Shown: positions 1 through 64,000 of the stretch, piece after piece
Position numbering within the stretch: the first letter of the stretch is position 1
Layout of the letters: every line of letters begins with the position of its first letter
Origin: a virus
Lineage: Duplodnaviria > Heunggongvirae > Uroviricota > Caudoviricetes
Virus record (IMG/VR): IMGVR_UViG_3300006092_000059
Location: 12,516-76,515 of that record
Reading direction: 5' to 3' (one strand)
Length of the DNA: 64,000 nucleotides
Position numbers and translations under genes: made by a program
Notes under the pieces: model-generated
The model's input: the letters and a program-made list of their open reading frames with translations, nothing else
Told to the model about the DNA's origin: nothing
Database searches by the model: none

Positions 1-1
1 T

Positions 2-535
2 AATAAATATGGATATGATTCTTTTAAATTTTTTATTTTAGAGAAATGTTCTAAAGAAATTCTACAGAATAAGGAGCAATATTATATTGATAATTTTAAA
101 CCTGAATATAACAAAAGAATAATTGCTGATTCAAGTAGAGGATTAAAATATGGCCCACAAAGTATAGAGCATAAATTAAAGACTTCTAGGAAATTAAGAA
201 AATTTTCTGATGAATTAGTAAAAGAAATTAGAAATCTAGCTAATTCTGGAGTTACCTATAAAGAAATAGGTGAGAGATTAAACATTAATCATAATTCTTT
301 ATCTAAATTAGTTAATGGTAGAACATATGTTGATTTACATAAAGGTAATATAAAACCTATAAATAAAAATATAAGATCTAAGCTTACAAAAGAGAAGATA
401 GTAGAAATTTATTATAAAGCTTTAAATAAAGAAAATCAGTATAAGTTAGCTGAGGAGTATAATGTAACACAAGGAACTATTTCTAGAATAAAAAATGCTA
501 AAAGAGACTATTCATGGCTAATTGTAGAATTATAA
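2..535 (+). CDS. GIY-YIG homing endonuclease, C-terminal part (5' end truncated by the window edge)
   Basis: Frame 2 translation reads ...KYGYDSFKFFILEKCSKEILQNKEQYYIDNFKPEYN, the end of a GIY-YIG catalytic domain as in I-TevI. It is followed by an HTH/NUMOD-like segment (GVTYKEIGERLNINHNSLSKLVNGRTY). The stop is at 533-535, overlapping the start of the giant ORF. Confidence 0.55.
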   Translation, partial: NKYGYDSFKFFILEKCSKEILQNKEQYYIDNFKPEYNKRIIADSSRGLKYGPQSIEHKLKTSRKLRKFSDELVKEIRNLANSGVTYKEIGERLNINHNSLSKLVNGRTYVDLHKGNIKPINKNIRSKLTKEKIVEIYYKALNKENQYKLAEEYNVTQGTISRIKNAKRDYSWLIVEL

Positions 536-3500
536 GAAATAAGGATGGTATTATAGAAAAGGTATTTGCTAGTAATGGCGAAGAATCTATTCTATATAAG
601 AATTTATTAGGATTAGTAAATAATCTAGCAGATGATAAATTTACTGATTTACAAAATCTATATAAACAATTCCAAGAAATTGGAATAATTAAAGGATTAT
701 CAAAATCTGAAATAGCTCTTGCAATTTATAATAGAATACATAGTCCTAATTTTTTTAACTTTTTTGGAGATTGGGTAAATGACCCTGAAAATTCATCTAA
801 AGTTGTAGATAAGAATGGTGAACCATTAATTGTCTATCATGGTACATCATCACAATTTGAAGAATTTAAAAAAGAAAATATTAAACGTGAAGATGATTTA
901 AGATTAGGAAAAGGTTTCTATTTTACTAATAAAATAAATGAAGCTGCTGATTGGGCTACTGATTATGCCTATCAATATGAAGGTGAAACTAGTAGTGATG
1001 TTTATAGGAGAGGATTAATAATGCCAGTATTTCTTAATATTAGAGAAAATAAAAAAGATGGTATTATAGATGAATCTGTTATTTCAAAAAATACTTATGG
1101 AGAATATGTAGCTTTTAATCCAAATCAGATAAAATCTATATTTAATAAAGGAGATTTTTCATCAAGTTCAAATGTGTTTAGTACAAGAACAAATGAACCA
1201 TCTGCTTTTAATTATAGTGGATTTACTAAAGAAGTTGGATTAAATAGAAAGCAAATAGATACTTCTAAAAAAGCTAAGATTAATAAAGCTGTTCAGAAAT
1301 ACAACCAAAAACATGGAACTTCTTATTATATTAAATGGGCTCAAGTAGGACAATCTAATCTAGAAACTTGGAATATTATAGATAATAAACCTGTTAGTTC
1401 TAAAAAAGAATTTGATTCTGCAGTTGATTTTAGTGTGTCTAAAGAAGATAAAGAACTTAATCATGCAAAATGGTTAGGATTGTGGAATTTTTATAGTGAT
1501 AGACAAAAGATATCTAAATCAAATGATGTTCTAAAAAGAATAGCTGATGATTCTACTTATTTGGGATTGTTAGCTAATAAACTATTACAACATAATCATA
1601 ACAATGTTGATATTCTTTTCCTTACAAGAGAGGAATTAAATGATTATATTGATAAACATGACATTAGATTTTATGAAGGAGTTAGTGTTAGTAATGTAGA
1701 GGGATTTTATGATCACAATACTAATCAAATTGTAATGGTAGATAAGCCTACAGGTAAACTTGCAGGTAATTTACTAGAAGAAATTATACATGCTCTTACT
1801 GTTCAATTTATTAAACATGATGAGAATGAAGGAAGAAAATGGAAAGAACTTTATCTTAAAGTAAAAGAAGAGTTTTCTAAGGAAGGAAAAGATAATTATT
1901 ACTTTACTAATGAGTATGAGTTCTTAGCAGGAGTATTAAGAGATGGTGAGTTTCAAAAATTATTAGCAGGTAAGCCTTCTAACTCAACTTGGTTCTTAAA
2001 CTATTTCCATGAGTTGTTTAATCACTTATTAGATTTAATGACTAAAGTATTTGGTTTAAATTTTAATGAACGTACTTTACTTTATGATGTATATGAGGCG
2101 GGTTCTAGAGTAATTGTACAATCTGCAAGAAGAGCTGATGATTTCTCAGGATTAAAGTCAGATGCATTTGAGTATGTATCTACTACTCTTACTGATGAAC
2201 AAAGAGAAATAATGAGAGATGAGATTTCTTATTTGTCAGAAGAATTAAATAAAGAGTATAACAAACCAGCTCTTGAAAAGATTACAAATGAGCTTTATGA
2301 AGCTTATTCTAAAAGACTTAAGAAAATTGAAGATCACAGATCCTATAAAGATATTAAGGAATTATTTAAAGGTGAAAAGGTAAGTAGATATAAAGCTATT
2401 ACAGATCAGTTAGAAAAAGCTTCACAGGCTAGTGCTACTCCAGAAGGATTAGCTAGAAAAGCTCGTGCTATAGCTTCTGCTATTGTACAGACTAGTTATT
2501 TATTAGATATTACTGCACCTCATATAAAAGATATAATTCGTGATAAGGATGCTGTTGAAAATATACACACACTTCAATATTACTTGTACACACTTTCAGA
2601 TTGGGAAATTACTTTTAATGAAGCTAAAGAACTAATAGGAGAAAGTAATCCTGCTGCTAATAGATATCTTGCTATTAACTTAGATAAGATTGAAAACATT
2701 TATAAAGATATTGCTAAGAATGATGAAACTGGAATGGTAGAAGCTTTAAAGCCTATATTAGTACCAGCAGGTGAGAAATTTATAGAATGGGCAGAGAGAG
2801 AAGAAGCCACTGTAGAAAGTATACGTGATAAAGCTGTTAGAAGAGGAGATACAGACTCAGCTGAAGTTCAGTCTAAAAGATTATTAGATCTTAGAGCTGC
2901 AAAAGAAAGAGTTGATTTCAACAATGATAAAGCTATAATTAAATTTCTTAAAGGTCAAATGGGAGATACTAATGTATTTTCTATGTATCTTGAAAGTTTT
3001 AGAGATAGTCCAGATCCTATTGTAGGTGGATTTACTGCTTTCATTAAGAGAAATCTTGATGAGATAGGTGGAGATATTGCTACTATGCAAATACACTTTG
3101 AACAAGAACTAGCTCCTATCTATAAACAATTAGGTGGAAGATTTGATGCTGAATCATTAGGAAAAGAAATAACTTTTGAGGATAAGAGAGTAGATGGTCA
3201 AGGAGTAGAGTATACTGTTCCTGCATTTCTTAATCCTTTTAAAAACTATAAAGCTGATGAAAAATTATTTAAAAATGCTATTTATAGTTTAGAAGAAAAA
3301 GTTAATGATAAAACAATAACTCCAGAGGAAGAACAACAACTTATTGAGAAGAAAAAAGAATATGCTAGATGGAGAGTTAGTAGTTTGCATAATCCATTTG
3401 TAGATGAGTTTTATAAAAAATACGAGTTATGGGATGATGAGATTGGGCAACTATTAAAATTAGATGTTGATAGAATATTTAGTGAAGTTGATAAGATCCA

Positions 3501-6500
3501 AGAACCTCATATATTCATAGGAAGTGAATTATCTCAAGATGAGTTAGACCAAATAGATGCTTTATACAAAGAGTATTTTTATTTAGGAAATATTACTAAT
3601 CTGGATGGTAGTGCAAAAACTGGAATTGAGTTACAGAAAGCTCTTAGAATGAAAGAAATGAGAGCTTTAAATGTTAAATTTTATGAGTGGGTAGATAATA
3701 TTCCAGCATTTGAAAAAGCTAAATTGGATCATCAGGAAACCTTAATTTCTTCTGGAATCTTAGAAGGAAGTATAGAGTTTAGAGATGCTATGTATAAGTG
3801 GGAAGAAGATAATACTAGGTCTTTTACAGATCCTGCTTATTATGCTGAAAGAGAAGGTAAGATAAGAAAGTTAAAAATTCTTATGTCAAGAGCTACTGAT
3901 GCTAAACTAAAAGAATCTATATTAGCTCCTTTGTATAAAGAACTAATTGACCAAGTATATGGATTAAGAGATGAAGATGGACAACCTGTTGGTAGTGAAA
4001 TTAGTGCATCTAAAACTAAAAGACTCAAGGAAGTTCAAGAACAAATAGAAGCTGAAAGAGAGAAATTTACTGGTATTTCAGGACTCAATGATGATGAAAA
4101 AGAAAGACTTAGTGAGTTATATGATAAGAAGTATTCTGAAGGTTTAAATACAGCTGAGGAAGAAGAATTCAATAATTTAATAGCACAGTCTGATAAACTT
4201 GGAATGCATAAAAAAGATAGAGCTGAAATAATTTCATTATTTACAGAACTAAGAAATATGCAGTCAAGAGTTCCTACTCCTTACTATGTAGAAAGTTTTA
4301 ATAACAACTCAAGTAGACTTGGTATTACTTTGGATGATAGAGGTAATATTCAAGAAGGAGCTGATTTTATTTCTATTCTTGATAGTAGTAAATTATTCAG
4401 ATTATTAGATGACCCACAATTTAGAACTTGGTTTGAGGCTAACCATATTCAAGTTTTAAGATGGGATAAAGATTCTGGAGGTAAAATTCCTAAATGGGAA
4501 AGATTATATCAATGGAGTAAAGTAGTTCCTAGCAATCCTGATTATATTAAGAGAAGACCTGCTTATAAATATTCATATAGAAGAGTTAAAGATGAATATA
4601 GAACTGAAAGAATTGTAGGCAAGACTGTTGATATAAAAGGTGACTGGTTGCCTAAAACTGTAGAAGAAGGTGGAAGTGTTGATTATAGAAATGAAAAATT
4701 CTATGCTTTAAAAGAAAGTGCAGAATCTGGTAATCAGCGTAATAAACTAATATATCAATACTTACAAACTAATTTAAAATATCATTTTAAAGTTCAGGAT
4801 GGAATTCCTAATGTTAATAAATTAGGACATGATTTGCCTAAAGTCAGAAAAGAAACTTCTGCTCGTAATCTAGATCTGTTAAAGAAACCATTAGAACTTC
4901 CTGGCTTAATGTGGGCTAGATTTGTAGATTATTTGAGGTCACTTCGTGAGTATAATACAGATAGTGGAAACTTTGAAGAAGTAGATGGTGAATTAGTTTC
5001 TAATGATTATCAATTAGTGTATGCAGATAAATATGGAACTGAGCTTAACTCAATTCCTATGAAGTATATAACAAGAATGGATGCTGAGAATGTTTCTTTA
5101 AATACTCCTAGATCTATAATGAAGTATGCTTATGCAGCTGCTACTAATAAAAAACTAATAGAAATATCACCTATTGCCCGTACTTTACAAAGAGTGTTAG
5201 ATAATCCAATTAATGCTCCTATTGATGTTAAAAAGAAAATACGTGGTAATACTAAGCAATCTCCTATATTAGGATCTAATAGAAGAAAAGAAGCTGTTGA
5301 TTTTATTATTAAGAGAGAATTTGAAGGATATCAAAAAGCCTATGAGTTAGGTAAATTTGCTGATAGTATGGTAAGTTTACTTAAAAGATTAGGTAGTTGG
5401 TCTTATCTTAAATTTAATATTCCTTCATCTATTGCAAACGTAGTAAATGCTGTTAATCAAAACTGGATTACTGCTGGACAAGGATTTTATTCTTCCAGTG
5501 ATTTTGCTATGTCTGCTACAGATATGTTTAGTAGATTTATTCCAGCATGGCAATCTGACTATTGGATAAATGAGCTTGGAACTAAAAGTCTTGAGGGACA
5601 AATGGCTGAAAGATGGGAATTTATGCAATCTTCAAGTATTGAGGAAGAAGCAGGAGAAAAGTTTGGAGCTAGTATATTGAAAGACTTTGCTGGATTTAAT
5701 TGGATGTTTAATCACAGAGAATGGGGTGAATATTATGTTCAAAGTAGAATTTGGTTAGCTTATCTTAATGGGACTAAAGTAGAACAAACACTTCCTGATG
5801 GTAGTCTTAAAACTCTAGCATTAAAGGATATTTATGAACTTGATGATAATGGTGTAATCAAACTAAAAGATGGTGTATCTGAAGATTGGGGATTCAAAGG
5901 TGAGGAGTTTCTGAAATTAAAAAATACTATTCAGAAGACTATTAGAAACACTCATGGTGCTTATGCTAACTTTGATAAATCAATGGCTGAGCAATATACA
6001 GCTTATAACTTTGCTTTATTCTTAAAGAAATGGTTTATAAGTATGTTTATGCAAAGATTTTCTGCTTCTAATGTAAAAGTTAGTAAAGGTGGAATTACCT
6101 CTACACCTAGATTTAATACTGATGCAGGTTATCAATGGGGATATTATATGGCAGGATTAAATGCTGCTAGTAAACAATGGCAAACTGGACTAAATAACTG
6201 GGCAGATTTAACAGCTGAAGAGAAAGCTTCACTATGGAGAATAGGTCATGAATTAATGGTGGTATTAGCTGCTAGTTTTATAATTCGTATAATAGCAGGT
6301 ATTGATTATGATGATAAAGATCCTTATAAATCATTAAAGGATATGAATTGGTGGGAACTTCAAATGTTATATCAAGTAATGCGTTTGCAAGTAGAAACTG
6401 AAACTTATGTCAGCCCTACACAGTATGCAGACTTTACATTACAATTCATGGCATTTGAGGCTGCTAAGAAGTGGGGTAGATTACTAATATACATAATCAC

Positions 6501-6663
6501 ACAGGAAGAGTATAAAAGAAAAACTGGAGATTATAAGAAGGGTGATAAGAAATGGAAAGCTCAATTCCAGAGAGCTACAGGTTTGCAAGGAATTAGTAGA
6601 ACATTTGATAAGCCTGAAGATTTAGTAAAATCTTATGATAAGAATATTAGGCCTCATATTTAA
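514..6663 (+). CDS. Giant polyvalent (probably virion-packaged or injected) protein with an N-terminal PARP-like H-Y-E ADP-ribosyltransferase domain; long coiled-coil body and a C-terminal hydrophobic segment
   Basis: Uninterrupted 2049-aa ORF. Residues ~100-210 carry IVYHGTSS ... LGKGFYFTN ... YGEYVAFN. These match PARP catalytic HGS ... GKGIYFA ... YNEYIVY (the His, Tyr and catalytic Glu positions). A TM-like stretch LMVVLAASFIIRIIAGI lies near the C-terminus. Confidence 0.8.
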   Translation: MANCRIIRNKDGIIEKVFASNGEESILYKNLLGLVNNLADDKFTDLQNLYKQFQEIGIIKGLSKSEIALAIYNRIHSPNFFNFFGDWVNDPENSSKVVDKNGEPLIVYHGTSSQFEEFKKENIKREDDLRLGKGFYFTNKINEAADWATDYAYQYEGETSSDVYRRGLIMPVFLNIRENKKDGIIDESVISKNTYGEYVAFNPNQIKSIFNKGDFSSSSNVFSTRTNEPSAFNYSGFTKEVGLNRKQIDTSKKAKINKAVQKYNQKHGTSYYIKWAQVGQSNLETWNIIDNKPVSSKKEFDSAVDFSVSKEDKELNHAKWLGLWNFYSDRQKISKSNDVLKRIADDSTYLGLLANKLLQHNHNNVDILFLTREELNDYIDKHDIRFYEGVSVSNVEGFYDHNTNQIVMVDKPTGKLAGNLLEEIIHALTVQFIKHDENEGRKWKELYLKVKEEFSKEGKDNYYFTNEYEFLAGVLRDGEFQKLLAGKPSNSTWFLNYFHELFNHLLDLMTKVFGLNFNERTLLYDVYEAGSRVIVQSARRADDFSGLKSDAFEYVSTTLTDEQREIMRDEISYLSEELNKEYNKPALEKITNELYEAYSKRLKKIEDHRSYKDIKELFKGEKVSRYKAITDQLEKASQASATPEGLARKARAIASAIVQTSYLLDITAPHIKDIIRDKDAVENIHTLQYYLYTLSDWEITFNEAKELIGESNPAANRYLAINLDKIENIYKDIAKNDETGMVEALKPILVPAGEKFIEWAEREEATVESIRDKAVRRGDTDSAEVQSKRLLDLRAAKERVDFNNDKAIIKFLKGQMGDTNVFSMYLESFRDSPDPIVGGFTAFIKRNLDEIGGDIATMQIHFEQELAPIYKQLGGRFDAESLGKEITFEDKRVDGQGVEYTVPAFLNPFKNYKADEKLFKNAIYSLEEKVNDKTITPEEEQQLIEKKKEYARWRVSSLHNPFVDEFYKKYELWDDEIGQLLKLDVDRIFSEVDKIQEPHIFIGSELSQDELDQIDALYKEYFYLGNITNLDGSAKTGIELQKALRMKEMRALNVKFYEWVDNIPAFEKAKLDHQETLISSGILEGSIEFRDAMYKWEEDNTRSFTDPAYYAEREGKIRKLKILMSRATDAKLKESILAPLYKELIDQVYGLRDEDGQPVGSEISASKTKRLKEVQEQIEAEREKFTGISGLNDDEKERLSELYDKKYSEGLNTAEEEEFNNLIAQSDKLGMHKKDRAEIISLFTELRNMQSRVPTPYYVESFNNNSSRLGITLDDRGNIQEGADFISILDSSKLFRLLDDPQFRTWFEANHIQVLRWDKDSGGKIPKWERLYQWSKVVPSNPDYIKRRPAYKYSYRRVKDEYRTERIVGKTVDIKGDWLPKTVEEGGSVDYRNEKFYALKESAESGNQRNKLIYQYLQTNLKYHFKVQDGIPNVNKLGHDLPKVRKETSARNLDLLKKPLELPGLMWARFVDYLRSLREYNTDSGNFEEVDGELVSNDYQLVYADKYGTELNSIPMKYITRMDAENVSLNTPRSIMKYAYAAATNKKLIEISPIARTLQRVLDNPINAPIDVKKKIRGNTKQSPILGSNRRKEAVDFIIKREFEGYQKAYELGKFADSMVSLLKRLGSWSYLKFNIPSSIANVVNAVNQNWITAGQGFYSSSDFAMSATDMFSRFIPAWQSDYWINELGTKSLEGQMAERWEFMQSSSIEEEAGEKFGASILKDFAGFNWMFNHREWGEYYVQSRIWLAYLNGTKVEQTLPDGSLKTLALKDIYELDDNGVIKLKDGVSEDWGFKGEEFLKLKNTIQKTIRNTHGAYANFDKSMAEQYTAYNFALFLKKWFISMFMQRFSASNVKVSKGGITSTPRFNTDAGYQWGYYMAGLNAASKQWQTGLNNWADLTAEEKASLWRIGHELMVVLAASFIIRIIAGIDYDDKDPYKSLKDMNWWELQMLYQVMRLQVETETYVSPTQYADFTLQFMAFEAAKKWGRLLIYIITQEEYKRKTGDYKKGDKKWKAQFQRATGLQGISRTFDKPEDLVKSYDKNIRPHI

Positions 6664-6725
6664 TGTTAAAATATTTGGAAATTAAAATTATTGTATTTAT
6701 ATTTGTAAAATAAAATTAAAGGATA

Positions 6726-7025
6726 ATGGAAACAACACAAGAAGTTCAACAAGAACAACCAATTCAATTTGCATACAGACCTGATGCAAAAATTACAATT
6801 ACACTTGAAGGGTGGCAATTTAACCAACTTCAAATGGCATTAAAACCTTTTGAAGGCCCTTTGGCTACTATTAATAACATTCATAACTTTATGATTCAAA
6901 CAGGGATTTCTAGACCTGTTTATATTAAAGATGTGGATAAGAATGGTAACTTAAGAAGTGATTTCTGGGAAGCACCTAAAGAAGAAACAGCACCAACTCC
7001 TAAAATAGAGATAGTGCAAAGCTAA
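6726..7025 (+). CDS. hypothetical protein
   Basis: 99-aa ORF directly after the giant gene on the same strand, followed by a terminator-like hairpin. Confidence 0.45.
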   Translation: METTQEVQQEQPIQFAYRPDAKITITLEGWQFNQLQMALKPFEGPLATINNIHNFMIQTGISRPVYIKDVDKNGNLRSDFWEAPKEETAPTPKIEIVQS

Positions 7026-7044
7026 AATCCTTTATCCCGAGGTG

Positions 7045-7079
7045 AGGGGAGTTCAGAAATGAGCTTCCCTTTTTTATTT
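7045..7079 (+). terminator. rho-independent terminator candidate between convergent gene blocks
   Basis: GGGGAG (7045-7050) pairs with CTTCCC (7063-7068) in a 6-bp stem including one G-U, with a 12-nt loop. It is followed by TTTTTTATTTT at 7069-7079. Confidence 0.45.
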
Positions 7080-7376
7080 TATAGAGTCTTTAAATCTTTC
7101 TTGTATAGAGGAAGGAAAGGTTGAATAATATTTTGAAAGCCTTTCAAATAAAATATCTAATTGATCTTGAGTAAGATCATTTTCATAAACAGTAAAATAC
7201 TCACATTGTTTTCCCTTTTCACACTTTGTAAATGTGTAAGTTCTTTCATCTTTTCTTCTAATTTTTTCTTGCTCTATTTTCCAATCTTCCATGAATTGAG
7301 CAGTTTTATTTTTATATGGCATACTACTTAGGTTCAAAGTCAAGTCCATGTTCTTTAACATAGTTACATATTTCAA
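7074..7376 (-). CDS. hypothetical protein (start may be the internal Met at 7322, immediately after the SET gene stop: TAGtATG)
   Basis: ORF in the same orientation as its neighbours. Its 5' 50 nt overlaps the upstream gene unless the start at 7322 is used. Confidence 0.4.
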   Translation of the reverse strand: MKYVTMLKNMDLTLNLSSMPYKNKTAQFMEDWKIEQEKIRRKDERTYTFTKCEKGKQCEYFTVYENDLTQDQLDILFERLSKYYSTFPSSIQERFKDSIK

Positions 7377-7704
7377 AATAATTAGAAGTTATTTCTTCTC
7401 CAGCTTTGATATTTTGTTTAGCAAATGTGCCCTCTTTATTGTCATATGTATTAGGAGTAGTAGAATGATTAATATGTCTAGCTTCATCTATACATACTAT
7501 CCATAAATTATTTTCTAGGTAAGCGTATTTATACAAAAATTTTGTTTCTAACTCATTCATTAGTTTCACAGAATCAAGTGAGTATTCTACGTCCATTCCA
7601 GGAGTAAATTCCCAAATCTTAGTATTTTTAGGTATTAAGTTTTTAGCAAATAAACCTATTCCTTTTCCTTGTGATTCTTTTAATTCTATTTCTACTTTTA
7701 ACAT
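7324..7704 (-). CDS. minimal SET-domain protein (putative protein-lysine methyltransferase, vSET-like)
   Basis: GKGIGLFA (GxG AdoMet motif), ARHINHSTTPNT (corresponds to RFINHSCxPN, with Cys replaced by Thr) and GEEITSNY (corresponds to ELTFDY). 126 aa, similar in size to chlorovirus vSET. Confidence 0.6.
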   Translation of the reverse strand: MLKVEIELKESQGKGIGLFAKNLIPKNTKIWEFTPGMDVEYSLDSVKLMNELETKFLYKYAYLENNLWIVCIDEARHINHSTTPNTYDNKEGTFAKQNIKAGEEITSNYFEICNYVKEHGLDFEPK

Positions 7705-8558
7705 AATTCATTAATATTTAAAATATCAATACTATTATCTCCATAATTAGTAACAATTACTTTATCTCCCTTGCTTGCAATTCCATGTGGAAAATCAAAT
7801 CTTTTTATTTCTCCTTTGTTCTCAAGTTTATCATTTTTTAATATAAAGTGTAATAAACTATCTTGACCTTGTAATGTAATAAATCCATTCTCTCCTGTTA
7901 AAGCAAGACAATCTGTTTGCCCATAAAATGGTAATTCAGCTAATTTTTTAAAACTAGGAAGCTCATATAAATACAAAATAGAATCAGTAATTTGTATAGG
8001 ATCTAATGATGGCCTACTATCAGATGTAGCTAATAATAATCTATTATTTAATAATAATAATAGATCTTTTGGATAATAATCAAAATTCTTAAATACTTCA
8101 TATTCCCCTGTTGGTAGATTAAAGATTAAACATTCTCTTCTTTTAGTATCAGTATTTGTAATAATAACATTATCCTGATCTATTATTCTACAACCATGAA
8201 ATTGATTAAAGTCTTTTCTTACTATATCTTTTACAAAAGATAATTTTCTATAATACTTGTCAACTTTATAAACTGATATACAACAAAATTCACTTCTTAT
8301 TGCTCTATTAGAAGTCATTATAATTCCATCCTTATAATCCATTAAATCTGGATGATAAGTTGTTTTTATCTCATCTATAATCACAGGATCTTTACTAATA
8401 TCTATTAGATATATAACTTTACCTAAATAGGAAGCAACTGCAATTAAATTATCATCAATAAAACATACAGCAGTAGCTGTGGCATATCTACTTCTTCTAC
8501 CAGCATATACTTTGTAGTATCCAGTAAGATCTATATTAGGAAGTTTGAATTTCATCAT
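7698..8558 (-). CDS. hypothetical protein, YVTN/NHL-type beta-propeller-like repeats
   Basis: C-terminal VIVTNYGDNSIDILNI resembles YVTN beta-propeller repeat signatures. Similar repeated segments occur through the protein. Confidence 0.3.
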   Translation of the reverse strand: MMKFKLPNIDLTGYYKVYAGRRSRYATATAVCFIDDNLIAVASYLGKVIYLIDISKDPVIIDEIKTTYHPDLMDYKDGIIMTSNRAIRSEFCCISVYKVDKYYRKLSFVKDIVRKDFNQFHGCRIIDQDNVIITNTDTKRRECLIFNLPTGEYEVFKNFDYYPKDLLLLLNNRLLLATSDSRPSLDPIQITDSILYLYELPSFKKLAELPFYGQTDCLALTGENGFITLQGQDSLLHFILKNDKLENKGEIKRFDFPHGIASKGDKVIVTNYGDNSIDILNINELC

Positions 8559-9252
8559 ATTTTTTTATTATTTTTTCAGGATTTTTCCAAGTTTTACTTT
8601 TTACTCTTTGAGCTATAATTCTTTGATATTCTAATCGTATTTTAGACTTCGTATTAGTATCAGCTTTTATAGTAAGATTTCTATCATGTATTCTTCTATT
8701 AAAAATAATAGTAGTAAGAGTAGCAGATTTGGCTCTGTTAAAGGTTAATCTATGTAAAAATTCTTCATCTGCACTACACTTCCAATTTTCATAACCATTT
8801 AGTTTATTAAAAATAGATTTTCTTATACCTATTACTCCACATGCTATTTCTATTTTTGCACGATTCATTCTACCATTTAGTATAGTAAAGTCTTGAAATT
8901 TTAGTCTTACTACATCTACAACTCTTATTAGATTATAAAATGATTGAACTAGAGTAGGTAGCATAGTATCATCACTATCAAAAAATATTATATATTCATA
9001 TTTAGCCTCATTTACAATATTATTTTTAACAGAATATGTTCCTACATTTTCTTCAAAATAAAAAACTCTACATCGCTTATAAAATTCTTTATTATCTTGA
9101 ATACTCTTCAGTGTTCTTTCACAATGATCCACACCTATAATAATATCTATGTCAACATTAGTTTGTTGATTATAGATAGACTGAATACATTCTTTTAGGT
9201 ATTCAGGTGTATTAAAAGTTGGAATTATGATTGAGACTCCTTTATCTGACAT
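8536..9252 (-). CDS. glycosyltransferase family 2 (GT-A fold)
   Basis: N-terminus SIIIPTFNTPEYLKECIQSI ... DIIIGVDHCE is the typical GT2 opening. An FDSDD DxD-like motif is present. Confidence 0.6.
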   Translation of the reverse strand: MSDKGVSIIIPTFNTPEYLKECIQSIYNQQTNVDIDIIIGVDHCERTLKSIQDNKEFYKRCRVFYFEENVGTYSVKNNIVNEAKYEYIIFFDSDDTMLPTLVQSFYNLIRVVDVVRLKFQDFTILNGRMNRAKIEIACGVIGIRKSIFNKLNGYENWKCSADEEFLHRLTFNRAKSATLTTIIFNRRIHDRNLTIKADTNTKSKIRLEYQRIIAQRVKSKTWKNPEKIIKKYDEIQTS

Positions 9253-9974
9253 TGTTTATTATAATTATAAAATTCTTCAAGAGTTTTTGTCCTCTTTACA
9301 TGATCTCCACTTCCTCTTTCAATTTTTTCTTTCCATTCTGGTAAAGATCTAGTATAAATATGTTTTATCCATACAAACTTAGAATGATGCCTACAAATAG
9401 GCCTTTTTACTTCTAAACCATCTTCATTAATATATCTACCTTTAATTATAGCTTTATGTGGATCTGGAAAATTTATAACAGCAGATGGTCTTACAATAGA
9501 TTTAATATGACCATTAGTATGATATTGATTATATTTTTCTATTGGTTGTCTTGTTTCAAAGTAAGGGTCATTTCCATACATTCTCCATGATAATCCTAAA
9601 GCATCAAACTTACCATATAATTTTTCTAATATAGTAAGATCTTCTTTTACATTCATAGTATTAGATGTATAAAATTCATCCGTATCTATAAATAACATCC
9701 AATCTATTCCTGTATAAGGTATAACTTGTTCACATGCATGTTTATAAGCTCTACACTGACTTCCTACCTCATTATCTTTCCAAGTATATACTGAAACAAT
9801 ACCAGGTTTTATAATACCTTTATCAGTAAGTTTATTTCTTAATTCACCTATACAATTTTTACTACCATTATCATATATCATAAAATGGTCAAACCCCACC
9901 TTTATATGGTGGAGTAGCCATTCTTCTAAATATTCATTTTCATCTTTTATAATAAGACAAACTGCAGTTTTCAT
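9225..9974 (-). CDS. GT-A-like glycosyltransferase (Glyco_tranf_2_4 / GT92-like)
   Basis: CLIIKDENEYLEEWLLHHIKVGFDHFMIYDNGS pattern and an LFIDTDEF DxD motif. Confidence 0.4.
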   Translation of the reverse strand: MKTAVCLIIKDENEYLEEWLLHHIKVGFDHFMIYDNGSKNCIGELRNKLTDKGIIKPGIVSVYTWKDNEVGSQCRAYKHACEQVIPYTGIDWMLFIDTDEFYTSNTMNVKEDLTILEKLYGKFDALGLSWRMYGNDPYFETRQPIEKYNQYHTNGHIKSIVRPSAVINFPDPHKAIIKGRYINEDGLEVKRPICRHHSKFVWIKHIYTRSLPEWKEKIERGSGDHVKRTKTLEEFYNYNKQCQIKESQS

Positions 9975-10339
9975 TTTACTTCTATAAGTACTTGTTTTTT
10001 AAAGTTATAAATATATTTTGCATGGTTAGCATTCATTAAAAAATGAGATAATTCTTCACACCATATATCTATACTTAATTCACCTATAGTAGTTTTAATA
10101 CCTCCATAGCTATTAATAGTATAAGAATTAAAGCCTCTATTATTTATTAAAGCAGCTATAGTTCTTGTAGTAACTTGAAATAACTCTCTGTTAGGAACTA
10201 TTATATCAAAGTCATTTGGTTTTTCATCTTTAAGAAGTTTTTCTAAACAACTTCCTACTATCCATCCTTCTGATATTAGTAATAAACTAATAATTTCTGC
10301 AGGTAAATCTCTATAAAATTTATTCTTTATATTTTCCAT
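9971..10339 (-). CDS. hypothetical protein, minimal nucleotidyltransferase-like
   Basis: WIVGSCLEKLL ... NDFDIIVPN resembles the GS ... DxD core of Pol-beta-superfamily nucleotidyltransferases. Weak. Confidence 0.3.
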   Translation of the reverse strand: MENIKNKFYRDLPAEIISLLLISEGWIVGSCLEKLLKDEKPNDFDIIVPNRELFQVTTRTIAALINNRGFNSYTINSYGGIKTTIGELSIDIWCEELSHFLMNANHAKYIYNFKKQVLIEVK

Positions 10340-12078
10340 TAATTTATTTGTCTAAATGTAATTTCTGGATTATTTTCAAGCCATATACTTAATAATCTTT
10401 CAAGTATAAACGTATGAAAAGTATAATAATCTAGACCAGTTTGAAGTTTTAAAGCATCTGTTGGTAAGCCTGCTTTATAATTAGCATTAGTAAATGCTTC
10501 TTCTTTAAACTCAGTTTCTAATAATTCAATAGCAGGTTTTATTACCTCATTTATATATTTTTTGTATATAGAGTATTTTCCTATCCAAAAATTTGAATAA
10601 ATGATATTTTTAGGCTCAATTAATTTTAAATTAAGCTTATGACATATTTTAGTAAATAGACTCAAAAATCCTGGATGAGAATATTCCGTAAAAGCCAAAT
10701 AATGTTTTTTTATAAAACTAGGAGATAATCCTATTATATCAGGAATTCCTTCAGCTTTTAACTCATTAAATATCTTTGTTACTAACTTTTTAGGAAGTCT
10801 TGTTTTATATGGAAACTTCCAACTAAATATTCCTAAATAATCATTATCTTTAAAGTCATTATTATCAATTAAATTAATAATAGGATTATACTCAAATAGA
10901 TAACTTTTTTCCTCTACAGTTCTAATTGGGTTGTATATAGGAGTATATTCAGTAGATTGATCTAAAGTATAAGTTATTCCATAAATTTTTAAATCTTCTG
11001 GAGTAACTTCTGTTGATTCATTCATTAGGAATTCACAAGCTAATCTTAAATTATCAATTCTTTGCTCAAAATGATTATTAGTTTTTACAACTTCAGAAGC
11101 TTCTTTTCCTACTTTTTTGAAAGATCTATCTTTTACTAAACTTTTAACCCATCCATAATATTCAGATGTCTTCTCAGCAGGTAAAATTGTTGATACCTCT
11201 TTATCAATATAAAGAGAACTTCCTATTACAGGAATTTCTTTACAAGCAGCTTCTATTAGTTTAAGAGAACTTTTACATTCTGCAAATTCACTCTTTTCAA
11301 GTGGAGCTAATAAAATATCTATTTTATCATAAAGATCCATATATGAATCAGTAGATTTACCTTCTAAGACCTCTACTTCCATTTTTGGATTAACTTTAAA
11401 CAAGGATACAATCTTGTCCCATTTCTTATTAGGTTGATATCCTGCTATAGTAAATTTACATTTTTTTTGTATGTCACTATCATTAGCTAACTTTTGAACT
11501 GTAGTTCTAAGTAACTGCCAATCACTATAATGGGCTAATCCTCCACAAACACCTATAGATATCTTACCATTAGATTCTTCCTTTTTAGGAATGAACTGAT
11601 TTTCTCCTAAAGGTAGAAAATTAGGACTAATTGTTACATATTTATTAAAACTTACACAATGAGCAGCTAATCTTTGTGTTGATACAGTTACTATATCTGC
11701 AAGCACTATTAAACCTATTAAAGAACTATAATCAGTTTTACTCTGTATATGATTTTTAGGAAGTTCCCAAAAGTCATCAACATCTTGAACTAATTTAAAT
11801 CCATATTTAGATTTCCAGCCAGATATTTGAGCAATTGGATTAGAATAGATCCAATTTACCCAAACAATATCGTAGTTTTTAACTACTTCTTCTTGTAATT
11901 CATACTTACCTGGTTCATGTTCTAAAATATCTACCTCAATAATTGCCTTTTCTCCTTTTATTTCAATTTCTTTACCCCTTAAATAAGAAAGGGGAAGAGC
12001 CACACGGTGATACCTTGAGCCACTTCCCTTCTCTATTAATCCTAAAATTTTTACTTGTTTCATCTGGCAAATATACAA
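10339..12078 (-). CDS. GT-B-type glycosyltransferase-like protein with an extra C-terminal domain
   Basis: KSSLKLIEAACKEIPVIGSS resembles the GT4 E ... GLPLIEAMACGxPVI motif. The ~220-aa C-terminal extension is unassigned. Confidence 0.35.
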   Translation of the reverse strand: MYICQMKQVKILGLIEKGSGSRYHRVALPLSYLRGKEIEIKGEKAIIEVDILEHEPGKYELQEEVVKNYDIVWVNWIYSNPIAQISGWKSKYGFKLVQDVDDFWELPKNHIQSKTDYSSLIGLIVLADIVTVSTQRLAAHCVSFNKYVTISPNFLPLGENQFIPKKEESNGKISIGVCGGLAHYSDWQLLRTTVQKLANDSDIQKKCKFTIAGYQPNKKWDKIVSLFKVNPKMEVEVLEGKSTDSYMDLYDKIDILLAPLEKSEFAECKSSLKLIEAACKEIPVIGSSLYIDKEVSTILPAEKTSEYYGWVKSLVKDRSFKKVGKEASEVVKTNNHFEQRIDNLRLACEFLMNESTEVTPEDLKIYGITYTLDQSTEYTPIYNPIRTVEEKSYLFEYNPIINLIDNNDFKDNDYLGIFSWKFPYKTRLPKKLVTKIFNELKAEGIPDIIGLSPSFIKKHYLAFTEYSHPGFLSLFTKICHKLNLKLIEPKNIIYSNFWIGKYSIYKKYINEVIKPAIELLETEFKEEAFTNANYKAGLPTDALKLQTGLDYYTFHTFILERLLSIWLENNPEITFRQIN

Positions 12079-12112
12079 ATAAAGTATATCTTACCAAAAT
12101 ATTTAACAAAAT

Positions 12113-12325
12113 TTATCTAAGAGGTCTTTCTTTTTGTTTTGCAAGTTTCATATACTCACTTAAGACTTCTTTTTGTCTTATAGTTAAACCTGTAAAAATT
12201 ACCCATGTACCATCACCTTTTGGATGAGGTACTTTTACTGTACTGTCTTTGTTCATTTTTTCATAAAATTTTGCTTTACTAATCATATAGTCAAATATAT
12301 CTTCTGATTCCTCTGTTATGTTCAT
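12113..12325 (-). CDS. hypothetical protein
   Basis: 70-aa ORF in the operon orientation. Confidence 0.35.
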   Translation of the reverse strand: MNITEESEDIFDYMISKAKFYEKMNKDSTVKVPHPKGDGTWVIFTGLTIRQKEVLSEYMKLAKQKERPLR

Positions 12326-12519
12326 CTTATATCATTTTCTAAATTTTCAAATATTACATCATAAATATCATTAAATATTTTTTGATACTTTGGTAGAAAT
12401 ACATAAGCTTCCATTTTTCTATCGTATTTACTATGCTTTTCTTTATTATGAGCAGCAATAGCTTCTACATATTCAAAGGCAATTTTACTTACTACTTCTA
12501 CTTTATTAGTTTTACTCAT
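12322..12519 (-). CDS. hypothetical protein
   Basis: 65-aa ORF. Its start overlaps the stop of the upstream small ORF as ATGA. Confidence 0.35.
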   Translation of the reverse strand: MSKTNKVEVVSKIAFEYVEAIAAHNKEKHSKYDRKMEAYVFLPKYQKIFNDIYDVIFENLENDIR

Positions 12520-12686
12520 GATCTTAATTCTAATTGTGACTCACTAAAAATATGAAGCATTCCATTACCTTCTAGTTCAGCTACTACTCTTATTTCTCCT
12601 TTAGTGGTAGTGAAAACTGCTACGATTATTCCATCAAATGAATAACCTTTTGGTTTATAAACCTTGTCTGTTACTTTAAATTTCAT
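12516..12686 (-). CDS. small hypothetical protein (56 aa, not in the ORF track)
   Basis: Reverse strand reads MKFKVTDKVYKPKGYSFDGIIVAVFTTTKGEIRVVAELEGNGMLHIFSESQLELRS. It fills an otherwise empty 166-nt gap. Its start overlaps the upstream stop as TAATG and its stop overlaps the next start as ATGA, consistent with translational coupling. Confidence 0.4.
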   Translation of the reverse strand: MKFKVTDKVYKPKGYSFDGIIVAVFTTTKGEIRVVAELEGNGMLHIFSESQLELRS

Positions 12687-13144
12687 TAGTCATAAATTGG
12701 AAAAAAGTGACTACAAGTACCAAAAGATGTACCAAATAATTTTTTAATTATAAGATATTCTTCTTCAGTAATTTCTTGTATATTCAAATTACTAAAGTAA
12801 TCTTCCTTGCTATAGAAAGTTAAAGATTCATTAGTACCAAATCCAAGTTCATATTCTTTTCTTCTAAATTTATGATTCCATTTATCTGGTTCTTTTAAAT
12901 ACTGCTCATAGGTAACAATAACACCATGTTTATTTTCCTTTGAAGGATATTCAATATACTTATTATAAGAACTTATTTTATCAAATTGTTCTTCTGTAAC
13001 ATTTCCTACTTCAAAAAAGGTATCTAATATGTCTTCAGTTTTCTTTCTATTCTTAAGATAATCTGTCTCATTACATATTATAAAAGCTTTTACATCAAAT
13101 TCATCAGCGTAATCAGCTGACATCTTAATTAAATAATATTTCAT
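12686..13144 (-). CDS. hypothetical protein (N-terminus paralogous to the 13949..14458 product)
   Basis: MKYYLIKMSADYADEFDVKAFIICNETDYLKNRKK aligns with MKKYYLLTFNEDWADEHYVPALECFTEEDFNKWKK. Confidence 0.4.
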   Translation of the reverse strand: MKYYLIKMSADYADEFDVKAFIICNETDYLKNRKKTEDILDTFFEVGNVTEEQFDKISSYNKYIEYPSKENKHGVIVTYEQYLKEPDKWNHKFRRKEYELGFGTNESLTFYSKEDYFSNLNIQEITEEEYLIIKKLFGTSFGTCSHFFPIYD

Positions 13145-13962
13145 TAAATTAATTCATTTAAAGATTTTATTCGTTTATATCCAACATTATATCGTTGATT
13201 ATGTGGAGTATCATATAAGAAAGTACATATACCTGCTTTATTTAAAGCTATGAAATTATCATAACAATCATCTACAAAGATATCAATCCCACTCTCTTTA
13301 GCCACTTCTACTTTGGATTGTCCACTTCCTACACAATATACAGGTTTTGTTGGAAATCCATGCATATCAAGCCATTTAATTGTAGTTTCAACAGGAATAG
13401 GTCTAGATGTAATATAACAATGAGGTTCAAAAGGAATATCTGTTGGTTTTAACAAAGGTTTTAATCCTAAGTAAAAATCATTAAGAGTTCCTTTTTCTCT
13501 CATAGCATCAAATCTATTTCTAATTTCTCTATCAAAATACCAAGCTGTAGCTACATCTTTAATATTGTGAAGCTCTCTCCATGCATTAATCCAATCACAC
13601 AACACTTCATCAATATCTAAGCCTATTTTAGGTGTTGCTAGATAGTTGTGAGGTCTATCATCTCCTTGTGGATAAATCTTATAATAATCAACTAGGAACA
13701 TTGCATTACACATTACATGAGCTGCATGTAGCAATCCAGTTTCTTTATCAAAATCTTCTCCACTTTCAATAGCAGTAAGATGTCTTTTTAGACTTCCTAT
13801 TACTCTGCTCCATTTCATTCCTTTCCGCCAATTATTATCAGCATATTTAGCTGCTCCGAAGGTTAATACTTTTGCTAATTCATTAATAGCAGTAGGTGAG
13901 AGCAAATCCTGCCTCACCTTACCACTATCAAATCTTAATCCTTTGTCTTCATTCTGTTGCAT
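13144..13962 (-). CDS. bifunctional nucleotide-sanitising enzyme: N-terminal all-alpha dATP/dGTP-diphosphohydrolase-like (MazG-related) domain fused to a HAD 5'(3')-deoxyribonucleotidase
   Basis: N-terminus LRFDSGKVRQDLL ... AAKYADNNWRKGM ... LLHAAHVMCNAMFLVDY matches the phage dNTP-diphosphohydrolase N-domain pattern. The C-terminus has HAD motif I GLDIDEVLCDW, as in NT5C DxDGVL. Confidence 0.5.
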   Translation of the reverse strand: MQQNEDKGLRFDSGKVRQDLLSPTAINELAKVLTFGAAKYADNNWRKGMKWSRVIGSLKRHLTAIESGEDFDKETGLLHAAHVMCNAMFLVDYYKIYPQGDDRPHNYLATPKIGLDIDEVLCDWINAWRELHNIKDVATAWYFDREIRNRFDAMREKGTLNDFYLGLKPLLKPTDIPFEPHCYITSRPIPVETTIKWLDMHGFPTKPVYCVGSGQSKVEVAKESGIDIFVDDCYDNFIALNKAGICTFLYDTPHNQRYNVGYKRIKSLNELI

Positions 13963-14458
13963 CTAAAAAATCTTTTGAACATTCAATATGAGTAGGAGCA
14001 CTTATATAATCTCCATTTATAATAAATGTATGTACATCATGTGAAGTTCCCACTTTAATTTGATTCATACAGTGCTCACATACTTTGTTTTTTCTTCCTT
14101 TTTCTATTCTATTAGTTTCATATAAATCTTCTTTGTTGAATCCATTTCCATTTGGATTTTCTTGTTCTAAATCAAATACACAAGAAAGACTTAAACCTCC
14201 AAGACTTGCTTTGTGAAATACTTTATAAAAGGCTTCATCTACTACTGTTTTACTTACACAGTCTTTTAATAATTGCTCTCCAGTCAATCCTTGTAAATCT
14301 TCACAAAATTCATCTCCACTATTACCTAAATTGGCACTTGGATAGATTTTTAATTTTTTCCATTTATTAAAGTCTTCTTCTGTAAAACATTCTAATGCAG
14401 GAACATAATGCTCATCTGCCCAATCCTCATTAAATGTTAATAAATAATATTTTTTCAT
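13949..14458 (-). CDS. hypothetical protein, Cys-rich (paralogous N-terminus)
   Basis: See 12686..13144. Contains CEHC ... HIEC Cys/His pairs. Confidence 0.4.
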   Translation of the reverse strand: MKKYYLLTFNEDWADEHYVPALECFTEEDFNKWKKLKIYPSANLGNSGDEFCEDLQGLTGEQLLKDCVSKTVVDEAFYKVFHKASLGGLSLSCVFDLEQENPNGNGFNKEDLYETNRIEKGRKNKVCEHCMNQIKVGTSHDVHTFIINGDYISAPTHIECSKDFLDATE

Positions 14459-14461
14459 TTT

Positions 14462-14737
14462 TTAAATTTTTATAAAACTTCCATTCCAAGAATTTATTCT
14501 TCTTTTATGTCCATTTTTCATTTTAATTCCATATACATCAAATTGATCATATACTGTTTGATTTAGTTCTCTATCATATCTTCTTTGCAGATATGGGTAT
14601 TGAACTACTATTCCTCTTTGTAGTCTACAAGAAGTTGAAGCAGGGGCATAAATTACTTCATCCCCTACATTCACCTCCTTACCAAAGAAATCTCTTATTT
14701 CTATTTCTTGACCTAATGCATTTCTATACGTTATCAT
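14462..14737 (-). CDS. hypothetical protein
   Basis: 91-aa ORF. Confidence 0.35.
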   Translation of the reverse strand: MITYRNALGQEIEIRDFFGKEVNVGDEVIYAPASTSCRLQRGIVVQYPYLQRRYDRELNQTVYDQFDVYGIKMKNGHKRRINSWNGSFIKI

Positions 14738-15576
14738 CTTCTTCCAATTTCATCAGGATATAGATCTTTACAGAAATCTGATTGCCAGTATTCCTTAGTA
14801 TCTATATCCATTATAGTCAATCTACCTACAAATCCAGCTCCTGTATCTAGATTCCATAAATTAAATCTGTTCATAGGAACAGTAACAGGAATTGTTCCTT
14901 TCTTTATAACTAATCCAGTTGAAACAGATACTTCTTCATCTTCCCACCAATTTACAGTAGCAGTATGTCCTATATAAATCTCTTTATAAGATCCATTAGT
15001 TTTTACTTTTTTGTATCTGCTGTCTATCATTGTAGAAGCTCCAACAGCACTATTCCATAAATCTCTATCCCAATATAACACTTGATCAGGTTGATCTGTT
15101 ATAGGAAGATGTCTATTTATTCCTCCATGTACAAATAATCTTTTCTTGTCATCAAGATAGTATCTGTTTTGATATTTAAAGAATTTTACGTGACTTTCTG
15201 GTATATTTCCAGGATTGAAGTTAGTAATTACTGTTTGTTCTTCATGATCCCATTTAAGTTGGAATTTATCCCAACTTCTACCTAAACAATTAAATCCATA
15301 GCTTTTTAAAGTAGCTAAAGCTCCATGTTTAAATCTTTCAGGATGAATTCCTCCTTGAATATATTCATTCCACCACCAATCATGATTACCTCTTATAGCA
15401 ATGAGATTTTTGCATTTTAAGAGCAATTCTACACATTCAAAAGATTCACCCCATCCATCTACAATATCACCTAAATCTATCAGTAAATCCTCTTCAAAAT
15501 CAAATTTTGCTCTATCAAAGCATTGTTGCATGGCTTTTGCAGCTCCATGCTTGTCTCCCATTACAAATGTTCTCAT
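14734..15576 (-). CDS. calcineurin-like metallophosphoesterase (lambda Ser/Thr phosphatase / ApaH-like)
   Basis: GDKHG, GDIVDGW and GNHDW motifs in the canonical order and spacing (GDxHG ... GDxxDRG ... GNHE). Confidence 0.7.
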   Translation of the reverse strand: MRTFVMGDKHGAAKAMQQCFDRAKFDFEEDLLIDLGDIVDGWGESFECVELLLKCKNLIAIRGNHDWWWNEYIQGGIHPERFKHGALATLKSYGFNCLGRSWDKFQLKWDHEEQTVITNFNPGNIPESHVKFFKYQNRYYLDDKKRLFVHGGINRHLPITDQPDQVLYWDRDLWNSAVGASTMIDSRYKKVKTNGSYKEIYIGHTATVNWWEDEEVSVSTGLVIKKGTIPVTVPMNRFNLWNLDTGAGFVGRLTIMDIDTKEYWQSDFCKDLYPDEIGRR

Positions 15577-15661
15577 TTTTTAAATATAAATATCATTATT
15601 AACAATGTTATTACTGCTATAAAGAATTCTTGTGTATTTATTATATTATTAACAATCCATT

Positions 15662-16057
15662 TCATAGTCCATATTGTTCAGGATATTTAGCATATGCTTT
15701 AAAAGTATTTCTAAACTCCTTACTTCTATTTTTAAATGTTTTCAATGTATAACCATGAATCTGTTCAAGATCTTCATAACCTCCTTCTTTATAGGATTGT
15801 CTTAGAATTCTTCCTTCATAATCTCCTAATAAATATAGTCCTAGTAATTTACTAAAGGTATAATAGTCTATTTCACTATACTTATTATAGGATCTATTTT
15901 TCCAATTTCTACGAGCTTCTATAGATATTTCCTTAATAAGTTCTAAGATTTTCCATATTCTTTTATCTTTGTATCTTTTGTACTTTCCACTATCCCATGC
16001 ACTTCTTATATTATGCATAAGCATTTGTAAAAGTAATACTTTTTCTCTTAGTATCAT
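15662..16057 (-). CDS. hypothetical protein
   Basis: 131-aa ORF. Confidence 0.35.
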   Translation of the reverse strand: MILREKVLLLQMLMHNIRSAWDSGKYKRYKDKRIWKILELIKEISIEARRNWKNRSYNKYSEIDYYTFSKLLGLYLLGDYEGRILRQSYKEGGYEDLEQIHGYTLKTFKNRSKEFRNTFKAYAKYPEQYGL

Positions 16058-16440
16058 CTTAATAAATAATAAGTTAAGAATAATTGTGAATAGTGTAATA
16101 ATTGGTCAAATCCAATTACTGAAAATGCTCCAGTATTAGGAATTGGAGATCCAAATTCACCTTTAGCAAACTTTTTACTTACTATCCTACTTGTTATATA
16201 ATCTGTAAGTGTATGCAATACAAATGTAATTGGTATAAACCATAACATATTAGGACTATAACAAGTAAGTAATCCCAAAATAGAAATTACAGGAATCCAA
16301 CAAGTAGTATAAACAACTGTATGTTTCAATAATGCTTTAATACTCTTACTTTTATTAGTAGCCCATTCTTCATCTTGCATTATAAAATCTGCAAAGTAAT
16401 GTGTCACTAATATAGAGAATATTACTAATAAACTTATCAT
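16054..16440 (-). CDS. small integral membrane protein (DUF3307-like)
   Basis: Several TM segments. HYFADFIMQ near the N-terminus. Confidence 0.35.
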   Translation of the reverse strand: MISLLVIFSILVTHYFADFIMQDEEWATNKSKSIKALLKHTVVYTTCWIPVISILGLLTCYSPNMLWFIPITFVLHTLTDYITSRIVSKKFAKGEFGSPIPNTGAFSVIGFDQLLHYSQLFLTYYLLR

Positions 16441-16814
16441 ACTCTTCCTTTGTATTTTTCCTCATCCATGTAAGACTTAAATTTGCCTAGTTTATAGAAT
16501 ACTCTTTCCTCACATCTTGTTTCACCAAATAGTTTAAATAGAATAGATATCCTAATAGCTACATCTCCAATTTCTTCAATTATCTCTTCATCTCTAGGTT
16601 CTTTAGGGCCTCCTTTCTTAATTACTTTCTTAATTAATTTCTCTTGTAGTTCTGCCAATTCTTCAATACATTTTAATAGATTATAATCTGGCTCATTATA
16701 TTCTATCATTCTTTCTAAGGTTTGTTCTCCTTCTTCATACTTTCTTCTCCATTCTGTATCATTAGCTAAATCTAGTTCAAATGACTCTGGATTAATTCCT
16801 GGTACTTCTTCCAT
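16437..16814 (-). CDS. MazG-like NTP pyrophosphohydrolase (second copy)
   Basis: EELAELQE ... EEIGDVAIR matches the MazG ExxE ... E ... D metal-binding pattern. Confidence 0.5.
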   Translation of the reverse strand: MEEVPGINPESFELDLANDTEWRRKYEEGEQTLERMIEYNEPDYNLLKCIEELAELQEKLIKKVIKKGGPKEPRDEEIIEEIGDVAIRISILFKLFGETRCEERVFYKLGKFKSYMDEEKYKGRV

Positions 16815-17115
16815 TATGATATTCTTCCTTTAATTTTTCTTGTAATTCAAATAAAAATTTCCACTTCTCTTGATCTTTAATTTTATGTCGTTTAAATTCC
16901 CACAGTTGATGTTCTTCTGGAGTCATTAATATTATATTCTCTTTTTTAAGTCTGTATGAAGGATACAGTCCTTTTGGTAGTATATGAGAAAATTGCCAGT
17001 GCCATTGAGAATGCCCTTTTCCATGTAAAGGTAGTCCACTAATCTCAGATTTATGTTCACGTTCTTCCCAAATTATACTAAATAAATGCGCTTGATTTTT
17101 TATGTTATCCTTCAT
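16792..17115 (-). CDS. hypothetical protein, possible HNH-like nuclease
   Basis: His-rich core HGKGHSQWHWQFSHILPKG. Weak. Confidence 0.25.
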   Translation of the reverse strand: MKDNIKNQAHLFSIIWEEREHKSEISGLPLHGKGHSQWHWQFSHILPKGLYPSYRLKKENIILMTPEEHQLWEFKRHKIKDQEKWKFLFELQEKLKEEYHNGRSTRN

Positions 17116-17533
17116 TTTGTCTAAATATTACAAGCATAGATGGAAAAGGAGCAGAATTTTTACTCTTTCCAAATTTCAATCTACCCTTAATAAATCTTAT
17201 TTCTTGCTGTCCATAAATATATTCATGAAAAGCTATTGTATCAGTTCTTGCAGGTAGTAAAGCAACTACTACAGCTCCTTTTTGAGCTTCTTCATATGCT
17301 TTCTTTATCCATAATTTTGATTGATTATATGGAGGATTCATCCAACATATATCTTTAGACCAGTCTTGAACTAGTCCATTTTTCTTAACATCAAAGAATT
17401 TCTCACATTTGTTTGTATTAATATCTGCACAAACATCTAATGTAAATTTAAATTCTTCATTTAAGATTTCAAATAACCATTGAGGAGTTTCCCAAGTGTT
17501 ATTTTCACTACTAAACATTAATTCTGTATTCAC
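17105..17533 (-). CDS. dam: phage Dam-like DNA N6-adenine methyltransferase
   Basis: ETPQWLFE ... DVCAD ... WMNPPY (the NPPY catalytic motif). Small Dam_MT architecture. Confidence 0.6.
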   Translation of the reverse strand: MNTELMFSSENNTWETPQWLFEILNEEFKFTLDVCADINTNKCEKFFDVKKNGLVQDWSKDICWMNPPYNQSKLWIKKAYEEAQKGAVVVALLPARTDTIAFHEYIYGQQEIRFIKGRLKFGKSKNSAPFPSMLVIFRQNEG

Positions 17534-17759
17534 TTTACATAATTAAATAGAATCTGTCAGGTGGATAGGGCATGACTATTCCTATCCTATTTAAACCTTC
17601 CTTTCCTACCCTTTTAATTTCCTGCTTATCTTACCATAGCTGGCTAATACGAGTTTACATTAGATTGCTCTAATTTCAAGGGTACAGGATTTGATCTAGT
17701 TATAGCTTACAGGCTTAAACTAATTTTTGCATTCAGGTGCTGACATTTTCTACTTATAT

Positions 17760-18110
17760 TCAATTAAGGTTGCCTTTGTATTTCTCTATTAGTTTTTCAA
17801 TATGCTGAAGGTAATAATTAACAAAATTATCATGTCCTTCTGGATCTTGTTTCCAGTTTAAGTACATTACTGCACGCAGCCTTTTGGAAGGGCTTATAGT
17901 GTTAATTTCATCAACCTTTAGATTTTTTATTAAATCCGCTTCATCATTAGTGAAATTTTCTTCCTTGATAGCTACATAAGCTAGCTTACCTTGCAGATGG
18001 AATAAAGTACCTGCTTTCTCTGGAGTTAACTCCTGTGTTCCCAACACTATTTTAAGAGTAGAATCTTTTCTTGTGTTTATCCCTTCTACTGTTGCTGGAA
18101 TCACTATCAT
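17760..18110 (-). CDS. hypothetical protein
   Basis: 116-aa ORF. Confidence 0.35.
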   Translation of the reverse strand: MIVIPATVEGINTRKDSTLKIVLGTQELTPEKAGTLFHLQGKLAYVAIKEENFTNDEADLIKNLKVDEINTISPSKRLRAVMYLNWKQDPEGHDNFVNYYLQHIEKLIEKYKGNLN

Positions 18111-18433
18111 CTATTGTCCCCAGAGCCTTGTAAGACTCCTCTTAATCTTCTATCTTCAAGTTTTTTTATATTTGCATCAGCAATACTGTCTAGAGAAATT
18201 CCTAAGTCTTGAGCTGTAGCGGCTACATACCATAGTACATCACCCAATTCACTAGCAATTCCTTGATTAAGTTCTGGAGTAAACACCCCATTGTTATCAC
18301 GTAATACTTTCTTTATCTTCCCTAGAACTTCTCCTGCTTCATTAGCAAGACCAAGTGATGGATAAATAATAGCATTACCTGCTCCATATACTGCTGTTTT
18401 TAATGCTTTTTCTTGATATTCCTTAAAATCCAT
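18107..18433 (-). CDS. mazG: MazG nucleotide pyrophosphohydrolase
   Basis: LANEAGEVLGKIKK ... ASELGDVLWYV ... ANIKKLEDR is a canonical MazG single-domain signature. Confidence 0.7.
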   Translation of the reverse strand: MDFKEYQEKALKTAVYGAGNAIIYPSLGLANEAGEVLGKIKKVLRDNNGVFTPELNQGIASELGDVLWYVAATAQDLGISLDSIADANIKKLEDRRLRGVLQGSGDNR

Positions 18434-18891
18434 TAACTGTTGATTAAATCTGAAACTACCTTAGCTTTTTCAAGCTTAGATAATTTTTTATTTTCAATAG
18501 TTGTTAATGCTATAAATACTTTATAAGTATCCTCATCGTATTCAGCTAATCCTGATTCTTCTAAGAAAGTTATTTTAGTATTTAAGTTATTAATTTCTGA
18601 TTCTTTTTCTTTAATTTCCTTTTTAATATCCTCTATTTCCTTTAGAAGATCTTCTTTTGTGCCAGAATTACCTTTTAATTCATTTCCATATACATAACCC
18701 CCATTCAACCAACTCTTACTTTTTGGGCTTTGCACTAATACAGTACAATATCCTCCATAAGTTTCATATCCACTAGTTGTAATATGAGTAATCTTAAATT
18801 TGTATCCTTTAGTTCTTAGATAAGGATTACTACTTGAATATGTAGAATTATTACTTGCTAAATATATCTGACCTACTTTAAGTTTTGCCAT
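18433..18891 (-). CDS. hypothetical protein with a C-terminal coiled coil
   Basis: 152-aa ORF. Confidence 0.35.
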   Translation of the reverse strand: MAKLKVGQIYLASNNSTYSSSNPYLRTKGYKFKITHITTSGYETYGGYCTVLVQSPKSKSWLNGGYVYGNELKGNSGTKEDLLKEIEDIKKEIKEKESEINNLNTKITFLEESGLAEYDEDTYKVFIALTTIENKKLSKLEKAKVVSDLINS

Positions 18892-18900
18892 CTAATTAAT

Positions 18901-19128
18901 TTAACTAAAATCGAATTCATCCCAATCTGGTTCAAATTCATCAAAATCATTCTCTCTTCCTGATAGTTTAATATCATAAGAAATCTCATTCTCAGGCACT
19001 TCTGCCTCAGAAAATTCATTCTTAATCAAATATATATCTCCAGTAATTTTCTGGATTATATAAAATCCTGAGGAGGTATCATCAGGATCTTTCCAGAATA
19101 CCTCCTCGCCTACTTTGAATTTAGCCAT
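18901..19128 (-). CDS. hypothetical protein (start moved to the internal Met so it no longer overlaps RNR; the track ORF runs to 19233)
   Basis: MAKFKVGEEVFWKD... begins 5 nt downstream of the RNR stop. Confidence 0.35.
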   Translation of the reverse strand: MAKFKVGEEVFWKDPDDTSSGFYIIQKITGDIYLIKNEFSEAEVPENEISYDIKLSGRENDFDEFEPDWDEFDFS

Positions 19129-19132
19129 TTTC

Positions 19133-20809
19133 TTAAACTCCACAGACACCACCTTTATTGGTGATATCACATACATCATGAAACTGTTCCTTAAATTCTT
19201 GCCCCTCATGCTTTTTAGCTTCATAGTAATCAACTGATGTCAATGGTTGTCCACCTCTTGCTCCATCTGGATAACATGTAAAGCCTCTAAGTCTTGGTGC
19301 ATATTTTGCTAACACTCCAGCAAATTCAAGTACTTTAGTATCATTATTCAATTCGGTTCCCCATTTAGGAAGATTTATAGTACTACTAATAGACATATCT
19401 ACGTAGTCTTGTATATCAGCCTGAAAAGCTATTCTCTTTTCATAATTACTAGCCAGATCTAAAGCTGATTCAACTTCTTCAGGTTTTATTCCAAAGTCTT
19501 GAATTAGTATTTTAGCTGTACCATCAATTACATATTGATAATGCCATTCTTTTTGGTTTCGTAAGTATCTTCTCTTATATGCTATTGCAAATAAGGGTTC
19601 AATACCTGTTGTTGTACCTGCCATAATTCCAATAGTTCCAGTAGGTGCTATTGCCCTCACCTTAATTGGTCTAGATATTCCGAGTTTATCTGCAAGCTCA
19701 TTTGCTGCAGCTCTGGAAGTGTCTCTATATATCTCTAGCCATTGGTGTAATTCAGGAACCACTTCATATTTATAGCCTCTTTTTAACAACCACTCATGGA
19801 TGCCCATAAGCCCCAAACCCAATCTTCTATTCTTTTCTCTTACTTTATAGATTTTATCATATGGCAGTTGTGCCACTAATGTTCCACATAATAAGAAATA
19901 AGTAGAAAGTCTGACTACTTCCTTAAATCTTTCAATAGTATCAATATTTGCCATATTAATACTACCAAGATTACATACATCACTATCATCTTCACTTGTC
20001 ACCTCTGTACAAGCATTCCTAAGAGTCTCATTCTCATCTTTCCCAAAGTTGAATGAAAATCCTGGCTCTCCTGTTTTAAGAGCTTGTCTGCAATTTTCCA
20101 CAAAAGTAACTGGAATGTTACCCGTTTTCAATGCTTCTAGGAAGGCATTATCATAATTCAATGATATATTAGTCATGTCAAGAGGAGCTGGGAAGTTAAA
20201 GTCTTTCTGCTTCAGATATCCTATTGTTAATAGGTTCTCATTTTCATCATATCCACCGTTTACTGGCATACTAAACCAGTCTTTACAGTGCAGAAATTCA
20301 TTAACATCACCATGCAGCCAATTCAGAGATGCATAAATTGCACTTCTCCTACTGCCACCTTGCATCACTTCCCTACCTATTTCATTGAGCATTCTCATCT
20401 TTGAAATAGGGCCAGAGGCTATACCTCCTGTCTTAGAAATAGGTGCACCCTTTCTTCTATATCTACTATAATCATTACCAATACCTCCACCTGTCATTAA
20501 ACAGGATTCTGCTTTCCAAGATAAATTAGCCCAATCCTCTCTGGAGTCTTCTTCAGATCTCAATAGGTAACAGTTATTGAAGAACTTGTTAAGTCTCCCA
20601 GCATAGTAGAGGTATCTACCTCCAGCTATAAATTCCATGTTGGAATGGATATTAACAAGTTCTTCTTTATCTGTTGAGCTTAAATTATCTCTACATACAT
20701 CTTCAATAAGTGTTTTACTTAACTCTGCCCAAGTCTGGGCTCCTTCATGTGCATATTTGTGTTTAAAAATACTTTCAGAAAAATCTGTTCTAAATTCTGA
20801 TTTTCTCAT
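19133..20809 (-). CDS. ribonucleotide reductase catalytic subunit (possibly class II / B12-dependent; no small subunit in the window)
   Basis: Active-site motifs RNACTEV (N-x-C-x-E thiyl-radical site) and CNLGSINM. C-terminal Cys pair ...CDITNKGGVCGV. Confidence 0.85.
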   Translation of the reverse strand: MRKSEFRTDFSESIFKHKYAHEGAQTWAELSKTLIEDVCRDNLSSTDKEELVNIHSNMEFIAGGRYLYYAGRLNKFFNNCYLLRSEEDSREDWANLSWKAESCLMTGGGIGNDYSRYRRKGAPISKTGGIASGPISKMRMLNEIGREVMQGGSRRSAIYASLNWLHGDVNEFLHCKDWFSMPVNGGYDENENLLTIGYLKQKDFNFPAPLDMTNISLNYDNAFLEALKTGNIPVTFVENCRQALKTGEPGFSFNFGKDENETLRNACTEVTSEDDSDVCNLGSINMANIDTIERFKEVVRLSTYFLLCGTLVAQLPYDKIYKVREKNRRLGLGLMGIHEWLLKRGYKYEVVPELHQWLEIYRDTSRAAANELADKLGISRPIKVRAIAPTGTIGIMAGTTTGIEPLFAIAYKRRYLRNQKEWHYQYVIDGTAKILIQDFGIKPEEVESALDLASNYEKRIAFQADIQDYVDMSISSTINLPKWGTELNNDTKVLEFAGVLAKYAPRLRGFTCYPDGARGGQPLTSVDYYEAKKHEGQEFKEQFHDVCDITNKGGVCGV

Positions 20810-20843
20810 TAACTATACTTCATAATATCTTCAATTTTTATTG

Positions 20844-21110
20844 TTATACAAATAAATCATCTACTTGATCAAGAATACTTTTATTAATCATATCTGAAAC
20901 TTCTTCTGGAAACTCACTTTGAAGAATTACTTCCCAACTTGTATGCTTGTTTTCATCCACTGTCTTAATAAGTGTAAAAGGGGTAGTAAATGCTTGTTCT
21001 CCAAATTCTTTATAAGTTCCTACATAAGAAGTAGATATTTTAAAAGGATCTTGTTCTATTTTAACGTCTGCTTTTTCTCTTTTTATAGTGATTGTATTTA
21101 TACTTTCCAT
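20844..21110 (-). CDS. hypothetical protein
   Basis: 88-aa ORF. Confidence 0.35.
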   Translation of the reverse strand: MESINTITIKREKADVKIEQDPFKISTSYVGTYKEFGEQAFTTPFTLIKTVDENKHTSWEVILQSEFPEEVSDMINKSILDQVDDLFV

Positions 21111-21111
21111 T

Positions 21112-21651
21112 TTAATTTCTGTTTAATATTTTTATAAAATCTTCAAAATCCATTACAAATTTGTCACCAAGTGAAGCTCCTCCAATGGCTTTAAAGTCTA
21201 CTAGTCCTCCTTCTAAATCATTTATATCATTTATAATAAATTCATCATAGTTATTACCTGTAATGATATCTCCTATTCTGAAATTACATATTGCTCCATG
21301 ATTTATATCTGGATAAGGGTAAATCATACATAATCTTGTTTTTGGTTGGTACTCTCTCCAATATAATGGATGAGAGTAATAAACTTCAAGATCTGTTCCT
21401 ACACCCTGAGGTTCTTCTCCAGCTCTTTTTACGCATTTATTTTTAGTTTCATAATCTATTTTAGCAAGTCTATGCATACCTCCTTGATTAAACAAACTAG
21501 GAGCCATAGAAAAATTTCCTATTGCTTTAGCTGCATCTCCTTCTTCATCCTGTGCATTATAGTTAGGAAGGCAACACAATGCAGTGTTTTGCCCTGTATA
21601 ATCTACTATATACCTACTAAATTTAGATTTTATATGTTGTTGTGCTGTCAT
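21112..21651 (-). CDS. hypothetical protein
   Basis: 179-aa ORF. Confidence 0.4.
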   Translation of the reverse strand: MTAQQHIKSKFSRYIVDYTGQNTALCCLPNYNAQDEEGDAAKAIGNFSMAPSLFNQGGMHRLAKIDYETKNKCVKRAGEEPQGVGTDLEVYYSHPLYWREYQPKTRLCMIYPYPDINHGAICNFRIGDIITGNNYDEFIINDINDLEGGLVDFKAIGGASLGDKFVMDFEDFIKILNRN

Positions 21652-22073
21652 GCTGCTCCTAAATTATAGTCTACTCTATAAAGAATCATATGTTCAAAAT
21701 CTGTTTCTAAAGTCATTAAATCAATAAATGTCTTATGAAGGATTTCTACAGCTTCCTGTCCCATATTAGGCATTAACTCAATTTTTCTTGTGTCTTTACC
21801 TATTACTTGAACAATATAGCCTCCAAATGTTTTATAGAATCTACCTACTTGATAATTATTAATATTTGATTTTTCACCTTCTATTAGTAATACAATACTA
21901 GCACCACTAAAATTAGCAACTTGTGTACCTCCTTGTCCTTGCCATGATGTTGTATGTCTTCTAGGAGGTGGGGCTTCTTCATCACAATAACCACATGTAA
22001 CTGAATAATTCTGTCTTGTGCTAAATATATTTTGACAGAACCTACTCATTATGTACTGTTGTACTACTTTCAT
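21648..22073 (-). CDS. hypothetical protein
   Basis: 141-aa ORF overlapping its neighbours by 4 nt at each end. Confidence 0.4.
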   Translation of the reverse strand: MKVVQQYIMSRFCQNIFSTRQNYSVTCGYCDEEAPPPRRHTTSWQGQGGTQVANFSGASIVLLIEGEKSNINNYQVGRFYKTFGGYIVQVIGKDTRKIELMPNMGQEAVEILHKTFIDLMTLETDFEHMILYRVDYNLGAA

Positions 22074-22326
22074 TTTTTATTTTTGTAAGTTCAATTAATT
22101 GTAATCCAGCTTCTGCTGTAAGTCTCTTAGCTCTGTAAGATTTACATAACATATCAGAATGTAAAGATAACTCTTCTGCTATAGAACAAATAGAATTAAC
22201 CCCATTTTTAACATTATTTACAGAGGGTGTATCTAAATTTCTAAGATATTGCATATTATAAGCGTATTCTTTAATATCACTGTCTAATTTGCTCCATTTT
22301 AGAAATTCTTTAATTGTTTCTACCAT
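22042..22326 (-). CDS. hypothetical protein
   Basis: 94-aa ORF. Confidence 0.35.
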   Translation of the reverse strand: MVETIKEFLKWSKLDSDIKEYAYNMQYLRNLDTPSVNNVKNGVNSICSIAEELSLHSDMLCKSYRAKRLTAEAGLQLIELTKIKNESSTTVHNE

Positions 22327-22925
22327 GAGAATTCTATTAAATCTTTATTGTAATTATAAATCTCTTTTATAGGATTAAGAGGATCCCATAAATCATTTTC
22401 AACAGGAATTTCCTGTCCAACATAGGTTTCCATATGTTTTTTCCAGAATGGATGCTTATGCAGAATCATCCAATTACTAAATAAAACCTTTTCTCCTCTT
22501 TCATTTATGATTGTTTGTGGAAATAATGCTTTAAAATCTTTTGTAGTAGCACTATATTTTCCTAACTTTAATAGTTGTATATCAATAGTGTATTTTTCTG
22601 GAACAGAAAATACATACATAACTTTTCCATCTTCCATATCATAATTAGTCTTGTAACATTTATGATTCTCTAGATAATTCTCAGTAAAATTTTTAAAGTT
22701 TTTACTAAAAGTTTCAGGTTGAAACAATAAATAAATACAATCCTTTAATGGATAATTATGGTCATTTAAATACGCATTTCTATAACCCATATTTATAAAA
22801 TACTCAAACAATCCTATACCTAACATTAATGGCTTTAAGCCATCAAATATATCATCATCAAGAATTATTGGTAAAATAAATCTTGTAGTATCATTAAATC
22901 TAGCTTTCTTTACTGTATTAATCAT
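22320..22925 (-). CDS. hypothetical protein
   Basis: 201-aa ORF. Confidence 0.4.
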   Translation of the reverse strand: MINTVKKARFNDTTRFILPIILDDDIFDGLKPLMLGIGLFEYFINMGYRNAYLNDHNYPLKDCIYLLFQPETFSKNFKNFTENYLENHKCYKTNYDMEDGKVMYVFSVPEKYTIDIQLLKLGKYSATTKDFKALFPQTIINERGEKVLFSNWMILHKHPFWKKHMETYVGQEIPVENDLWDPLNPIKEIYNYNKDLIEFSW

Positions 22926-23898
22926 TGAATATATTGGCAGTTATTTCTCCATTATTTTCAATTACTTCACGTCTATAAGTCCAACTATTATTAGTTTGAT
23001 ACCAAATTAAGTCTGCAATTAGCTCAACTAATCCTTTGACTTTTTCTCCTTTTTTATTAAAACCTCCTCTTAAACCTTTATCCCAATCTGATTCCTTCAT
23101 TTTGTAAATTACAGGAGTACCAGGATAGACAGTAGATTCTACCATCCATTTAAAATTAAGTTTATAATTAAGAAGTTCAGAGTTTTTCTCTTTTAAATAA
23201 TTAAATAAAGCTAATCCATAAATAACCATTTGTAACCAATATTGATATTGATCAATACTATTTTCAAATGTATCTACAGAATAACCAGTTGTTTTAACAT
23301 CAATTAAATCTATTTCTTTTCTATCATGATATATTTTTACCATATCAAGAATAGCTTTGAAATCTATATTATTGATTTTCCAGTTTATCTCTAACTGTGT
23401 AAATAATTCTTCCTTATCATTAATTTTAAAATAATGATTAGTATAAGAATTAGTAAGTAAAGAAGTAACAACTGCTTCTGCTTTAGACATTAAATCATTT
23501 GTATATAATAATTTCTTGTCCTTTGTAGCAGTAAGTTGTTCTTCAAAATAGGATTTTCCTTCCTTATCAAATCTTTTTTGAATAGATTCAATATCTCCCT
23601 TAAATCCACTTTTTACATAAGATTTTTCAAAATTACTAGGATCTCCAGGATAATCTTTTTCAAGTCTTAGGTAGGTACTTGTAAGTTCCCACATCATAGC
23701 AGTAGGCTTCTCAGCACTTGCTAATAAATATCTCTCTGAGAATTTCTCAGGAGTAGTAAGAAGGCAATCTATTATTCCTCCTAATAGTAAAGATTCACTG
23801 TCCTTTTCCTCTGCATTGAGCATTTTCTTAAAATAAGCTGGCCCAATTTGCAAATTCTTTAGTCTAGAGAATGATAAAGGCTTATTGAAGCTTTCCAC
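22918..23898 (-). CDS. PD-(D/E)XK nuclease, RecB/Cas4/lambda-exonuclease-like
   Basis: IDLIDVKTTGY (D ... DxK) followed by QYQYWLQMVIY (RecB-family QhxxY motif). Confidence 0.5.
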   Translation of the reverse strand: MESFNKPLSFSRLKNLQIGPAYFKKMLNAEEKDSESLLLGGIIDCLLTTPEKFSERYLLASAEKPTAMMWELTSTYLRLEKDYPGDPSNFEKSYVKSGFKGDIESIQKRFDKEGKSYFEEQLTATKDKKLLYTNDLMSKAEAVVTSLLTNSYTNHYFKINDKEELFTQLEINWKINNIDFKAILDMVKIYHDRKEIDLIDVKTTGYSVDTFENSIDQYQYWLQMVIYGLALFNYLKEKNSELLNYKLNFKWMVESTVYPGTPVIYKMKESDWDKGLRGGFNKKGEKVKGLVELIADLIWYQTNNSWTYRREVIENNGEITANIFND

Positions 23899-24280
23899 GT
23901 CTTTTCTTTAAACTATGTTCAATCTCTGTTGCTGTTTTAGTATGATGACATTTATCACAAAGAAGTTGTAATTCTTCTTTTTTACAAAAAAGTCTTCTTG
24001 TAAATACAGCAAGGTCATCATAGGATTTCAATGTACCACACGGAGTAATATGATCTACATTAATATTCTTTTGTGCAAACCAATCTTCACATGAAGCACA
24101 CTGAAATTCCCATTTTAACCTCTTATTTTTACTTTTAGAAGGTCTTCTTCCTTCTTGAAGTACCTGATATTTCACAGGATACTTGTTCCATAACATTCTT
24201 AATCCACTACGTATAAAAGTCCAATATCTACTATGAGTCCATAGAGGATATATTTCACTTTTAGTTCCTTTTCTTAACAA
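23882..24280 (-). CDS. HNH endonuclease
   Basis: CASCEDWF ... NVDHITPCG ... CDKCHHTKT is an HNH zinc-finger nuclease core. Confidence 0.65.
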   Translation of the reverse strand: MLRKGTKSEIYPLWTHSRYWTFIRSGLRMLWNKYPVKYQVLQEGRRPSKSKNKRLKWEFQCASCEDWFAQKNINVDHITPCGTLKSYDDLAVFTRRLFCKKEELQLLCDKCHHTKTATEIEHSLKKRRGKLQ

Positions 24281-24305
24281 TTTAAATTGTTTAAGACATC
24301 TTCAA

Positions 24306-25982
24306 TTAATACAAACTATCTAGAATTCCATTACTATAAGCAAATTTCTTATCTCCATCAAATTCAATGTTATTTGCGATAACATCTTCTTTCTTGGTAG
24401 CTTCTGCTATTTGCTCTTTTCTATGTCTAATATAACCAATTAAATAATTAGCTACATCTTTTCCTGTAGTATCTTCGAAATCATAATTTCCAAAGTAATC
24501 AGAAAAACCATGTAGAATATCTTCTAATGAAGGTTTTATTTTACGACTAATAATTTCTTTTGTATATCTTTCTGCAAAAGTAACAATTCCTACACAAATA
24601 AACAACCAATTAGATATTTTTGTGAAATTAAAAGTTGGAGTATGTATTCTAAATTCTAAGGTACGATTTGCACTGAATATTAAAGAATTAAAATTTACAA
24701 GATAGTATCTTGTAGGTATGCCCCATTTTTGCCCACCAAGAGGGTGAATAAGAGAGGTCATATTATAAGAGTCATTCATTTCTGGAACTTTCCCATCAGT
24801 TAAAAACTCAAATATTTTATTAAAATTCTTTCTTACATCATTTGAAAATTCGTGCTTAGTATTGTATATCTTTTTGTACAAAGAGTTAGTCATTATTCCT
24901 ATATTAGGAAGTCTTTGATTGTATCTCTTCTGTTTTCTTAAATATTTTACTTCATCTGATTTATATAAAGGAAATATAGAATAAATTTCATCTTGGATAG
25001 TTTGCATTATTATCCAATATGCTAGAATTGTAAGTTCATCATATTTTATATTACCAATATGTATATGCATTGAACATGTAGTATCAAACTCACATTTACT
25101 GTTGAGTTCACCACATATTCTTTTAATAGCTTGTAATCCTTTGTCCCCTTGCATAGGAACTGTTGTATATTCATAAGGCTCTATACCAGAAGCTCTTCTT
25201 AAACTACCATCTTTTAAAGGAACTAATCCTAAAGGCCCTAAAAGCTTTTGTGGAACAGTACCATTACAAGACTCTAGCTCAATACCAAATGTTTTTCCAA
25301 ACAAAAGTTTGCTAAGTTCTGATGTACGCTGATTTGATGGATACACTGTTTTATCATACATATCTTTGATAGTACGAAATGAAGGATTTCCTGCTGATGC
25401 ACTATAATCAAATGGTAGATTTTTATATCTTATAACTCTGGGAGTTACTATACTTTTTAATTCATCTTTATCAAGATTACTTTTTTTGTAGTAGAGGTCA
25501 TTCCATTTACATGGAATATATCCCATTGCTAAAGCTATTTTTTCATTCAGACAGGCTGTTGTTTGGGAAGTATGATATCTTTCAACTGTTTCTACAACTT
25601 CTTCAGTTCTTTTAAAGAAAGCTCTATTTCCTTTAGTGTCAATAAATCCTTCTATAAGATCTTTATTTTGTTGTAATTCTTCTATTAATTCATATTTACC
25701 TGTAGTAAAATTTAAACCAATCTTACCACTTGATAATCTATACCATTCTCCATCAGAAGCATCATCAGAATACCCTATCCAGAAACAGGTTACGCCTTTT
25801 TCATGATATTCTTTATGATTCTTATAATAGATACATTTACTTCTTGGTACAACTTTTCCTTCAACTGTTTTTACCTGTTTTTCCTGAGTAATTTCCATAC
25901 CTTTCTTTTTTTTAGAAGACAATTGCCGTTTCGGAGTTAACTGGATTTTGGCTTTTTTGCTCTTCTTTTGTAATGTGCTCAT
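24306..25982 (-). CDS. amidoligase (COG2170 / YbdK / GCS2-like carboxylate-amine ligase) with a Lys-rich N-terminal tail
   Basis: KTFGIELESCNG matches the YbdK TLGIELE substrate/Mg site. CSMHIHIGN matches YbdK GQHVHVGC. The first 28 codons (KKSKKAKIQ ... KKKKG) overlap the GATase gene by 70 nt; an alternative start is at 25898. Confidence 0.55.
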   Translation of the reverse strand: MSTLQKKSKKAKIQLTPKRQLSSKKKKGMEITQEKQVKTVEGKVVPRSKCIYYKNHKEYHEKGVTCFWIGYSDDASDGEWYRLSSGKIGLNFTTGKYELIEELQQNKDLIEGFIDTKGNRAFFKRTEEVVETVERYHTSQTTACLNEKIALAMGYIPCKWNDLYYKKSNLDKDELKSIVTPRVIRYKNLPFDYSASAGNPSFRTIKDMYDKTVYPSNQRTSELSKLLFGKTFGIELESCNGTVPQKLLGPLGLVPLKDGSLRRASGIEPYEYTTVPMQGDKGLQAIKRICGELNSKCEFDTTCSMHIHIGNIKYDELTILAYWIIMQTIQDEIYSIFPLYKSDEVKYLRKQKRYNQRLPNIGIMTNSLYKKIYNTKHEFSNDVRKNFNKIFEFLTDGKVPEMNDSYNMTSLIHPLGGQKWGIPTRYYLVNFNSLIFSANRTLEFRIHTPTFNFTKISNWLFICVGIVTFAERYTKEIISRKIKPSLEDILHGFSDYFGNYDFEDTTGKDVANYLIGYIRHRKEQIAEATKKEDVIANNIEFDGDKKFAYSNGILDSLY

Positions 25983-27654
25983 CTAGATATAACCAGGCTT
26001 CATCAAGCCATTTTACTAATTTTTTTCTTAAACTTTCTGTAACTGGAAGAATTTCACTAGTTTCAGGATCTTTACTAAAATCCTTATCAGCTAATGCTTC
26101 AGAAGCTTCATTTACTGTATTCATTGCAGCTATATAAACATTTAACATATCTACATCAGAATCAGTAATAGCACTATGCATTACTTCTGCATTTTCTTCT
26201 TCGTCTTCTGTATTATCTGTAAGTTCTAGAGTATTCTGTGATGGTTTAGTATAAGTACATTTCTTAAAGAAACCAGTAGAGAATTCATAAACTTTACCCT
26301 GATTAAATAAAGGAGTAAATTTACCTGTAATATAAGCATCAACACTTCCTCCAATAGTATTATAACCACCTTCTCTTAGGTTGTCAAATAATAAGGTTCT
26401 AGCACTGAATTTTCTTTTAGTAGCAGGATCAAAATTCCAAGAATGTTTAGTTCCTATTTTTCCATCTAATTTACCTTCAGAATATAATTTACAAATATCT
26501 TTTAAATCTTCTTCAGAATTTAATAACCAGCCATTCCAGAAATGATACACTTTACCTGTACCAGAATAATTTTTACTTGAAGGAGCATTTCCATTCTCAT
26601 CTAATAAATAACTAACACCTTCTTTTAGTTTCTGACCAAGTATATGTCCATTTTTATGATATCTACCTTTAACAAACACTACTCTATCATTACCAAAAGG
26701 ATTAAAGAATGGCTCATCTTCAATTAGAAAATCCCCATTATTGTCTCTACGGGTGATTTGATCAGCCTTTTTAACCAACTTTTCTGGGTATCCGATGAAG
26801 ACTTCACTAGCTCTTCTCCTGTTACTGCCGCTAGAAGTTGTAGAACTCCCACTACTGGAACTGCTCGTAGTAGTTCCCTTGCTCTCTCGATTAAATTGTT
26901 TCTTTAATGTTGAAATTTGTCCATCACTTATAATATGGATTTTATTAGGTTCAAAAGCTTTTATACAACCTTCTTTATCATCATCATCACAAATTGCCAT
27001 TAATGATTCTTTAATAGATGAAATATAAACTGCTTTTTCTCCTCTTTTTTTCCAATAAAATAAAGGTCTTTCACCAGTAGAGTCTTCACCTATACTAGAT
27101 TTACCTCTAAATACATACAGTTTATTCTCATCAGTAAAACTCCATAAAAGAGCCGCATAACCTTCATAATCATTAAGTACATTTATATTAGTTTCAGTTG
27201 CTCTACTATCTACTAAGATATTTAAAAGCTCAATACTGTCAACATTATATTTATACTTACTGCCATATTTAGTTCTTAATTCTTCTCTGTTTCTGATAAT
27301 ACCATTATGTGCACCTACAGCATATGGAACTACATTTTTTAATCCTACTTTTTTTCCTTCTTTATGATTTTCTTCTGTATAAAATCCAAATGGGTGAGCA
27401 TTATCTTCAGTATGACTTCCTACTGTAGACTTTCTTGTATGACCTATTACAGTAAAATATTTTTTGATTGGTTTAAGTGAAGTTGCTTCAATAAAATTGA
27501 AAACATTAGCCTTAGCTCCTACCCCTTTTTTTAATAAACCATCCCAGTAAATACCACAACTATCATCACCTCTTCCGAGATTGTACATCCATAAAATTTT
27601 TAATTTGTCAGGATCAGGTGCTGACACACCATTATAACCTACTAATCCGCACAT
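25912..27654 (-). CDS. class II (Ntn) glutamine amidotransferase domain protein with a Ser/Thr-rich linker and an unassigned C-terminal domain
   Basis: N-terminus MCGLVGYNG has the catalytic Cys at position 2, as in PurF/AsnB/GlmS-type amidotransferases. It has an internal SSSSSGSSTTSSGS low-complexity linker and no PP-loop SGGxDS. Confidence 0.7.
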   Translation of the reverse strand: MCGLVGYNGVSAPDPDKLKILWMYNLGRGDDSCGIYWDGLLKKGVGAKANVFNFIEATSLKPIKKYFTVIGHTRKSTVGSHTEDNAHPFGFYTEENHKEGKKVGLKNVVPYAVGAHNGIIRNREELRTKYGSKYKYNVDSIELLNILVDSRATETNINVLNDYEGYAALLWSFTDENKLYVFRGKSSIGEDSTGERPLFYWKKRGEKAVYISSIKESLMAICDDDDKEGCIKAFEPNKIHIISDGQISTLKKQFNRESKGTTTSSSSSGSSTTSSGSNRRRASEVFIGYPEKLVKKADQITRRDNNGDFLIEDEPFFNPFGNDRVVFVKGRYHKNGHILGQKLKEGVSYLLDENGNAPSSKNYSGTGKVYHFWNGWLLNSEEDLKDICKLYSEGKLDGKIGTKHSWNFDPATKRKFSARTLLFDNLREGGYNTIGGSVDAYITGKFTPLFNQGKVYEFSTGFFKKCTYTKPSQNTLELTDNTEDEEENAEVMHSAITDSDVDMLNVYIAAMNTVNEASEALADKDFSKDPETSEILPVTESLRKKLVKWLDEAWLYLDEHITKEEQKSQNPVNSETAIVF

Positions 27655-27657
27655 ATT

Positions 27658-28473
27658 TTAATTTTTTTCTTTTAATGCTATTATTTTTGGAAGTATTTCC
27701 AAGTATTTTTGTTTTAAATAACCACTCATCCATCCAGCTGAGTTAGCTTCTAATAAAGCCCATTTAGGATTTTTTCTGTGTTTGTCATAAGCATTTGTAT
27801 TGCCTTGTAATTTAATATCAAAGCAACAAATATCCATACCTATAACCTTAATAGCTTTCTGACAATCTTCTATAATATCTAACCAATTATCTGGATGCTC
27901 AAAAGCTTCATTTTTCTTTCTGTAATTATCTATATGTACTTCATGGATCCAAATAGAATTTTTATCATTTGGTTTCCAATCTCCATCATCTTTAGCTCTT
28001 ACACGCATCTTTCTTAATCCTGCAATATAACCAAAGTCTTTAGATATATAAATTCTTACTTCTTTTGCATAACCTAAATATTCTTCAAATATATAGGCTT
28101 CACAATTATGCTCTTCAATAAACTTTTCAAAGGCATTAAAATCATCAAGTTTATAAACTCCTAATGATTGTGAAGATGTTCTTCTTTTAGCTATGATAGG
28201 AAAATCCATTTCTGCTACCATAGTAGTAAGTTTCTCAGGATTATCACTCCATCTCCATTCTGAATGCTGTACACCTGCTTTATCAAATGCTTCTTTTGTC
28301 AATTTTTTATCTACACAGGTTTCTATTGCCTTTATAGGATTAATTTCAAAATCACATTTATAAGGAGTACACGAACCAAATCTTATACATCCTTTTCTAG
28401 ATGATTTAAATTGATTCTTTACATAGTCATAACTCTCATGCGTTGACGAGAATATTATTACTGGGTTGCTCAT
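27658..28473 (-). CDS. ATP-grasp ligase (RimK / glutathione-synthetase-like)
   Basis: FPIIAKRRTSSQSLGVYKL ... EAYIFEEYLGYAKEVRIYIS matches the ATP-grasp central domain pattern. Confidence 0.55.
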   Translation of the reverse strand: MSNPVIIFSSTHESYDYVKNQFKSSRKGCIRFGSCTPYKCDFEINPIKAIETCVDKKLTKEAFDKAGVQHSEWRWSDNPEKLTTMVAEMDFPIIAKRRTSSQSLGVYKLDDFNAFEKFIEEHNCEAYIFEEYLGYAKEVRIYISKDFGYIAGLRKMRVRAKDDGDWKPNDKNSIWIHEVHIDNYRKKNEAFEHPDNWLDIIEDCQKAIKVIGMDICCFDIKLQGNTNAYDKHRKNPKWALLEANSAGWMSGYLKQKYLEILPKIIALKEKN

Positions 28474-29086
28474 TTTCTTTTTTAATATTTAAATGTTTCT
28501 TTAATTCTGTAAATAGAGAATCTCTACCTACTTTGTATAAATTTCTGGAGAAAGTAATTAACTTATAAGTACCTTCATATCCCATTGCACCTTTTCTATA
28601 GGTTCTTTCTAATTCTTTAAATTGTGCTTTTTCATAAGCATCAAGATTATTACTATTAGTAGTATCTACTGCTATTAAACCAGTATAACCACTCTTAATT
28701 GCTAAGAATAATGCACAATATAATGTTATTATGTAAGAAATAGATTCAGCATTATGATAAAAACTAGATGTACCAAAATTTCCATAAGCTGCTGTAATTA
28801 TACCTTTTCCACAACAATTGGGAAAGCAACTAAGTGTAAATCTACCAAACTCTCTAGTTTTATTATCTTCTGTATCTATAAAAAGACTAACTATTGAGTT
28901 GATATAAGTTTCACCATTACCAAATTTAGCTAATGTGCTAGTGCCACCATCTTCAGCTGTAAAGGGATTAATTGTAGCTGTTAGCTTTTTACCTGTTATT
29001 TTATTTATTTCTGTTAAAATTTCTGCAAAAAAAGGTACAACACTTTCTGTTAAATGTGTTCCTGCTGTTTTTGTAAGTGTTACCAT
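28436..29086 (-). CDS. hypothetical protein (Gly/Thr-rich, Cys cluster CFPNCCGKG)
   Basis: 216-aa ORF inside the enzymatic cluster. No motif recognised. Confidence 0.4.
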   Translation of the reverse strand: MVTLTKTAGTHLTESVVPFFAEILTEINKITGKKLTATINPFTAEDGGTSTLAKFGNGETYINSIVSLFIDTEDNKTREFGRFTLSCFPNCCGKGIITAAYGNFGTSSFYHNAESISYIITLYCALFLAIKSGYTGLIAVDTTNSNNLDAYEKAQFKELERTYRKGAMGYEGTYKLITFSRNLYKVGRDSLFTELKKHLNIKKENEQPSNNILVNA

Positions 29087-29790
29087 GCTATAGTATAATT
29101 ATTATTGGCTAATAATATCTCATTTACTTTTGAAAAGTGTTTACATCCATAATAAGATCCTCTTGCATTATATAATTCAGTAGCAGGATGTCCTGCTTCA
29201 AGAATAAAATTAGTATGAGAATTAATTAAATGCTTATAAGATTTAGCATGTTTTCCCCATAAACAATAAATTATTCCTGTATGATATAAGCTTAATTCTC
29301 TAATAATAAATGATGTAAAAGGTCTCCACAGATCTAAATGTGCATCAGCATTCCATTCTTCTGTAGTAAGTGCTGAATTTAACAATAATACACCTTGTTT
29401 GGCCCATCTTGTTAAATCAGTATCCATATTAATTAATTCACCATTAAAAACATCATTTTCAAGTTCATTTCTTATAACTTTTAAACTTTCAGGTACATGT
29501 AAATCATTTTCACCCTTTTGGTATGAAAAAGCTAATCCATGACCTTCAGGTTTACCATTAACTATATGATAATATGGAGATTGTCCTAATATTACTACTC
29601 TTACATCATCCCAAGGAGTATATTTAAATGCATTAAACATATCTACTTGATTTGGAAGTATTCTTTTTTCTGCTTTTCTTTTAGTTAAATAAGATAAAAT
29701 TTTTTGACCTTCATCTAGTTCTAGAAATGGAGCTATTTTTTCAAGCCATTTCTTTTCTATATAAGGTTCTAATTTTTCTTTGTAGTTCAT
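29080..29790 (-). CDS. uracil-DNA glycosylase family 1 (UNG) fold protein with substituted catalytic residues
   Basis: Extended colinear similarity to UNG: GQSPYY (UNG GQDPYH), GLAFSY (GLCFSV), WAKQGVLLLNSALT (identical to the UNG WAKQGVLLLNAVLT core), HPATELY (HPSPLS), GCKHFSKVNEIL (GCRHFSKTNELL), IAW (IDW). The water-activating Asp is Ser and the following His is Tyr. Confidence 0.75.
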   Translation of the reverse strand: MNYKEKLEPYIEKKWLEKIAPFLELDEGQKILSYLTKRKAEKRILPNQVDMFNAFKYTPWDDVRVVILGQSPYYHIVNGKPEGHGLAFSYQKGENDLHVPESLKVIRNELENDVFNGELINMDTDLTRWAKQGVLLLNSALTTEEWNADAHLDLWRPFTSFIIRELSLYHTGIIYCLWGKHAKSYKHLINSHTNFILEAGHPATELYNARGSYYGCKHFSKVNEILLANNNYTIAW

Positions 29791-30053
29791 ATAAATTCTT
29801 CTACTGCTTTATCAGTTGCACTGTTTAGAGCATCTACTCTTCTACAATACACAGGATTTGAATTAAATGTTTTACTACCTTCCTTGTTACTTAAAGTATA
29901 CCAATACATTCCTGGTGTTATTCTAGATTCAAATACACTCAAATTAACTCCTTTATCAGCAATTAACCAAGTTCTTAATACTGAGTAAAATAAACCAGTT
30001 TTTATTTCAGGGAGTTTGAATCCTTTTTCTAATGCTGATTTTAATACACTCAT
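29787..30053 (-). CDS. hypothetical protein
   Basis: 88-aa ORF. Confidence 0.35.
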   Translation of the reverse strand: MSVLKSALEKGFKLPEIKTGLFYSVLRTWLIADKGVNLSVFESRITPGMYWYTLSNKEGSKTFNSNPVYCRRVDALNSATDKAVEEFI

Positions 30054-30054
30054 A

Positions 30055-30423
30055 TTAATATTTTTTTCTGTAATCTGAATAGTCTCCTGATTCTACTACT
30101 GTTCCGTGTCCATTACAATAATATAACCAAGCTTCTCTTGTCACACCATCATCTCCATCTATTTTAGTAAGTTCTCTTTTATAGAATCTTGGATGCCCTT
30201 CAAGACCATCCAATCTACTAAGAGTAACATCATCTACTTCATAAACTTCAACTGTAATTTTACTTACTTCTTGTGTTCTTGAAACATATGGAATTCCAGC
30301 TGCATGCATTACCATTTTATCAGCTGTTTTACCAGTTGTAATTAATGGGCTACTTGTTAACAATCTGTTATTTCCATACCCTTTTCTTAATGTACCATAC
30401 ACTGATACTAAATGTTTACTCAT
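30055..30423 (-). CDS. gamma-glutamyl cyclotransferase (AIG2/GGCT-like)
   Basis: N-terminal VSVYGTLRKGYGNNRLL matches the GGCT YGSL ... G motif. 122 aa. Confidence 0.55.
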   Translation of the reverse strand: MSKHLVSVYGTLRKGYGNNRLLTSSPLITTGKTADKMVMHAAGIPYVSRTQEVSKITVEVYEVDDVTLSRLDGLEGHPRFYKRELTKIDGDDGVTREAWLYYCNGHGTVVESGDYSDYRKKY

Positions 30424-31436
30424 TTTATCTTTTTGTTTATTTCTTCTTTTAGTATTTTGTATCCTTCTTCTACTCCAAAATAAGCTATTACATCAGCAGG
30501 ATCTTTACATCCTGTTTCTTCATAAATTTTATTTGGAATATTTATCCATTTGTATCCTCTATGATTAAGTTTTTTATTTGCAGATTTTCCTGTTTCATCA
30601 CTATCCCAAAATAGGAAAATGTTTTCATATTTTTCTTTAAAAACACTATCATATTTAATTAAAATAGCAGATTCTGCTTCATTTTGTGTATTAATAACAT
30701 CTGAATGAATCTTAGATAAAACAATTCTATCTTTTCTGCTTTTAGTTATTATTAGATTTTTAGATTTTGGATTTTGAATCTTATATAGCCCTTCAATATG
30801 TTTTTGACTTATATTACCAATCCATGTAAATTCCTTATTCAAGGGAGTATAGATCTTTTTCTTATCTATAATACCATCTAATAAAAATCTGTAGGCAAAT
30901 TTTAATTCTTTTCTAAGTGGAAAAGTTTTTAAACTGCCTTCTTCTCCAATCCATAATTGGCTAATAGAATAGATTTCATTTTCTACTAAATCTTTCTCAG
31001 AAATTCCATATTGTTGCCAATATTCTAATTCATCTTTAGTAAAATTTTTACTTCTAAATCTTATTTCTATAGGTTTTCTTGTACTTATTTTTGGAAGCTT
31101 AATAGTCTCTCCTAAAATAATAGTTTTCTTTTCTGTAAGATCTATGTTAAAATCATTACAAATTTTAGTACAACTATCATTATAGTTTAAACCAAATAAA
31201 CTACTTACAAATTTAAAACAATCTCCACCATCATCAGCTCCAAAATCATAATAGTACCAATCATTGGTTTTTTTATTAAACCCTATTGAAAAGCTTGGTT
31301 TTTTATCTTTTCTAAATGGACTTAAATATAATTTTTTCTCCTCAAAAGGAAAATAAAACTGAAAAATTCTGTAACTGTCTATTGCTCCTAAGATACGCTT
31401 ATGAAGTGGTAAATCATATTCACTTGTTGAATACAT
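30420..31436 (-). CDS. Toprim-domain primase-like protein
   Basis: NIFLFWDSDETGKSA resembles the Toprim DxD ... G motif of phage primases. Weak. Confidence 0.3.
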   Translation of the reverse strand: MYSTSEYDLPLHKRILGAIDSYRIFQFYFPFEEKKLYLSPFRKDKKPSFSIGFNKKTNDWYYYDFGADDGGDCFKFVSSLFGLNYNDSCTKICNDFNIDLTEKKTIILGETIKLPKISTRKPIEIRFRSKNFTKDELEYWQQYGISEKDLVENEIYSISQLWIGEEGSLKTFPLRKELKFAYRFLLDGIIDKKKIYTPLNKEFTWIGNISQKHIEGLYKIQNPKSKNLIITKSRKDRIVLSKIHSDVINTQNEAESAILIKYDSVFKEKYENIFLFWDSDETGKSANKKLNHRGYKWINIPNKIYEETGCKDPADVIAYFGVEEGYKILKEEINKKIK

Positions 31437-31441
31437 TTTGT

Positions 31442-31471
31442 TAAATAAAAAGAGGGGAATTGCGCCCCTCT
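31442..31471 (-). terminator. rho-independent terminator downstream of gene 31498..32082
   Basis: Perfect 7-bp GC-rich stem AGAGGGG/CCCCTCT with a 7-nt loop. On the - strand it is followed by TTTTATTTA. Confidence 0.5.
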
Positions 31472-31497
31472 TGTTATATTCGATTTATTCTAATTTC

Positions 31498-32082
31498 TTA
31501 GAATACTTCACTGGTACTTTCAACTTCTTTTTTTGGAAGATGTTTCATTGTACCTGCTGGAATTTTTTCTTTAACTGCTTCATCGCTTGTTACAACTTTG
31601 AATGACAATTTATAGCCAGGAAATTCACTACCTGGTTTTTCATACTCTTCACCATTGAAGTTCATCCATATATAAGGAAGTTCAGCATTAGTAACTACAG
31701 CTGAGAAAGCAGTTACAAACTGCTCTAAAGTTTCTACATTCTTTGTAGCCTCATCTACTTGCTGTTTAACACCAAAAGCATTAGCTAATGGGTTAATTAT
31801 TTTATTCATTATTTTGCCTACTTCTACCTTATCTTCTGGAAGGAAATAAGAACTTGCAACTATACCACATTGACCATGATAAAAGTTACCACTTCCTTTT
31901 ACTTTTTCAAAAGGCTTAAAGCCTTCAGCTTTTACTGGCTCTCCATACACCTTAAAAAGGAGTTGTTTTCTACCTGTACTTGCTGTTTTTACTTCAATTG
32001 ATTCAACTTTTGCTCTGTTCCAGCCCACATAAAATTTTGGGCTTACTTTGTTATTGCCTGTGTACGCACTTGTACTAAACAT
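31498..32082 (-). CDS. hypothetical protein (possible ssDNA-binding protein; no support beyond context)
   Basis: 194-aa ORF followed by a strong terminator. Confidence 0.4.
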   Translation of the reverse strand: MFSTSAYTGNNKVSPKFYVGWNRAKVESIEVKTASTGRKQLLFKVYGEPVKAEGFKPFEKVKGSGNFYHGQCGIVASSYFLPEDKVEVGKIMNKIINPLANAFGVKQQVDEATKNVETLEQFVTAFSAVVTNAELPYIWMNFNGEEYEKPGSEFPGYKLSFKVVTSDEAVKEKIPAGTMKHLPKKEVESTSEVF

Positions 32083-32111
32083 ATTTCTCTAAATTATTCT
32101 TTAAATTCAAA

Positions 32112-33029
32112 TTAAAACCTGATTGCTGGTTCTTCAGATGGAATATCTTCTATTCTAGCCTCATTTATTAGTCGGGTAGTAGTAAATGTTGTTGGTGTAG
32201 TAAAGGTCACGTCTGTTCCTGTTCTGAAGCCTCTATTTTCTCTGGCCTCCATTTGAGCTTGTAACCACTCAGGACTTCCTACTACTGTTGAAGGATCTAC
32301 TTCCTTCTTAGATTTACCTTTATCAACTACTTTTCTTAAAACTGGCTTTTCCACCTTTTTTTCATACCAAGGCTCATTTATTAAAAAGAACACATACTCT
32401 GGAAAGTCTGTATTTTTCTCTAAATAATGACTTATATGAAATTTAAGCTTACCTTTGTCTGGATTTTGGGTTTCAGGATTAAATGTATTATACAGATTTC
32501 TCCATTCTACATTATTTTTAACTTTGCCTTCTTTAATAGCATGACCAATAGTATCATCATCTTCTTTAAAGATGTAATATTTCTTAGCTTTTCTATCAAT
32601 AGCAAAACCAACCTTATCCTTATCAGTAATGCCTATAAGAGTTCTCAAAGCTGAAGATAAATAAATTACATCTTCGCCATCTTTATATAGCTCAATTATG
32701 TATTCATTTCCATATCTATCTATATCCTCAATTACTTTTTTTCTCTTTTCAAGGCTTCTTACTTTTTGTTCTGGATTAACTGTTAAGTCAATTTCCATAC
32801 AAAATACTACAATTTCTGTTCCAGGAACTGCATTAGGATTATTGTTATTGGAACCAGTAACACGCATTCTTAATAGACTACGCTCACCTCCATAACTTAT
32901 ATTCATAATTCTTCCCATGCATCCTAAGTACATATCTCCATAACCCTGTACATCCAGAACTACGGTAGCTTCTTTATTTAAATATTTTTCTTCAAGGAAC
33001 TTTAAGTTTCCCGCTTTTCCTCTACTCAT
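32112..33029 (-). CDS. hypothetical protein
   Basis: 305-aa ORF. Confidence 0.4.
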   Translation of the reverse strand: MSRGKAGNLKFLEEKYLNKEATVVLDVQGYGDMYLGCMGRIMNISYGGERSLLRMRVTGSNNNNPNAVPGTEIVVFCMEIDLTVNPEQKVRSLEKRKKVIEDIDRYGNEYIIELYKDGEDVIYLSSALRTLIGITDKDKVGFAIDRKAKKYYIFKEDDDTIGHAIKEGKVKNNVEWRNLYNTFNPETQNPDKGKLKFHISHYLEKNTDFPEYVFFLINEPWYEKKVEKPVLRKVVDKGKSKKEVDPSTVVGSPEWLQAQMEARENRGFRTGTDVTFTTPTTFTTTRLINEARIEDIPSEEPAIRF

Positions 33030-33039
33030 TTTTTGTTTT

Positions 33040-33738
33040 TTATCCGTTATAATAACTATTAACTCTTTCTACTACATATCCTAAATCATTTGGTATTTCC
33101 ATTTCTGTAAACATACCTATTGGTGATTTGGCAGTATTGTTTCCATCTGTATTTGTAGTGAAAAAATATCTTGTTTTTTTACTTAAAACATTAGTTTCAG
33201 TACGTCCAAATAAAACAACTGTAAATAATCCTTCCAATGTAATATATTGGTCAATCATTTTGCCTGCTGTTCTAATTTTTCTTGCTCCATCAGCTTCAGC
33301 TTCATCGTGATAAGTAAATACCACATTTAAATCTGATCTTAAGGTTGATGCAACTTTAATTGGTTTAAAAGCTGCTTCTGCTATTTCATTAAACTTTTCG
33401 TATCCTTTTTCTTTGACCTTAGCCATGAATAGAAAACTTTGTAAATAACCTGCATCATCCACAATAACATTCTTTATATCAGGATATTTATCACTGATTT
33501 GCTGCAATGCAGCACATATTACTACTGGATCTGAAGTCATTATTTGTCTTCCTCCTTCAGAAATTTTTCCTATAGGATAGAGTTTATTAGCACCTTTTAC
33601 TGGAAGAGGTTTGCTACTAACATTTATAATTACTGTTTCTTTGGGATCTAATCCCTTAATTCCTATTTCCTCATTTGGGAAAATAGAGGTAGATTTACCA
33701 CTACCTGCTTTTGCTACAACTGCTATTAAGTTAGCCAA
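33040..33738 (-). CDS. P-loop NTPase (RecA/Sak4-like recombination ATPase or a DNA/nucleotide kinase)
   Basis: Walker A AVVAKAGSGKST at residues 7-18. ~230 aa, the size of Sak4-like proteins and of 5-hmdU DNA kinases. Confidence 0.45.
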   Translation of the reverse strand: MANLIAVVAKAGSGKSTSIFPNEEIGIKGLDPKETVIINVSSKPLPVKGANKLYPIGKISEGGRQIMTSDPVVICAALQQISDKYPDIKNVIVDDAGYLQSFLFMAKVKEKGYEKFNEIAEAAFKPIKVASTLRSDLNVVFTYHDEAEADGARKIRTAGKMIDQYITLEGLFTVVLFGRTETNVLSKKTRYFFTTNTDGNNTAKSPIGMFTEMEIPNDLGYVVERVNSYYNG

Positions 33739-33764
33739 TTTATTTCGTTAAGAAATATATTCAA

Positions 33765-34097
33765 TTACATATTCACTAATCTATAAGCCTTGTCTATCCA
33801 AAGAGCTTCCTCCTTAGTTGGCTTAGAATTAGGAATAAACATCTCTACTATGATATTTTTGTTTCTGGGTTTAGTATAAGCATCAGCAATATTAGTAGCT
33901 CCTGTATAGCAATAGCGTCCTGTTTTATTAGCTACTCCTCTTAGACCTCCTTCTGTTAATGATACTCCTACTATTTTACCTTTTGTTAGACATTTCTTCT
34001 TCCTATCATAATACACCTCACGCATACATGGTATCTTATTTTCAATAATCTTTTTCTGGATTATTTCATAAGCTACTCCCTTGTTTTCAAAGAACAT
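33765..34097 (-). CDS. hypothetical protein
   Basis: 110-aa ORF. Confidence 0.35.
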   Translation of the reverse strand: MFFENKGVAYEIIQKKIIENKIPCMREVYYDRKKKCLTKGKIVGVSLTEGGLRGVANKTGRYCYTGATNIADAYTKPRNKNIIVEMFIPNSKPTKEEALWIDKAYRLVNM

Positions 34098-34105
34098 TAT
34101 CTCAA

Positions 34106-35242
34106 TTAAACTACGCCTTTCTTCAATAAAAAATCATCATACTCACCTTTTGACTTGAGGACAGGCATCTCCTCAAAGTGCATTGTTGTACCATCAAAAT
34201 ACATTGGAACTTTTACATTGCTTTTACCTAAGCGATTCTTAAGAATTGTAATAGACCTATAATTGTCTTTTAATCTTGTAATATCGTATCCTAAATGTTG
34301 TTTAATTCCATATCTATATGGTGCAAACACGCCAAGTATAATAAATGAATCCCTTTGGACAATTTTGTTGTCTCCAAGACCATCTAAGCTTGGTTCCACT
34401 TTACTTTCTATAGTATCACCTGAAAGAGTATATTGCATTTTTTCACTATCAGAAGCTTGTTGTTGCACATTTACAACAGTCCACTTCCAATGTTTAGTAA
34501 TTTGAAGACGTGCATAATCCATACTCCATTTACTCATAGAATTATGTTTACTACCACCTGATTCTTCAGAAAGTAAGCTAATATGGTCTACAATAACTAT
34601 GACAAATGTATCATCATTAGGTTTGTATCCCTTATAAACTTTTTCTTTAGTAGAGGATTTTCCTAGTGAATCACTAGATTGAAATTCTCTTTCTTCCCAG
34701 ATGTGTGTACCTAATTTTTCTGAATAATTTCTACACCACTTATAAAGACCTGTAGGATTGTGTACACTATCTATTAGTTCCACATCCTGCATCAAAATCT
34801 CTAATTCTGATTTGCAATCTTCAATTTTACTAATTAGTTTTTCATCTATTGGATTTTCATAGTAACTTTTCAGATCTAATGAACTTATAGAGATATTATA
34901 TTTCTCATTAAGCATCCAACAAATTAAACTATCAATAAACTCTTCTTTAGATTCCTCTAATAGAAAGTATATTATTTTTAATTTTATTCCACTCTCAGGA
35001 TGATTTCTCACGAATCTAAGAGGAGTCAGGAAAAATAAATTTTTAGTAAATAGGGTTTTTCCAACACCACTATTTGCCGTAACTGTAATATTAATACCTT
35101 TAATTATTCCAGGTATTACTGTACTAAGTTTAGGAAATGATTCATAGAATGGAATAATAGGATACTTTCCTTCATCTCTGAGTCTTTTATTTTCTTTTAT
35201 AGCGTGTATACGCTGTTGAATTAAAGAGTCTCCTGATTCCAT
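34106..35242 (-). CDS. DnaB-like (SF4) replicative helicase
   Basis: Walker A TANSGVGKT, Walker B-like VIVDHISLL, and NVQQQ in the motif H3 position. Confidence 0.5.
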   Translation of the reverse strand: MESGDSLIQQRIHAIKENKRLRDEGKYPIIPFYESFPKLSTVIPGIIKGINITVTANSGVGKTLFTKNLFFLTPLRFVRNHPESGIKLKIIYFLLEESKEEFIDSLICWMLNEKYNISISSLDLKSYYENPIDEKLISKIEDCKSELEILMQDVELIDSVHNPTGLYKWCRNYSEKLGTHIWEEREFQSSDSLGKSSTKEKVYKGYKPNDDTFVIVIVDHISLLSEESGGSKHNSMSKWSMDYARLQITKHWKWTVVNVQQQASDSEKMQYTLSGDTIESKVEPSLDGLGDNKIVQRDSFIILGVFAPYRYGIKQHLGYDITRLKDNYRSITILKNRLGKSNVKVPMYFDGTTMHFEEMPVLKSKGEYDDFLLKKGVV

Positions 35243-35880
35243 GCTCCATCTTGAATAGTATTTTCGTCATCACTTAGTATCTCAAGATATTGTATAAAGG
35301 TTCGTTGATTTATCCATGTAAGAGAATTTTGGAAAAATTTCATCTTATTGTCTATAACTGTAGAGTTTTTCTTAAAAAGGGCAATCTGATATGATAGGGC
35401 CTTTATAATATCCTCATGTTTATATCCTTCTTCATTGATAAGTTTCTTGTATTTTTTTCTACAATTTTCCTTATCCGACTTCAAGCTTCTTGTAGCCGAA
35501 AAATTTCCCCATTTATCAGATGAAGGAAATAATGTCCAAAATTCATCAAAATTGGCTTCAACACTAACTATAGGGATCTGCTGATTTTTAGTTAGTCCTT
35601 CTAATACATCTTTTATGTGAGCTATTACTTCTTCTCCTTTTGTTGTAATAAATATATTCTCAACTTTTTTATAATTAACAGGATTCTCTATTTCTTTAAA
35701 ATCTATAAAATTACGTCTATAAAGATTTTGCATTAGAACATCATATTGACCTTTTAATGTGTCAATTAAACTATCTAATCCAATATAATCTTTAGTAGTA
35801 ACTAATTCTATTAATAATAGTTGATCTGCTGTTATTGTAAATTTATCAAGAATATAGGTTTTTATTACTTTTAAAATCAA
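35221..35880 (-). CDS. hypothetical protein
   Basis: 219-aa ORF. Confidence 0.35.
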   Translation of the reverse strand: MILKVIKTYILDKFTITADQLLLIELVTTKDYIGLDSLIDTLKGQYDVLMQNLYRRNFIDFKEIENPVNYKKVENIFITTKGEEVIAHIKDVLEGLTKNQQIPIVSVEANFDEFWTLFPSSDKWGNFSATRSLKSDKENCRKKYKKLINEEGYKHEDIIKALSYQIALFKKNSTVIDNKMKFFQNSLTWINQRTFIQYLEILSDDENTIQDGAWNQETL

Positions 35881-35894
35881 TTCTTTCTATCTTT

Positions 35895-36266
35895 TCATAT
35901 TTTCAATTTATCTATGTTAGCTGTAACAACATAACATTTATTTGTTGAATTTAGATTTGTAAATTGTTGTCCAATTCTAAATCCTAATGATTTTAATTTA
36001 GTACCATAAGTAGTCTTTTGCCAAGTATTAATAGTACCTATTAATATTTTTCTTGAATGTAGATGATTTGTATTATTCTCAAATCTAACAAGATTTATAT
36101 GTCTTTTTAGCTGATTTAAGCATTTTTTAAAATCTCTAATATTATTAACATTCAAGCCTCCTATCAATGCTACACCGCAGTTGTTTCTATCTTCTTTAGC
36201 TGAAATATTTGTACCATTACTGGTAAAATCATACTGAAGTGTTGAGTATTGTGATTGTCTTGCCAT
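35895..36266 (-). CDS. hypothetical protein
   Basis: 123-aa ORF. Confidence 0.35.
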   Translation of the reverse strand: MARQSQYSTLQYDFTSNGTNISAKEDRNNCGVALIGGLNVNNIRDFKKCLNQLKRHINLVRFENNTNHLHSRKILIGTINTWQKTTYGTKLKSLGFRIGQQFTNLNSTNKCYVVTANIDKLKI

Positions 36267-36315
36267 TTTGTAAAATTAATATTTTTAATTGTTATTTCCT
36301 AATATTTAACATGAT

Positions 36316-36687
36316 TTAGAAGGGTAATGAAAGACCTTGTCCAAACACATATTCATCTCTAATATCTAATAATTCATGCTTAACCTCATATTGAAAAATC
36401 TTTTTGAGAGCTTCATTATAATTATATTGAGATGATCTTTTATGTTCAGTACTTCTTGAATTTTTTATCTGATGATTATAGTCAGCAGCTTGTTCATAGA
36501 ATTGTATTAAATCTTTATGACCCCTATTTGTAAGATAAAGCTTGTATCCAGGATCCAGAGCTTCTCTATTTGTAATAGCTAAAGTAGTAACCTTTAAAGG
36601 GGCTACTACTCTGCTATTATCTTGCTTTGACCTTTCTTTAGCTTCTCTTTCTTCAAACCATTGAACTGGAAAAGCTTCATGGCTCAT
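36316..36687 (-). CDS. hypothetical protein
   Basis: 123-aa ORF. Confidence 0.35.
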   Translation of the reverse strand: MSHEAFPVQWFEEREAKERSKQDNSRVVAPLKVTTLAITNREALDPGYKLYLTNRGHKDLIQFYEQAADYNHQIKNSRSTEHKRSSQYNYNEALKKIFQYEVKHELLDIRDEYVFGQGLSLPF

Positions 36688-36688
36688 A

Positions 36689-36961
36689 TTATCTTACTGT
36701 ATAAGAAGATTTATTAATTCTTAATTCAGTAACATTAGGTAAGTTTAATGTACGATAGCCTTTTTCTTGCATATCATATACTTTTACCATACCCAATAAA
36801 CCAATATTAGGTGTTTTAGTTTTACCTTTTACACCTTTCTTTACATGCAATCTGCAATTCATTTTTCTTGATTTACCATCTTTTTTGGTAACAGTTGCAG
36901 TGAAAATTTTGCCATTTGATTCTGTAATCAAAGTAGCAGCTTGTGTTCTACTAATTGTCAT
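36689..36961 (-). CDS. hypothetical basic protein
   Basis: 90-aa Lys-rich ORF. Confidence 0.35.
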   Translation of the reverse strand: MTISRTQAATLITESNGKIFTATVTKKDGKSRKMNCRLHVKKGVKGKTKTPNIGLLGMVKVYDMQEKGYRTLNLPNVTELRINKSSYTVR

Positions 36962-37155
36962 TTTGTTTTAATTAATTTAGATGTGATTAAAAAATATATC
37001 ATTAAATATATAGTTATCATAGATAGAGCTGCTAGAGTTCCAAAAATTAGATAAAGTAATGTTCTTAATGATAATGTAGTAATAAAATACAACCCTCCAA
37101 ATACTAATAAAGTAAGGAAAGTTGTTAATAAATGCTTTTTCATACTAGAAAACAT
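36958..37155 (-). CDS. small membrane protein
   Basis: 65 aa with two hydrophobic helices. Confidence 0.3.
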   Translation of the reverse strand: MFSSMKKHLLTTFLTLLVFGGLYFITTLSLRTLLYLIFGTLAALSMITIYLMIYFLITSKLIKTK

Positions 37156-38296
37156 AGTTAGTAAACAAATGGTGAGTTCCTATAATAGGCTCTACTCTGA
37201 ATACTCTGTCTTCTTCATCGTCTTTGAAATTAGTTACAGAAAATATCTCGTCATTTAAAATACTTTCTATATATCCTATAGCTTTTCCATTTACTTTAAA
37301 AGTAGCATTTACATTCGCTTCTCTTGAGGTAATCTTTTTAGGAAAAATATCAGCTTTAGCATAAACTAATTTTTCTACAGGATCTTTATCTTTTTCCTTG
37401 ATTACTTCATAAACATTCCAATGAGCCTCTAATTTCTTAACATTAAATACGTCTTTGAAATTAATAGGATCTTCATCATGAATATTTACTTCATCAACTA
37501 TAGCTTTAACAATATCTATTGTAATTGTTTCAAGCTCAGAGATAAATTTAATTATAGAATCATTCCACTTAGTATGAATAAGTTTATCTTTAACTATTTC
37601 TTGAATAGTCTCAACAGGAAGTTGTGTAAATGTCTTTATATATCTGATTCTTCCAGGTCTTTGCAAAAGATTAGCATTTATATACAAATCATTTGTTGTT
37701 AGAAGAAACATCTTTCTAAAGTCATTGTTTAATACACCATCCATTATAGTAAGAACATTAGCATTATAATCAGTGTATATCTTCTCAAATTCATCAAAGA
37801 ATACAATAATATCTTGCTGAATATTATTAATAAAGTTAGGAAGTTGTGCATTAAACTCACTTACTATCAAAACAGGAAGCTGTATCTCATTTGCAATAAG
37901 CTCAGCAGTTACAGTTTTACCTGTTCCTTTTACACCATTTAGTAATATTCCCATATTACCTTTGGTATTTTTATAAGAAGTTACAACACGATTGATAAAT
38001 TTAGTTTCGCAACCATAAATCTTGTGTGAAAAGTTAAAATTATCTCCTGACTTAGTTAAGTAAATATTTCCAAATGGATCTTTTACTACTTTGTACACTC
38101 CTATTGGGAGTTTTTCAATTATATCGACTGTATCTGCAATTTTAAAGTCATTACCAGATCTAGCCCATTGTTTTTTTAGATTCATTTTATTAGGGAATGT
38201 ATAATACTGTTGGATTATTTTTATGTATTTCAATTTGTGGAAAATGCTTCTTAAATTCCATACTATTAAAGGGTTTGGTGATGTAGTGAATACCAT
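37145..38296 (-). CDS. AAA+ ATPase
   Basis: Walker A ILLNGVKGTGKT and Walker B IIVFFDEFEK. Confidence 0.6.
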   Translation of the reverse strand: MVFTTSPNPLIVWNLRSIFHKLKYIKIIQQYYTFPNKMNLKKQWARSGNDFKIADTVDIIEKLPIGVYKVVKDPFGNIYLTKSGDNFNFSHKIYGCETKFINRVVTSYKNTKGNMGILLNGVKGTGKTVTAELIANEIQLPVLIVSEFNAQLPNFINNIQQDIIVFFDEFEKIYTDYNANVLTIMDGVLNNDFRKMFLLTTNDLYINANLLQRPGRIRYIKTFTQLPVETIQEIVKDKLIHTKWNDSIIKFISELETITIDIVKAIVDEVNIHDEDPINFKDVFNVKKLEAHWNVYEVIKEKDKDPVEKLVYAKADIFPKKITSREANVNATFKVNGKAIGYIESILNDEIFSVTNFKDDEEDRVFRVEPIIGTHHLFTNYVF

Positions 38297-38774
38297 TTCT
38301 AGTTGGTATTTTAGCTACTATTTTATCTCCCATAGGTTGGATACTATTTATCATATAATCCAAAGTAAGGGGGATTTCACCATCCACATCTAATATCCAT
38401 AATTTATCTTTTGAATGAACCATTCCACAGCATGAGTTATACAGTCTTGAAACAAAATAATTCTCAGATTTTATACAATGAGCAAGTTGTTCCATCATCT
38501 CTAAGGCTACTTTTCTATTGTGCCTTTTATTGAGGTTTATACCTATTCTTGCATTGAATATTTCTGATAATTTTATCATTTCTTCTTTATATTCTTCCAA
38601 CTGTTCTTTTGAATAAATATAGTAAGCTTTAATCAAACGGGCATTATTATTTCTGCCTAATCTTTTATTGGATTCTTTATGATCCTTTTTTCTTTGTATG
38701 ACTTGTACAAAGTAAAATTCATTATTATTATCAAAGGTTAATAATTTACCTATTTGTTCAAAGTTATCTATCAT
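38190..38774 (-). CDS. hypothetical protein (the track ORF overlaps the upstream gene by 107 nt; the real start is probably internal)
   Basis: 194-aa ORF. Confidence 0.35.
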   Translation of the reverse strand: MIDNFEQIGKLLTFDNNNEFYFVQVIQRKKDHKESNKRLGRNNNARLIKAYYIYSKEQLEEYKEEMIKLSEIFNARIGINLNKRHNRKVALEMMEQLAHCIKSENYFVSRLYNSCCGMVHSKDKLWILDVDGEIPLTLDYMINSIQPMGDKIVAKIPTRNGIHYITKPFNSMEFKKHFPQIEIHKNNPTVLYIP

Positions 38775-38778
38775 TGTA

Positions 38779-39237
38779 CTACTCTTTAGGAGCAGGAGTT
38801 ACAGTAGTATTTTCTGTAGTAGAAGTAGGAGCTATACCTTTGAGATTCTCATTGTATGATTTCACTACTTCTTCCATATTACCTACCATAGCAAACAACT
38901 TCTTCATTTCTTCAGTAAATCCTTTCTTTTTCTCATTTACTGTTTTCTTAAGTTGCTCTTCAGCTGCTTTTACTTCTTTATCAAATTGAATTTTCTTATC
39001 CAGTAATATTATAGCTTTTTCTTTAAAGTCTTTAATATAACCTTCTAATCTTTCTTTTAGTAAGGCTTGTACTACTTCACCTACCTTATCACCAGGTAAG
39101 CTTAGTTTTTTGAGATTTTGAGGGCCTCCTAAGAGTGCAACCATCTTGTTAAAATTTTTGTCAAATTCTTTAGAGATTTTATCTCCATCATTTTTTTGTT
39201 GATTTTCTACCTCAACATTTTCGTTTTCTGTATTCAT
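38779..39237 (-). CDS. hypothetical coiled-coil protein
   Basis: 152-aa, Lys/Glu-rich. Confidence 0.35.
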   Translation of the reverse strand: MNTENENVEVENQQKNDGDKISKEFDKNFNKMVALLGGPQNLKKLSLPGDKVGEVVQALLKERLEGYIKDFKEKAIILLDKKIQFDKEVKAAEEQLKKTVNEKKKGFTEEMKKLFAMVGNMEEVVKSYNENLKGIAPTSTTENTTVTPAPKE

Positions 39238-39239
39238 TT

Positions 39240-39719
39240 TTAAGTTGCGAAGCTAAATGCTTCTAATTTTGATGTATCTATTAATAATTTTGATTCTTGA
39301 GGATCTACTGATGTTTTCTTTTCTACAGTATAGGAATTTTCTATAAAGTGACTATACTTTTTTGAGCTAATATAATCACTAATTTCTTCGTTTAGCCTTT
39401 GAATACTCCCATCCTTAGGATATAATGATCCACTATTATACCATCTAGCATATTTAAGTTGAAACTCATCATCAAAGTCAAATGACAAAAATTTAGGTTT
39501 TAAAAACCCAAAACTATGCCATAGCTTAAATTCGTCTGTATTCTTTAAGATTTTACAATGGTGAATTAGTACAGATGCAAAATTAGTAGCAATAAAAGCT
39601 TTTTTATTTTCTTTTATATTAAACTGCATCCATCTATACATTTCATCCATTATAATACTTACAGCTCTTTCTAATTCCATATTAGCTGTATTTTTTGGTG
39701 AAGTAATCAAAACAATCAC
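39240..39719 (-). CDS. hypothetical protein
   Basis: 159-aa ORF. Confidence 0.35.
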   Translation of the reverse strand: MIVLITSPKNTANMELERAVSIIMDEMYRWMQFNIKENKKAFIATNFASVLIHHCKILKNTDEFKLWHSFGFLKPKFLSFDFDDEFQLKYARWYNSGSLYPKDGSIQRLNEEISDYISSKKYSHFIENSYTVEKKTSVDPQESKLLIDTSKLEAFSFAT

Positions 39720-39938
39720 TGTTTTTCTCTACAGAAAATCCAGATTTATTAATTACATTTAATAACTTTCCACCTTTAAGTATAACTCTGTATTCAAGAA
39801 TTTGTAATTGTTTTTTCCCGAACTTATCAGTATAGGGCATTCCTCTTGTTTCTTTTTTAATTTCAATATTCATTTTAATTCTTTTGCAAATTGCAAAATA
39901 GCTGTTCCAAGTAGTAAGTTTTCACTCCAGCTGTATTC

Positions 39939-41831
39939 CTACTTTTGCCAACACTTAGTTATAGTTGTGTCTACCTCCATTTTAACTTTAGAGACATATT
40001 TATTTCCAACTTCTATCATAAGTGAAGCCATTTCCTTAGAAAATTCCTGTGCTAAGTCTTCTCTGACTTCTACATCAATAGCATCATGGACAGTGCATAT
40101 TAAATATGCTACATCTTCATTCCACTTCTTGTTATATCTTTTAATAAGATTCCTAACTTCTATTAATGCTTCTTTACATATATCAGCACCACTACCCTGA
40201 ATTGGTGAATTACCACCATTTCTTTCAGTTTGTCCTTCTATAGTAAGTATGCGTTTCCAAGTTTCCTTTTCACCATATTTCACAGTTTTTCTAAGGTTGA
40301 TGGCAATATCCATATCTGGATACCATCTTCTTCTTTTACAAGGAAAGAATGTTACAGAATATTTGTTTTTTTTAGCAAAAACACCTTGATACTTTAACCA
40401 TTCATTCAGTTTAGGAAATGAATGTGCGTATATTTCAAAAAGCTCATTAGCTTCTTCAAGGCTGATTCCTAATGTATCTGCAAGCTTTGGAGGCCCCATT
40501 CCATAAGGTTTACCAAAATTAATGGTTTTAGCCTTATTTCTTAGTTCCTTATCAGCTTTAGTGATAGTACGTTTAAACATCATACTACCAGCATAACAAT
40601 GTAAGTCTTCACCTCTATTTAAAACATCAATGAATCCCTCTTCATTACTGGCATCAGCCATTAGTCTCAATTCTTGTCCTGAGTAATCAATACTTACCCA
40701 AGCATAACCTTCTCTTGCCTCAAAACAATTCCTAAATGTGTTAGATGCAGGAATATTTTGAAGATTAGGAGCATTATCTTCTTTACTACCACTACTTACT
40801 CTCCCTGTATTTAATACTTGCCAAAATGAAGTATGAACTCTATTAGTAGTAGTATTAATGGATCTTAAAAATCCTATACCATAAGTAGAAATAATTTTTG
40901 CTTTTTCTCTATATTCTTGTAATAGAGCACAAAATGGATGTCTTTTAGCTATTTTAGACAGTTCTCTGTCATTAGTAGAATCAATTTCAAATCCTAGTGC
41001 TTTTAATACTTCGTATATTTGAGAAGGAGAAGCATAATTAATTTTTATATCCCTTTCAGTATAACCAAATAAATTCCCCTGTTGCCCTTTAGAGTGCCAT
41101 TTTGACAGCTTTGATTCAGATTCTACAATCTTATCCAATTGATTTGTAATTGTGTCTAATTCAGCTCTAAAATGCGTAGTATTGTGAATCCATTTGTCTT
41201 TATTAAGATACATTCCATTATACTCTATATCAGCTATTGCCTTAACAACTTCATTTTCAAGATTTACACAATAAGTGAGATCTAACTCTTTAGCCTTAGT
41301 TTCTTGTATTTCTTTAATTTTATGAAGATAAGTAACATCTAATGCAGCGTATTCTATTTGTTTGTCAGTATATGGAATATCTCCAACTTTATGAAAATCT
41401 CCTCTGGTTGTTTTATCCAAATCAACCTGAAGATATCTCTGAGCTAGATCTTTTAATCCATATCCATATTTTTCATATCCACAATACAATACACATTCAG
41501 CGAGCATTGTATCATAAATATTCTCAAGTACTATTCCTGCTTTTTTAAGAAATTTATAATCAAATTTGGAATTGTGTAGAATACATTTTTTTGTTTCTAA
41601 CAAATTCTTGAAGTTCAAGATATCTATACTTCTAACATCAATTACAAACTGATTTTTATTATCTCCTATTTGAAGACATATAATTTTCTTACTATGGCAA
41701 TCTTTTCCCTGAGTTTCTGTATCCACAGCTATTTCATCATGATTTGAGAAATATCTGAGGCATTCCTCTACAGATGAGGAAGAATATATAGAACTATCTA
41801 TAAATCCTGTCTTTCCAATAAAATAAATCAA
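39939..41831 (-). CDS. family A DNA polymerase with a 3'-5' proofreading exonuclease domain
   Basis: Exo motifs VDTETQG and YAALDVTYL. Polymerase motif A DYSGQELRLMA, motif B KTINFGKPYGMG and motif C VHDAIDVEV. Confidence 0.9.
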   Translation of the reverse strand: MIYFIGKTGFIDSSIYSSSSVEECLRYFSNHDEIAVDTETQGKDCHSKKIICLQIGDNKNQFVIDVRSIDILNFKNLLETKKCILHNSKFDYKFLKKAGIVLENIYDTMLAECVLYCGYEKYGYGLKDLAQRYLQVDLDKTTRGDFHKVGDIPYTDKQIEYAALDVTYLHKIKEIQETKAKELDLTYCVNLENEVVKAIADIEYNGMYLNKDKWIHNTTHFRAELDTITNQLDKIVESESKLSKWHSKGQQGNLFGYTERDIKINYASPSQIYEVLKALGFEIDSTNDRELSKIAKRHPFCALLQEYREKAKIISTYGIGFLRSINTTTNRVHTSFWQVLNTGRVSSGSKEDNAPNLQNIPASNTFRNCFEAREGYAWVSIDYSGQELRLMADASNEEGFIDVLNRGEDLHCYAGSMMFKRTITKADKELRNKAKTINFGKPYGMGPPKLADTLGISLEEANELFEIYAHSFPKLNEWLKYQGVFAKKNKYSVTFFPCKRRRWYPDMDIAINLRKTVKYGEKETWKRILTIEGQTERNGGNSPIQGSGADICKEALIEVRNLIKRYNKKWNEDVAYLICTVHDAIDVEVREDLAQEFSKEMASLMIEVGNKYVSKVKMEVDTTITKCWQK

Positions 41832-41841
41832 TTAATGATTT

Positions 41842-42765
41842 TTATTTATCTTCAATCTTTCTATACCCATGAAAACCTTCAAAGTTATAACCATTTCTTG
41901 GTTCTGTAACAGGAGTGCTATGACCTTTAAAATTTAAAGGAAATAATACTTCTTTAATATAAAGAGTTCCAAGTCTTCTATGTTCTGCTATAGAAGTATC
42001 TCTAAGTATACTTCCTGCTGGAAGATTTCCATAAGATTCAGTGAGAACATAAAGATGTTTTCCTTTATAATTAGGATCCTCTTTGGTTAATTTTTTAAAT
42101 TTTTCGAGTATTTCTTTTGCTTTTTCTTCAGCTATTTTAATATGCTTTTCCTGATTTAGAAAATCTTCTAACACAGGTGGTTTATCCATTGGTATAAAAT
42201 CACTTGAAAAGTATTTATTTATACTAGAGAATGTCTTATTTTTAAGAAATTCTTTAATAGGTTTTAACTTAATCATATAACAAGGATTTCCCTGATACAT
42301 ACTTCGACCTCCTGAATAAGGTACTCCTTCTTTATTTGGTAATCCATGACCTATTTGCATAGCTTCAAACCAAGTTACATTAGGATATTTTTCTCTTATC
42401 TCAAATGTTTTAGGTATAAGATCAGAATAAAGATTATAAAAAATCCATCTTACTAAGCAGAATAATAAATAAGTTTGCCATGCTGTTTCATAATCTTGGT
42501 TATTAATTCCAATTACTAAGATATCATTTTTAAGTAGGAATTCAAAATTAAATCCTATTGATTTAAGTGTTTTTAACCATTTAGTACAGATTTCATCACT
42601 ATGTAATCTTTCTGCCTTGGTTAAATAAATATACACTTCTAATTTTTGTTTTGGTTGATATCCATGTATAAACATACAACAAGCTGTCTTATTGAATGTT
42701 TTAGTTCCTTCTTGATTTATGTAAAAGGTGTCTTTTACTTCTTCTAATGGTGTTGTTAATGCCAT
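41842..42765 (-). CDS. hypothetical protein
   Basis: 307-aa ORF immediately upstream of the polymerase gene. Confidence 0.4.
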   Translation of the reverse strand: MALTTPLEEVKDTFYINQEGTKTFNKTACCMFIHGYQPKQKLEVYIYLTKAERLHSDEICTKWLKTLKSIGFNFEFLLKNDILVIGINNQDYETAWQTYLLFCLVRWIFYNLYSDLIPKTFEIREKYPNVTWFEAMQIGHGLPNKEGVPYSGGRSMYQGNPCYMIKLKPIKEFLKNKTFSSINKYFSSDFIPMDKPPVLEDFLNQEKHIKIAEEKAKEILEKFKKLTKEDPNYKGKHLYVLTESYGNLPAGSILRDTSIAEHRRLGTLYIKEVLFPLNFKGHSTPVTEPRNGYNFEGFHGYRKIEDK

Positions 42766-42930
42766 TTTATTCGTTTAAAAAGTTTTTTACTAACATTTGA
42801 ATACAAAACTCAAGAACTATAAATTCGAACCAATTAACTACTTTTGGTATTTCATTATAATCCTTGAGTATCAATATTACAGATGTTATTCCTACCATTA
42901 TATAGATAGTGTTAAGTGCTTGTAATTTTT

Positions 42931-43749
42931 TCATTTGTAGACTGTTGCAACAGGTACTGGAAGAGATTCTAAGTTATATTTTTTGATAAGAGAAGCAGCA
43001 GCGGAATAATCAGAATTGTTAATAGTACTAATTATTATTTCTGCTAAGTTACTCCCATTTTCAATTTCCCCATGTTCCTTTACAAATTCTACAGCTCTTA
43101 GAGTGTTATCCCATACCCATTTAATAAGAGTGTCATCAAAAATCCAGAAATTACTCAAAACTCTATACTCAAATCTGTTTTGTTTGAGTTTTTCTCTGTA
43201 ATCTCCAGCTTTTCCATAAAGGTCTCTTCTATATAAGTCTGTATCCATTAAAATACTAGGAACTGCTAAGTGTAAATCAAGAGCTTTAACTACAGCTAAC
43301 ATATTTCTACCATCTATTGAATCAAATTCAAGATGTATATGCCCACCACAACTTCTTAATGTACCATCAGGAGATGGTCTTTCCATTTGCTCACCTTTTC
43401 TCCAAGCATCAAAAGATGGTTCACAACCAAATTCAGTTGCTTTAACATCTACTAGTTCTTCATAAGGAAAATGAGCAGATGCTTCTGTTCCTATATCATA
43501 AGAGTCTGGAATAATATTTTTCAGGTATTTCAAACCATAACGGATATTATTGGTGAATTCTTGCAAATCACTAGCTGGTGGTACATTGAATTCTACAGCA
43601 ACATTGTCATGTAGAAATGCAAAGCCATCCTTATCCATTGGCATTGGTTTTTCTTTTGTTCCCATTCCTACAATAGGAATAGAAGATTTGAATTTGTCTC
43701 CTTCTTTGAGAAAAAATTCTGGGTCTGTTCCAAATTTTGTTATCTTCAT
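42931..43749 (-). CDS. second amidoligase-like protein (COG2170/YbdK-like)
   Basis: N-terminus KFGTDPEFFLKEG (corresponds to GIELEF) and SCGGHIHLEFD (corresponds to the YbdK HVHVG motif). Confidence 0.45.
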   Translation of the reverse strand: MKITKFGTDPEFFLKEGDKFKSSIPIVGMGTKEKPMPMDKDGFAFLHDNVAVEFNVPPASDLQEFTNNIRYGLKYLKNIIPDSYDIGTEASAHFPYEELVDVKATEFGCEPSFDAWRKGEQMERPSPDGTLRSCGGHIHLEFDSIDGRNMLAVVKALDLHLAVPSILMDTDLYRRDLYGKAGDYREKLKQNRFEYRVLSNFWIFDDTLIKWVWDNTLRAVEFVKEHGEIENGSNLAEIIISTINNSDYSAAASLIKKYNLESLPVPVATVYK

Positions 43750-43949
43750 CTAATCATTTTTTTAATTATCCAATTATATACTACTTGTTTCATAAATACT
43801 GTAAATAGTACTACAGGCCATCCAGAGCCAATGAGGAAATACCAAAATAGATCTTCATCTATACTGTTATTTACCTCATCAACTCTATAGATAACCATTC
43901 CTATAAAACAACCTATAAGTATATAGGATATAATTATAGCTATTGTCAT
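43746..43949 (-). CDS. small membrane protein
   Basis: 67 aa with two TM helices. Confidence 0.3.
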   Translation of the reverse strand: MTIAIIISYILIGCFIGMVIYRVDEVNNSIDEDLFWYFLIGSGWPVVLFTVFMKQVVYNWIIKKMIR

Positions 43950-43950
43950 A

Positions 43951-44427
43951 CTATTCTTTTACTTGCCAGTCAATTTTAGGACAATATTTACCTTTAAAAG
44001 ATTTCCAACCTTCTCCTATAATATCTGAGGTTTCAGATAAATTACGTGATACTGAACTCTGTGGAAATACTTCTTTAAAGTAATAAACGATTAATAATAT
44101 TACCACTGATACTGCTAATATAATTAACAATGGCCCAAGAATTGCCCAGAATCCATGTTTTACAGTAGTACCAATAAATACTCCTGCAAGTGAAAGAACT
44201 GCATAAGCCATCAATGTATTAACAATATTTCTTCCAAATGCTCCTGTTTCTCCACTTATTCCTTTATAGATAAGCCCAATCCAAGTAATAGGTAACATTA
44301 GGGTTGCCCATACTAATGCCCAGAAATAATCACAGAAATTTTCATTTGGTTCATCATTTCCAAACCATCCTGCATAATTAAGTTTCCAGAATTTATAATG
44401 CCACGAGTTGTTTTTTGTAAGTTTCAT
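43951..44427 (-). CDS. integral membrane protein
   Basis: 158 aa with ~4 predicted TM helices, immediately downstream of the NAMPT gene. Confidence 0.4.
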   Translation of the reverse strand: MKLTKNNSWHYKFWKLNYAGWFGNDEPNENFCDYFWALVWATLMLPITWIGLIYKGISGETGAFGRNIVNTLMAYAVLSLAGVFIGTTVKHGFWAILGPLLIILAVSVVILLIVYYFKEVFPQSSVSRNLSETSDIIGEGWKSFKGKYCPKIDWQVKE

Positions 44428-46057
44428 TTACTTGTTGTTTAATTTTGATTAAAGTTGTTTGATTGAAAAATTCTCCATTTCTGTAGATAGTTTTTAATTC
44501 ATTTTCTTCTGAGTTATATTTTTCCTCAGAAACTCCTGATTCACAGATATACTCTCCATCTACAAGGGAGATAAACTGAAATCCTTTTAATGATTTCTTA
44601 GTTCCATTATCTGTAATAGGATCTTTATAAATATCATATTCTTCTCTTACTCCTTCTACAAATGTTTCAAACCAGCAACCTTTAGCTGCAAATCCAGCAC
44701 TGTCACGAGTTAACATTACATAAGTGTAAGAGCCTATTCCTAATACAATATTAGTAGCAGCAAAACCTTTATCAGCAAGTCTGCTATACATAGCTACTTG
44801 ACGCTCAAGATTAATACTATCACCATAGATAGCACCAATATGTGAATCAAGAACTTTATATCCTTCATCACTAACAGTACCACCAAAAATATCCCAAAGT
44901 AGTTCTGCTACTCCTTTTGATTCTATTTGTGTAGTTGTATCATTATTTGAAATTCTTATCCATTTGTTTCTCATCTCAACTGCCTCAAATCCACAAATAA
45001 TATCTACAGGATCACCAGAATCAGGTCTTAATACTAATTTTCCTTCTCTTTCAAGGATTTCTTTCTTGAGCCTTGGTATAATATGAGTACAGGATTTCCA
45101 TGTATTCATAGTATCACATACATAAGATAAAATTCCTTTAGGGAATTTCTTTAGCCAATCTCTTAACATTAACCATTCTGCAATAGTTAAATAATCAGGA
45201 TTCTCTATAGAGCCTTCACATGGAGCATCAAATGAATAGTATTCTTTTATACTTTCATCTAACAATCCTTGTTTAAGTTTTCTTTCATAATAGAAAATAT
45301 TAGTACAGCTTACTGAATGTTCCGAAGCATTTACTGAGAAGATAGGTACTTCCTCTTCATCAAAATCATAATAATATCTTGATGCAGGAATTACATTCAA
45401 TGTATCACTTCCTGAATTACAAATAGCATGTCCTAATCCTACTGCAATAGAAGTATAAGGATTACCTCCTCTTGAGTGAAAATCATGACACATAAAATCA
45501 GCAAACCACAGATTTTTTGAATCTGTTTTAGTTACCCATTCTACTGCATTTTCTTTAAATTTAGCCCCAATAGTAGCAGCTGTGGGCATTTGCCATGCTA
45601 ACTTACTTACTAAAGTTTCTAAAAATAACCCAAGCCATGAATATCCATCTACTGTATTAATACCTGTCATATGAGGTATATTTGGTTGTGTAAACACACC
45701 CTCAGTAAGTGATTTAACATCTACAGGTAAATATCCTAAATTGTGTAATTGTTTGAAATGATCTCCATTATATTCAATCATAAGATATTTTGACATATCT
45801 TTAGCAAATTTCTCAGCTACTTCAATAGGTTTATTGAAGAAAAACTCTTGAAATGCACTATGGATATATCTCCAAGTTAACTGCTGACCAGCACTCATCA
45901 ATTTTTTAATAGATGGATGCATATTTTTAAGACTTCGTGGAATCCAATTCCAACCTTCTCTGCTAACATTTGGTGCTAACATAGAATGATGTCCTACTTT
46001 ATAGCCATCAGCCTCATAAAGAGGATTTAGTTTAAACGTCTGTTTTAATTTGTTCAT
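44393..46057 (-). CDS. nadV: nicotinamide phosphoribosyltransferase (NAMPT/NadV)
   Basis: LYEADGYKVGHH (NAMPT LLATDSYKVTHY), HDFHSRGG (HDFGYRG), LVLRPDSGDPVDI (LIIRPDSGNPLDTV), AIYGDSINL (IQGDGVDINTL). Confidence 0.85.
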   Translation of the reverse strand: MNKLKQTFKLNPLYEADGYKVGHHSMLAPNVSREGWNWIPRSLKNMHPSIKKLMSAGQQLTWRYIHSAFQEFFFNKPIEVAEKFAKDMSKYLMIEYNGDHFKQLHNLGYLPVDVKSLTEGVFTQPNIPHMTGINTVDGYSWLGLFLETLVSKLAWQMPTAATIGAKFKENAVEWVTKTDSKNLWFADFMCHDFHSRGGNPYTSIAVGLGHAICNSGSDTLNVIPASRYYYDFDEEEVPIFSVNASEHSVSCTNIFYYERKLKQGLLDESIKEYYSFDAPCEGSIENPDYLTIAEWLMLRDWLKKFPKGILSYVCDTMNTWKSCTHIIPRLKKEILEREGKLVLRPDSGDPVDIICGFEAVEMRNKWIRISNNDTTTQIESKGVAELLWDIFGGTVSDEGYKVLDSHIGAIYGDSINLERQVAMYSRLADKGFAATNIVLGIGSYTYVMLTRDSAGFAAKGCWFETFVEGVREEYDIYKDPITDNGTKKSLKGFQFISLVDGEYICESGVSEEKYNSEENELKTIYRNGEFFNQTTLIKIKQQVNETYKKQLVAL

Positions 46058-46875
46058 TTTAATTTTACTTCAATTAATCTGTCATTAACAAATCTTTGTT
46101 GTCTTGCAAAAGTTACATCCCCAAAGTTCAAGAATATATCTTCTTTACCTAAAAAGCTATTAGTAAAATAGATTTTTTCTAGATTTTGTTCTAGTTTACT
46201 AAATCCTTTACTAAATATTGCATGAGTTACACACAAATAAACTCTTTGAGCACCACGTATTTTAAGCTGTTTAGAACATTCTATAAATGTACCACCTCCA
46301 TCACAGAGATCATCTACAATTATACAATCTTTTTCAATTTTAGCTTCTAATGGTATTTCAATTGTATCTACTTGTCCTTTTACTCGTGTCTTATTACATT
46401 TTACTATATTAGTACTGCCTAATTCTTCTTCTATCCAAGCACCAGCACCTTTATCAGGAGCTATTATTGAATAATTAAGTAAAGAATTGTCAATAATACA
46501 TTGTTGTACTAAATCTGCAGTGACAGTAATTTCTTTACTTTTATTTATTAGTTCAAGACTTTTCTTTGAATGAGGTTTTAATATTTCTACTTCCTCAAAT
46601 TCTAATAAATTGATAAATCTTGCAACTAAATAAAGATCAGCAAATTCTCCTTCACTGAACTGTCTGTCACATCTAGCAGCTAATAAGTAATTAATTCTTA
46701 ATTTTCTTAATTTAGGACATATTCCTTTCAACTGGGCTAATAAAAATAAATCATCAAAAGATCTTAGTGATACACAAATTTCTTCTAAATCTTTAAATCC
46801 ATCTTCTTCTTTTAGAATTAAATGTTGATGCCCATCTGGAAAGTATGCTACATTAAGCTGTGATAAATTCCTCAT
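46054..46875 (-). CDS. ribose-phosphate pyrophosphokinase-like type I PRTase-fold protein (likely PRPP supply for NAMPT)
   Basis: PRPP-loop CIIVDDLCDGGGTF and IIAPDKGAGAW (Prs VVSPDAGG). Its stop overlaps the nadV start. Confidence 0.5.
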   Translation of the reverse strand: MRNLSQLNVAYFPDGHQHLILKEEDGFKDLEEICVSLRSFDDLFLLAQLKGICPKLRKLRINYLLAARCDRQFSEGEFADLYLVARFINLLEFEEVEILKPHSKKSLELINKSKEITVTADLVQQCIIDNSLLNYSIIAPDKGAGAWIEEELGSTNIVKCNKTRVKGQVDTIEIPLEAKIEKDCIIVDDLCDGGGTFIECSKQLKIRGAQRVYLCVTHAIFSKGFSKLEQNLEKIYFTNSFLGKEDIFLNFGDVTFARQQRFVNDRLIEVKLK

Positions 46876-46968
46876 AGTTGTTTGTAAGTATTAAATAAAT
46901 TATTGTGAAGTTTTCTTCTAACCAGTGTATTCCATAACAGAATGCAAGATAGAGAATAAGTCCTACTA

Positions 46969-47229
46969 TCATATGTTTTTAGTTATAGCATATACACCTT
47001 TGTCTGTGTGGTTAAAACACTTAGTACATGCAGGATTACCACAATGTGAGATTAAATGTCGTCCCTTATTAGGAGATTTCATTGTCCTCTTTTTTCTGAC
47101 TGCTCTGGTAGATTTGGTATTTTCACCATTTCTTTTCCAGACATCGTATTTGGCTTTATTGGCAGCCTTAATAGCCCTTTTTTTCTGTAAGTTCTTTTGC
47201 TTACTTATTGCTTTTGATTTCTTACTCAT
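46969..47229 (-). CDS. small basic zinc-ribbon-like protein
   Basis: Lys/Arg-rich with HCGNPACTKCFNH. Preferred over the antisense low-complexity + ORF at 46925..47242. Confidence 0.35.
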   Translation of the reverse strand: MSKKSKAISKQKNLQKKRAIKAANKAKYDVWKRNGENTKSTRAVRKKRTMKSPNKGRHLISHCGNPACTKCFNHTDKGVYAITKNI

Positions 47230-47765
47230 TTTATTTTCTTAATTAGTTTTGTGTAATTAGAATCTATTGAATATCCCATTTGGTCTAAAAATTGTATATA
47301 TTCTTGTTCTGTATTAATTTTAGAAAGATTTTGAGCCTGCCATAAAGCATAATCTCTTAAGCATTCTTGCCAATCAGAATAAATACAATAATCATCTTTT
47401 CCCCAGCTTATAGCTGTAGAAGGTCTTGCATAAGCTCTTTTTAATCCTAGAAAGTTATTTCCATTAATGAAAATAGGATTTTTCCACCTATCTCCAGTTC
47501 TGGAAGCTCCCTCTATTATAGCTTGATTGTACACTGCAGATGAAAACTTCAAATGTAGTGTATTAATTTCCCTTCTTAAGTTATCTTCTGAGAATGGAAT
47601 TTTGTCTGTTTTTATTACCACAGGAATCTTTTCATATACTATTTTAGTAGTAATTCCTGATGATAATGTACTAAACAGCAGTAACAGTCCTATAACAAAA
47701 TATATGTATTGTTTTAAGGATATGGGTTTGAATTGTAATTCTTTAACATCATATTTGTATAACAT
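47226..47765 (-). CDS. putative peptidoglycan hydrolase (glucosaminidase/FlgJ-like) with an N-terminal signal anchor; candidate endolysin
   Basis: N-terminal TM/signal ISLKQYIYFVIGLLLLFSTLSSG. The central region resembles the glucosaminidase domain. Adjacent to a holin-like gene. Confidence 0.3.
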   Translation of the reverse strand: MLYKYDVKELQFKPISLKQYIYFVIGLLLLFSTLSSGITTKIVYEKIPVVIKTDKIPFSEDNLRREINTLHLKFSSAVYNQAIIEGASRTGDRWKNPIFINGNNFLGLKRAYARPSTAISWGKDDYCIYSDWQECLRDYALWQAQNLSKINTEQEYIQFLDQMGYSIDSNYTKLIKKIK

Positions 47766-47783
47766 TACTTTTTATTTCGTGAA

Positions 47784-47978
47784 TTAATGCTTAAATATAG
47801 CTAATACTATAGCACCAAGAAGATAACAAACACCTAATCCTAGTCCTATCATTAAAATCATAGTAAAAGCTGCTCCCATTTTTTCTTCTAAATCATCTCC
47901 AGGCATAAATTTACTTATGCCAGCTAAAATTGCTATGATAAGTGCTATTGTAGCCATTCCTATAACTATTTCTATCAT
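47784..47978 (-). CDS. holin-like small membrane protein
   Basis: 64 aa with two TM helices, located next to the putative lysin. Confidence 0.3.
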   Translation of the reverse strand: MIEIVIGMATIALIIAILAGISKFMPGDDLEEKMGAAFTMILMIGLGLGVCYLLGAIVLAIFKH

Positions 47979-47989
47979 AATTTTTTGTT

Positions 47990-48352
47990 TTAATCACCTG
48001 TCCAATCATAACCTTCTGGATAAGCTACTCCTACCCATTCAGATTTTTCTTGTTTTCTAACTGGAACTGGTTGAGTTCTAAAAGGTTCTCTTTCTATCAT
48101 ACTCTTAATTTTATTCTTATGTTCTTGAGTCCATGAAAGAAAAGGAAAAGTTTTTAATAATTCTTCTTCATACCATTCTTTGGTAACTATTTGGTCTATA
48201 TCATCTAAACTAGTAGGAGTACCATCTATCCTAAACCAGATTTCTCCTGGCTTTATTGGAACAGATGTAATGTATCCTAATCTATCTTGTGTACTTAGCT
48301 TAGCATGTACTATAGCTCCGTATCTTACTTCGTCTCTTTTGTATCTTGCCAT
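47990..48352 (-). CDS. hypothetical protein
   Basis: 120-aa ORF. Confidence 0.35.
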   Translation of the reverse strand: MARYKRDEVRYGAIVHAKLSTQDRLGYITSVPIKPGEIWFRIDGTPTSLDDIDQIVTKEWYEEELLKTFPFLSWTQEHKNKIKSMIEREPFRTQPVPVRKQEKSEWVGVAYPEGYDWTGD

Positions 48353-48445
48353 TGTTCTGTGTCATTAAATATTTTCTAGATTTACCTAGAATTAATACAT
48401 GAATTGTTTTTGTTCTCTTTAATTTAATCATAAATTCAATTTAGT

Positions 48446-48520
48446 GGTTCCTACAGGATTTGAACCTGTGACCTTGACATTATGAGTGTCCTGCTCTAAC
48501 CAGACTGAGCTAAGAAACCT
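48446..48520 (-). tRNA. tRNA-Met (anticodon CAT; could be an Ile-lysidine type)
   Basis: Reverse complement GGTTTCT-TA-GCTC ... GAGC ... anticodon loop CTCATAA ... T arm ACAGG-TTCAAAT-CCTGT ... acceptor AGGAACC. Cloverleaf by hand. Confidence 0.7.
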
Positions 48521-48524
48521 TTGT

Positions 48525-48721
48525 ATACCTGGATGGAATCGAACCAACTCACTCTATTACGTAACCTTGTGATGTATTCTGATATTTTTGAAAAGTTACC
48601 TCTTCGTTGAATATACTCTAACATGGAAGGTGTAATAATCCCCCCGTTTCATACTCTTGTAAGAATATAAAGCGTGGGGAGATTACATAAAAATAGGCTT
48701 TGCCACTAAGCTACAGGTATG
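48525..48721 (-). tRNA. tRNA-like gene apparently split by a ~126-nt insertion (intron-containing tRNA, disrupted tRNA or pseudogene); anticodon unresolved
   Basis: The 5' half at 48721 downward reads ATACCTG-TA-GCTT-AGTGGCA-AAGC-C-TATTT(TT). The 3' half at ~48563-48525 reads ...AATAG-AGTGA-GTTGG-TTCGATT-CCATC-CAGGTAT-A. The acceptor halves ATACCTG/CAGGTAT are perfectly complementary, and D and T arms are present. The intervening sequence holds a 10-bp hairpin (TAATCTCCCC ... GGGGGGATTA). Confidence 0.4.
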
Positions 48722-48765
48722 CAGTGTTTTTTCCGCAATAGGAGAGACCACTAAACTCATTATCT

Positions 48766-49065
48766 TTATTCCCTCATGATATAAAAGTCCTCACTGTCTT
48801 TACTAATCTTAAGAAGTAAATTTCTTACTCCAACAGATATAACAGCGTGTTCTGTATCATCAAAAGAGGCATAATAGTATCTACCAGATGGTATATACAT
48901 TGTAAAATAACATGGGACATCTACATCTAAATGATCTGGACATTTTAATTTGATTAAGAGTACATGACATGCAGTATCTTCTACTTCATTAATCAAAAAA
49001 CCAGGTTTAGCATGAATTCTTAATTCATAATCATCCTGTGCAAATTTTCTTTCTCTTACAACCAC
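48766..49065 (-). CDS. hypothetical protein
   Basis: 99-aa ORF. Confidence 0.35.
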   Translation of the reverse strand: MVVRERKFAQDDYELRIHAKPGFLINEVEDTACHVLLIKLKCPDHLDVDVPCYFTMYIPSGRYYYASFDDTEHAVISVGVRNLLLKISKDSEDFYIMRE

Positions 49066-49252
49066 CTACTTTCTGTATTACAGTGAATACAACTCGTGGT
49101 TTAAATTCTTTTCTCTTAATCTTAGAGATTTGCTCTGTAATAAATTCAGCATCTTTAGGAATAGTGTTATTCTCTGAATATCTTCTAATTACATTTCCAA
49201 TTCTACTCATAATTTTAATCTTTCTTTTACTAAGTTGATAATTTTTTTCCAA
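49031..49252 (-). CDS. hypothetical protein
   Basis: 73-aa ORF. Confidence 0.3.
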   Translation of the reverse strand: MEKNYQLSKRKIKIMSRIGNVIRRYSENNTIPKDAEFITEQISKIKRKEFKPRVVFTVIQKVGGCKRKKICTG

Positions 49253-50340
49253 TTCTTGGCAGGTATTTCATAATTCTCTAAGTCTTTTAAACTCAAGCAA
49301 GGTTTGTTATTGATAATATATTCTTCAGCTTTTTCTTTTGTTGAAAAGAAAAAATATGTAGTTGAATTTTTTACATGACATTCTTTACAATTATCCCATT
49401 TTTCCACATTCCAGGGAACTGCTAAACTATTAGGTTTACCTACTGAATAAACTGTAAAATTTTCTTCATAAATATCAACTCCATCTTCTGTAGTGAATAA
49501 TGGTTGTTTATAATGTTGAATATCTTTCAAACTATAGCAACAATTAATATGTAAAATCTTACCATTCATAAGAATATCATTTGTTTTTTCACAAATAAAT
49601 AATCTATCAATAATAGGTGTTTGTATAATACTATGTGGAGGACAAGCTTGATACTTTATTTTATCTCCAATCTTAAACTCTACTCCATCAGATAGTCTTT
49701 TGACACTATAGATTTCTACTAAATTACTAGAAACAGCTCTTAACATTTCTTTTAATGTGGCTAATGAATTAGCACCATTATTACTAATATATTTATTCTT
49801 ATTTAAATAATAAATTACACTTGAATCTATTTTTCCTCTAAAAGCAGTAATTTCATATTCTTTAGGTTTTACTTTAATAACATCTTGTATAGTTACTTTA
49901 GTATGTCCATCTTCAAACCATACTCCTAATCCTCCTAACCAAGGGCTACCAGTTCTTTTTATAGACTCTTCTGATGTTTCAAATTTAGTAATTATGCCAT
50001 ATTGAGTATTGTCATTAATAGTAAATACTTCACCATCAGATTCTCTACGAATTGAATGAATTCCCCATCCAGGATTACCTTTAATATTTTTTAAGTAGGC
50101 TTTTATTTCTTGTTTAGCTATTAAAATAACTCCTTTTTGACTATTATTAAGAATTTCAATTAAAGATAATATAGTATATTCATCTTTAATTTCTTCCCAA
50201 TCTGAAGAATTCTCTACTACCCAAGCTGGAAGTATTTCTTCTCTCTCAGTATCCATATTAATACAATATTGAGAAGTAACAAATTTTTCAGCTACTTTTC
50301 CAGTTTGTTTATGCTTGAATCTCTTTTTCATAATTTCCAC
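49207..50340 (-). CDS. hypothetical protein
   Basis: 377-aa ORF. Confidence 0.4.
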   Translation of the reverse strand: MEIMKKRFKHKQTGKVAEKFVTSQYCINMDTEREEILPAWVVENSSDWEEIKDEYTILSLIEILNNSQKGVILIAKQEIKAYLKNIKGNPGWGIHSIRRESDGEVFTINDNTQYGIITKFETSEESIKRTGSPWLGGLGVWFEDGHTKVTIQDVIKVKPKEYEITAFRGKIDSSVIYYLNKNKYISNNGANSLATLKEMLRAVSSNLVEIYSVKRLSDGVEFKIGDKIKYQACPPHSIIQTPIIDRLFICEKTNDILMNGKILHINCCYSLKDIQHYKQPLFTTEDGVDIYEENFTVYSVGKPNSLAVPWNVEKWDNCKECHVKNSTTYFFFSTKEKAEEYIINNKPCLSLKDLENYEIPAKNWKKIINLVKERLKL

Positions 50341-50699
50341 TTTTCAATTTCTAAAATAGGTTTTTTAATTATCAGTTTTTGAAGCTTTTTGTATAAATCT
50401 TCTACTTTCTTTCTGTGTTCATCAAAATAACTTCTTACACTATAATTTTCAGCTCCCTTGCAAAGTAAAATTTTATCCCCATTACTTAATTCAATTCTTA
50501 ACCTAGGAGATTTTAATACATATGTAGCTTTTTCTCCTATTCTTACTGTACCACCTGGAGTATGATACTTTGGATTATTAATATGACAGTCATAATAATA
50601 ACCATTGTATTCTATAGAAAGAATATTCTCTGTATTAATATTAAGTTCACCTTGTGAATCTTTTACTGTAATGAAGCTCATGGTAAATATTTTATACAT
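50328..50699 (-). CDS. hypothetical protein
   Basis: 123-aa ORF. Confidence 0.35.
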   Translation of the reverse strand: MYKIFTMSFITVKDSQGELNINTENILSIEYNGYYYDCHINNPKYHTPGGTVRIGEKATYVLKSPRLRIELSNGDKILLCKGAENYSVRSYFDEHRKKVEDLYKKLQKLIIKKPILEIEKWKL

Positions 50700-50884
50700 C
50701 CAAATACTAAAGCAAATAGACTATACGCAGTAGTAAATATTAAACTAACAGATAGAACATCAGGTTCTCTGTCAAATATTGCTGCTTTTTTATTTTTAAT
50801 AAGATACCACCATCCTGTAGCAGTAAAACTTATTATTATTGTTGATAGTGTTATCATTTTTAAATTTCTTTCATTATTAAACAT
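50678..50884 (-). CDS. small membrane protein
   Basis: 68 aa with two TM helices. Confidence 0.3.
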   Translation of the reverse strand: MFNNERNLKMITLSTIIISFTATGWWYLIKNKKAAIFDREPDVLSVSLIFTTAYSLFALVFGCIKYLP

Positions 50885-51114
50885 TTGATATTAGAATAAG
50901 GGATAAATAATGTATCTTTTCCCCATACTATATGTAAAGCTACATCAGTTTCATTTCTGAAGTGAACTTTAATTTTTTCTTCTCTTAAATATCCATAATT
51001 AGGATTAGTTACTATTAAGTGTTTATCAGTAGCTTCTTCCTTAAACTGAATTCTGTCAATAGTGCATTCATTTTTTATCATAGAATGTACTAATTGTATA
51101 TCATACTCTTTCAT
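50860..51114 (-). CDS. hypothetical protein
   Basis: 84-aa ORF. Confidence 0.3.
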   Translation of the reverse strand: MKEYDIQLVHSMIKNECTIDRIQFKEEATDKHLIVTNPNYGYLREEKIKVHFRNETDVALHIVWGKDTLFIPYSNIKCLIMKEI

Positions 51115-51825
51115 CTAAATGTGATTTGTAAAAGCATCTGGCCTCATTCCTTTTGCTTCAAGTTTAATCCTTGTTTCTTCTTTTTCCCTTAATACTTTTT
51201 CTCTAAGAATTCTTCTAAATTCTAATTCAGTTAGAATAGGAATTTTCTTGGATCTCCTGCTGTTTAGTATTTTTTGTCTTCTTTTCTCAGAATAATATCT
51301 TTTAAATCTTCTGTCTTGTTTAGACTCAAAATACTCAGCATTATCTTTAATTAGAATAAAATACTGTTTATGCCAATACTCTCCAGCAGGATAACTATTA
51401 TCATACCTGTTAGGATAAGCTTGAATAATTTTCCAGGTAGTTCTTTCCCAAGACCATGGATATCTATAAGCTTTTTCTAAATAAAGATTCGGAATCTTAT
51501 TAATACAGATAGATTTCTTTGGCTTAGTTATCATATATTCCTGAATTTTACCAAACTCATCAATATAATAATTAGCATATCCCCATTCAGGAGCAAATTC
51601 TTTTAAAAAATATTTTTGTTGATACTTAGGAACTAATCTACAATAATGACTAAAAGCCTCTTCAAAAGTTCTTCCAAGATATTTAGTAATAATTCTCTGA
51701 GCAATAGTGTAAGGATAATAATCTCCTACTTTATGACATTCATCATCTTTATAGTTATGTTTCCATTTATGATGTTTATTAGATTCTCTATAAGGTAAGT
51801 TTTCTAATTTTTCTATATCAATCAT
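51115..51825 (-). CDS. hypothetical protein
   Basis: 236-aa ORF with a basic C-terminus. Confidence 0.4.
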   Translation of the reverse strand: MIDIEKLENLPYRESNKHHKWKHNYKDDECHKVGDYYPYTIAQRIITKYLGRTFEEAFSHYCRLVPKYQQKYFLKEFAPEWGYANYYIDEFGKIQEYMITKPKKSICINKIPNLYLEKAYRYPWSWERTTWKIIQAYPNRYDNSYPAGEYWHKQYFILIKDNAEYFESKQDRRFKRYYSEKRRQKILNSRRSKKIPILTELEFRRILREKVLREKEETRIKLEAKGMRPDAFTNHI

Positions 51826-51838
51826 TGTATAAATTTTG

Positions 51839-51912
51839 TGTGTTAGAGAGGATTTGAACCTACTGTCTTAGGATCCACAGTCCTACACTCTAGCCAATTG
51901 AGCTACTAACAC
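51839..51912 (-). tRNA. tRNA-His (anticodon GTG)
   Basis: Reverse complement (G)GTGTTAG-TA-GCTC ... anticodon stem TAGGA/TCCTA with loop CTGTGGA ... TTCAAAT T-loop ... acceptor CTAACAC, which pairs perfectly. An extra G sits at -1, as in bacterial tRNA-His. The T-stem has one mismatch. Confidence 0.55.
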
Positions 51913-51920
51913 CGTATTAA

Positions 51921-52394
51921 TTATTTGTATTTCTTGTTTCTTCCTCTAAAGTTTCTTGTCTGAGAATGACAATTAGGACAAAGTAGTTGTAGATTAGTAA
52001 AGGTATGATCATTACTAATACCGTTAATATGATCTAATTCTAGAACAATTACTGAATCATTCCATTCACATATTCCACAACATTTACATTTATACTCTAA
52101 TAATCCTTCTCGTAATAATCTCTTTTTTAGATGATTTATACTTATAAATAAACTATCCTTTACTAGAATATCTTCTAATTTAATATCTTTTTTAAATTTT
52201 CTAAATCTACTTCCTTGATTCCAAGCTTTTCCAGTAAAATGTGACGTATCTATATTAAATTCCTTTATCTTAAAATTTAAAGTTCGATAGTTACCTCCTA
52301 CAGGTTTAATGTTTAATTTTCTACATACATCTGCTATTGATAAACTTTCTTTAATGGTATTTTCTAATTCTTCTTTTGTAAATTTGTATTTCAT
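51921..52394 (-). CDS. HNH homing endonuclease
   Basis: CKCCGICEW ... LELDHINGISNDHTFTNLQLLCPNCHSQT. Confidence 0.65.
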   Translation of the reverse strand: MKYKFTKEELENTIKESLSIADVCRKLNIKPVGGNYRTLNFKIKEFNIDTSHFTGKAWNQGSRFRKFKKDIKLEDILVKDSLFISINHLKKRLLREGLLEYKCKCCGICEWNDSVIVLELDHINGISNDHTFTNLQLLCPNCHSQTRNFRGRNKKYK

Positions 52395-52471
52395 ATCTTA
52401 ATTATTTAAGACACGAAAATAAGCAAATCTTTCGAGATTACCAAATTTATAATTAAAATGTATTATTTTAG

Positions 52472-52557
52472 TGAGGATAGCAGGGGTCGAACCTGCAAGA
52501 GTATTACTACCCTAAAGCTTTTTAAGAGCTTCTTGTACACCAATTCCAACATATCCT
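52472..52557 (-). tRNA. tRNA-Leu (anticodon TAA), long variable arm
   Basis: Reverse complement GAGGATA ... anticodon stem AAGCT/AGCTT with loop CTTAAAA ... 18-nt variable arm ... T arm GCAGG-TTCGACC-CCTGC ... acceptor TATCCTC. Confidence 0.65.
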
Positions 52558-52571
52558 CTTTCCAAATAAAG

Positions 52572-52641
52572 TTGGAGGTACTGGACTCGAACCAATACAC
52601 AGAGGCCCAAAACCTCTAGTTCTACATTAAACTAACCTCCA
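52572..52641 (-). tRNA. tRNA-Gln (anticodon TTG)
   Basis: Reverse complement TGGAGGT ... anticodon stem AGAGG/CCTCT with loop TTTTGGG ... T arm ATTGG-TTCGAGT-CCAGT ... acceptor ACCTCCA. Confidence 0.6.
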
Positions 52642-52838
52642 ATTTTATCTCTTGTTGTATGTCTATTCCTTTTAGCTTTGCTTTTCTGAGGAATAAATGT
52701 TGCATTTGAATTCTTACTTTTTCTTCTTTTACTTCTACTTCTATTATAGTAATAAATTCCCACTCTATCTGGTAGGATAGCTACTGTAGGATAAAAGTCT
52801 CCAAAGTATAACAATGCTGATATTAAATATACTATCAT
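52632..52838 (-). CDS. questionable small basic ORF (3' end overlaps the tRNA-Gln 5' end)
   Basis: 68 aa with a very basic tail. Low coding plausibility. Confidence 0.2.
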   Translation of the reverse strand: MIVYLISALLYFGDFYPTVAILPDRVGIYYYNRSRSKRRKSKNSNATFIPQKSKAKRNRHTTRDKIGG

Positions 52839-53134
52839 TTTGTTTTTAATTCTACTACTACAACTTTTCCTTTAGGAGTATTATATGATTTAGGTTTTCT
52901 TGACAAAGTAAGATCTTTATCAAAAGTTCCTACAGGAGCTGTAATAGGATTAGTACGTTTAAAACTAATTCTAGTCACTCTATTAGGTACAGAACATACT
53001 GTACAATATGCTTTACCATTCTCTTTACCTTTAGAAAATCCTAAATTATGTAATCTTCTTTTCTTTCCATAAATTCTGTCTTGTTGTTCATCTGTACAAG
53101 TACAGTCTAATACTACTGTTGTGTCCTTTGCCAT
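52835..53134 (-). CDS. hypothetical protein with Cys pairs (zinc-ribbon-like)
   Basis: CTCTD ... CTVCS. Confidence 0.35.
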   Translation of the reverse strand: MAKDTTVVLDCTCTDEQQDRIYGKKRRLHNLGFSKGKENGKAYCTVCSVPNRVTRISFKRTNPITAPVGTFDKDLTLSRKPKSYNTPKGKVVVVELKTK

Positions 53135-53135
53135 G

Positions 53136-53354
53136 TTAATCTTTTAGTTCTTTTAATATTTTAATACACCAGTGAAATACTGTTGGATATTCTCTATACT
53201 CATTACGCTCTGAATGCCAATCAGGATTATATTTATACCATTCTTTTTTTATTTCAAATTGGTATAAAAAATTTACTAATACTGCAAGAGTTTGTGCAAT
53301 ATACACCAGTACTGACCAAACCATTAAAACTATTGGTACGATAATATATTTCAT
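53136..53354 (-). CDS. small membrane protein
   Basis: 72 aa with an N-terminal TM helix. Confidence 0.3.
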   Translation of the reverse strand: MKYIIVPIVLMVWSVLVYIAQTLAVLVNFLYQFEIKKEWYKYNPDWHSERNEYREYPTVFHWCIKILKELKD

Positions 53355-53977
53355 AATGTTAAAAGTTTATCTAAGTTAATATTATTTGGTAGACTTCTGT
53401 ATTCAATTCTTTTTCCAAATTCACCATCCTTAATAGCATAAACTCCTGGAACTCTTTTTGAATTTTTTATCTCAGAAGAAAATATTTTATCCAAATTTCT
53501 AATAATAGTAGGAAACTCAAACAAAGTATTACGTGTTTTATATGTATACTTTTCTTTTTTATCTTCTTTACTATAAGTGTAAAATGATACTTCTTCAGTA
53601 TTTGATATATTAATTTGAAGAGAAGCTTTAAACTGTTTTACACTTAAAATTTTTCCAGTAGATTTTCCATAAATAGAAAAAGTTTCTAATTGGTTCTTCT
53701 TTTCAGAATAACCTCTACTTGCTCTAAAATCTTTTAGAAATTTATCATCTACTTTAATCTCAGGAATTAATAAAAGTGTATATCCTTTCTTACTTAGTGC
53801 TTTTTCTTCCAGATATAAGAGTTTTTTAAGCTCAAATACACAATCAGTAATACTATCATGCACTTTAGTTCTTAGTTCACCTATAATATGATTTCCATCA
53901 ACATTATAAGTACCTTCTATAGCTGGTACTATATTTCTTTTCTTTACAAAGAATTCAAGTTCTATTCCGTATTTCAT
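53351..53977 (-). CDS. possible third amidoligase-like protein (short)
   Basis: N-terminus MKYGIELEFFVKK matches the YbdK/amidoligase GIELE motif. Only 208 aa, so possibly truncated or diverged. Confidence 0.3.
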   Translation of the reverse strand: MKYGIELEFFVKKRNIVPAIEGTYNVDGNHIIGELRTKVHDSITDCVFELKKLLYLEEKALSKKGYTLLLIPEIKVDDKFLKDFRASRGYSEKKNQLETFSIYGKSTGKILSVKQFKASLQINISNTEEVSFYTYSKEDKKEKYTYKTRNTLFEFPTIIRNLDKIFSSEIKNSKRVPGVYAIKDGEFGKRIEYRSLPNNINLDKLLTL

Positions 53978-54195
53978 TTTTTGTTTTTTATGTTTTTAAA
54001 TTCATAGTGACTAAACCTTACTATGCTGTCTTTTGTAATCCAATCACAAGGCATATCAATAGGTTGATATATAATGCGACCTGGAAGTTTAACTTCAAAA
54101 TAGAAACGACAATTTATATTGTCTAATTTCTCTACTTTTTTAATTATTCCTATTCCAGATTCTTGGAATAAGAGTAGGAATATTAGAAGTTTCAT
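53974..54195 (-). CDS. hypothetical protein
   Basis: 73-aa ORF. Confidence 0.3.
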   Translation of the reverse strand: MKLLIFLLLFQESGIGIIKKVEKLDNINCRFYFEVKLPGRIIYQPIDMPCDWITKDSIVRFSHYEFKNIKNKK

Positions 54196-54196
54196 A

Positions 54197-54403
54197 CTAC
54201 CAACTTATATGTTTACTACCTACAGTATATCCTAATTCAGTTAGTCTTTTCTTTACTGAGTCAGTAATAAGATCTTCAGTACTTGTATTATACTTTCCAT
54301 TATTAGCAGCTGCTTGAATTTGGAATATTAAAGTATTATACATTCTTTCATCTCTTTCTTGATTTTTTTCAAGAGATTTCTTTTTTGCTTCTTCTGCTGT
54401 CAT
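54197..54403 (-). CDS. hypothetical protein (start trimmed to the internal Met; the track ORF start at 54454 overlaps tRNA-Trp)
   Basis: MTAEEAKKKSLEKNQ... Confidence 0.3.
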   Translation of the reverse strand: MTAEEAKKKSLEKNQERDERMYNTLIFQIQAAANNGKYNTSTEDLITDSVKKRLTELGYTVGSKHISW

Positions 54404-54424
54404 ATTTTTATTTTTTTTATTTAG

Positions 54425-54496
54425 CACCCCAGACTGGATTCGAACCAATATCACTGGTTTTGGAGACCAGTATACTAACCATTATACTACTGAGAT
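54425..54496 (-). tRNA. tRNA-Trp (anticodon CCA)
   Basis: Reverse complement ATCTCAG-TA-GTAT ... anticodon stem CTGGT/ACCAG with loop CTCCAAA ... T arm ATTGG-TTCGAAT-CCAGT ... acceptor CTGGGGT. The acceptor pairs fully, with two G-U. Confidence 0.6.
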
Positions 54497-54804
54497 AAAA
54501 AATCTTTTCTGTCCAATTTCTAAGTGGACTAAATTTATTTACAATATCTACTTAAAAACGCAGATAGTCTTGATAAATAATATTTATCTTTACATAAAAC
54601 AACACCTACTTAGATTAGGTCTAATAATTACCAAATTAGGCTTCAAGCTTAGCTTACATGGATATTTAACGAGCCTCTTATTAGTGTTTTACTTCAAGCA
54701 GAAAAGACTTTGTGGAGATGGAGGGCAATTGTTATAGTTTGTTAATTCATTTGGAAATTTCAAAGAAATGTGTTATATTTACCACATCTCCAAAATAACT
54801 AAAC

Positions 54805-55269
54805 ATGAATATAGATTACATTTCTGGATTCTTTGATGCTGATGGCTCTATCACTATGTCATATAGCTCTAAGAAAGATACTTTTAGGACTATAAAAATA
54901 GACTTTACTAATAATGAAAAAGATATTTTAATATCTATTCAAAAATTTTTATTAGAAAATTATAGTATTAAAGCTTATATAACTTCTAAGGAAATTAAAA
55001 AAGCTAATCATAATAAAGCTTATGCTTTATCTGTGTCAAGCAATCAAATGTGTTATGAATTATGTAAAATTTTAAAATCAATACATCCTAAAAAACTACA
55101 TAGGATTAATACAATTTTAAAATATCATAATATTGTAACAAAAAGAAATGGAAAATATAATTATAAACAAACTATGAGAAAATTGGCTTATGAAAGACTA
55201 TTTTTCTCCTCACTTTTTCAAGTAAGATCGGACTATATCATCATCCCCACAAGGGGAGTAGGAAGCTAA
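54805..55269 (+). CDS. LAGLIDADG homing endonuclease (single-motif, I-CreI-like size)
   Basis: ISGFFDADGS is the LAGLIDADG motif at residues 6-15. 154 aa. It is the only + strand gene in a long - strand block. Confidence 0.75.
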   Translation: MNIDYISGFFDADGSITMSYSSKKDTFRTIKIDFTNNEKDILISIQKFLLENYSIKAYITSKEIKKANHNKAYALSVSSNQMCYELCKILKSIHPKKLHRINTILKYHNIVTKRNGKYNYKQTMRKLAYERLFFSSLFQVRSDYIIIPTRGVGS

Positions 55270-55385
55270 ATCTGGTTATTAAGAACACTTTAGTTCTCCA
55301 GTAGTCTCTGAACCTTTACAAAATGTATTTTGTACTTGGCTGCTGATTGGCATAGATTTTTCCTTAGCTTTCCAGCAATTCATCC
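55225..55385 (-). ncRNA. group I intron catalytic core (P, Q, R, S elements) on the - strand; the total extent, probably ~55150-55520, and the host gene are unresolved
   Basis: On the - strand, in the correct order and spacing: P AATTGCTGGAAA (consensus AATTGCGGGAAA; + strand coordinates 55369-55380). Q AATCAGCAGC (AATCCGCAGC; 55339-55348). R TTCAGAGACTAC (TCAGAGACTACA; 55301-55312). S ATGATATAGTCC (AAGATATAGTCC; 55230-55241). Hairpins lie between R and S (AGAAC ... GTTCT, TCCCC ... GGGGA). Confidence 0.55.
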
Positions 55386-55610
55386 TATTTTTACATTAGT
55401 GTTGCCACTAAGTCAACCCTTTGAGTTGAACCCTCGTATTCTCTACAGGTATTTAGAAAATTTATTTATAAGCTTAGGCATATTTTAAGAAAATAGCCAA
55501 AATTAGGGCTGATCAGAATTGCTTCTAATTCAGAGTCCACCATTGTATTTTGTTGAAAACACAAAAAACTGCGCTATTTACCCAATAGCAGGTTAGTAGT
55601 CTTCTGTTCC

Positions 55611-55744
55611 TAAGCTTCTACTAGCTCGAGGCCTTGATATGCAGCAACTTCTTCTTCAGAAATATTATCTGCAATTCCCTCTAAGAGGTCATCAATGCCA
55701 GTCATGTTCAACTTACTGTTGTCATTTACTGTTTCAGTATCCAT
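55611..55744 (-). CDS. possible small acidic protein (~44 aa, below the ORF-track cutoff)
   Basis: Reverse strand reads MDTETVNDNSKLNMTGIDDLLEGIADNISEEEVAAYQGLELVEA. Confidence 0.2.
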
Positions 55745-55926
55745 TTTTATGATGTAGTATACCAACCATCAACTTAATTTTCTAACATATTGTAAAGAGC
55801 TTGCCCGTCATCCCCATGGTGATAACAGAGTAGGTGAGGTTAAAGTAAACATCAGGCACAGGTACGTACGATGTGTGTGCAGTATATTTTACCTAGTACA
55901 TTTCACTTTCTCTGTTATCAGTATTT

Positions 55927-56160
55927 TTATTCCCAAGCTCCAAGACACCATGCTATAATTACAAGAAATCCTCCTGCTAATGCTATGCATAGCTGAAGTA
56001 CCCATACTGCTAAATATGCACTCCAAAATGTCTCATCTGGTTGAGAAGTTCCTACAGTTACTCCTATCAAAATAGGAAATAAATTACAAAGTAAAAATAT
56101 TCCTAAACTTCTTTTGGCGAAGATAGTTAATTCTTTATTTGAATATTCTGGTAACTTCAT
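55927..56160 (-). CDS. small membrane protein
   Basis: 77 aa with two TM helices. Confidence 0.3.
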   Translation of the reverse strand: MKLPEYSNKELTIFAKRSLGIFLLCNLFPILIGVTVGTSQPDETFWSAYLAVWVLQLCIALAGGFLVIIAWCLGAWE

Positions 56161-56908
56161 GAGTATTAGTTTTTTGTACTTGTTTACTTACTGTTGATAA
56201 GATAGGTGTGTATTTAAAACTATTTCGTCTCAAAAAGGTATTGTATAAGCTTCCAGGAAATTGCTTTAATAAGTTTTCATGCTGCGCATTTACACTCTGC
56301 AAAGCTTTTTCTTGTTGAAAGAATCCTTCACTGTTATTATTTGCCAGTTCAAGTAATTGTTGATAAAAACTACTTACTTGTGTATAATTAGCACTTGGAT
56401 CTATTAATCTTATAGCTCCCATAAAAGCACTTAGATTCTGTGGCTGTCCCAACATTACAATATCTACAATATGATAGAAACTACTATCATTTCGTAACGC
56501 AATTTGAGAAGTTCCAGCTACCTGGTCATATGCTTTATCATAGAAAGTAATTCTTTCCTGTTCTAACTGTTTAAACTCAGTAGTAAGAGCTACCTCTTTA
56601 TTACTAAAATCAATTACTTGAGATACTTGATCCCATACAGCTGTACCTACTACAAAAAATATTACAGCAAGTAATGAGCCAATTATAAGTTTTTTTAAAT
56701 TCATTTTGTTTTTGTTTTTTAATACTAAATAATGTGTTAATGTAATTGGGAATATTAAAGCCAATATATAGGCTGTAGTTTTTCTGTCATATTTATCCCC
56801 TAAAAGATATGACTTCATGAACGAAATTGTAATATCCTCATCTTTGTTTAATAAATAAACAGTTAAGAGATAAATACTACATACCGTTAGAATAGCTATG
56901 GAACTCAT
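56135..56908 (-). CDS. membrane-anchored hypothetical protein
   Basis: N-terminal TM segments including an internal MNLKKLIIGSLLAVIFFVVG signal anchor. Confidence 0.4.
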   Translation of the reverse strand: MSSIAILTVCSIYLLTVYLLNKDEDITISFMKSYLLGDKYDRKTTAYILALIFPITLTHYLVLKNKNKMNLKKLIIGSLLAVIFFVVGTAVWDQVSQVIDFSNKEVALTTEFKQLEQERITFYDKAYDQVAGTSQIALRNDSSFYHIVDIVMLGQPQNLSAFMGAIRLIDPSANYTQVSSFYQQLLELANNNSEGFFQQEKALQSVNAQHENLLKQFPGSLYNTFLRRNSFKYTPILSTVSKQVQKTNTHEVTRIFK

Positions 56909-57167
56909 CTGGTAAAGTATCTATTAGTTTCTTGGTTACATAAAAATAATTTCCTTCATAAAGATACCTTGTTTTTTTAATAGTTTCATATGACTTTGTA
57001 GGATCAAATGTATATTTTTTCAAGATTAGTTCTTTATGAGTTACTTTTGTTGATTGTTTTTCTGTTTTAACAGTTGGATTAAAAGTATAAAATAAACTGT
57101 TATGCATATAGTGTATTGCTCCTAATGTAAATAAGAATACACTTGCTAAGATTAATATTTTTTTCAT
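56877..57167 (-). CDS. secreted or membrane small protein
   Basis: N-terminal signal peptide MKKILILASVFLFTLGA. Confidence 0.35.
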   Translation of the reverse strand: MKKILILASVFLFTLGAIHYMHNSLFYTFNPTVKTEKQSTKVTHKELILKKYTFDPTKSYETIKKTRYLYEGNYFYVTKKLIDTLPDEFHSYSNGM

Positions 57168-57925
57168 GAACGAGGTCTTTGATTTAAAATATGATTTTGG
57201 TCAGCTAAAATTCTTTCATTTTCTTCATGATTTTTCAATCCACTTGCTGGAATTACTATCCATGAAGCTACAAATGTAAGTAACACTGTTAATAAATGTC
57301 CTCCAATTGGAAAATTAACTCCTCCAAGCAAGCAGAACACACAAGTTATTAAATTAAATATTACCATTGCAACCATCATATTAATAATTGCATTTGGAAC
57401 TTCATTAGAATATTTAATTCCTAGTACCCAATTTAATAAGTTTACATAATTCTTATCACCATCAATCATTACAAAATAATTAACACCTCTTTCATCATGT
57501 TTATAGAAAATAAGTGGATTTTCTGTATTAAATGTAGATGTTAAAATATAGAAATTATATTTTAAATCATTTGCAGAAGTTCCTAAGTTATTTTGTTCAT
57601 AGAATTCTCTGATTTTCTTGATATACTCATAATCAAAGTCTCCTTCATATCTACCTGCCTGTATAAATCTTAGATTGTATTCTAAACATTCTTCTTTGAT
57701 TTCATTAGCAGTAAAGATATGTTTGTATTTTTCCTTGAGAGTAACAAGAGTGGCTTGAACATTCTTTTTTTCAATTTCAATACCACGTAAAGTTTCTAAC
57801 TCTCTTTTTTGGCTATTTGGGAATAAATTATTCCCAAAGTCTATGTCTTTTTTCTTATTTGGATCATCCAAAGCAAGTTGATATTCAACTAACTTCTTAT
57901 TCTCCTGATTTTTTAGTTCTATCAT
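57164..57925 (-). CDS. tail-anchored membrane protein
   Basis: Soluble N-terminal domain. The C-terminal ~70 aa contain two TM helices. Confidence 0.4.
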   Translation of the reverse strand: MIELKNQENKKLVEYQLALDDPNKKKDIDFGNNLFPNSQKRELETLRGIEIEKKNVQATLVTLKEKYKHIFTANEIKEECLEYNLRFIQAGRYEGDFDYEYIKKIREFYEQNNLGTSANDLKYNFYILTSTFNTENPLIFYKHDERGVNYFVMIDGDKNYVNLLNWVLGIKYSNEVPNAIINMMVAMVIFNLITCVFCLLGGVNFPIGGHLLTVLLTFVASWIVIPASGLKNHEENERILADQNHILNQRPRS

Positions 57926-57936
57926 TTTTTTAATTT

Positions 57937-58140
57937 TTATTTTTTATCTGTTTTTTCCCAAGCATCTCCTAGTTTATGAGCTACTGCTAATACTAGGCAT
58001 ACTAATAATATAATTCCTACAGTTTTAGGATATAAAAATATTAATTGTGTTCCAAAATAAAGTGCAACCATTATACATCCTATTACAGTAAGTATAATAA
58101 GTCCTTTTCCTGTTGTTCCTAAGATTTTTAATATTTTCAT
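57937..58140 (-). CDS. small membrane protein
   Basis: 67 aa with two TM helices. Confidence 0.3.
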   Translation of the reverse strand: MKILKILGTTGKGLIILTVIGCIMVALYFGTQLIFLYPKTVGIILLVCLVLAVAHKLGDAWEKTDKK

Positions 58141-58529
58141 AGTACTAGTTTAGCTTTTTGTTTACAATATCCTGCTTCCTCACATAATGAACATAATTGT
58201 TTCTTTTCAGAATACACACCTATAGTTAAGGCTGGAATTTTTATTCCTAAAATTCTGTATAATTCAACTCTATGTTTCATTTTCATTTTTCTTTTTACAG
58301 TTTTGAAAGGTTTATGATTTTTTACAAACACTCCAGTTCTCATAAAAAGCTTTTCTCTGTAAGGAATAATTAGTAAAGACTTATAATTCCAAGGATGAGT
58401 ATGAGGTTCATCTGTATCATCATCTGTAATAAAATGAATTTTAATACTTCCTTCTTTTAAGTAAAAGGAAAGCCTTCGTAAGAAGACCTTCCCTTTAGTA
58501 TTAATAATTTCTTTGTATTTGAATATCAT
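58137..58529 (-). CDS. hypothetical protein with an HxHxW metal-site-like motif (cupin-like?)
   Basis: EPHTHPWNYKSLLIIP is shared with the 59587..60141 product. Confidence 0.3.
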   Translation of the reverse strand: MIFKYKEIINTKGKVFLRRLSFYLKEGSIKIHFITDDDTDEPHTHPWNYKSLLIIPYREKLFMRTGVFVKNHKPFKTVKRKMKMKHRVELYRILGIKIPALTIGVYSEKKQLCSLCEEAGYCKQKAKLVL

Positions 58530-58668
58530 AATTTTCTTATTAACTGCTCTGTAAAAAAACCTTCTTCACTACCTAGCATTAGAAACCCATACACACCACA
58601 AGTAATAACTGTAAGAACTGCTTCAATACCGAATATAATACAAATTAAGATTCCTATTACAATAGTTC

Positions 58669-59211
58669 TCATCTCTTAATAGTTTTTACAAAATTCATAA
58701 TATCAGTCATTGCACCATATTCAGGATTTACAAATCCCATTACAATAACATCAAAATGAGTAGCTGCAATAATAAAACAGAATAATGTTAAGAATATAAA
58801 TATTCCTGTAAATACAACAGGTCTTGCTTCCTTAGGTTGAGAACTATTATAATTATCTTTTTCCATTACTATCTTCCCCCATTGAACATAAGCTAATATA
58901 ATAAACAATATAGATAGCAATGCAGGAATTGAATATATAATAGCGTTTACTACTTGTTGTTTTACAAGTACAATATAAACATGTTCTACTCCTACTTTTA
59001 AAGCAGCAGCAAAACCTACTAATGCTTGTTTAACATCTCCATAAATTTGTTTTGATAAACTAGATGTATCTACAGTATAAGCTACATCTTTAATTACTTT
59101 GGTTGTGCTGTCTATTACTCCAACAGCAGTTTTTTTAGCATCACTCACTACATTAGCTTGTGATACAAAAGTTAGTGCAAAAAAGGTCAATAAGAGAAAT
59201 AATTTTTTCAT
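58669..59211 (-). CDS. membrane protein with signal peptide
   Basis: MKKLFLLLTFFALTFVSQA signal, plus additional TM helices. Confidence 0.4.
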   Translation of the reverse strand: MKKLFLLLTFFALTFVSQANVVSDAKKTAVGVIDSTTKVIKDVAYTVDTSSLSKQIYGDVKQALVGFAAALKVGVEHVYIVLVKQQVVNAIIYSIPALLSILFIILAYVQWGKIVMEKDNYNSSQPKEARPVVFTGIFIFLTLFCFIIAATHFDVIVMGFVNPEYGAMTDIMNFVKTIKR

Positions 59212-59219
59212 GTTTTTTT

Positions 59220-59390
59220 TTAATCTTGAAATAAGGTTATAAGAATTCCTGCAATTAATGTAATAGGCCCAAGTATTGCAGATACTACAAAGGCACTATA
59301 GAGTTTTTGAAAAGGCTCTCTATTATGTATTATTGTTCCTCCAAACAATCCTACTATAAGCCAAATTAATACAGATATTGATGCTGTCAT
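59220..59390 (-). CDS. small membrane protein (start trimmed; the track ORF to 59462 overlaps tRNA-Lys)
   Basis: MTASISVLIWLIVGLFGG... Confidence 0.3.
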   Translation of the reverse strand: MTASISVLIWLIVGLFGGTIIHNREPFQKLYSAFVVSAILGPITLIAGILITLFQD

Positions 59391-59404
59391 TTTTAAATTT
59401 TTAG

Positions 59405-59476
59405 TGACACTAGCAGGACTTGAACCTGCGGCCCCCATATTAAAAGTATGGTGCTCCACCACTGAGCTATAGTGTC
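59405..59476 (-). tRNA. tRNA-Lys (anticodon TTT)
   Basis: Reverse complement GACACTA-TA-GCTC-AGTGGTGGA-GAGC-A-CCATA-CTTTTAA-TATGG-GGGCC-GCAGG-TTCAAGT-CCTGC-TAGTGTC-A. All stems are Watson-Crick. Confidence 0.75.
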
Positions 59477-59586
59477 CAAATCCAGAGAAGAGCTTTTCAC
59501 CCTTCTCCCTTTTCCCGATTTGTTTTCACTTATAACCTTATGTTAAATAACATAATACAACTTTAAGTGAAAGAAGTTGTCACCCA

Positions 59587-60141
59587 TTATCCTATTAGCA
59601 ATTTAAATATTGCTAGTAATTCAGTTTTTCTTTCTTTAGTAAGCTCTTTAAGTTCTATATTTAAAGCTTCTTTTCTAAACTCAGCTTCAGGATATAAATA
59701 TTTAGTAAGCATTACAGAATAACTTACTTTACTAATTGGTTTTACATAATGTAAAGCATCAGTTTGAGTCATTTCATAACTACTACCATCAGTTAGAATT
59801 AATTTAGACAAAATAGGTAGCTTATGAGCTTCTTTTGTATCCAATTCATCTTCAGAATAAGTAAGCCCCATTTCATAGCTTCCTTTTAGTAATTTAATTA
59901 CTGAAGGCCATCTATGCTTATGAAACAAGCATTCTTTATCTGTCTTATGTATTGTGTGTAAATAGATTCTATATCCTGCATAATCAGTATATAGACGTTC
60001 TACTCGTGGTGGGTAATAATCTATATCAAGTGTTTTCCAAACATCTTTCAACAATAAATCTGAAATAGCTCCAACTGGAGATGTAATCTTATTTATTGTA
60101 TCTACATCAAGAAAACAATATTCATTAGGTTTCATAGCCAT
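59587..60141 (-). CDS. hypothetical protein with an HxHxW motif (paralog-like to 58137..58529)
   Basis: LFHKHRWPSVIKLLKG aligns with EPHTHPWNYKSLLIIP. Confidence 0.35.
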   Translation of the reverse strand: MAMKPNEYCFLDVDTINKITSPVGAISDLLLKDVWKTLDIDYYPPRVERLYTDYAGYRIYLHTIHKTDKECLFHKHRWPSVIKLLKGSYEMGLTYSEDELDTKEAHKLPILSKLILTDGSSYEMTQTDALHYVKPISKVSYSVMLTKYLYPEAEFRKEALNIELKELTKERKTELLAIFKLLIG

Positions 60142-60365
60142 TTAGGTGGTTTAGGAAATGTATAATTAGAACGTCCTAAAAAATCTATAACAAATAATAT
60201 TAAAAACATACCAAATGCTACCCAAGAAACAAGTGCAAATAATAACATTAATAATATATTACCCCAAGATTGTTGTAAATCTTTATCTACTTGTATACAG
60301 GTTCTTCTTCCCATAAAGAATGCCATTATAAAACCTAATATGTAAATACATAATTTAATTTCCAT
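60132..60365 (-). CDS. small membrane protein
   Basis: 77 aa with two TM helices. Confidence 0.3.
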   Translation of the reverse strand: MEIKLCIYILGFIMAFFMGRRTCIQVDKDLQQSWGNILLMLLFALVSWVAFGMFLILFVIDFLGRSNYTFPKPPKWL

Positions 60366-60383
60366 TTTTTAAAATTTAATTAG

Positions 60384-60457
60384 TGATTCCTAGATGATTC
60401 GAACACCTGACCCACAGATTAGAAATCTGTTGCTCTATCCAGCTGAGCTAAGGAACC
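60384..60457 (-). tRNA. tRNA-Arg (anticodon TCT)
   Basis: Reverse complement GGTTCCT-TA-GCTC-AGCTGGATA-GAGC-A-ACAGA-TTTCTAA-TCTGT-GGGTC-AGGTG-TTCGAAT-CATCT-AGGAATC-A. Confidence 0.7.
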
Positions 60458-60473
60458 ATAGGGGTTTCCCCTC

Positions 60474-60662
60474 TTATATCAAAGAACATTTATAAACAGG
60501 ATAAGCTCTAAAAGACTCAGTAGAAGCATCATAATACCCTTTTGTTTTTATATCTGGTGGGAAATAGTTTTCCTCATTCCAATAATTAGGATTAATCAGT
60601 TCTACTAGTTCTTTTATATTTAGCCTTTCCTCACCGAATCCACTACATATGCTATTATCCAT
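60474..60662 (-). CDS. hypothetical small protein
   Basis: 62 aa. Overlaps the start of the next ORF. Confidence 0.25.
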   Translation of the reverse strand: MDNSICSGFGEERLNIKELVELINPNYWNEENYFPPDIKTKGYYDASTESFRAYPVYKCSLI

Positions 60663-61822
60663 GCTACATAGCCTTTCCTTACAAAGTTACAATTTACATT
60701 TTCTTTATTATTCATTTCATCCAATGTACATTGTAGTATTGTTGCAGTAGTAAGTAAGGCTTCTCGTGAATAAGTATCTAATACTCTATTCACACCATCA
60801 GGATTTAGTGCACTTTGCTGTTCTATCCAACTATCATAATCTACTAATATATGATTACGATAGTCAACAACATCACTATATTTAAATGTCATGTAATTAT
60901 CCTTATTAGTAGGAAACATTGTAGCAGCAAATGCCCAACTTCCTCCACCAATAGCATAGAAGTTTTGCTTTCTTCTTGCTCCAGATTTATTATCAAACAT
61001 TCTCTTTACTACTTGAGGTCGTAATGTATCTGTTACAAATTCATTTAATCCCCGTGCAAATTCAGCAAAGTCTTTAGGATTATATAGTTTAGTAATTTTT
61101 TCAGTAAGAGTTACACCACCATAATCAAAAGCCATTGGATAAAAATAATAATATCCACCATCTTTTAATACATAGCCACCTTTACTATTACCACCCCCAA
61201 TATCCCATACTAGTGAGTTATCATATCTATTAACAGGCACAGCTCCCTTAGTTACAAGTTTGCCTTCCTGCTCAGATGTAATAAATTCCATATTATGATG
61301 TGTAAGTGCTTCAACTGCTGTTTCTAAATCTTCCTTATTTACAGCAATAGCAACTCCACTACTTCCTACAATAAATAATTTGCTATCAGGCACTCCAAAA
61401 TCACTCTTAAGCTGTTGATAAATTTCATTTACAGCCATAGAAGTTTCAGTAATATCCTGCTTAGCAAGTTTTTTATCTACAGAAATGTTTTTAGTAACAG
61501 CTGTATTACGTGTCCAGTCTTTAAAGATAGAAAATTTACCTTCATTAACATCAAGAACATCAATTACTGCTACTTTAATTCCCTTACCTCCTACTTCAAT
61601 ACCTGCATATCTTTCACAGAATGCAAGCTGAAATAAGAAAATAGCTGCAAGGAAAATAATCAGTTTTTTTAAATTACTTTCATTCATTTTGCTTTGTTTT
61701 TGATTTTTATTATTACTCCAACACTCTTTGAATGTTGGAATTCTCCCATCTCCTTCAGCATTTCTTTGCTCATCAGTTAAGCCAGCCTTGGGCCCTCCTG
61801 CACCTGGCATTAAATATGTCAT
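60620..61822 (-). CDS. signal-peptide ASKHA-superfamily phosphatase (Ppx/GppA- or CD39/NTPDase-like); probable true start at the internal MNESNLKKLIIFLAAIFLF
   Basis: Phosphate-1-like GIEVGGKGIKVAVIDV and phosphate-2 VWDIGGGNSKGG (Ppx/GppA vDIGGGSTE; apyrase DLGGGSTQ). Hydrophobic signal peptide after the internal Met. Confidence 0.4.
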   Translation of the reverse strand: MTYLMPGAGGPKAGLTDEQRNAEGDGRIPTFKECWSNNKNQKQSKMNESNLKKLIIFLAAIFLFQLAFCERYAGIEVGGKGIKVAVIDVLDVNEGKFSIFKDWTRNTAVTKNISVDKKLAKQDITETSMAVNEIYQQLKSDFGVPDSKLFIVGSSGVAIAVNKEDLETAVEALTHHNMEFITSEQEGKLVTKGAVPVNRYDNSLVWDIGGGNSKGGYVLKDGGYYYFYPMAFDYGGVTLTEKITKLYNPKDFAEFARGLNEFVTDTLRPQVVKRMFDNKSGARRKQNFYAIGGGSWAFAATMFPTNKDNYMTFKYSDVVDYRNHILVDYDSWIEQQSALNPDGVNRVLDTYSREALLTTATILQCTLDEMNNKENVNCNFVRKGYVAWIIAYVVDSVRKG

Positions 61823-62145
61823 CAGAATTTAGGAATTACATTGTTTACATTTTGATTTTGTGATTCTTCCTCAACCACTTTTGTGCTTTGAGCATGCACT
61901 GCTTTTTCTTTTCTTACTTTCCTCACAGTAGGTTTCTTCACTTGTTCTACAGGAAGTACATGAACTTCATCAAGTACTTCTACTGTATCAGTAAGTGGTT
62001 TATATCCATACAATGTAGTATCTTTAGCAGATACAGACACTTCAGATTTGGTTGGCTCAGTATTATCTTTTTTGATAAACTTTGTATAGCCAAAAAATAA
62101 TACTACTGCAAGTAAAATAAGAATTGCTACTCCTTTTGGTTTCAT
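61822..62145 (-). CDS. secreted or membrane-anchored small protein
   Basis: MKPKGVAILILLAVVLFFGY signal anchor. Confidence 0.35.
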   Translation of the reverse strand: MKPKGVAILILLAVVLFFGYTKFIKKDNTEPTKSEVSVSAKDTTLYGYKPLTDTVEVLDEVHVLPVEQVKKPTVRKVRKEKAVHAQSTKVVEEESQNQNVNNVIPKF

Positions 62146-63023
62146 TTTTTAATTGTTTGTTCTGATTTTTCTACTTCAGTAGTAATCAGGTTATAAAAAT
62201 TGTTTGTTTTAGCTTCTAAAGCTACTAACTTAGTTTCATCCATTACTTCTCCAAGCTCAATCTTTTTCAAGAATTCACTACAATCTGCAATCATACTATC
62301 AGCTTCAACATTGGCATTTGCAATGAAATTCTGCATATAGTCAAGTGATTGATTATACAATCCAGAATTTGTAGTTTCTCCCTTAATAATATCGAGAGCT
62401 TTTCTTAATACAGCTGTAACAGATTTAGCTAATAAGAAATCCTTCTCAACATATTCTAACTCTATGTTTTTGTAGTCATACAAAAATCCTAAAGCCTTAT
62501 AAATATCTGTTAAAGTTTTCTCAAAAAATGCAGCTTTATCTGATTGAGCTTTATATTTTTCTAAGAAAGTGGTTATTGTATCCATTTTCTTCTTAGCTAG
62601 TACTTTTGCAGTTTTGTCTGTAGTAGTATTATACTCATGCTCAGCTTTTTCATAATTACCTGCTTCTTTTAAACAAGTTTGTTTAATACTAGACTGAATA
62701 TTTCGTACAGTTACAATACCTTCACTTTTTACTTTTTCCTTTTTGTTATATAAGTCTTGTAAAGCTAACTTAGCAATAGCAATTGGGTCAAGTTCTACTA
62801 TCCATCCAATAGCTTTAGCCATTAAGAATTCTAATAGAGTTTTAAACCTCTGCTTACCAACAAAATGGTCATAAGCAATAAATAAAATTACTGCACCTGA
62901 AACTACAGCAACAGCTAAATTCTGCAAGAATGCAGCAATCTCTGCCATAAAATATACTCCTAGGAATCCTAAAATTCCAAAAAATATATAGTTAGCAATT
63001 TGAACTTTTTCTATTGGTTTCAT
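62142..63023 (-). CDS. membrane protein with a coiled-coil cytoplasmic domain
   Basis: Two N-terminal TM helices, then a long helical Lys/Glu-rich region. Confidence 0.4.
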   Translation of the reverse strand: MKPIEKVQIANYIFFGILGFLGVYFMAEIAAFLQNLAVAVVSGAVILFIAYDHFVGKQRFKTLLEFLMAKAIGWIVELDPIAIAKLALQDLYNKKEKVKSEGIVTVRNIQSSIKQTCLKEAGNYEKAEHEYNTTTDKTAKVLAKKKMDTITTFLEKYKAQSDKAAFFEKTLTDIYKALGFLYDYKNIELEYVEKDFLLAKSVTAVLRKALDIIKGETTNSGLYNQSLDYMQNFIANANVEADSMIADCSEFLKKIELGEVMDETKLVALEAKTNNFYNLITTEVEKSEQTIKK

Positions 63024-63039
63024 TGTTTTGATTTAAAAT

Positions 63040-63054
63040 AGGGAGTTGCCTCCC
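63040..63054 (-). terminator. weak terminator candidate after the SPFH gene
   Basis: GGGAG-ttgc-CTCCC hairpin. On the - strand it is followed by TATTTTAAATC. Confidence 0.3.
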
Positions 63055-63058
63055 CTAA

Positions 63059-63856
63059 TTATTTAAGTCCTTTAATTACTGTAGGTGATACACCAAAAGT
63101 ATTGTTATTACCAAATGGAGAATTACCATGAGCTTTAAATCCTTCCCACATTAATCTTTCATTTTCAACGCGTTGTAATTCTAACATTGCAGGTTGTGAT
63201 AAAATAGCCTTGGTTTTAGCATTCCATTCTGCAGAGTGGTAATTATTTTCAGCTTCAGTCTTTTTACTTTCTGCTAATTTATTTAATTCATTCTGCTTGG
63301 CATTTGCTTCTGCTGTTTCAGCAATAGCACCTGGAATATCTACATCAGTAATTCTTACAGTTTTGGCCTCACAATAAAATTCAGGATATTCTGTTTTTAA
63401 TATTGCAAGAACTTTTTGTTCTGCTTCTTCACGCTTAGTTAAATTAAGCTCAGAAGCTGAATACTGTGGTATTACTTGTTTAGCTGCTGAAGATAATGTA
63501 GTATGTATTTTTACTTCTAATTGGTCTTTACCTACTTTAGAATGTATAATATTTACTTTATCAGGGGCTAGATTATAGTCCACTGAAAATTCTACAGGAA
63601 CTAACATACTATTCTTATCATTAAAAGCAAACTTTTGTACTACAGTTTTATCTCTTACATCATATTCTTCCATATGATCCCAAATCCAGTGAAGTCCTGA
63701 ATTCATACCCTCAGGATAAACCTGATTCATATTAGTTTCACCACCCCATGATACTTCAACTCCTTTATGTCCAGAGTCTACAGTTGTACAGGCTGTAAAA
63801 AATAATACTGATGCAAATAATAAAATAAAATTAATTTTCTTAAATATTGTCTTCAT
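63059..63856 (-). CDS. SPFH/Band-7 (HflK/C-, prohibitin-like) domain lipoprotein
   Basis: Lipobox LFFTAC after the signal peptide. HKGVEVSWGGE ... MLVPVEFSVDYNL ... SAAKQVIPQYSASEL ... KREEAEQKV follows the typical SPFH domain pattern. Confidence 0.55.
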   Translation of the reverse strand: MKTIFKKINFILLFASVLFFTACTTVDSGHKGVEVSWGGETNMNQVYPEGMNSGLHWIWDHMEEYDVRDKTVVQKFAFNDKNSMLVPVEFSVDYNLAPDKVNIIHSKVGKDQLEVKIHTTLSSAAKQVIPQYSASELNLTKREEAEQKVLAILKTEYPEFYCEAKTVRITDVDIPGAIAETAEANAKQNELNKLAESKKTEAENNYHSAEWNAKTKAILSQPAMLELQRVENERLMWEGFKAHGNSPFGNNNTFGVSPTVIKGLK

Positions 63857-64000
63857 TTTTTAATCTTTTTGTTTTTGATTTTTATCTCCTCTGTCCTTGC
63901 GGAGATGTTCCCATGTCATCCAGAATACCCAGATAACTCCTGAGATTGCTAATAACCCTAATGCTCCTTTCATAATTTAAATTTTAAAAAGAGGGGAAGC

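Follow-up and report, generated by a model that had tools for sequence, protein, structure and literature searches.

An overlapping Prs-like and NAMPT-like gene pair of an uncultivated phage as a probable NARP1 module

Two overlapping genes in this phage DNA encode a Prs-like and a NAMPT-like protein. The question they raise is whether the pair would make NMN from PRPP, as a sequence-only reading proposed, or would rebuild NAD+ directly from ADP-ribose (ADPR) and nicotinamide. The genes lie in a window of 64,000 nucleotides, the whole stretch analysed (positions 12,516 to 76,515 of IMG/VR virus record IMGVR_UViG_3300006092_000059). The pair was recovered exactly where that reading had placed it, a small membrane-protein gene follows it, and genes predicted independently on the contigs of the source metagenomes gave identical products (273, 554, 158, 67 and 272 aa). 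The features referred to below are as follows.

46054 to 46875, minus strand: adps-like gene, first of the pair, encoding a 273-aa PRPS-fold protein, a predicted ADP-ribose pyrophosphokinase (Adps)
44393 to 46057, minus strand: namat-like gene, second of the pair, encoding a 554-aa NAMPT-fold protein, a predicted nicotinamide ADP-ribose transferase (Namat)
46054 to 46057, minus strand: ATGA stop/start overlap of the two genes of the pair, read from the sequence
43951 to 44427, minus strand: downstream neighbour encoding a 158-aa membrane protein with three TM helices, matching phrog_944 'membrane protein'
514 to 6663, plus strand: gene for a 2049-aa polyvalent protein with an N-terminal ART-PolyVal domain, found by Pfam scan

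In the overlap, AAAATGAACAAA, TGA is the stop of the 273-aa reading frame and ATG the start of the 554-aa frame, which makes the translational coupling proposed earlier plausible. The window proteins were singletons, found in JGI/IMG metagenomes and SRR1027651 with a contig no longer than 76.5 kb, and no near-identical relative of the window was present among 50,697 phage records. The host of the source phage, which is uncultivated, is probably a member of the Bacteroidota. In seven of eight close IMG/VR relatives a Prs-like gene and the Namat homologue were no more than 10 kb apart, and the closest relative of the Adps-like protein (P0124, 61% identity) adjoins its own Namat-type (NAMPT-family) gene. 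Osterman et al. looked for a Namat homologue within ten genes of Adps; here the two are adjacent and overlap.

The 273-aa protein matched PF00156, PF14572 and phrog_619 'ribose-phosphate pyrophosphokinase' (E = 2.5e-53), and PDB entries for Prs matched with E values of 5e-12 to 1e-10. The Prs-like PRTase fold assigned to it earlier was thus upheld by profile search, and Hpt and Upp, the unrelated PRTases that had been named as the identities to exclude, were rejected because the protein is clearly Prs-like. Several curated Prs models also matched, every one below its cut-off. On TIGR01251 (cut-off 113) the protein scored 84 bits, compared with 423 for E. coli Prs and 96 to 139 for the Adps references (those of SPbetaL1, FADO and ICP1 and the Bas63-like Adps of phage momo), placing it ~340 bits under a true Prs and in the regime of validated Adps. 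Among Prs equivalog and subfamily models, the top-scoring ones gave 45 to 83 bits against cut-offs of 296 to 518 (83 vs 296, 63 vs 297). An HMM built from the four Adps scored the protein at 144 bits and E. coli Prs at 87, and phmmer gave 69 to 83 bits against validated Adps (~30% identity) and 44 against E. coli Prs, the comparison set for cellular Prs being this one sequence together with the curated profiles.

All ligand and catalytic residues of ICP1 Adps (PMC13586617) aligned with counterparts in the 273-aa protein (F18, R87, F92, H121, D161, K185, D212, D213, C215, D216, G217, F221), including the catalytic β-hairpin lysine (ICP1 K185, SPbetaL1 K162). The PP loop reads DDLCDGGGTF, the remodelled Adps type described for ICP1 in the same study, as opposed to DDMIDTGGTL in Prs; the DTGGT ribose-5-phosphate loop of Prs is replaced by CDGGGTF, and DD[LI]CDGGxTF occurs in 116 of the 120 members of the family (median length 267 aa). 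Relative to full-length Prs (~315 aa), the protein lacks the N-terminal β-α unit and the C-terminal helices: the α11-α12 regulatory/filament module is missing, and the alignment stops ~22 residues before the C-terminus of E. coli Prs, as it does for all validated Adps. A canonical PRPP synthetase was rejected on the missed curated thresholds, the loop and the absence of both Prs termini. We predict instead an Adps that would convert ADPR and ATP to ADPR-PP and AMP, substrates and products being those of its homologues.

The 554-aa protein matched PF04095 NAPRTase (E = 2e-23), phrog_448 'nicotinamide phosphoribosyl transferase' (E = 3e-132) and, at 344 bits, NF006629 (cut-off 405), which bears out its earlier assignment to the NAMPT family. 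Its top PDB sequence matches were 9W5W and 9W5X, the Namat of SPbetaL1 (E = 3e-82); Haemophilus ducreyi NadV (HdNadV) ranked second in both sequence (E = 7e-70) and fold, and Xcc Nampt and human NAMPT followed at E = 5e-31 and E = 7e-24. The AF2 model (pLDDT 85.8) likewise gave the Namat structures 9W5X and 9W5W as its top Foldseek matches (E = 1e-40, TMt 0.89). In phmmer comparisons the protein scored 249 to 280 bits against the Namats of SPbetaL1, FADO, ICP1 and Bas63-like momo (31 to 37% identity to NARP1 Namats) and 61 to 107 bits against the Nampts of ACP17, Synechococcus phage B23, phiAS5 and RTH11, so that the Namat references are nearer by 140 to 220 bits. These four Nampts, each adjoined by an Nmnat homologue, served as proxies for the KVP40-type clade. 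A neighbor-joining tree placed the 554-aa protein in a Namat clade with 100% bootstrap support. HdNadV, which we take to be a functional PRPP-dependent Nampt, also fell inside this clade, and clade membership alone is therefore no proof of Namat activity.

Residues separating the two classes were compared. The catalytic core is kept (D13, Y15, F189, R192, D215, A242, R306, D308, G360, D361 and the His of EHS), and the positions compared are in the Namat state throughout, except for Met in place of Tyr/Phe at one adenine-clamp position. The protein has GS at 390-391 (GG in Nampt), T398 (D/N in Nampt) and residues other than Gly at 190 and 362 (Gly at both in Nampt); 362 is Ser, and 190 is His where characterised Namats have Ser. 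Its extended SCL loop, PRSLKNMHPS, has Lys in the Arg40 column, as in the FADO, ICP1 and Bas63-like momo enzymes, the Nampt loop being shorter. The adenine contacts K40, Y392, T398 and D400 and all NMN-site residues are retained. The adenine clamp reads GS-Y-T-Y-V-M-L-TRD against the published consensus GSX-phi-X-phi-X-phi-TRD: the frame agrees, as do Tyr at position 3, Thr at phi1 and Tyr at position 5. Position 7 and phi2 deviate: the former is Met, at the site where Tyr396 of SPbetaL1 stacks on the adenine, and the latter is Val, at a site usually occupied by Gln/Asn. We predict a Namat, which by analogy with its homologues would use ADPR-PP and nicotinamide to form NAD+ and PPi.

The window was translated in six frames and every resulting ORF was compared with a profile of four phage Nmnats (best E = 4); Pfam scans of the window ORFs returned no CTP_transf_like or NUDIX domain. 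Together, the window and 10 kb upstream (~74 kb of phage genome) contained no Nmnat, Macro, RyR or PnuC gene. The NMN adenylyltransferase that the sequence-only reading called for was thus not found in this span, and NARP1 needs none.

These results bear on the PRPP-dependent route, under which a true PRPP synthetase would feed a true Nampt to give NMN, and host NadD or NadR or an unseen phage Nmnat would complete NAD+, as in NARP2 or classical salvage. Both proteins do belong to the Prs and NAMPT superfamilies, Namat keeps PRPP-dependent NMN synthesis in vitro, HdNadV sits among the Namats, the Tyr396-equivalent clamp position is Met and the Nmnat search covered only ~74 kb. We nevertheless regard this route as very unlikely, given the Adps-like scores, PP loop and C-terminus of the 273-aa protein, the proximity of the 554-aa protein to Namats and its K40, S391, Y392 and S362, which HdNadV does not share. 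An Nmnat is adjacent in four of four Nampt-type reference phages, and none was found in the window or its relatives. In addition, SPbetaL1 Adps yielded no product in a PRPP-synthetase test, and no phage carrying both NARP1 and NARP2 was found in the original study (Osterman et al., 2024, bioRxiv 10.1101/2024.02.11.579819). The earlier proposal of PRPP supply to an NMN-making NAMPT is not supported: both proteins group with their NARP1 counterparts, apart from Prs and from the Nampts that are linked to an Nmnat.

The gene pair is very probably a NARP1 (NAD+ reconstitution pathway 1) module composed of Adps and Namat. This reading draws on homology, clade placement, residue conservation, the adjacency and overlap of the genes and the absence of Nmnat from the available sequence, with activity, substrates, products and anti-defence role inferred from the homologues of SPbetaL1, Bas63, FADO and ICP1. 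During infection a host defence NADase (Thoeris, DSR1/2, SIR2-HerA, SEFIR or similar) would cleave NAD+ to ADPR and nicotinamide. The 273-aa Adps-like enzyme would then pyrophosphorylate ADPR to ADPR-PP, and the 554-aa Namat-like enzyme would exchange the pyrophosphate of ADPR-PP for nicotinamide, giving NAD+ directly. Such a route would need no PRPP, NMN, NMN adenylyltransferase or import, the last because both substrates arise inside the cell. That gene pairs annotated Prs plus Nampt can constitute NARP1 was shown experimentally: SPbetaL1 Adps makes ADPR-PP from ADPR and ATP, Namat makes NAD+ from ADPR-PP and nicotinamide in one step and, when PRPP and ADPR-PP were offered together, only NAD+ was formed (Osterman et al., 2024). 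Structures of NARP1 enzymes are available (PMC12774641, PMC13586617). The broader proposal of the sequence-only reading, a two-enzyme module that replenishes NAD+ and counters NAD+-depleting defence, is supported as the most plausible role.

The 554-aa protein belongs to a subclade of at least 120 clusters at 90% identity, metagenome-only and probably from Bacteroidota phages, with many members on contigs of 100 to 434 kb. The subclade was essentially missing from 185,579 species genomes, consistent with the phage-specific distribution reported for NARP1 (Osterman et al., 2024). His190, at the NMN-phosphate site, is present in 117 of 119 members and Val/Ile at phi2 in all 120; clamp position 7 is Met in ~78, Tyr in ~33, Phe in ~8 and Leu in 2. 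Two insertions account for a length of 554 aa instead of ~490: one of ~35 residues after the catalytic His, predicted as ordered helices (pLDDT >90), and a disordered loop (359-377). The Adps partners of the subclade are heterogeneous and include a type with the loop DDICVYGGTF that lacks R87 and D216.

Such features could mean that the pair is NARP1-derived with a shifted specificity, acting on another ADPR-derived pyrophosphate or using PRPP and ADPR-PP alike. The subclade-specific Val395/Met396 clamp, His190 and the ~35-residue insertion would then be adaptations, and the fixation of variant features across a large lineage, the predicted order of the insertion and the mixed Adps partners are in keeping with this. 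We consider it very unlikely for the window pair. Close relatives differ readily at clamp position 7, which may be Met, Tyr, Phe or Leu; this points to tolerance of the substitution, not to a changed specificity, and single clamp mutations in SPbetaL1 Namat cut activity just 1.3- to 1.7-fold. The remaining adenine contacts and the NMN site are intact in the 554-aa protein, and its 273-aa partner has canonical ADPR-contact residues. For the subclade as a whole, a donor specificity shifted or broadened beyond ADPR-PP alone is a slim prospect; if real, it would represent a functional NARP1 variant tuned to a different NAD+-cleavage product.

The sequence-only reading also linked the pair to a PARP-like ADP-ribosyltransferase. 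An ADP-ribosyltransferase domain is indeed encoded, as the ART-PolyVal domain of the 2049-aa protein, a virion-type polyvalent protein whose gene is ~38 kb from the pair on the opposite strand. In ART reactions ADP-ribose stays attached to the target, and free ADPR is not produced. Every window ORF of 85 aa or more was scanned with Pfam, as were ORFs of at least 70 aa dropped by the first gene call, and no match to Macro (PF01661) or RyR (PF02026) was returned, so the module is not of the NARP1-AP/RyDEP-extended type, whose operons add a Macro-domain ADPR-1''-P phosphatase (Adpp) or a RyR-domain glycosidase; no ARH (ADP-ribosylglycohydrolase) or NADAR gene was found in the window. A functional tie to the ART-PolyVal protein is therefore mechanistically weak, since the ART would yield bound ADPR and the window has no Macro or ADP-ribosylglycohydrolase to release it.

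Separately, one related phage lineage and a Tenacibaculum chromosomal cluster were seen to carry ADP-ribosylglycohydrolase genes close to genes of the Namat family. Together with the presence of the ART-PolyVal protein in the same window, these genes are what would favour a module that, instead of counter-defence, chiefly serves NAD+ consumption by the phage through ART-PolyVal or another of its NAD+-dependent enzymes. This is extremely unlikely: Adps needs free ADPR, the genes are distant from each other and characterised NARP1 modules act while a defence NADase is at work and otherwise cause no rise in NAD+ (Osterman et al., 2024).

The 158-aa ORF overlaps the NAMPT-like gene by 35 nt. Its product was earlier described as a 4-TM protein and possible nicotinamide or nicotinamide riboside transporter; three TM helices were predicted (35-53, 68-86 and 96-114), and profile searches gave no match to PnuC or another transporter family. 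No fold match was obtained (best Foldseek E = 3.2, low-confidence model), and Pfam scans of window ORFs contained no NadR partner. Only five homologues were found in 5.8 billion clusters. One follows Namat in the closest relative (L030), another lies 4.7 kb from the NAMPT-family gene (L031/L032), and a further one has no NARP1 gene nearby (L033); none of 13 other NARP1-type loci had a membrane gene after Namat. Conservation is confined to the soluble termini (NFCDYFW, FKGKYCPxIxW), and the TM helices vary in sequence and number. The transporter assignment is not supported by these results, and the protein is probably not a functional part of the NAD+ pathway.

The pair matches a known pathway. 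Very probably it is one more, unexceptional instance of a phage counter-defence already described, as opposed to a salvage system based on PRPP, and it leaves knowledge of how phages rebuild NAD+ unchanged. PHROGs, NCBIfam and most GenBank records seen use the names 'ribose-phosphate pyrophosphokinase' and 'nicotinamide phosphoribosyltransferase', which invite the PRPP-based misreading. With NARP1, the predicted substrates become ADPR and nicotinamide instead of ribose-5-phosphate, Nmnat and a transporter become dispensable and the predicted function becomes counter-defence against NAD+-depleting immunity at little metabolic cost. The range of NARP1 would extend to a phage lineage that is uncultivated and probably infects Bacteroidota, and the Namat subclade, which is sizeable and varies in its adenine clamp, would reasonably merit biochemical study.

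Among known systems, NARP2 (Nampt plus Nmnat; Vibrio phage KVP40 and relatives) also restores NAD+ during infection with a phage-encoded NAMPT-fold enzyme. Its Nampts, represented by the four stand-ins, have GG...[DN]RD, no aromatic clamp, Gly190, Gly362 and a short SCL, from which the 554-aa protein differs throughout; an Nmnat always adjoins them and a Prs-like partner is missing, the opposite of the window pair on both counts. HdNadV, crystallised with NMN and with nicotinamide (PDB 9KE8/9KEO), resembles the 554-aa protein in fold, sequence and placement, but its clamp is lost (E40, A391, Q392, R396, G362), whereas the 554-aa protein retains K40, S391, Y392 and S362 and comes with a coupled Adps-like partner. 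The 158-aa protein differs from NARP3 and PnuC-type nicotinamide riboside transporters in homology, TM number (three) and the lack of a NadR partner. Bacterial nrtR-prs-nadV operons (Rodionov et al., 2008, PMC2330246) and bacterial pfNARP1 (PMC12774641) likewise combine a short Prs paralogue with a NadV/Namat-type gene, and the chromosomal copy of Tenacibaculum maritimum has a PP loop of the same type (DDICDGGGTF) with a canonical Namat clamp (GSFTYQYNTRD). Unlike the window pair, these copies are chromosomal, have an ADPR-responsive NrtR-type regulator and lie among ADP-ribosylglycohydrolase, Tpt1 and NADAR genes; presumably they serve housekeeping ADPR recycling and not counter-defence.

The closest likeness is to NARP1 of the Bacillus phages SPbetaL1 and FADO, E. 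coli phage Bas63 and Vibrio phage ICP1. The window pair differs from these in its modest identity (only ~30% for Adps, 31 to 37% for Namat), a Y-T-Y-V-M-L clamp in place of F/Y-T-Y-Q-Y-N, His190 in place of Ser, the two Namat insertions and an Adps N-terminus that is the shortest in the set compared. It shares with them the order adps then namat in tight linkage, the folds, a phage-restricted distribution and the absence of Nmnat from the searched sequence. Also shared are the catalytic Lys, ADPR/ATP contact residues and remodelled PP loop of Adps and the catalytic core, GS...TRD frame, aromatic clamp positions 3 and 5 and basic SCL residue of Namat.

The two genes in question are consecutive on the minus strand and are followed by a gene for a small membrane protein:

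46054-46875, minus strand, 273-aa Prs-like protein
44393-46057, minus strand, 554-aa NAMPT-family protein
43951-44427, minus strand, 158-aa membrane protein

The first two ORFs share an ATGA overlap, and the last 35 nt of the 554-aa ORF overlap the start of the third. The same products were obtained from independent gene calls, on the metagenomic contigs carrying these proteins. The sequence-only reading of a NAMPT-family protein overlapping a Prs-like protein was borne out by family matches, the 554-aa protein belonging to the NAPRTase/NAMPT family (PF04095; phrog_448, E = 3e-132) and the 273-aa protein being Prs-like (PF00156/PF14572; phrog_619, E = 2.5e-53). A phage operon annotated "Prs + Nampt" has been shown to be NARP1, in which Adps pyrophosphorylates ADP-ribose to ADPR-PP, giving no product in a PRPP-synthetase test, and Namat converts ADPR-PP and nicotinamide directly to NAD+, preferring ADPR-PP when PRPP is also offered; NARP2 consists of a true Nampt and Nmnat, and the NARP1 and NARP2 Nampt-like groups fall in separate clades (Osterman et al., bioRxiv 10.1101/2024.02.11.579819). 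Residue-level markers were taken from crystal and cryo-EM studies of Namat (PMC12774641) and Adps (PMC13586617). By profile scores and residues both proteins, and by clade the 554-aa protein, fall on the Adps/Namat side, which speaks against the earlier proposal that the Prs-like protein supplies PRPP to a Nampt. The mechanism is very probably that of NARP1, in which NAD+ is made from ADPR via ADPR-PP, and not a conversion of PRPP to NMN: the 273-aa enzyme would convert ADPR to ADPR-PP, from which, with nicotinamide, the 554-aa enzyme would form NAD+. The proposed theme of NAD+ replenishment, most plausibly against NAD+-depleting defence, is retained.

For the 273-aa protein, the cellular Prs comparison consisted of one sequence (E. 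coli) and curated Prs profiles; because a tree with a single Prs outgroup is weak on clade separation, calibrated profile scores were relied on. With TIGR01251, E. coli Prs scored 423 bits, four validated-type Adps proteins 96–139 bits and the 273-aa protein 84 bits, and the last lay >200 bits under the threshold of every Prs equivalog and subfamily model. With a profile of the four Adps proteins the order was reversed (273-aa protein, 144 bits; E. coli Prs, 87 bits). The ADPR/ATP-binding and catalytic residues of ICP1 Adps were all aligned (F18, R87, F92, H121, D161, K185, D212, D213, C215, D216, G217 and F221). The PP loop, DDLCDGGGTF, is exactly that of crAss-like phage cr85_1 and is near the Bas63-like DDICDGGRTF, the Prs loop being DDMIDTGGTL; the Prs N-terminal β-α unit and C-terminal helices are absent. 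An IMG/VR peptide-word scan found no close relative of this protein; a large protein database contained a family of 165 relatives (E ≤ 1e-8), and among the 120 listed (median 267 aa) DD[LI]CDGGxTF was found in 116 and a hairpin K-x-R in 113. Assignment to an unrelated PRTase such as Hpt or Upp, which the sequence-only reading had named as the outcome to check for, was rejected, since such matches reached only E ~2e-3 vs 1e-23 for Prs models. These features together identify the 273-aa protein as a putative Adps-type enzyme.

The top PDB sequence matches of the 554-aa protein were 9W5W/9W5X, the Namat of SPbetaL1 (E = 3e-82), with weaker matches to Xcc Nampt (5e-31) and human NAMPT (7e-24). Namat references with genomic context were SPbetaL1, FADO, ICP1 and the Bas63-like Felixounavirus momo. 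Nampt references adjacent to Nmnat (ACP17, Synechococcus phage B23, phiAS5 and RTH11) were found using an Xcc Nampt fragment and used in place of KVP40, whose nadV and natV were not in the 195-245 kb stretch of its genome; the unannotated neighbour of RTH11 Nampt was a Nmnat homologue by profile search. The 554-aa protein scored 249–280 bits against the four Namats and 61–107 bits against the four Nampts, and in a neighbor-joining tree it formed one clade with its relatives and the validated Namats (100% bootstrap). All class-separating columns were in the Namat state: positions 390-391 are GS where Nampts have GG, positions 190 and 362 carry residues other than the Gly of Nampts, position 398 is Thr rather than Asp/Asn, and the SCL loop is long and has Lys in the Arg40 column. 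The catalytic His and every NMN-site residue were kept. The best structural match of an AlphaFold2 model (pLDDT 85.8) was Namat 9W5X/9W5W (E = 1e-40, TMt 0.89). The 554-aa protein is thus predicted to be Namat-type. Its extra length (554 vs ~490 aa) is due to two insertions, one modeled as ordered helices after the catalytic His (~254-296, pLDDT >90) and the other a disordered loop (359-377). It belongs to a large metagenome-only subclade with the variant clamp described below and the extra helical insertion; this subclade was nearly absent from 185,579 species genomes, where the single match was a 1.6-kb MAG fragment, uninformative on host.

The adenine-clamp motif, the one real deviation of the 554-aa protein, reads GS-Y-T-Y-V-M-L-TRD, compared with GS-F-T-Y-Q-Y-N-TRD in SPbetaL1, and has Met in place of the adenine-stacking Tyr396. 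At this position (clamp position 7), the 120 homologues listed (58–73% identity) have Met (~78), Tyr (~33), Phe (~8) or Leu (2); across the subclade, the second phi site of the motif is fixed as Val/Ile and position 190 as His. That close relatives interchange Met and Tyr/Phe freely at clamp position 7 speaks for a tolerated variant. In SPbetaL1 Namat, mutating one clamp residue at a time reduced activity by ≤1.7-fold (PMC12774641). The residual uncertainty is chiefly biochemical and concerns donor preference given Met at clamp position 7.

The sequence-only reading had proposed a search for an NMN adenylyltransferase. No Nmnat, Nudix, PnuC, NadR, Macro (Adpp phosphatase) or RyR (RyDEP accessory of extended NARP1) domain was found in the window using Pfam with ORFs ≥85 aa and added ORFs ≥70 aa, no Nmnat was found in the window by six-frame profile search, and none of these domains was found in the 10 kb beyond the window start. 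ORFs ≥70 aa overlapping neighbours, including those at 24.2-25.8 kb, contained no NAD-related gene. As none of the known accessories was found, the locus is best described as a plain two-gene NARP1.

The 158-aa protein, previously suggested to be a nicotinamide or nicotinamide riboside transporter, had phrog_944 "membrane protein" as its sole family match and three predicted TM helices. The large database contained just five homologues. In the closest relative the homologue comes after Namat, in a second lineage it is 4.7 kb away from the NAMPT-family gene, and in another case there is no NARP1 gene nearby. At 13 other NARP1-type loci, no membrane gene was present downstream of Namat. The invariant residues of this family lie in the soluble termini (NFCDYFW and FKGKYCPxIxW, one Cys each), and the TM helices differ in sequence and number. 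No PDB fold match was obtained (best E = 3.2, from a low-confidence model), and a semiSWEET/PnuC-like fold was unsupported by the fold search, the model's pLDDT of 65 allowing no strict exclusion. Since NARP1 uses no imported substrate, no transporter is required. The protein was treated as a lineage-specific neighbour with no positive sign of being a transporter.

Of eight close IMG/VR relatives, seven had a Prs-like gene ≤10 kb from the Namat homologue, and the remaining one may have it just past the end of the flank retrieved. The nearest relative of the Adps (P0124, 61% identity) adjoins a gene of Namat type in a phage whose neighbouring genes are similar, and the order in a 73%-identical relative is Adps, small ORF, Namat, membrane protein. 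Phylogenies were compared for window 44393-46875 and stretches L002, L005-L012, L028 and L030 of relatives. The Adps groups with that of crAss-like cr85_1 (82% bootstrap), whereas the Namat clusters with jumbo-phage contigs from IMG/VR that encode Adps proteins of other subtypes (one of the DDICVYGGTF type without R87 and D216), and the partner of P0124 is a FADO-like Namat. This conflict suggests, from sequence comparison, that adps and namat genes have been shuffled between phages.

Genes for amidoligase-related proteins are also present:

24306-25982, minus strand, Amidoligase_2
25912-27654, minus strand, GATase
27658-28473, minus strand, ATP-grasp
30055-30423, minus strand, gamma-glutamyl cyclotransferase
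42931-43749, minus strand, phiEco32-type COOH-NH2 ligase, two genes downstream of Namat

In Leptolyngbya phage Lbo-JY46 (L004), the Namat/Adps genes have GATase, GGACT and a homologue of the COOH-NH2 ligase as direct neighbours, and in relative L028, GATase and Amidoligase_2 are nearby. Amidoligase genes and NARP1 may be recurrently associated. In a related phage lineage (L031/L032, 130-kb contig; 9356-10063, 11190-12495), the third called gene upstream of the Namat-family gene encodes an ADP-ribosylglycohydrolase, which could be an accessory freeing ADPR for NARP1.

An ADP-ribosyltransferase domain is encoded near the window start:

514-6663, plus strand, 2049-aa polyvalent protein, N-terminal ART-PolyVal domain at residues 99-177

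The enzyme had been called PARP-like; the ADP-ribosyltransferase assignment stood, and the PARP label did not, there being no PARP-family match. Immediately before the window (L023 1-10022) lie genes for proteins of >4097 aa and 217 aa and for a GIY-YIG endonuclease. A functional link between the ART and NARP1 is speculative; ARTs leave ADP-ribose attached to targets, and no hydrolase able to free it was found in the window.

The window is clearly phage DNA (DNA polymerase A, primase, DnaB-like helicase, ribonucleotide reductase, Sak4, homing endonucleases and giant virion-type proteins). No near-identical DNA relative was found among 50,697 phage records. The 273-, 554- and 158-aa proteins are singletons in a collection of ~15 billion proteins (sources, JGI/IMG metagenome and SRR1027651; contig ≤76.5 kb). 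Near the window end, a 293-aa ORF (62142-63023) matched a 1.9-kb contig as its sole record, and a 265-aa ORF (63059-63856) matched no record. Shine-Dalgarno motifs were rarer upstream of 95 called genes than in background (5% vs 12%), gene leaders were 48% A and G+C was 29%; with the sequence affinities, these features suggest a Bacteroidota host. The pair lies within a long co-directional gene array; a promoter/terminator scan found promoter-like sites near it at chance level (33 vs 28.6 ± 5.2 expected) and no terminators around it that would mark operon boundaries. Other features were:

48444-60457, minus strand, seven tRNA genes (Met, His, Leu-TAA, Gln, Trp, Lys, Arg-TCT), with small ORFs and homing endonucleases interspersed
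51921-52394, HNH homing endonuclease within the tRNA region
54805-55269, plus strand, LAGLIDADG homing endonuclease within the tRNA region
13144-13962, minus strand, dATP/dGTP diphosphohydrolase N-domain fused to NT5C-like nucleotidase
14734-15576, minus strand, calcineurin-like phosphoesterase
17105-17518, minus strand, Dam methyltransferase
18107-18433, minus strand, MazG
7324-7704, minus strand, 126-aa SET-domain protein adjoining glycosyltransferase genes

The nucleotidase, phosphoesterase, Dam and MazG genes are a hint that the phage manipulates dNTP pools or modifies DNA. Few phages encode a SET domain.

A chromosomal cluster of Tenacibaculum maritimum (GCA_902705395.1, L026 7247-13808) contains genes for an NrtR-type Nudix regulator, an Adps-like protein (280 aa, DDICDGGGTF), ADP-ribosylglycohydrolase, Tpt1/KptA, Metallophos, NADAR and a Namat-type protein (485 aa, GSFTYQYNTRD, 621 bits against SPbetaL1 Namat), and looks like an ADPR-inducible bacterial locus recycling ADPR to NAD+. 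If so, it would explain why nrtR-prs-nadV operons carry a second Prs dedicated to NadV, a puzzle raised earlier (PMC2330246).

The second-best structural match of the 554-aa protein was Haemophilus ducreyi NadV (9KE8/9KEO, crystals with NMN and with nicotinamide; identified from the fold-search description). Its sequence, partial and rebuilt from a printed alignment, was placed next to SPbetaL1/FADO within the Namat clade (100% bootstrap). HdNadV is known as a classical, functional, PRPP-dependent Nampt, and since it nests there, clade membership alone is no proof of ADPR-PP use. HdNadV has lost all clamp residues (R40E, S391A, F392Q, Y396R, A362G) and looks like a Namat-lineage enzyme that is now a PRPP-dependent Nampt. 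Unlike HdNadV, the 554-aa protein retains K40, S391, Y392 and S362, and its gene is coupled to one of Adps type; the pair would be a further case of NARP1, in an uncultivated phage that probably infects Bacteroidota.

What the first reader, a model, noticed from the sequence alone, without database searches (positions are those of the whole stretch)
48525..48721. tRNA-like gene whose two halves are separated by ~126 nt
A canonical tRNA-Met lies immediately downstream at 48446..48520. Next to it, a second tRNA-like gene has a 5' half (acceptor ATACCTG, D arm GCTT/AAGC) and a 3' half (T arm with TTCGATT loop, acceptor CAGGTAT) whose acceptor strands are perfectly complementary. The halves are separated by 126 nt that fold into a long hairpin. 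The insert is too short for a typical group I intron. It could be a small self-splicing or host-processed intron, a tRNA disrupted by insertion, or a decaying gene. Exact anticodon-stem boundaries could not be resolved by eye.
Basis: seen in the sequence. Interest (0 to 1): 0.55.

Follow-up and report, generated by a model that had tools for sequence, protein, structure and literature searches.

The report
Phage tRNA gene split by insert
A virus of bacteria carries a transfer-RNA gene cut in two, exactly in its anticodon loop, by a 126-base folded insert that matches no known intron type; if cells remove it, this would be the first intron in a phage tRNA, but a DNA-insertion scar suggests the gene may simply be broken.

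Summary
It lies on the minus strand, at 48720..48524. ARAGORN in default mode and the Rfam tRNA model both miss it. ARAGORN in intron mode calls tRNA-Ile(UAU) with a 126-nt insert after position 36. The same search gave no calls in 9.6 Mb of composition-matched random sequence. With the insert removed, the tRNA scores like the phage's other seven tRNAs.

The insert is not one hairpin. It is H1 (52 nt, about 22 bp, z -6.4), then UAC, then H2 (68 nt, GUAA-capped), then UAC. It folds better on the tRNA-sense strand.

The insert is not a group I or group II intron, not a BHB intron and not a known small ribozyme. I found no homologue in any collection searched. Related phages carry the neighbouring tRNA-Met alone.

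The junctions carry a 9-nt imperfect direct repeat, TTATGTAAT / TTACGTAAT. Because of it, the splice register, and so the anticodon (UAU or UAC), is ambiguous. The repeat looks like a DNA-level insertion scar.

My best reading (about 0.5) is an ordinary phage tRNA gene interrupted by a recently acquired structured module, with the transcript probably left unspliced. The main rival (about 0.3) is a genuine intron of a new kind. There is only one sequence, so no covariation test was possible.

The parts
48687..48720 (-). tRNA 5' exon: acceptor ATACCTG, TA, D arm GCTT/AGTGGCA/AAGC, anticodon stem CTATT and loop TTTAT. The candidate anticodon TAT is at 48689-48687.
   Evidence: Read from the sequence. 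ARAGORN intron mode. Bracket structure.
48561..48686 (-). 126-nt insert, using ARAGORN's register GTAATC...GGTTAC. The register can slide within the 9-nt repeat.
   Evidence: MFE -35.2 kcal/mol with z -5.7 on the sense strand; -31.2 with z -3.05 on the antisense strand. GC 35.7%, against 29.6% for the window.
48635..48686 (-). Hairpin H1: 52 nt, about 22 bp including 3 G.U pairs, with a CCCC:GGGG clamp and a UACA loop.
   Evidence: -23.4 kcal/mol, z -6.35. It is the third most stable 56-nt hairpin on this strand of the window.
48564..48631 (-). Hairpin H2: 68 nt, with closing stem ACCUU/AAGGU, GA-rich 6x6 internal loop and an apical 6-bp stem capped by a GUAA tetraloop.
   Evidence: -11.1 kcal/mol, z -2.2.
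48524..48560 (-). tRNA 3' exon: GT, anticodon stem AATAG, variable loop AGTGA, T arm GTTGG/TTCGATT/CCATC, acceptor CAGGTAT and discriminator A.
   Evidence: Read from the sequence. ARAGORN.
48682..48690 (-). 5' copy of the junction repeat, TTATGTAAT.
   Evidence: Read from the sequence. Pairing test.
48556..48564 (-). 3' copy of the junction repeat, TTACGTAAT. Its core TTACGTAA is a perfect palindrome.
   Evidence: Read from the sequence. Pairing test.
48444..48519 (-). Canonical tRNA-Met(CAU), 4 nt downstream. It is probably co-transcribed with the split gene.
   Evidence: ARAGORN. Rfam tRNA, 66.6 bits.

Best explanation
This is an ordinary phage tRNA gene, either tRNA-Ile(UAU) or tRNA-Val(UAC). 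Such a tRNA would fit this phage's set of tRNAs for A-ending codons.

Its anticodon loop was interrupted at the DNA level by a foreign 126-bp segment. The segment was probably captured by microhomology or staggered-break repair, which left the 9-nt imperfect direct repeat TTAYGTAAT at both junctions.

The locus is probably transcribed together with tRNA-Met and trimmed at its ends like a tRNA (RNase P at the 5' end, 3' trimming, then CCA addition). The result would be a tRNA-shaped RNA of about 200 nt. Its acceptor, D and T arms are intact, but its anticodon stem opens into a three-way junction carrying two hairpins, H1 and H2.

I think this RNA most likely stays unspliced and therefore does not decode. 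Within this reading there are two outcomes:
- an inert, recently broken gene (about 60% of this reading);
- a structured RNA stabilised by a natural tRNA scaffold (about 40% of this reading).

Shown here: the tRNA halves, the insert anatomy, the repeat, the lack of any known intron signature and the absence from relatives. Inferred: co-transcription, end processing, lack of splicing and the insertion mechanism.
For: 1. The halves are a real tRNA. ARAGORN intron mode calls it, with 0 calls in 9.6 Mb of simulated sequence. The joined exons score like the other seven tRNAs.

2. No known splicing machinery fits.
- The Rfam scan of 48400-48800 at E<=10 gives no group I, group II or small-ribozyme hit.
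- The phage's real group I intron scores 88 bits.
- The insert has no significant similarity to that intron.
- No bulge-helix-bulge motif can be drawn at any register, by hand on the structure.
- No RNA ligase, RtcB or PNK was found among the 60 window ORFs I scanned, nearly all of those >=120 aa.

3. An 8/9 direct repeat sits exactly at both junctions. This is a DNA-insertion signature. No intron class is known to need it.

4. The gene is lineage-specific.
- PolA relatives L018 and L031 keep tRNA-Met with no split tRNA upstream.
- Homologues of the 179-aa neighbour lack tRNAs.
- The insert has no second copy and no homologue. I checked the window, the fetched loci, a covariance model over 0.68 Mb, INPHARED and exact-word scans of IMG/VR, JGI and GTDB.

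5. The genome is rich in mobile DNA. It holds HNH and LAGLIDADG ORFs and a group I intron inside the tRNA region.

6. There is precedent for unspliced tRNA-like stable RNAs in a phage tRNA cluster. T4 rnaC has a T arm and paired ends, and its function is unknown (PMC3014915).
Against: - The exons show no decay.
- The insert sits in the anticodon loop, the place where all known tRNA introns sit.
- Removing the insert restores a 5-bp stem and a 7-nt loop with U33.
- The insert is an autonomous, strongly folded module that leaves the cloverleaf intact.
- It folds better on the sense strand, with 4 G.U pairs and 0 A.C pairs. It is also more GC-rich than the genome. Together these suggest selection at the RNA level.
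- No terminal inverted repeats and no extra copies were found, so a transposon origin is unsupported.
- AUA makes up 41% of Ile codons and GUA 55% of Val codons, so the phage would benefit from this tRNA.
- There is only one sequence, so neither loss of function nor conservation can be shown.
Confidence: 0.5

Rival explanations
1. The insert is a genuine intron of a new kind. It would be removed from the pre-tRNA to give a working tRNA-Ile(UAU) or tRNA-Val(UAC). The palindromic junction repeats (UUAY|GUAA) would pair with each other and place the two splice sites opposite one another. Cutting and joining would then be done either by a symmetric endonuclease plus an RtcB- or Rnl-type ligase from host or phage, or by a new small ribozyme built from H1 and H2.
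For: - The insert is in the anticodon loop, and the exons are intact with a full ARAGORN score.
- The insert is a self-contained fold that does not disturb the cloverleaf.
- Structure is biased to the sense strand, and GC is raised.
- The 8-nt junction cores can pair: 8 bp with the enforced structure at -45.7 kcal/mol, against -46.6 for the cloverleaf form, and about 0.14 probability in the ensemble.
- H2 ends in a GNRA (GUAA) loop, and H1 has a CC:GG run of the kind such loops dock on. The docking rule is recalled from memory and was not tested.
- Demand for AUA and GUA codons is high.
- Other tRNAs of this phage share its oddities, such as no N26, G37 and a 50:64 mismatch.
Against: - No known bacterial pathway splices a non-group-I tRNA intron.
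- No ribozyme family matches.
- No ligase or endonuclease candidate appears among the 60 window ORFs scanned.
- The mature loop would be UUUAYGU, with an unusual G37 and U38.
- The direct repeat is explained more simply as an insertion scar.
- There are no homologues, so there is no covariation.
Confidence: 0.3
2. The insert is a very small or degenerate group I intron that self-splices. The 5' splice site would follow U32 and the omega-G would be the last G of AAGG, giving tRNA-Val(UAC).
For: - Group I is the only common tRNA intron type in bacteria (PMC13011429, PMC3984707).
- The same phage carries an active-looking group I intron.
- One register does give a U before the 5' site and a G at the 3' end of the insert (sequence).
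Against: - At 126 nt it is far below the roughly 200-nt minimum of known natural group I introns (recalled from memory).
- Rfam RF00028 gives nothing at E<=10.
- The fold is two simple hairpins with no P3-P9 core.
- It has no similarity to the phage's own group I intron.
Confidence: 0.04
3. The split is a chance resemblance or an assembly chimera that joins two unrelated tRNA fragments.
For: Default tRNA finders and Rfam do not call it.
Against: - There were 0 intron-mode calls in 9.6 Mb of simulated sequence.
- The 7-bp acceptor is perfectly complementary, and all conserved tertiary nucleotides are present.
- An identical sequence appears in an independent Logan assembly.
Confidence: 0.02

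Closest known systems
Bacterial tRNA genes with group I introns in the anticodon loop (for example Azoarcus tRNA-Ile at 36/37, cyanobacterial tRNA-Leu(UAA), Patescibacteria tRNA-Asn and tRNA-Asp at 35/36)
   Same: A bacterial-type tRNA gene is interrupted in the anticodon loop. ARAGORN's register, 36/37, is one used by known group I introns (recalled from memory). The gene is missed by standard tRNA finders, as reported for Patescibacteria (PMC13011429).
   Different: The insert has no group I core, is only 126 nt long and gets no Rfam hit. It lies in a phage. A 2014 review states that all phage introns known then were in protein-coding genes (PMC3984707).
Phage T4 species 1 RNA (rnaC) and species 2 RNA (rnaD)
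   Same: These are stable RNAs encoded inside a phage tRNA cluster and are longer than a tRNA. rnaC has a canonical T arm and paired 5' and 3' ends. Their function is unknown (PMC3014915).
   Different: There is no significant sequence similarity. In rnaC the extra part is mainly a 5' extension on a class-II-like body, not an insertion in the anticodon loop. The present RNA keeps a complete D arm and anticodon stem.
Engineered 'tRNA scaffold' RNAs (a structured RNA grafted onto the anticodon stem to stabilise it in bacteria; recalled from memory, Ponchon and Dardel)
   Same: The topology is the same: an intact acceptor, D and T body with a foreign structured RNA carried on the anticodon stem.
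   Different: The scaffold is a laboratory construct. No natural phage example is known to me, and I have no evidence that the insert has a function.
Archaeal and eukaryal protein-spliced tRNA introns (BHB motif, EndA plus RtcB)
   Same: They are inserts in the anticodon loop that are not ribozymes. The pre-tRNA keeps the mature domain folded. Some archaeal tRNA introns are about 100 nt long.
   Different: No bulge-helix-bulge motif can be formed at any register (by hand). The genome looks like a bacterial tailed phage: PolA, DnaB, primase, and a tRNA-Met 96.6% identical over 58 nt to that of Bacteroides phages. Bacteria are not known to have EndA.
MITE or IS insertions with target-site duplication
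   Same: A short non-coding, hairpin-rich insert is bracketed by a 9-bp (8/9) direct repeat.
   Different: There are no terminal inverted repeats, and no second copy in the window, in flanking contigs or in any database searched.

Membership tests
Canonical tRNA gene | A contiguous cloverleaf recognised by standard tRNA models | tested here: not met
   ARAGORN in default mode and Rfam RF00005 give no call at 48524-48720.
Canonical tRNA gene | After removal of the insert: a 7-bp acceptor, a D arm with G18 G19, a T arm with a TTCGA loop, and a 5-bp anticodon stem with a 7-nt loop and U33 | tested here: met
   ARAGORN intron mode. The joined exons pass at 115% of the threshold. Bracket structure. 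Deviations: no N26, a U50.U64 mismatch, and G37 U38.
Group I intron | A conserved P3-P9 catalytic core (match to Rfam RF00028) | tested here: not met
   No hit at E<=10 on 401 nt. The positive control in the same window scores 88 bits.
Group I intron | A U (paired with G) before the 5' splice site and a G as the last intron base | tested here: inconclusive
   This is possible only in the registers after U31 or U32, ending ...AAG or ...AAGG (sequence). No convincing internal guide sequence was found.
Group II intron | A domain V/VI match (Rfam) and GUGYG...AY boundaries | tested here: not met
   No Rfam hit. The boundaries are GUAAU...AC, so only the 3' AY fits.
BHB (archaeal/eukaryal) tRNA intron | Two 3-nt bulges separated by a 4-bp helix at the splice sites | tested here: not met
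   I checked all registers by hand against the constrained fold. The central helix cannot form.
Small self-cleaving ribozymes (hammerhead, twister, twister-sister, pistol, hatchet, HDV-like, hairpin) | A match to the family covariance model | tested here: not met
   None listed at E<=10.
Transposable element / MITE | Target-site duplication | tested here: met
   TTATGTAAT at 48690-48682 and TTACGTAAT at 48564-48556, matching at 8 of 9 positions.
Transposable element / MITE | Terminal inverted repeats and multiple copies | tested here: not met
   I found no terminal inverted repeats by eye. There is no other copy in the window or in the loci and databases searched.
tmRNA | A tRNA-like domain with G3.U70 plus a tag ORF; an ARAGORN tmRNA call | tested here: not met
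   ARAGORN -m at an 80% threshold finds nothing. The acceptor has A3-U70.
T4 rnaC-like stable tRNA-like RNA | Sequence homology to T4 rnaC | tested here: not met
   The local alignment score was reached by 15 of 300 shuffles and is driven by the T loop.
T4 rnaC-like stable tRNA-like RNA | Accumulates as a stable unspliced RNA | not testable with these tools
   This needs RNA data from infected cells.

The most novel reading that the evidence does not exclude
This would be the first intron in a bacteriophage tRNA gene, and of a new class. It would be a 126-nt two-hairpin element whose palindromic junction repeats (UUAY|GUAA) pair to line up the two splice sites. It would be excised and the exons joined either by a symmetric endonuclease plus an RNA ligase or by a previously unknown small ribozyme, yielding a functional tRNA-Ile(UAU) or tRNA-Val(UAC).
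Probability: 0.28. Interest if true: 0.85.

Novelty: new variant of a known kind. Interest (0 to 1): 0.45.

Why it matters
In bacteria and their phages, tRNA introns are essentially all self-splicing group I ribozymes. A 2014 review found no intron in any phage tRNA gene.

If this insert is removed from the RNA, it would reveal a new splicing route in the bacterial world, either protein-assisted or through a new ribozyme. It would also show that standard tRNA finders under-count phage tRNAs.

If the insert is not removed but the RNA is stable, it would be a natural version of the 'tRNA scaffold' trick for stabilising a structured RNA.

If it is just a broken gene, it is a snapshot of how illegitimate insertion remodels phage tRNA clusters. 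That outcome is ordinary.

Tried and rejected
**Known RNA families**
- Rfam at gathering thresholds and at E<=10 gave only noise for the insert.
- ARAGORN tmRNA mode found nothing.

**Relatives and homologues**
- The 120-aa and 99-aa flanking ORFs have no relatives in IMG/VR or in the 5.8-billion-protein set.
- NAMPT relatives show no synteny.
- PolA relatives carry tRNA-Met alone.
- Homologues of the 179-aa neighbour have no tRNAs nearby.
- The 377-aa ORF belongs to a widespread domain family and has no close relatives.
- Exact-word and gapped DNA scans of IMG/VR, JGI metagenomes and GTDB genomes gave only chance hits or adjacent-tRNA false positives.
- BLAST of the locus, the joined tRNA and the insert against INPHARED found nothing.
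- A covariance model of the anticodon stem plus insert found only itself in 0.68 Mb.

**Link to the group I intron at 55.4 kb**
- The insert has no similarity to that intron.
- The intron's GUAAAAAUAGG pairs with the last 11 nt of the tRNA 5' exon, with a U.G pair at the splice site. It looked like a guide sequence. By homology with related introns it is J2/3 plus P3, so I rejected this as coincidence.
- A brute-force join of every U/G splice pair around that intron produced no hidden tRNA.

**Other ideas**
- I tested whether the insert is a decayed 3' half, spacer and 5' half left from two tandem tRNAs. I saw no similarity by eye beyond the repeat.
- I looked for a hairpin family shared with other strong hairpins of the window. 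There is no shared sequence.
- I tried to extend the genome to look for RNA ligases. This gave only about 12 kb more on one side.

Full report
**1. What is there**

The window is an AT-rich (29.6% GC) tailed-phage genome. Nearly all genes are on the minus strand. They include a family-A DNA polymerase, a DnaB-like helicase, a primase, ribonucleotide reductase, NAMPT and a PRPP-synthetase-like gene. It has no close relative in INPHARED. The only near-identical pieces are tRNAs, for example tRNA-Met at 96.6% over 58 nt to Bacteroides phages DAC19-23.

ARAGORN and Rfam find seven tRNAs, all on the minus strand: Met, His, Leu-UAA, Gln-UUG, Trp, Lys-UUU and Arg-UCU. Rfam also finds one group I intron at 55209-55435.

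**2. Checking the observation**

Read on the minus strand, the finding is exactly as described. The parts are ATACCTG-TA-GCTT-AGTGGCA-AAGC-CTATT, then the insert, then AATAG-AGTGA-GTTGG-TTCGATT-CCATC-CAGGTAT-A. It spans 48720..48524 and ends 4 nt before tRNA-Met (48519-48444).

- Default ARAGORN and the Rfam tRNA model do not call it, even at E<=10.
- ARAGORN in intron mode calls tRNA-Ile(tat) with a 126-nt intron, in the form tttat-intron-gtaat.
- As a chance control, the same intron-mode search made no call of any kind on 150 first-order Markov simulations of the window, 9.6 Mb in total.
- With the insert removed, the tRNA passes ARAGORN up to 115% of its threshold. Most of the phage's other tRNAs do the same.
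- Its oddities are no nucleotide 26, a U50.U64 mismatch and G37. The phage's tRNA-Gln, tRNA-Trp and tRNA-His share similar oddities.
- The identical sequence is present in an independent Logan assembly.

It is a real tRNA-derived gene, not a chance resemblance and not an assembly artefact.

**3. Anatomy of the insert**

With the cloverleaf enforced, the anticodon stem CUAUU/AAUAG closes a three-way junction. The order is UUUAU, then H1, then UAC, then H2, then UACGU.

- H1 (48686-48635) is a 52-nt hairpin of about 22 bp with a CCCC:GGGG clamp and three G.U pairs. Its energy is -23.4 kcal/mol, z -6.35.
- H2 (48631-48564) is weaker, at -11.1 kcal/mol and z -2.2. It has GA-rich 6x6 internal loop and a GUAA-capped tip.
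- The whole insert folds to -35.2 kcal/mol (z -5.7) on the tRNA-sense strand, against -31.2 (z -3.05) on the other strand.
- Its GC content is 35.7%, against 29.6% for the window and 19.8% for the neighbouring spacer.

These facts lean towards structure that matters at the RNA level. As a caution, H1 is only the third most stable 56-nt hairpin on this strand of the window.

**4. The junction repeat**

The two junctions carry a 9-nt direct repeat that matches at 8 of 9 positions. The copies are TTATGTAAT (48690-48682) and TTACGTAAT (48564-48556).

This has two consequences.

First, the splice register cannot be fixed. Any cut at equivalent points in the two copies restores a 7-nt loop. The anticodon is UAU (Ile) if the join is 3' of the mismatch and UAC (Val) if it is 5' of it. 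Both AUA (41% of Ile codons) and GUA (55% of Val codons) are heavily used. Either tRNA would fit the phage's set of tRNAs for A-ending codons.

Second, a short direct repeat bracketing an insert is the classical mark of a DNA-level insertion, either a target duplication or microhomology at both junctions. No known intron class needs it.

The core TTAYGTAA is also a palindrome. On the RNA, the two junctions could therefore pair over 8 bp with the two candidate splice sites facing each other. This structure is energetically competitive: -45.7 kcal/mol, against -46.6 for the cloverleaf form, with about 0.14 probability in the ensemble. Nothing shows that it is actually used.

**5. What the insert is not**

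- It is not a group I intron, a group II intron or any Rfam ribozyme. The positive control, the intron at 55.4 kb, scores 88 bits.
- It is not similar to that intron.
- It has no bulge-helix-bulge motif in any register (by hand).
- It is not a tmRNA.
- It is not a repeated element. I found no second copy in the window, in about 0.6 Mb of fetched loci or with a covariance model over 0.68 Mb. BLAST against INPHARED and exact-word or gapped scans of IMG/VR, JGI metagenomes and GTDB genomes also gave no real match.
- No RNA ligase, RtcB, PNK or obvious endoribonuclease appears among the 60 window ORFs I scanned, nearly all of those >=120 aa. The genome is incomplete here.

**6. Relatives**

- The flanking 120-aa protein has no homologue at all in 5.8 billion proteins.
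- Phages with 61% identical PolA (L018, L031) keep a tRNA-Met at the syntenic place, with a protein-coding gene and no split tRNA upstream.
- Homologues of the 179-aa neighbour sit in tRNA-free contexts.

The split gene is therefore lineage-specific, and no covariation test is possible.

**7. Interpretation**

My best reading is a normal phage tRNA gene that was interrupted, fairly recently, by a foreign structured 126-bp segment. I think the transcript probably stays unspliced (confidence about 0.5).

It would still have everything RNase P and the 3'-end enzymes need. A roughly 200-nt tRNA-shaped RNA is therefore the likely product. It may be inert, or it may be a structured RNA carried on a natural tRNA scaffold.

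The nearest precedent is T4 rnaC. That RNA lies in the T4 tRNA cluster, has a T arm and paired ends, and is stable with unknown function (PMC3014915). It shows no sequence homology to this locus.

The main rival is a genuine intron of a new kind (about 0.3). The points in its favour are the anticodon-loop position, the undamaged exons, the autonomous sense-strand fold, the palindromic junctions and the codon demand. If true, it would be the first tRNA intron in a phage. A 2014 review states that all phage introns known then were in protein genes (PMC3984707). My literature searches found no later report.

A miniature group I intron is very unlikely (about 0.04).

**8. Verdict**

The feature is real and unusual, and it is of unresolved function. 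It is worth one cheap experiment: searching reads for the joined exons. On present evidence it is more likely an insertion-disrupted tRNA than a new splicing system.

Noticed in passing
window 54805-55452 (intron 55209-55435, minus strand; LAGLIDADG ORF 54805-55269, plus strand): A full-length group I intron (Rfam, 88 bits) sits in apparently non-coding DNA. No minus-strand ORF runs into it, and no hidden tRNA appears when every U/G splice pair is joined. A LAGLIDADG endonuclease ORF lies on the opposite strand and overlaps the intron's 3' end. Its host gene is unknown. Homologous introns sit in RNR and psbA genes of other phages.
   Followed up: partly
window 55452-55443 and 55412-55402 (minus strand), compared with 48720-48700: Nucleotides 1-10 (ATACCTGTAG) and 11-21 (CTTAGTGGCAA) of the split tRNA recur, in the same order and 30 nt apart, just upstream of and inside the 5' part of the group I intron. 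Part of the second match (GTGGCAAC) is a conserved P2 GNRA hairpin of that intron family. The rest is unexplained.
   Followed up: partly
window 51921-52394 (minus strand): An HNH endonuclease ORF is embedded in the tRNA cluster between tRNA-His and tRNA-Leu/tRNA-Gln. This recalls segB in the T4 tRNA cluster.
   Followed up: no
window 44393-46875 (minus strand): An NAD-salvage pair, NAMPT (554 aa) plus a PRPP-synthetase-like protein (273 aa), lies 1.6 kb downstream of the tRNA pair. Relatives at 58-68% NAMPT identity show no synteny with this window.
   Followed up: partly
window 13144-13962, 24306-30423 and 42931-43749 (minus strand): This is a cluster of enzyme genes: amidoligase, two glutamine-amidotransferase-like proteins, an ATP-grasp protein, a gamma-glutamyl cyclotransferase-like protein, a phiEco32-type COOH-NH2 ligase and a dATP/dGTP diphosphohydrolase. 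It suggests a nucleotide or DNA hypermodification system, or a peptide-ligation system.
   Followed up: no
window 514-6663 (plus strand) and beyond the window start (L051 19360-20861): A 2049-aa 'polyvalent' protein with an ADP-ribosyltransferase domain lies on the plus strand. Just outside the window it is preceded by a GIY-YIG protein and a 4097-aa giant protein. A SET-domain protein is at 7324-7704.
   Followed up: no
L019, L020, L026 and L027 (PolA relatives): In these contigs the PolA match spans 2.6-2.7 kb instead of 1.9 kb. This suggests an intron or intein inside the polymerase gene of related phages.
   Followed up: no
window 13932-13877, 14680-14625, 19108-19053 and 36620-36565 (minus strand): Several other very stable hairpins of about 50 nt (-23 to -26 kcal/mol) lie on the coding strand, some in intergenic gaps. 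They share no sequence with H1.
   Followed up: partly

Follow-up and report, generated by a model that had tools for sequence, protein, structure and literature searches.

Features of the locus

The window, that is, the whole 64,000-nucleotide stretch of viral (Caudoviricetes) DNA that was analyzed, contains in its segment 54497-55926 a group I intron on the minus strand, flanking sequences that are predicted to be the two exons of a tmRNA gene, and a LAGLIDADG homing endonuclease gene (HEG) on the plus strand inside the intron. The first-pass annotation of the sequence had described a ribozyme core overlapped by an antisense endonuclease gene, and had correctly noted the lack of any minus-strand ORF of 60 aa or more in this segment.

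A cmsearch with RF00028 matched the minus strand at 55209-55435 over the full length of the model (1-253) with 88.1 bits, above the gathering threshold of 50 (E = 4e-21). The P, Q, R and S strings that had been picked out earlier were placed exactly and in canonical order (55380-55369, 55348-55339, 55312-55301 and 55241-55230); they form P4 and P7 in both the helix parse and the covariance alignment, and the hairpins between R and S turned out to be P7.1/P7.2 and P8. From the RF00028 match, hand-parsed helices and the CM-based alignment, the core from P1 to P9 (55209..55429) consists of P1 (55429-55413), P2 (55411-55396), P3 (55387-83/55263-59), P4 (55378-73/55345-40), P5 (55368-50), P6/P6a (55339-13), P7 (55306-02/55235-31), P7.1/P7.2 (55301-55272), P8 (55257-44) and P9 (55226-09), the last with a GAAA loop, all on the minus strand. 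In the hand-parsed helices, 359 of 363 cells were paired and compensatory changes were found in 31 of 62 base pairs, P7 being invariant. The CM-based alignment of 22 sequences gave 97.5% paired cells, with 23 of 33 pairs changed on both sides; this pairing value was reached by none of 500 shuffles, and the score was 0.555 compared with at most 0.136 in slid registers. P1 also covaries with the exon in the relatives (TCAACT/GGGTTGA versus TCGACT/GGGTCGA).

When the 1.6-kb region was compared by BLAST with 50,697 phage records, matches were confined to the ribozyme core and came from crAss-like phages and the psbA intron of cyanophage S-PM2; a close relative of the whole locus was absent among these records.

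Reconstruction of a probable tmRNA gene

The segment very probably represents a phage-encoded tmRNA (ssrA) gene, running from 55815 to 54713 on the minus strand, whose T-loop is interrupted by a mobile group I intron of 698 nt (55423 to 54726). The assignment of the 392-nt 5' exon (55424..55815) draws on ARAGORN with the spliced sequence, on RF00023 in truncated mode and on the minimum free energy fold. This exon carries the 5' strand of the acceptor stem (GGGGAUG), the P2 helix, the mRNA-like domain, the 5' strand of the T-stem and the full 7-nt T-loop (GAGGG-UUCAACU). The 13-nt 3' exon (54713..54725) supplies the 3' strand of the T-stem (CCCUC), the 3' strand of the acceptor stem (CAUCUCC, a U of which forms G3.U70) and the discriminator A, and is followed by the bases CAA, so that CCA is only partly encoded.

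When the intron was removed in silico, the resulting 405-nt RNA was identified as tmRNA by ARAGORN, with a restored T-arm (GAGGG-UUCAACU-CCCUC; 5-bp T-stem, 7-nt loop) and a 7-bp acceptor stem (GGGGAUG/CAUCUCC) that includes G3.U70, the alanine identity pair. ARAGORN found tmRNA in none of 300 random deletions and none of 200 shuffles, and, when the junction was offset, only if the 7-nt length of the T-loop was preserved. The unconstrained minimum free energy fold of the spliced RNA also contained the acceptor stem, the T-arm and a P2-type helix (z = -3.4). In the unspliced window no tmRNA was detected by ARAGORN or Rfam; because the gene is split, this silence is not evidence of absence.

The exon-intron borders agree with this offset control and with the rules for group I introns. 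The 5' splice site follows U55424 (the -1 U), which pairs with G in P1 (UCAACU/C with GGGUUGA, the slash marking the border), and the last base of the intron is the omega G (G54726), directly before the 3' exon. The predicted ligated junction reads ...GGGUUCAACU joined to CCCUCCAUCUCCA. Comparison with an intron-less relative, which had been suggested for defining the exon junction, gave the same result: L001, an intron-less viral tmRNA validated by Rfam (RF00023, 92.5 bits), ends exactly in the predicted ligated-exon sequence, its final 24 nt being identical to the ligated exons of the window and its 3' end to our 3' exon. Thus the intron, for which no recognizable host gene had been seen, is flanked by the two exons of a tmRNA gene, and among the possibilities that had been listed, an intron in an unannotated ncRNA was the right one.

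RF00023 in truncated mode aligned exactly from 55815 to 55424 (model positions 1-358 of 374) but with only 5.4 bits (E = 4.1), and we do not claim Rfam support for the tmRNA body of the window. Outside the tRNA-like domain, this body shows no detectable sequence similarity to other phage tmRNAs. The identity of the RNA therefore rests on ARAGORN, on its structural features and on the homology of the element.

Tag reading frame

The tag reading frame (55610..55672, minus strand) was assigned from ARAGORN and by reading the sequence, and ends with the stop codon UAG at 55612-55610. ARAGORN placed its start at 55645 and gave the tag AAYQGLELVEA. If the frame opens instead at the in-frame GCA at 55672, the candidate tag is ADNISEEEVAAYQGLELVEA; this start is proposed because L010 and L011 have similar tag starts of the form A(E)DN.... 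The start candidates, GCU or GCA, are both alanine codons and candidate resume codons. By sequence reading, a 6-bp hairpin (UAGUAG...CUACUA) holds the stop codon in its loop.

The tag ends in ...LVEA instead of the usual (L/V)AA, and the ARAGORN output was 'Tag not identified'. Such an acidic tag, the 5.4 bits for the 5' exon and the dissimilar body could indicate that the RNA, while derived from tmRNA, is no longer a canonical one, and that it manipulates host trans-translation as a tRNA-like decoy or as a rescue RNA with a non-proteolytic tag, the anatomy of the intron and the HEG being unchanged. A tmRNA-like RNA of phage DS6A, which has no tag frame, inhibits the host tmRNA (cited in PMC11915505). 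We consider this unlikely for the window, where the tag frame is open with an alanine start, the stop codon is in the hairpin loop, and the RNA retains an intact acceptor stem with G3.U70, T-arm and P2 helix; the tags of the relatives end conventionally in ...AA.

The antisense LAGLIDADG gene

The HEG (54805..55269, plus strand) is intact, encodes 154 aa and lies wholly inside the intron, downstream of P9. It is the single-motif ORF that had been recognized from the sequence, and its assignment agrees with Pfam (LAGLIDADG_3, PF14528, 34.1 bits, cutoff 22.5; LAGLIDADG_1, PF00961, 26.0 bits, cutoff 23.1), with the AF2 model and with Foldseek. The model (pLDDT 86, pTM 0.75) has the alpha-beta-beta-alpha-beta-beta-alpha order, and the 27 Foldseek matches in the PDB at E values of 0.001 or less were all LAGLIDADG proteins (endonucleases and the bifunctional I-AniI), the best being I-Vdi141I (E = 3.5e-5), with I-CreI and I-OnuI also matched.

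Because some LAGLIDADG proteins are maturases or bifunctional, and because I-AniI and the bI3 maturase are among the sequence and fold matches, the protein might instead serve chiefly to aid the folding of the ribozyme. Several observations make this highly unlikely. The single motif, GFFDADG, with its catalytic acidic residue, is invariant in 28 of 28 sequences, and among full-length fold matches the homodimeric endonucleases I-Vdi141I and I-CreI rank highest. In L010 and L011, introns of this family have been maintained without an HEG, indicating that the ribozyme does not need the protein, and the occurrence of the element in genomes with unrelated flanks suggests that it is mobile. The gene is under purifying selection (dN/dS 0.20 at dS 0.44).

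The overlap of the HEG with the Rfam-matched core is larger than had been thought. Its 3' end is antisense to S and P9 as described earlier, but over 61 nt rather than about 40, covering P9, the 3' strand of P7 (S), P8 and the 3' strand of P3. The 188 homologues are typically 139 aa long, and their alignment placed the end of the conserved body close to residue 139 (...AYERLFFSSLFQ), with SLFQ antisense to P9. Residues 140-154 (VRSDYIIIPTRGVGS) are a read-through antisense to S, P8 and the 3' strand of P3; in the model, pLDDT is below 50 for the tail at 141-154.

A promoter-like site for the HEG was found on the plus strand in the tail of the intron (54751..54779), consisting of TTGGAA and TATATT separated by 17 nt, with a TG upstream, 26 nt before the ATG; it can also be read as the Bacteroidota-type TTTG...TAnnTTTA. 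The site has 9 of 12 matches and is not significant alone, as the scan returned 15 sites against 9.4 +/- 3.9 in shuffles. Its position is kept in relatives (TTGACA-17-TATATT in L005 and TTGATT-17-TATATT in L008), and it is solely on the basis of this positional conservation that we infer a promoter function.

An 8-bp stem just upstream of the ATG had been suggested to occlude the ribosome-binding site. The stem TGGAGATG/CATCTCCA is present in the sequence (54792-54785, 54720-54713), but no Shine-Dalgarno-like sequence is found there, so occlusion was not borne out. Its intron arm, UGGAGAUG (54785..54792, minus strand), is complementary to the acceptor strand of the tmRNA, CATCTCCA being the 3' acceptor strand with the discriminator base, and on the HEG mRNA strand the upstream arm precedes the predicted promoter. 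We considered the stem as a conserved feature and rejected this, since the complementarity is absent in L005 and L012 and amounts to only 5 nt in L008. It is probably due to chance or specific to the lineage.

The antisense layout might itself be mainly regulatory. RNA from the HEG promoter would be complementary to P3', P8, P7' and P9, and possibly to the whole tmRNA; it could control splicing or maturation, or else tmRNA transcription could repress the HEG. The plus strand has a terminator-like hairpin only at 55862-55880, past the tmRNA 5' end. The 61-nt overlap with core elements is obligatory, and its P9 part is kept in all intron-borne antisense members of the family. However, members also occur in the sense orientation (L033, L034) and free-standing (L003), which indicates that antisense pairing is unneeded by either partner. 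The read-through tail, which the model shows as disordered, is missing from the subsite-3 clade, and tight packing would suffice to account for the overlap. A mainly regulatory role thus appears quite unlikely.

Related loci

The exact 5' end of the tmRNA and the exact 5' junction, searched in viral contigs, gave 0 matches each, and the junctions of the relatives were found in these contigs with a degenerate junction pattern; the same pattern had no match in 185,579 species genomes. A split tmRNA with an antisense HEG was found in L005/6, L008, L012, L020 and L022, and one without an HEG in L010, L011, L014 and L017-19. L011 has RF00023 (85.4 bits) abutting RF00028 (83.3 bits), with the same subsite as in the window and a homologous ribozyme. 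In L010 and L011 the intron has no ORF and a gene for an EndoVII/HNH-like nuclease is immediately adjacent, and in L003 a free-standing LAGLIDADG gene adjoins an intron-less tmRNA gene. L024 and L025, from Flavobacteriaceae MAGs, are chromosomal ssrA genes with an antisense HEG, L024 being flanked by genes for malate dehydrogenase and a flavin reductase-like protein. A sense-oriented HEG in the tmRNA intron was verified in L033 and L034.

RF00028 via Rfam, permissive filters included, missed the introns of L008 and L012. A CM built without these two sequences detected both, at 183 and 104 bits, and gave no match in the intron-less controls. L024 and L025 were initially assigned to subsite 8, but by the omega-G rule they belong to subsite 7. 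A 213-nt intron in L026 was also rejected, its 3' splice site being false since the HEG lies farther out; L026 is cited by its Rfam strand only.

The layout of the window is shared by independent contigs of viral and metagenomic origin and by chromosomal ssrA genes of Bacteroidota. Members of the HEG family sit at subsite 3, 7 or 8 of the T-loop, in either orientation, or stand free beside intron-less tmRNA genes. By standard annotation no gene flanks the intron of the window, and it could have been an orphan or degenerate ribozyme without a host gene, or an endonuclease-intron pair in the course of invading an intergenic spacer. We regard this as extremely improbable: the exons reconstitute a tmRNA, many independent tmRNA genes, some of them validated by Rfam, have an insertion at this site, and the selection on the HEG together with helices that are all intact and covarying speaks against the degenerate intron that had been considered. 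The locus is best described as a split tmRNA gene.

Proposed mechanism and implications

At the RNA level, the minus-strand transcript would fold as a ribozyme, in which guanosine would attack after U55424, held by the U.G pair of P1, and the omega G54726 would then direct exon ligation. Ligation would restore the T-arm and let the 7-bp acceptor stem close, and the 405-nt RNA would be processed at its ends, given CCA and charged with alanine for trans-translation.

At the DNA level, the HEG would be transcribed on the opposite strand after P9 from its own promoter in the intron tail. This arrangement would uncouple its expression from tmRNA transcription and keep ribosomes off the ribozyme. 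The homodimeric endonuclease would cleave intron-less copies of the tmRNA gene within the T-arm sequence, and repair from an intron-bearing copy would spread the intron and the HEG by homing. The target is assumed from the general behavior of homing endonucleases, and the predicted intron-less T-arm DNA carries GACGAGGGTTCAACTCCCTCCATCTCCA. No intact target was found in the window, even with up to three mismatches, and the phage's own copy would be immune because the target is split. In this reading a single endonuclease lineage, which has joined introns at three subsites, is specialized for tmRNA T-loop DNA throughout Bacteroidota and their phages.

As a tentative view, which we hold with low confidence, one LAGLIDADG lineage may be dedicated to tmRNA T-loop DNA and may have switched partners repeatedly, standing free beside intron-less tmRNA genes or residing, in either orientation, within introns whose three subsites are 1-5 nt apart. 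Phages like the present one might then be vehicles of tmRNA introns among Bacteroidota, and the acidic non-canonical tag might redirect host ribosome rescue for the phage. If true, such a partner-switching lineage would provide natural examples on which to test how an intron and a homing endonuclease come together.

These results explain what appeared to be an orphan ribozyme and show how split RNA genes escape annotation, a phage tmRNA gene having been left unannotated because ARAGORN and Rfam fail on unspliced DNA. They document an antisense HEG, with its own predicted promoter, packed against and partly overlapping a bacterial-type ribozyme. They also expose a set of related loci in which the gene is intron-less, has an intron with a neighboring nuclease gene, or carries, at one of three subsites, an intron whose HEG is in sense or antisense orientation.

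Comparison with known systems

The locus is a phage-borne variant of the documented intron-form tmRNA genes, with an antisense HEG, and not a new kind of system. Intron-form tmRNA genes were first found in Clostridium botulinum; the 2025 tmRNA database lists 883 unique sequences of this form, in all of which the T-loop is interrupted, and a minority have a LAGLIDADG HEG after P9 or in P7.1 (PMC11915505). The window likewise has a T-loop intron that follows the -1 U.G and omega G rules, with P7.1/P7.2 as in subgroup IA. It differs in that the copy is in a phage genome, phage examples not being described in the literature searched, so that genes described there from bacteria are extended to phages; its tmRNA body is also too divergent for RF00023. 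The subsite after the 7th loop nucleotide is apparently the 'position 8' of that study, found there only in Saprospiraceae. The HEG of the window is antisense, with its own predicted promoter, and overlaps the core, whereas HEG orientation is undiscussed in that paper; its supplement text contains no phage, Saprospiraceae or orientation data.

The chromosomal tmRNA introns of Bacteroidota (L024/L025, Flavobacteriaceae MAGs; L033/L035, Marinoscillum; L032, Ekhidna; L030/L034, Prolixibacteraceae) resemble the window in having a homologous HEG (37-65% identity) after P9 and a homologous ribozyme (CM R1, 78-98 bits) in the T-loop, and L024 and L025 are antisense as well. They differ in subsite (7 or 3 instead of 8), in the mostly sense orientation and in their canonical tmRNA bodies (RF00023, 80-126 bits).

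In collaborative homing, the psbA intron of cyanophage S-PM2 is associated with the free-standing endonuclease F-CphI (PMC3984707, PMC6083498). The ribozyme core of the window is about 70% identical to that intron by BLAST, and L010/L011, with an intron and an adjacent nuclease gene, and L003, with a free-standing HEG, show the intermediate states proposed for such systems. In the window, by contrast, the intron already contains the HEG, and the predicted target is an RNA gene rather than a protein gene.

Antisense HEGs are also known in group I introns of nuclear rDNA, for example at position L2066 (PMC9548176). There, as in the window, the HEG lies opposite both the ribozyme and the host RNA gene and hence needs separate expression signals. 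Those HEGs are eukaryotic His-Cys box genes with Pol II transcription and spliceosomal introns, whereas the HEG of the window is of the bacterial LAGLIDADG type, with a sigma-70-like or Bacteroidota-like predicted promoter in the intron and a 61-nt core overlap. Finally, the HEG shares with I-CreI and I-Vdi141I its size class (about 140-160 aa), one LAGLIDADG motif, an intron-encoded location and the fold (Foldseek probability 1.00), but is only 16-20% identical to them, and differs in its antisense gene and in a disordered tail of 15 residues whose sequence is set by the ribozyme on the opposite strand.

A tmRNA gene as the host of the intron

In the first-pass annotation, the group I core on the - strand had no recognisable host gene, but its flanks proved to be the exons of a tmRNA gene. 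The - strand 5' of the core reads GGGGATGACGGG, and the 5' strand of the ribozyme helix P1 is GAGGGTTCAACT, which resembles a T-stem and T-loop. A sequence resembling the T-stem 3' strand with the acceptor 3' strand and discriminator base, CCCTCCATCTCCA, lies 698 nt downstream, directly after a G. The unspliced DNA yielded no tmRNA with ARAGORN or Rfam. With 55423-54726 deleted in silico, ARAGORN recognised a tmRNA (about 405 nt; tag AAYQGLELVEA*), and the call was kept only if both junctions moved together, preserving the 7-nt loop length. ARAGORN called no tmRNA after random deletions of 500-800 nt (0/300) or in shuffled sequences (0/200). Group I introns follow a U at position -1 that pairs with a G in P1, and they end in G; within the diagonal permitted by ARAGORN, these rules select a single junction, which places the end of the tmRNA 5' exon at 55424, the intron at 55423 to 54726 and the 3' exon at 54725-54713 (all - strand).

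The acceptor stem is GGGGAUG/CAUCUCC, with G3.U70. Folded without constraints, the spliced RNA has an MFE structure (z-score -3.4; 0/100 shuffles fold as well) with a closed acceptor stem, a T-arm and a long P2-type helix. With the 5' exon alone, the Rfam tmRNA model RF00023 aligned over exactly 55815-55424 (positions 1-358 of 374, 3'-truncated) at only 5.4 bits (E = 4), and similarity of the tmRNA body outside the tRNA-like domain to other tmRNAs was not detectable. The predicted tag (55610-55672, - strand) is acidic and ends in ...LELVEA, as against the usual (L/V)AA.

Intron-less alleles and other split tmRNA genes

Comparison with genomes lacking the insertion, as proposed in the first-pass annotation, revealed an intron-less allele: the exact ligated-exon sequence was found uninterrupted in two viral contigs, and in one of them (L001) it forms the 3' end of a tmRNA scoring 92.5 bits in Rfam. 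At the same subsite as in the window, the tmRNA gene is split by introns carrying an antisense homing endonuclease gene (HEG) in the related loci L005/L006 (intron of 716 nt, HEG 76% identical), L008 (724 nt, HEG 72% identical) and L012 (703 nt, HEG 43% identical). A degenerate junction pattern retrieved six more unique or duplicate contigs (L010, L011, L014 and L017-19), whose introns of 255-257 nt at this subsite contain no HEG, and in L011 RF00023 (85.4 bits) abuts the group I model RF00028 (83.3 bits). The pattern had 0 matches in 185,579 species-representative genomes. In two contigs of about 100 kb (L020 and L022), HEGs of 139-141 aa, typical members of the family, lie antisense in tmRNA introns that split the gene after the 2nd loop nucleotide. 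Flanking genes are common to the window and L004 only; the other loci share the element alone, a distribution consistent with horizontal spread.

The HEG-less L010 and L011 have unusually long acidic tags (about 32-36 aa, e.g. AEDNTDAILAEAEYIFNNASEFLGEVEEEYLLAA), with a start, A(E)DN, similar to that read from an alternative tag start in the window; acidic, non-standard tags may mean an unusual fate of tagged proteins in the window phage and these relatives. L020, a 100-kb phage-like contig also with several tRNAs, encodes a TROVE/Ro60-like protein (538-1947, - strand; 469 aa) about 0.5 kb past the split tmRNA on its HEG side, with one gene in between, which suggests a phage-encoded RNA quality-control module.

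Group I ribozyme

The proposed group I core was borne out by an Rfam search, in which RF00028 matched 55209-55435 (- strand) over the full model with 88.1 bits (E = 4e-21; gathering score 50). The P, Q, R and S strings were located at 55380-55369, 55348-55339, 55312-55301 and 55241-55230, and no - strand ORF in the segment reaches 60 aa. P7.1/P7.2 are present, like in subgroup IA. When P1-P9 were parsed by hand in six sequences (a script check showed that the segments rebuild every sequence exactly), 359/363 cells were paired and 31 of the 62 base pairs had compensatory double changes; P1 covaries with the exon (TCAACT/GGGTTGA vs TCGACT/GGGTCGA), and P4 has a compensatory change (TTGCTG/CAGCAG vs TTCAAG/CTTGAG). 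Since much of this covariation came from L012, for which RF00028 was not reported by Rfam, we built an independent covariance model of P3-P8 from five sequences other than L008 and L012. The model scored 183 bits for L008, 104 bits for L012 and 78-98 bits for the introns of subsites 3 and 7, with no match in intron-less controls. In a 22-sequence alignment made with this model, 97.5% of the cells were paired (shuffles 72.6 +/- 1.2%, 0/500 reaching the observed value), both sides were changed in 23/33 pairs (shuffles 16.3 +/- 1.5), and the covariation score was 0.555 (slid registers at most 0.136). The L008 ribozyme (2923-3094, - strand), 89% identical to that of L005 (96.8 bits in Rfam), was unreported for RF00028 with default or permissive filters; Rfam filters can lose AT-rich phage introns.

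The antisense endonuclease gene and its overlap with the ribozyme

The + strand LAGLIDADG ORF first noticed in the sequence (54805-55269, 154 aa) is above the Pfam thresholds for LAGLIDADG_3 and LAGLIDADG_1. It has 188 homologues, and an identical gene is on one 76.5-kb JGI contig and one Logan contig. The GFFDADG motif is invariant in the 28 sequences compared. Closer relatives (at least 58% identical) are the sole + strand gene among - strand neighbours in every context fetched. Comparison with the 86%-identical copy of L004 gave a dN/dS of 0.20 at a dS of 0.44. The AF2 model (pLDDT 86) has an alpha-beta-beta-alpha-beta-beta-alpha core, and its significant matches in the PDB (27 at or below E = 0.001) are LAGLIDADG proteins; over the full length, the homodimeric I-Vdi141I and I-CreI match best.

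The conserved protein end is ...AYERLFFSSLFQ, and in every intron-borne antisense member the SLFQ codons lie antisense to the GAAA hairpin of P9. The frame in the clade of the window is open past SLFQ through RSDYIIIP, which lies antisense to the invariant S element, GAUGAUGAUAUAGUC, to a stop opposite the P3 3' strand. The AF2 model shows this tail as disordered (pLDDT below 50). The overlap of 61 nt therefore reflects tight packing with read-through, and it is the ribozyme that imposes the conservation of the tail.

The + strand from the 3' splice site to the HEG ATG contains TTGGAA-17-TATATT (54751-54779), with TTGACA-17-TATATT in L005 and TTGATT-17-TATATT in L008 at the same position; the block also resembles the Bacteroidota promoter type TTTG...TAnnTTTG. 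As the promoter scan alone was not significant (15 sites vs 9.4 +/- 3.9 in shuffles), the predicted HEG promoter rests on this positional conservation. The 8-bp stem that was suggested as possibly occluding the RBS is not conserved: L005 and L012 lack the complementarity, L008 has only 5 nt of it, and one arm is the tmRNA acceptor strand. Just past the tmRNA 5' end, the + strand has a terminator-like hairpin with a T-run after it (55862-55880); a HEG transcript ending there would cover the tmRNA 5' exon in antisense over its full length.

Bacterial loci and free-standing nucleases

In bacterial genomes, the HEG family was found in Bacteroidota only, save one weak match in an archaeal MAG (28% identity), and each Rfam-resolved bacterial locus has a tmRNA gene at 80-126 bits. 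The HEG is antisense at subsite 7 in two Flavobacteriaceae MAG contigs (L024 and L025) flanked by ordinary bacterial genes. In Marinoscillum and Prolixibacteraceae (L033 and L034) it was verified to occupy subsite 3 in the sense orientation, and judged by Rfam strand it is sense in six to eight more loci as well.

L003 (1007-1812) has an intact intron-less tmRNA (ARAGORN tag GNTSYRVAA) with a full-length free-standing antisense HEG about 22 nt past its 3' end, and in L036 (1501-2175) an antisense HEG fragment is directly beyond the 3' end of an intron-less tmRNA. This arrangement is possibly a precursor or remnant of the intron-borne layout. In L010 (- strand) and L011 (2827-3423, - strand), a 198-aa EndoVII/HNH-like gene (PHROG endonuclease, 1e-16) is convergent with the HEG-less split tmRNA, and the final 7 codons of the nuclease gene run into the 3' exon of the tmRNA. 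A viral tRNA-Ala(GGC) (L002, 49-122, - strand) shares 25 identical nt, its T-arm with the 3' strand of the acceptor, with the ligated tmRNA exons of the window, so an endonuclease recognising this DNA might also see tRNA-Ala genes.

Phage genome context

The window encodes a family A DNA polymerase, closest to those of crAss-like phages (28-32% identity), ribonucleotide reductase, NAPRTase and 7 tRNAs, nearly all genes being on the - strand. The sole large + strand gene (514-6663) encodes a protein of 2049 aa that contains an ART-PolyVal ADP-ribosyltransferase domain. A second putative homing nuclease accompanies the tRNA cluster: a free-standing HNH endonuclease ORF (51921-52394, - strand; Pfam HNH, 5e-07) with tRNA-His on one side and the tRNA-Leu/tRNA-Gln pair on the other. 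An 85-aa GTG-start ORF (54197-54454, - strand) overlaps tRNA-Trp (54424-54496, - strand); its true start is probably an internal ATG (MTAEEAKKK...).

Comparison with known systems

The anatomy of split tmRNA, intron and HEG is well supported; splicing and homing, a functional tmRNA and expression of the HEG are inferred. In the 2025 tmRNA database, all 883 unique intron-form sequences are interrupted in the T-loop, at four subsites (2, 3, 7 and 8), and LAGLIDADG HEGs occur in 23 of 844 intron-form sequences, after P9 or in P7.1 (PMC11915505). On a reading of that numbering, the window subsite is position 8, there confined to Saprospiraceae. HEG orientation and phage examples are not discussed in that paper, and neither was found for tmRNA in the literature searched; group I introns of nuclear rDNA are known to carry antisense HEGs (PMC9548176). 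L010 and L011, where an EndoVII/HNH-like nuclease adjoins a HEG-less intron, and the free-standing HEG of L003 are like states put forward in the collaborative-homing model (PMC3984707, PMC6083498). The element is of a kind already known, a mobile group I intron in the tmRNA T-loop, and the window form is, on its sequence, a phage-borne variant with an antisense HEG and a predicted promoter of its own.
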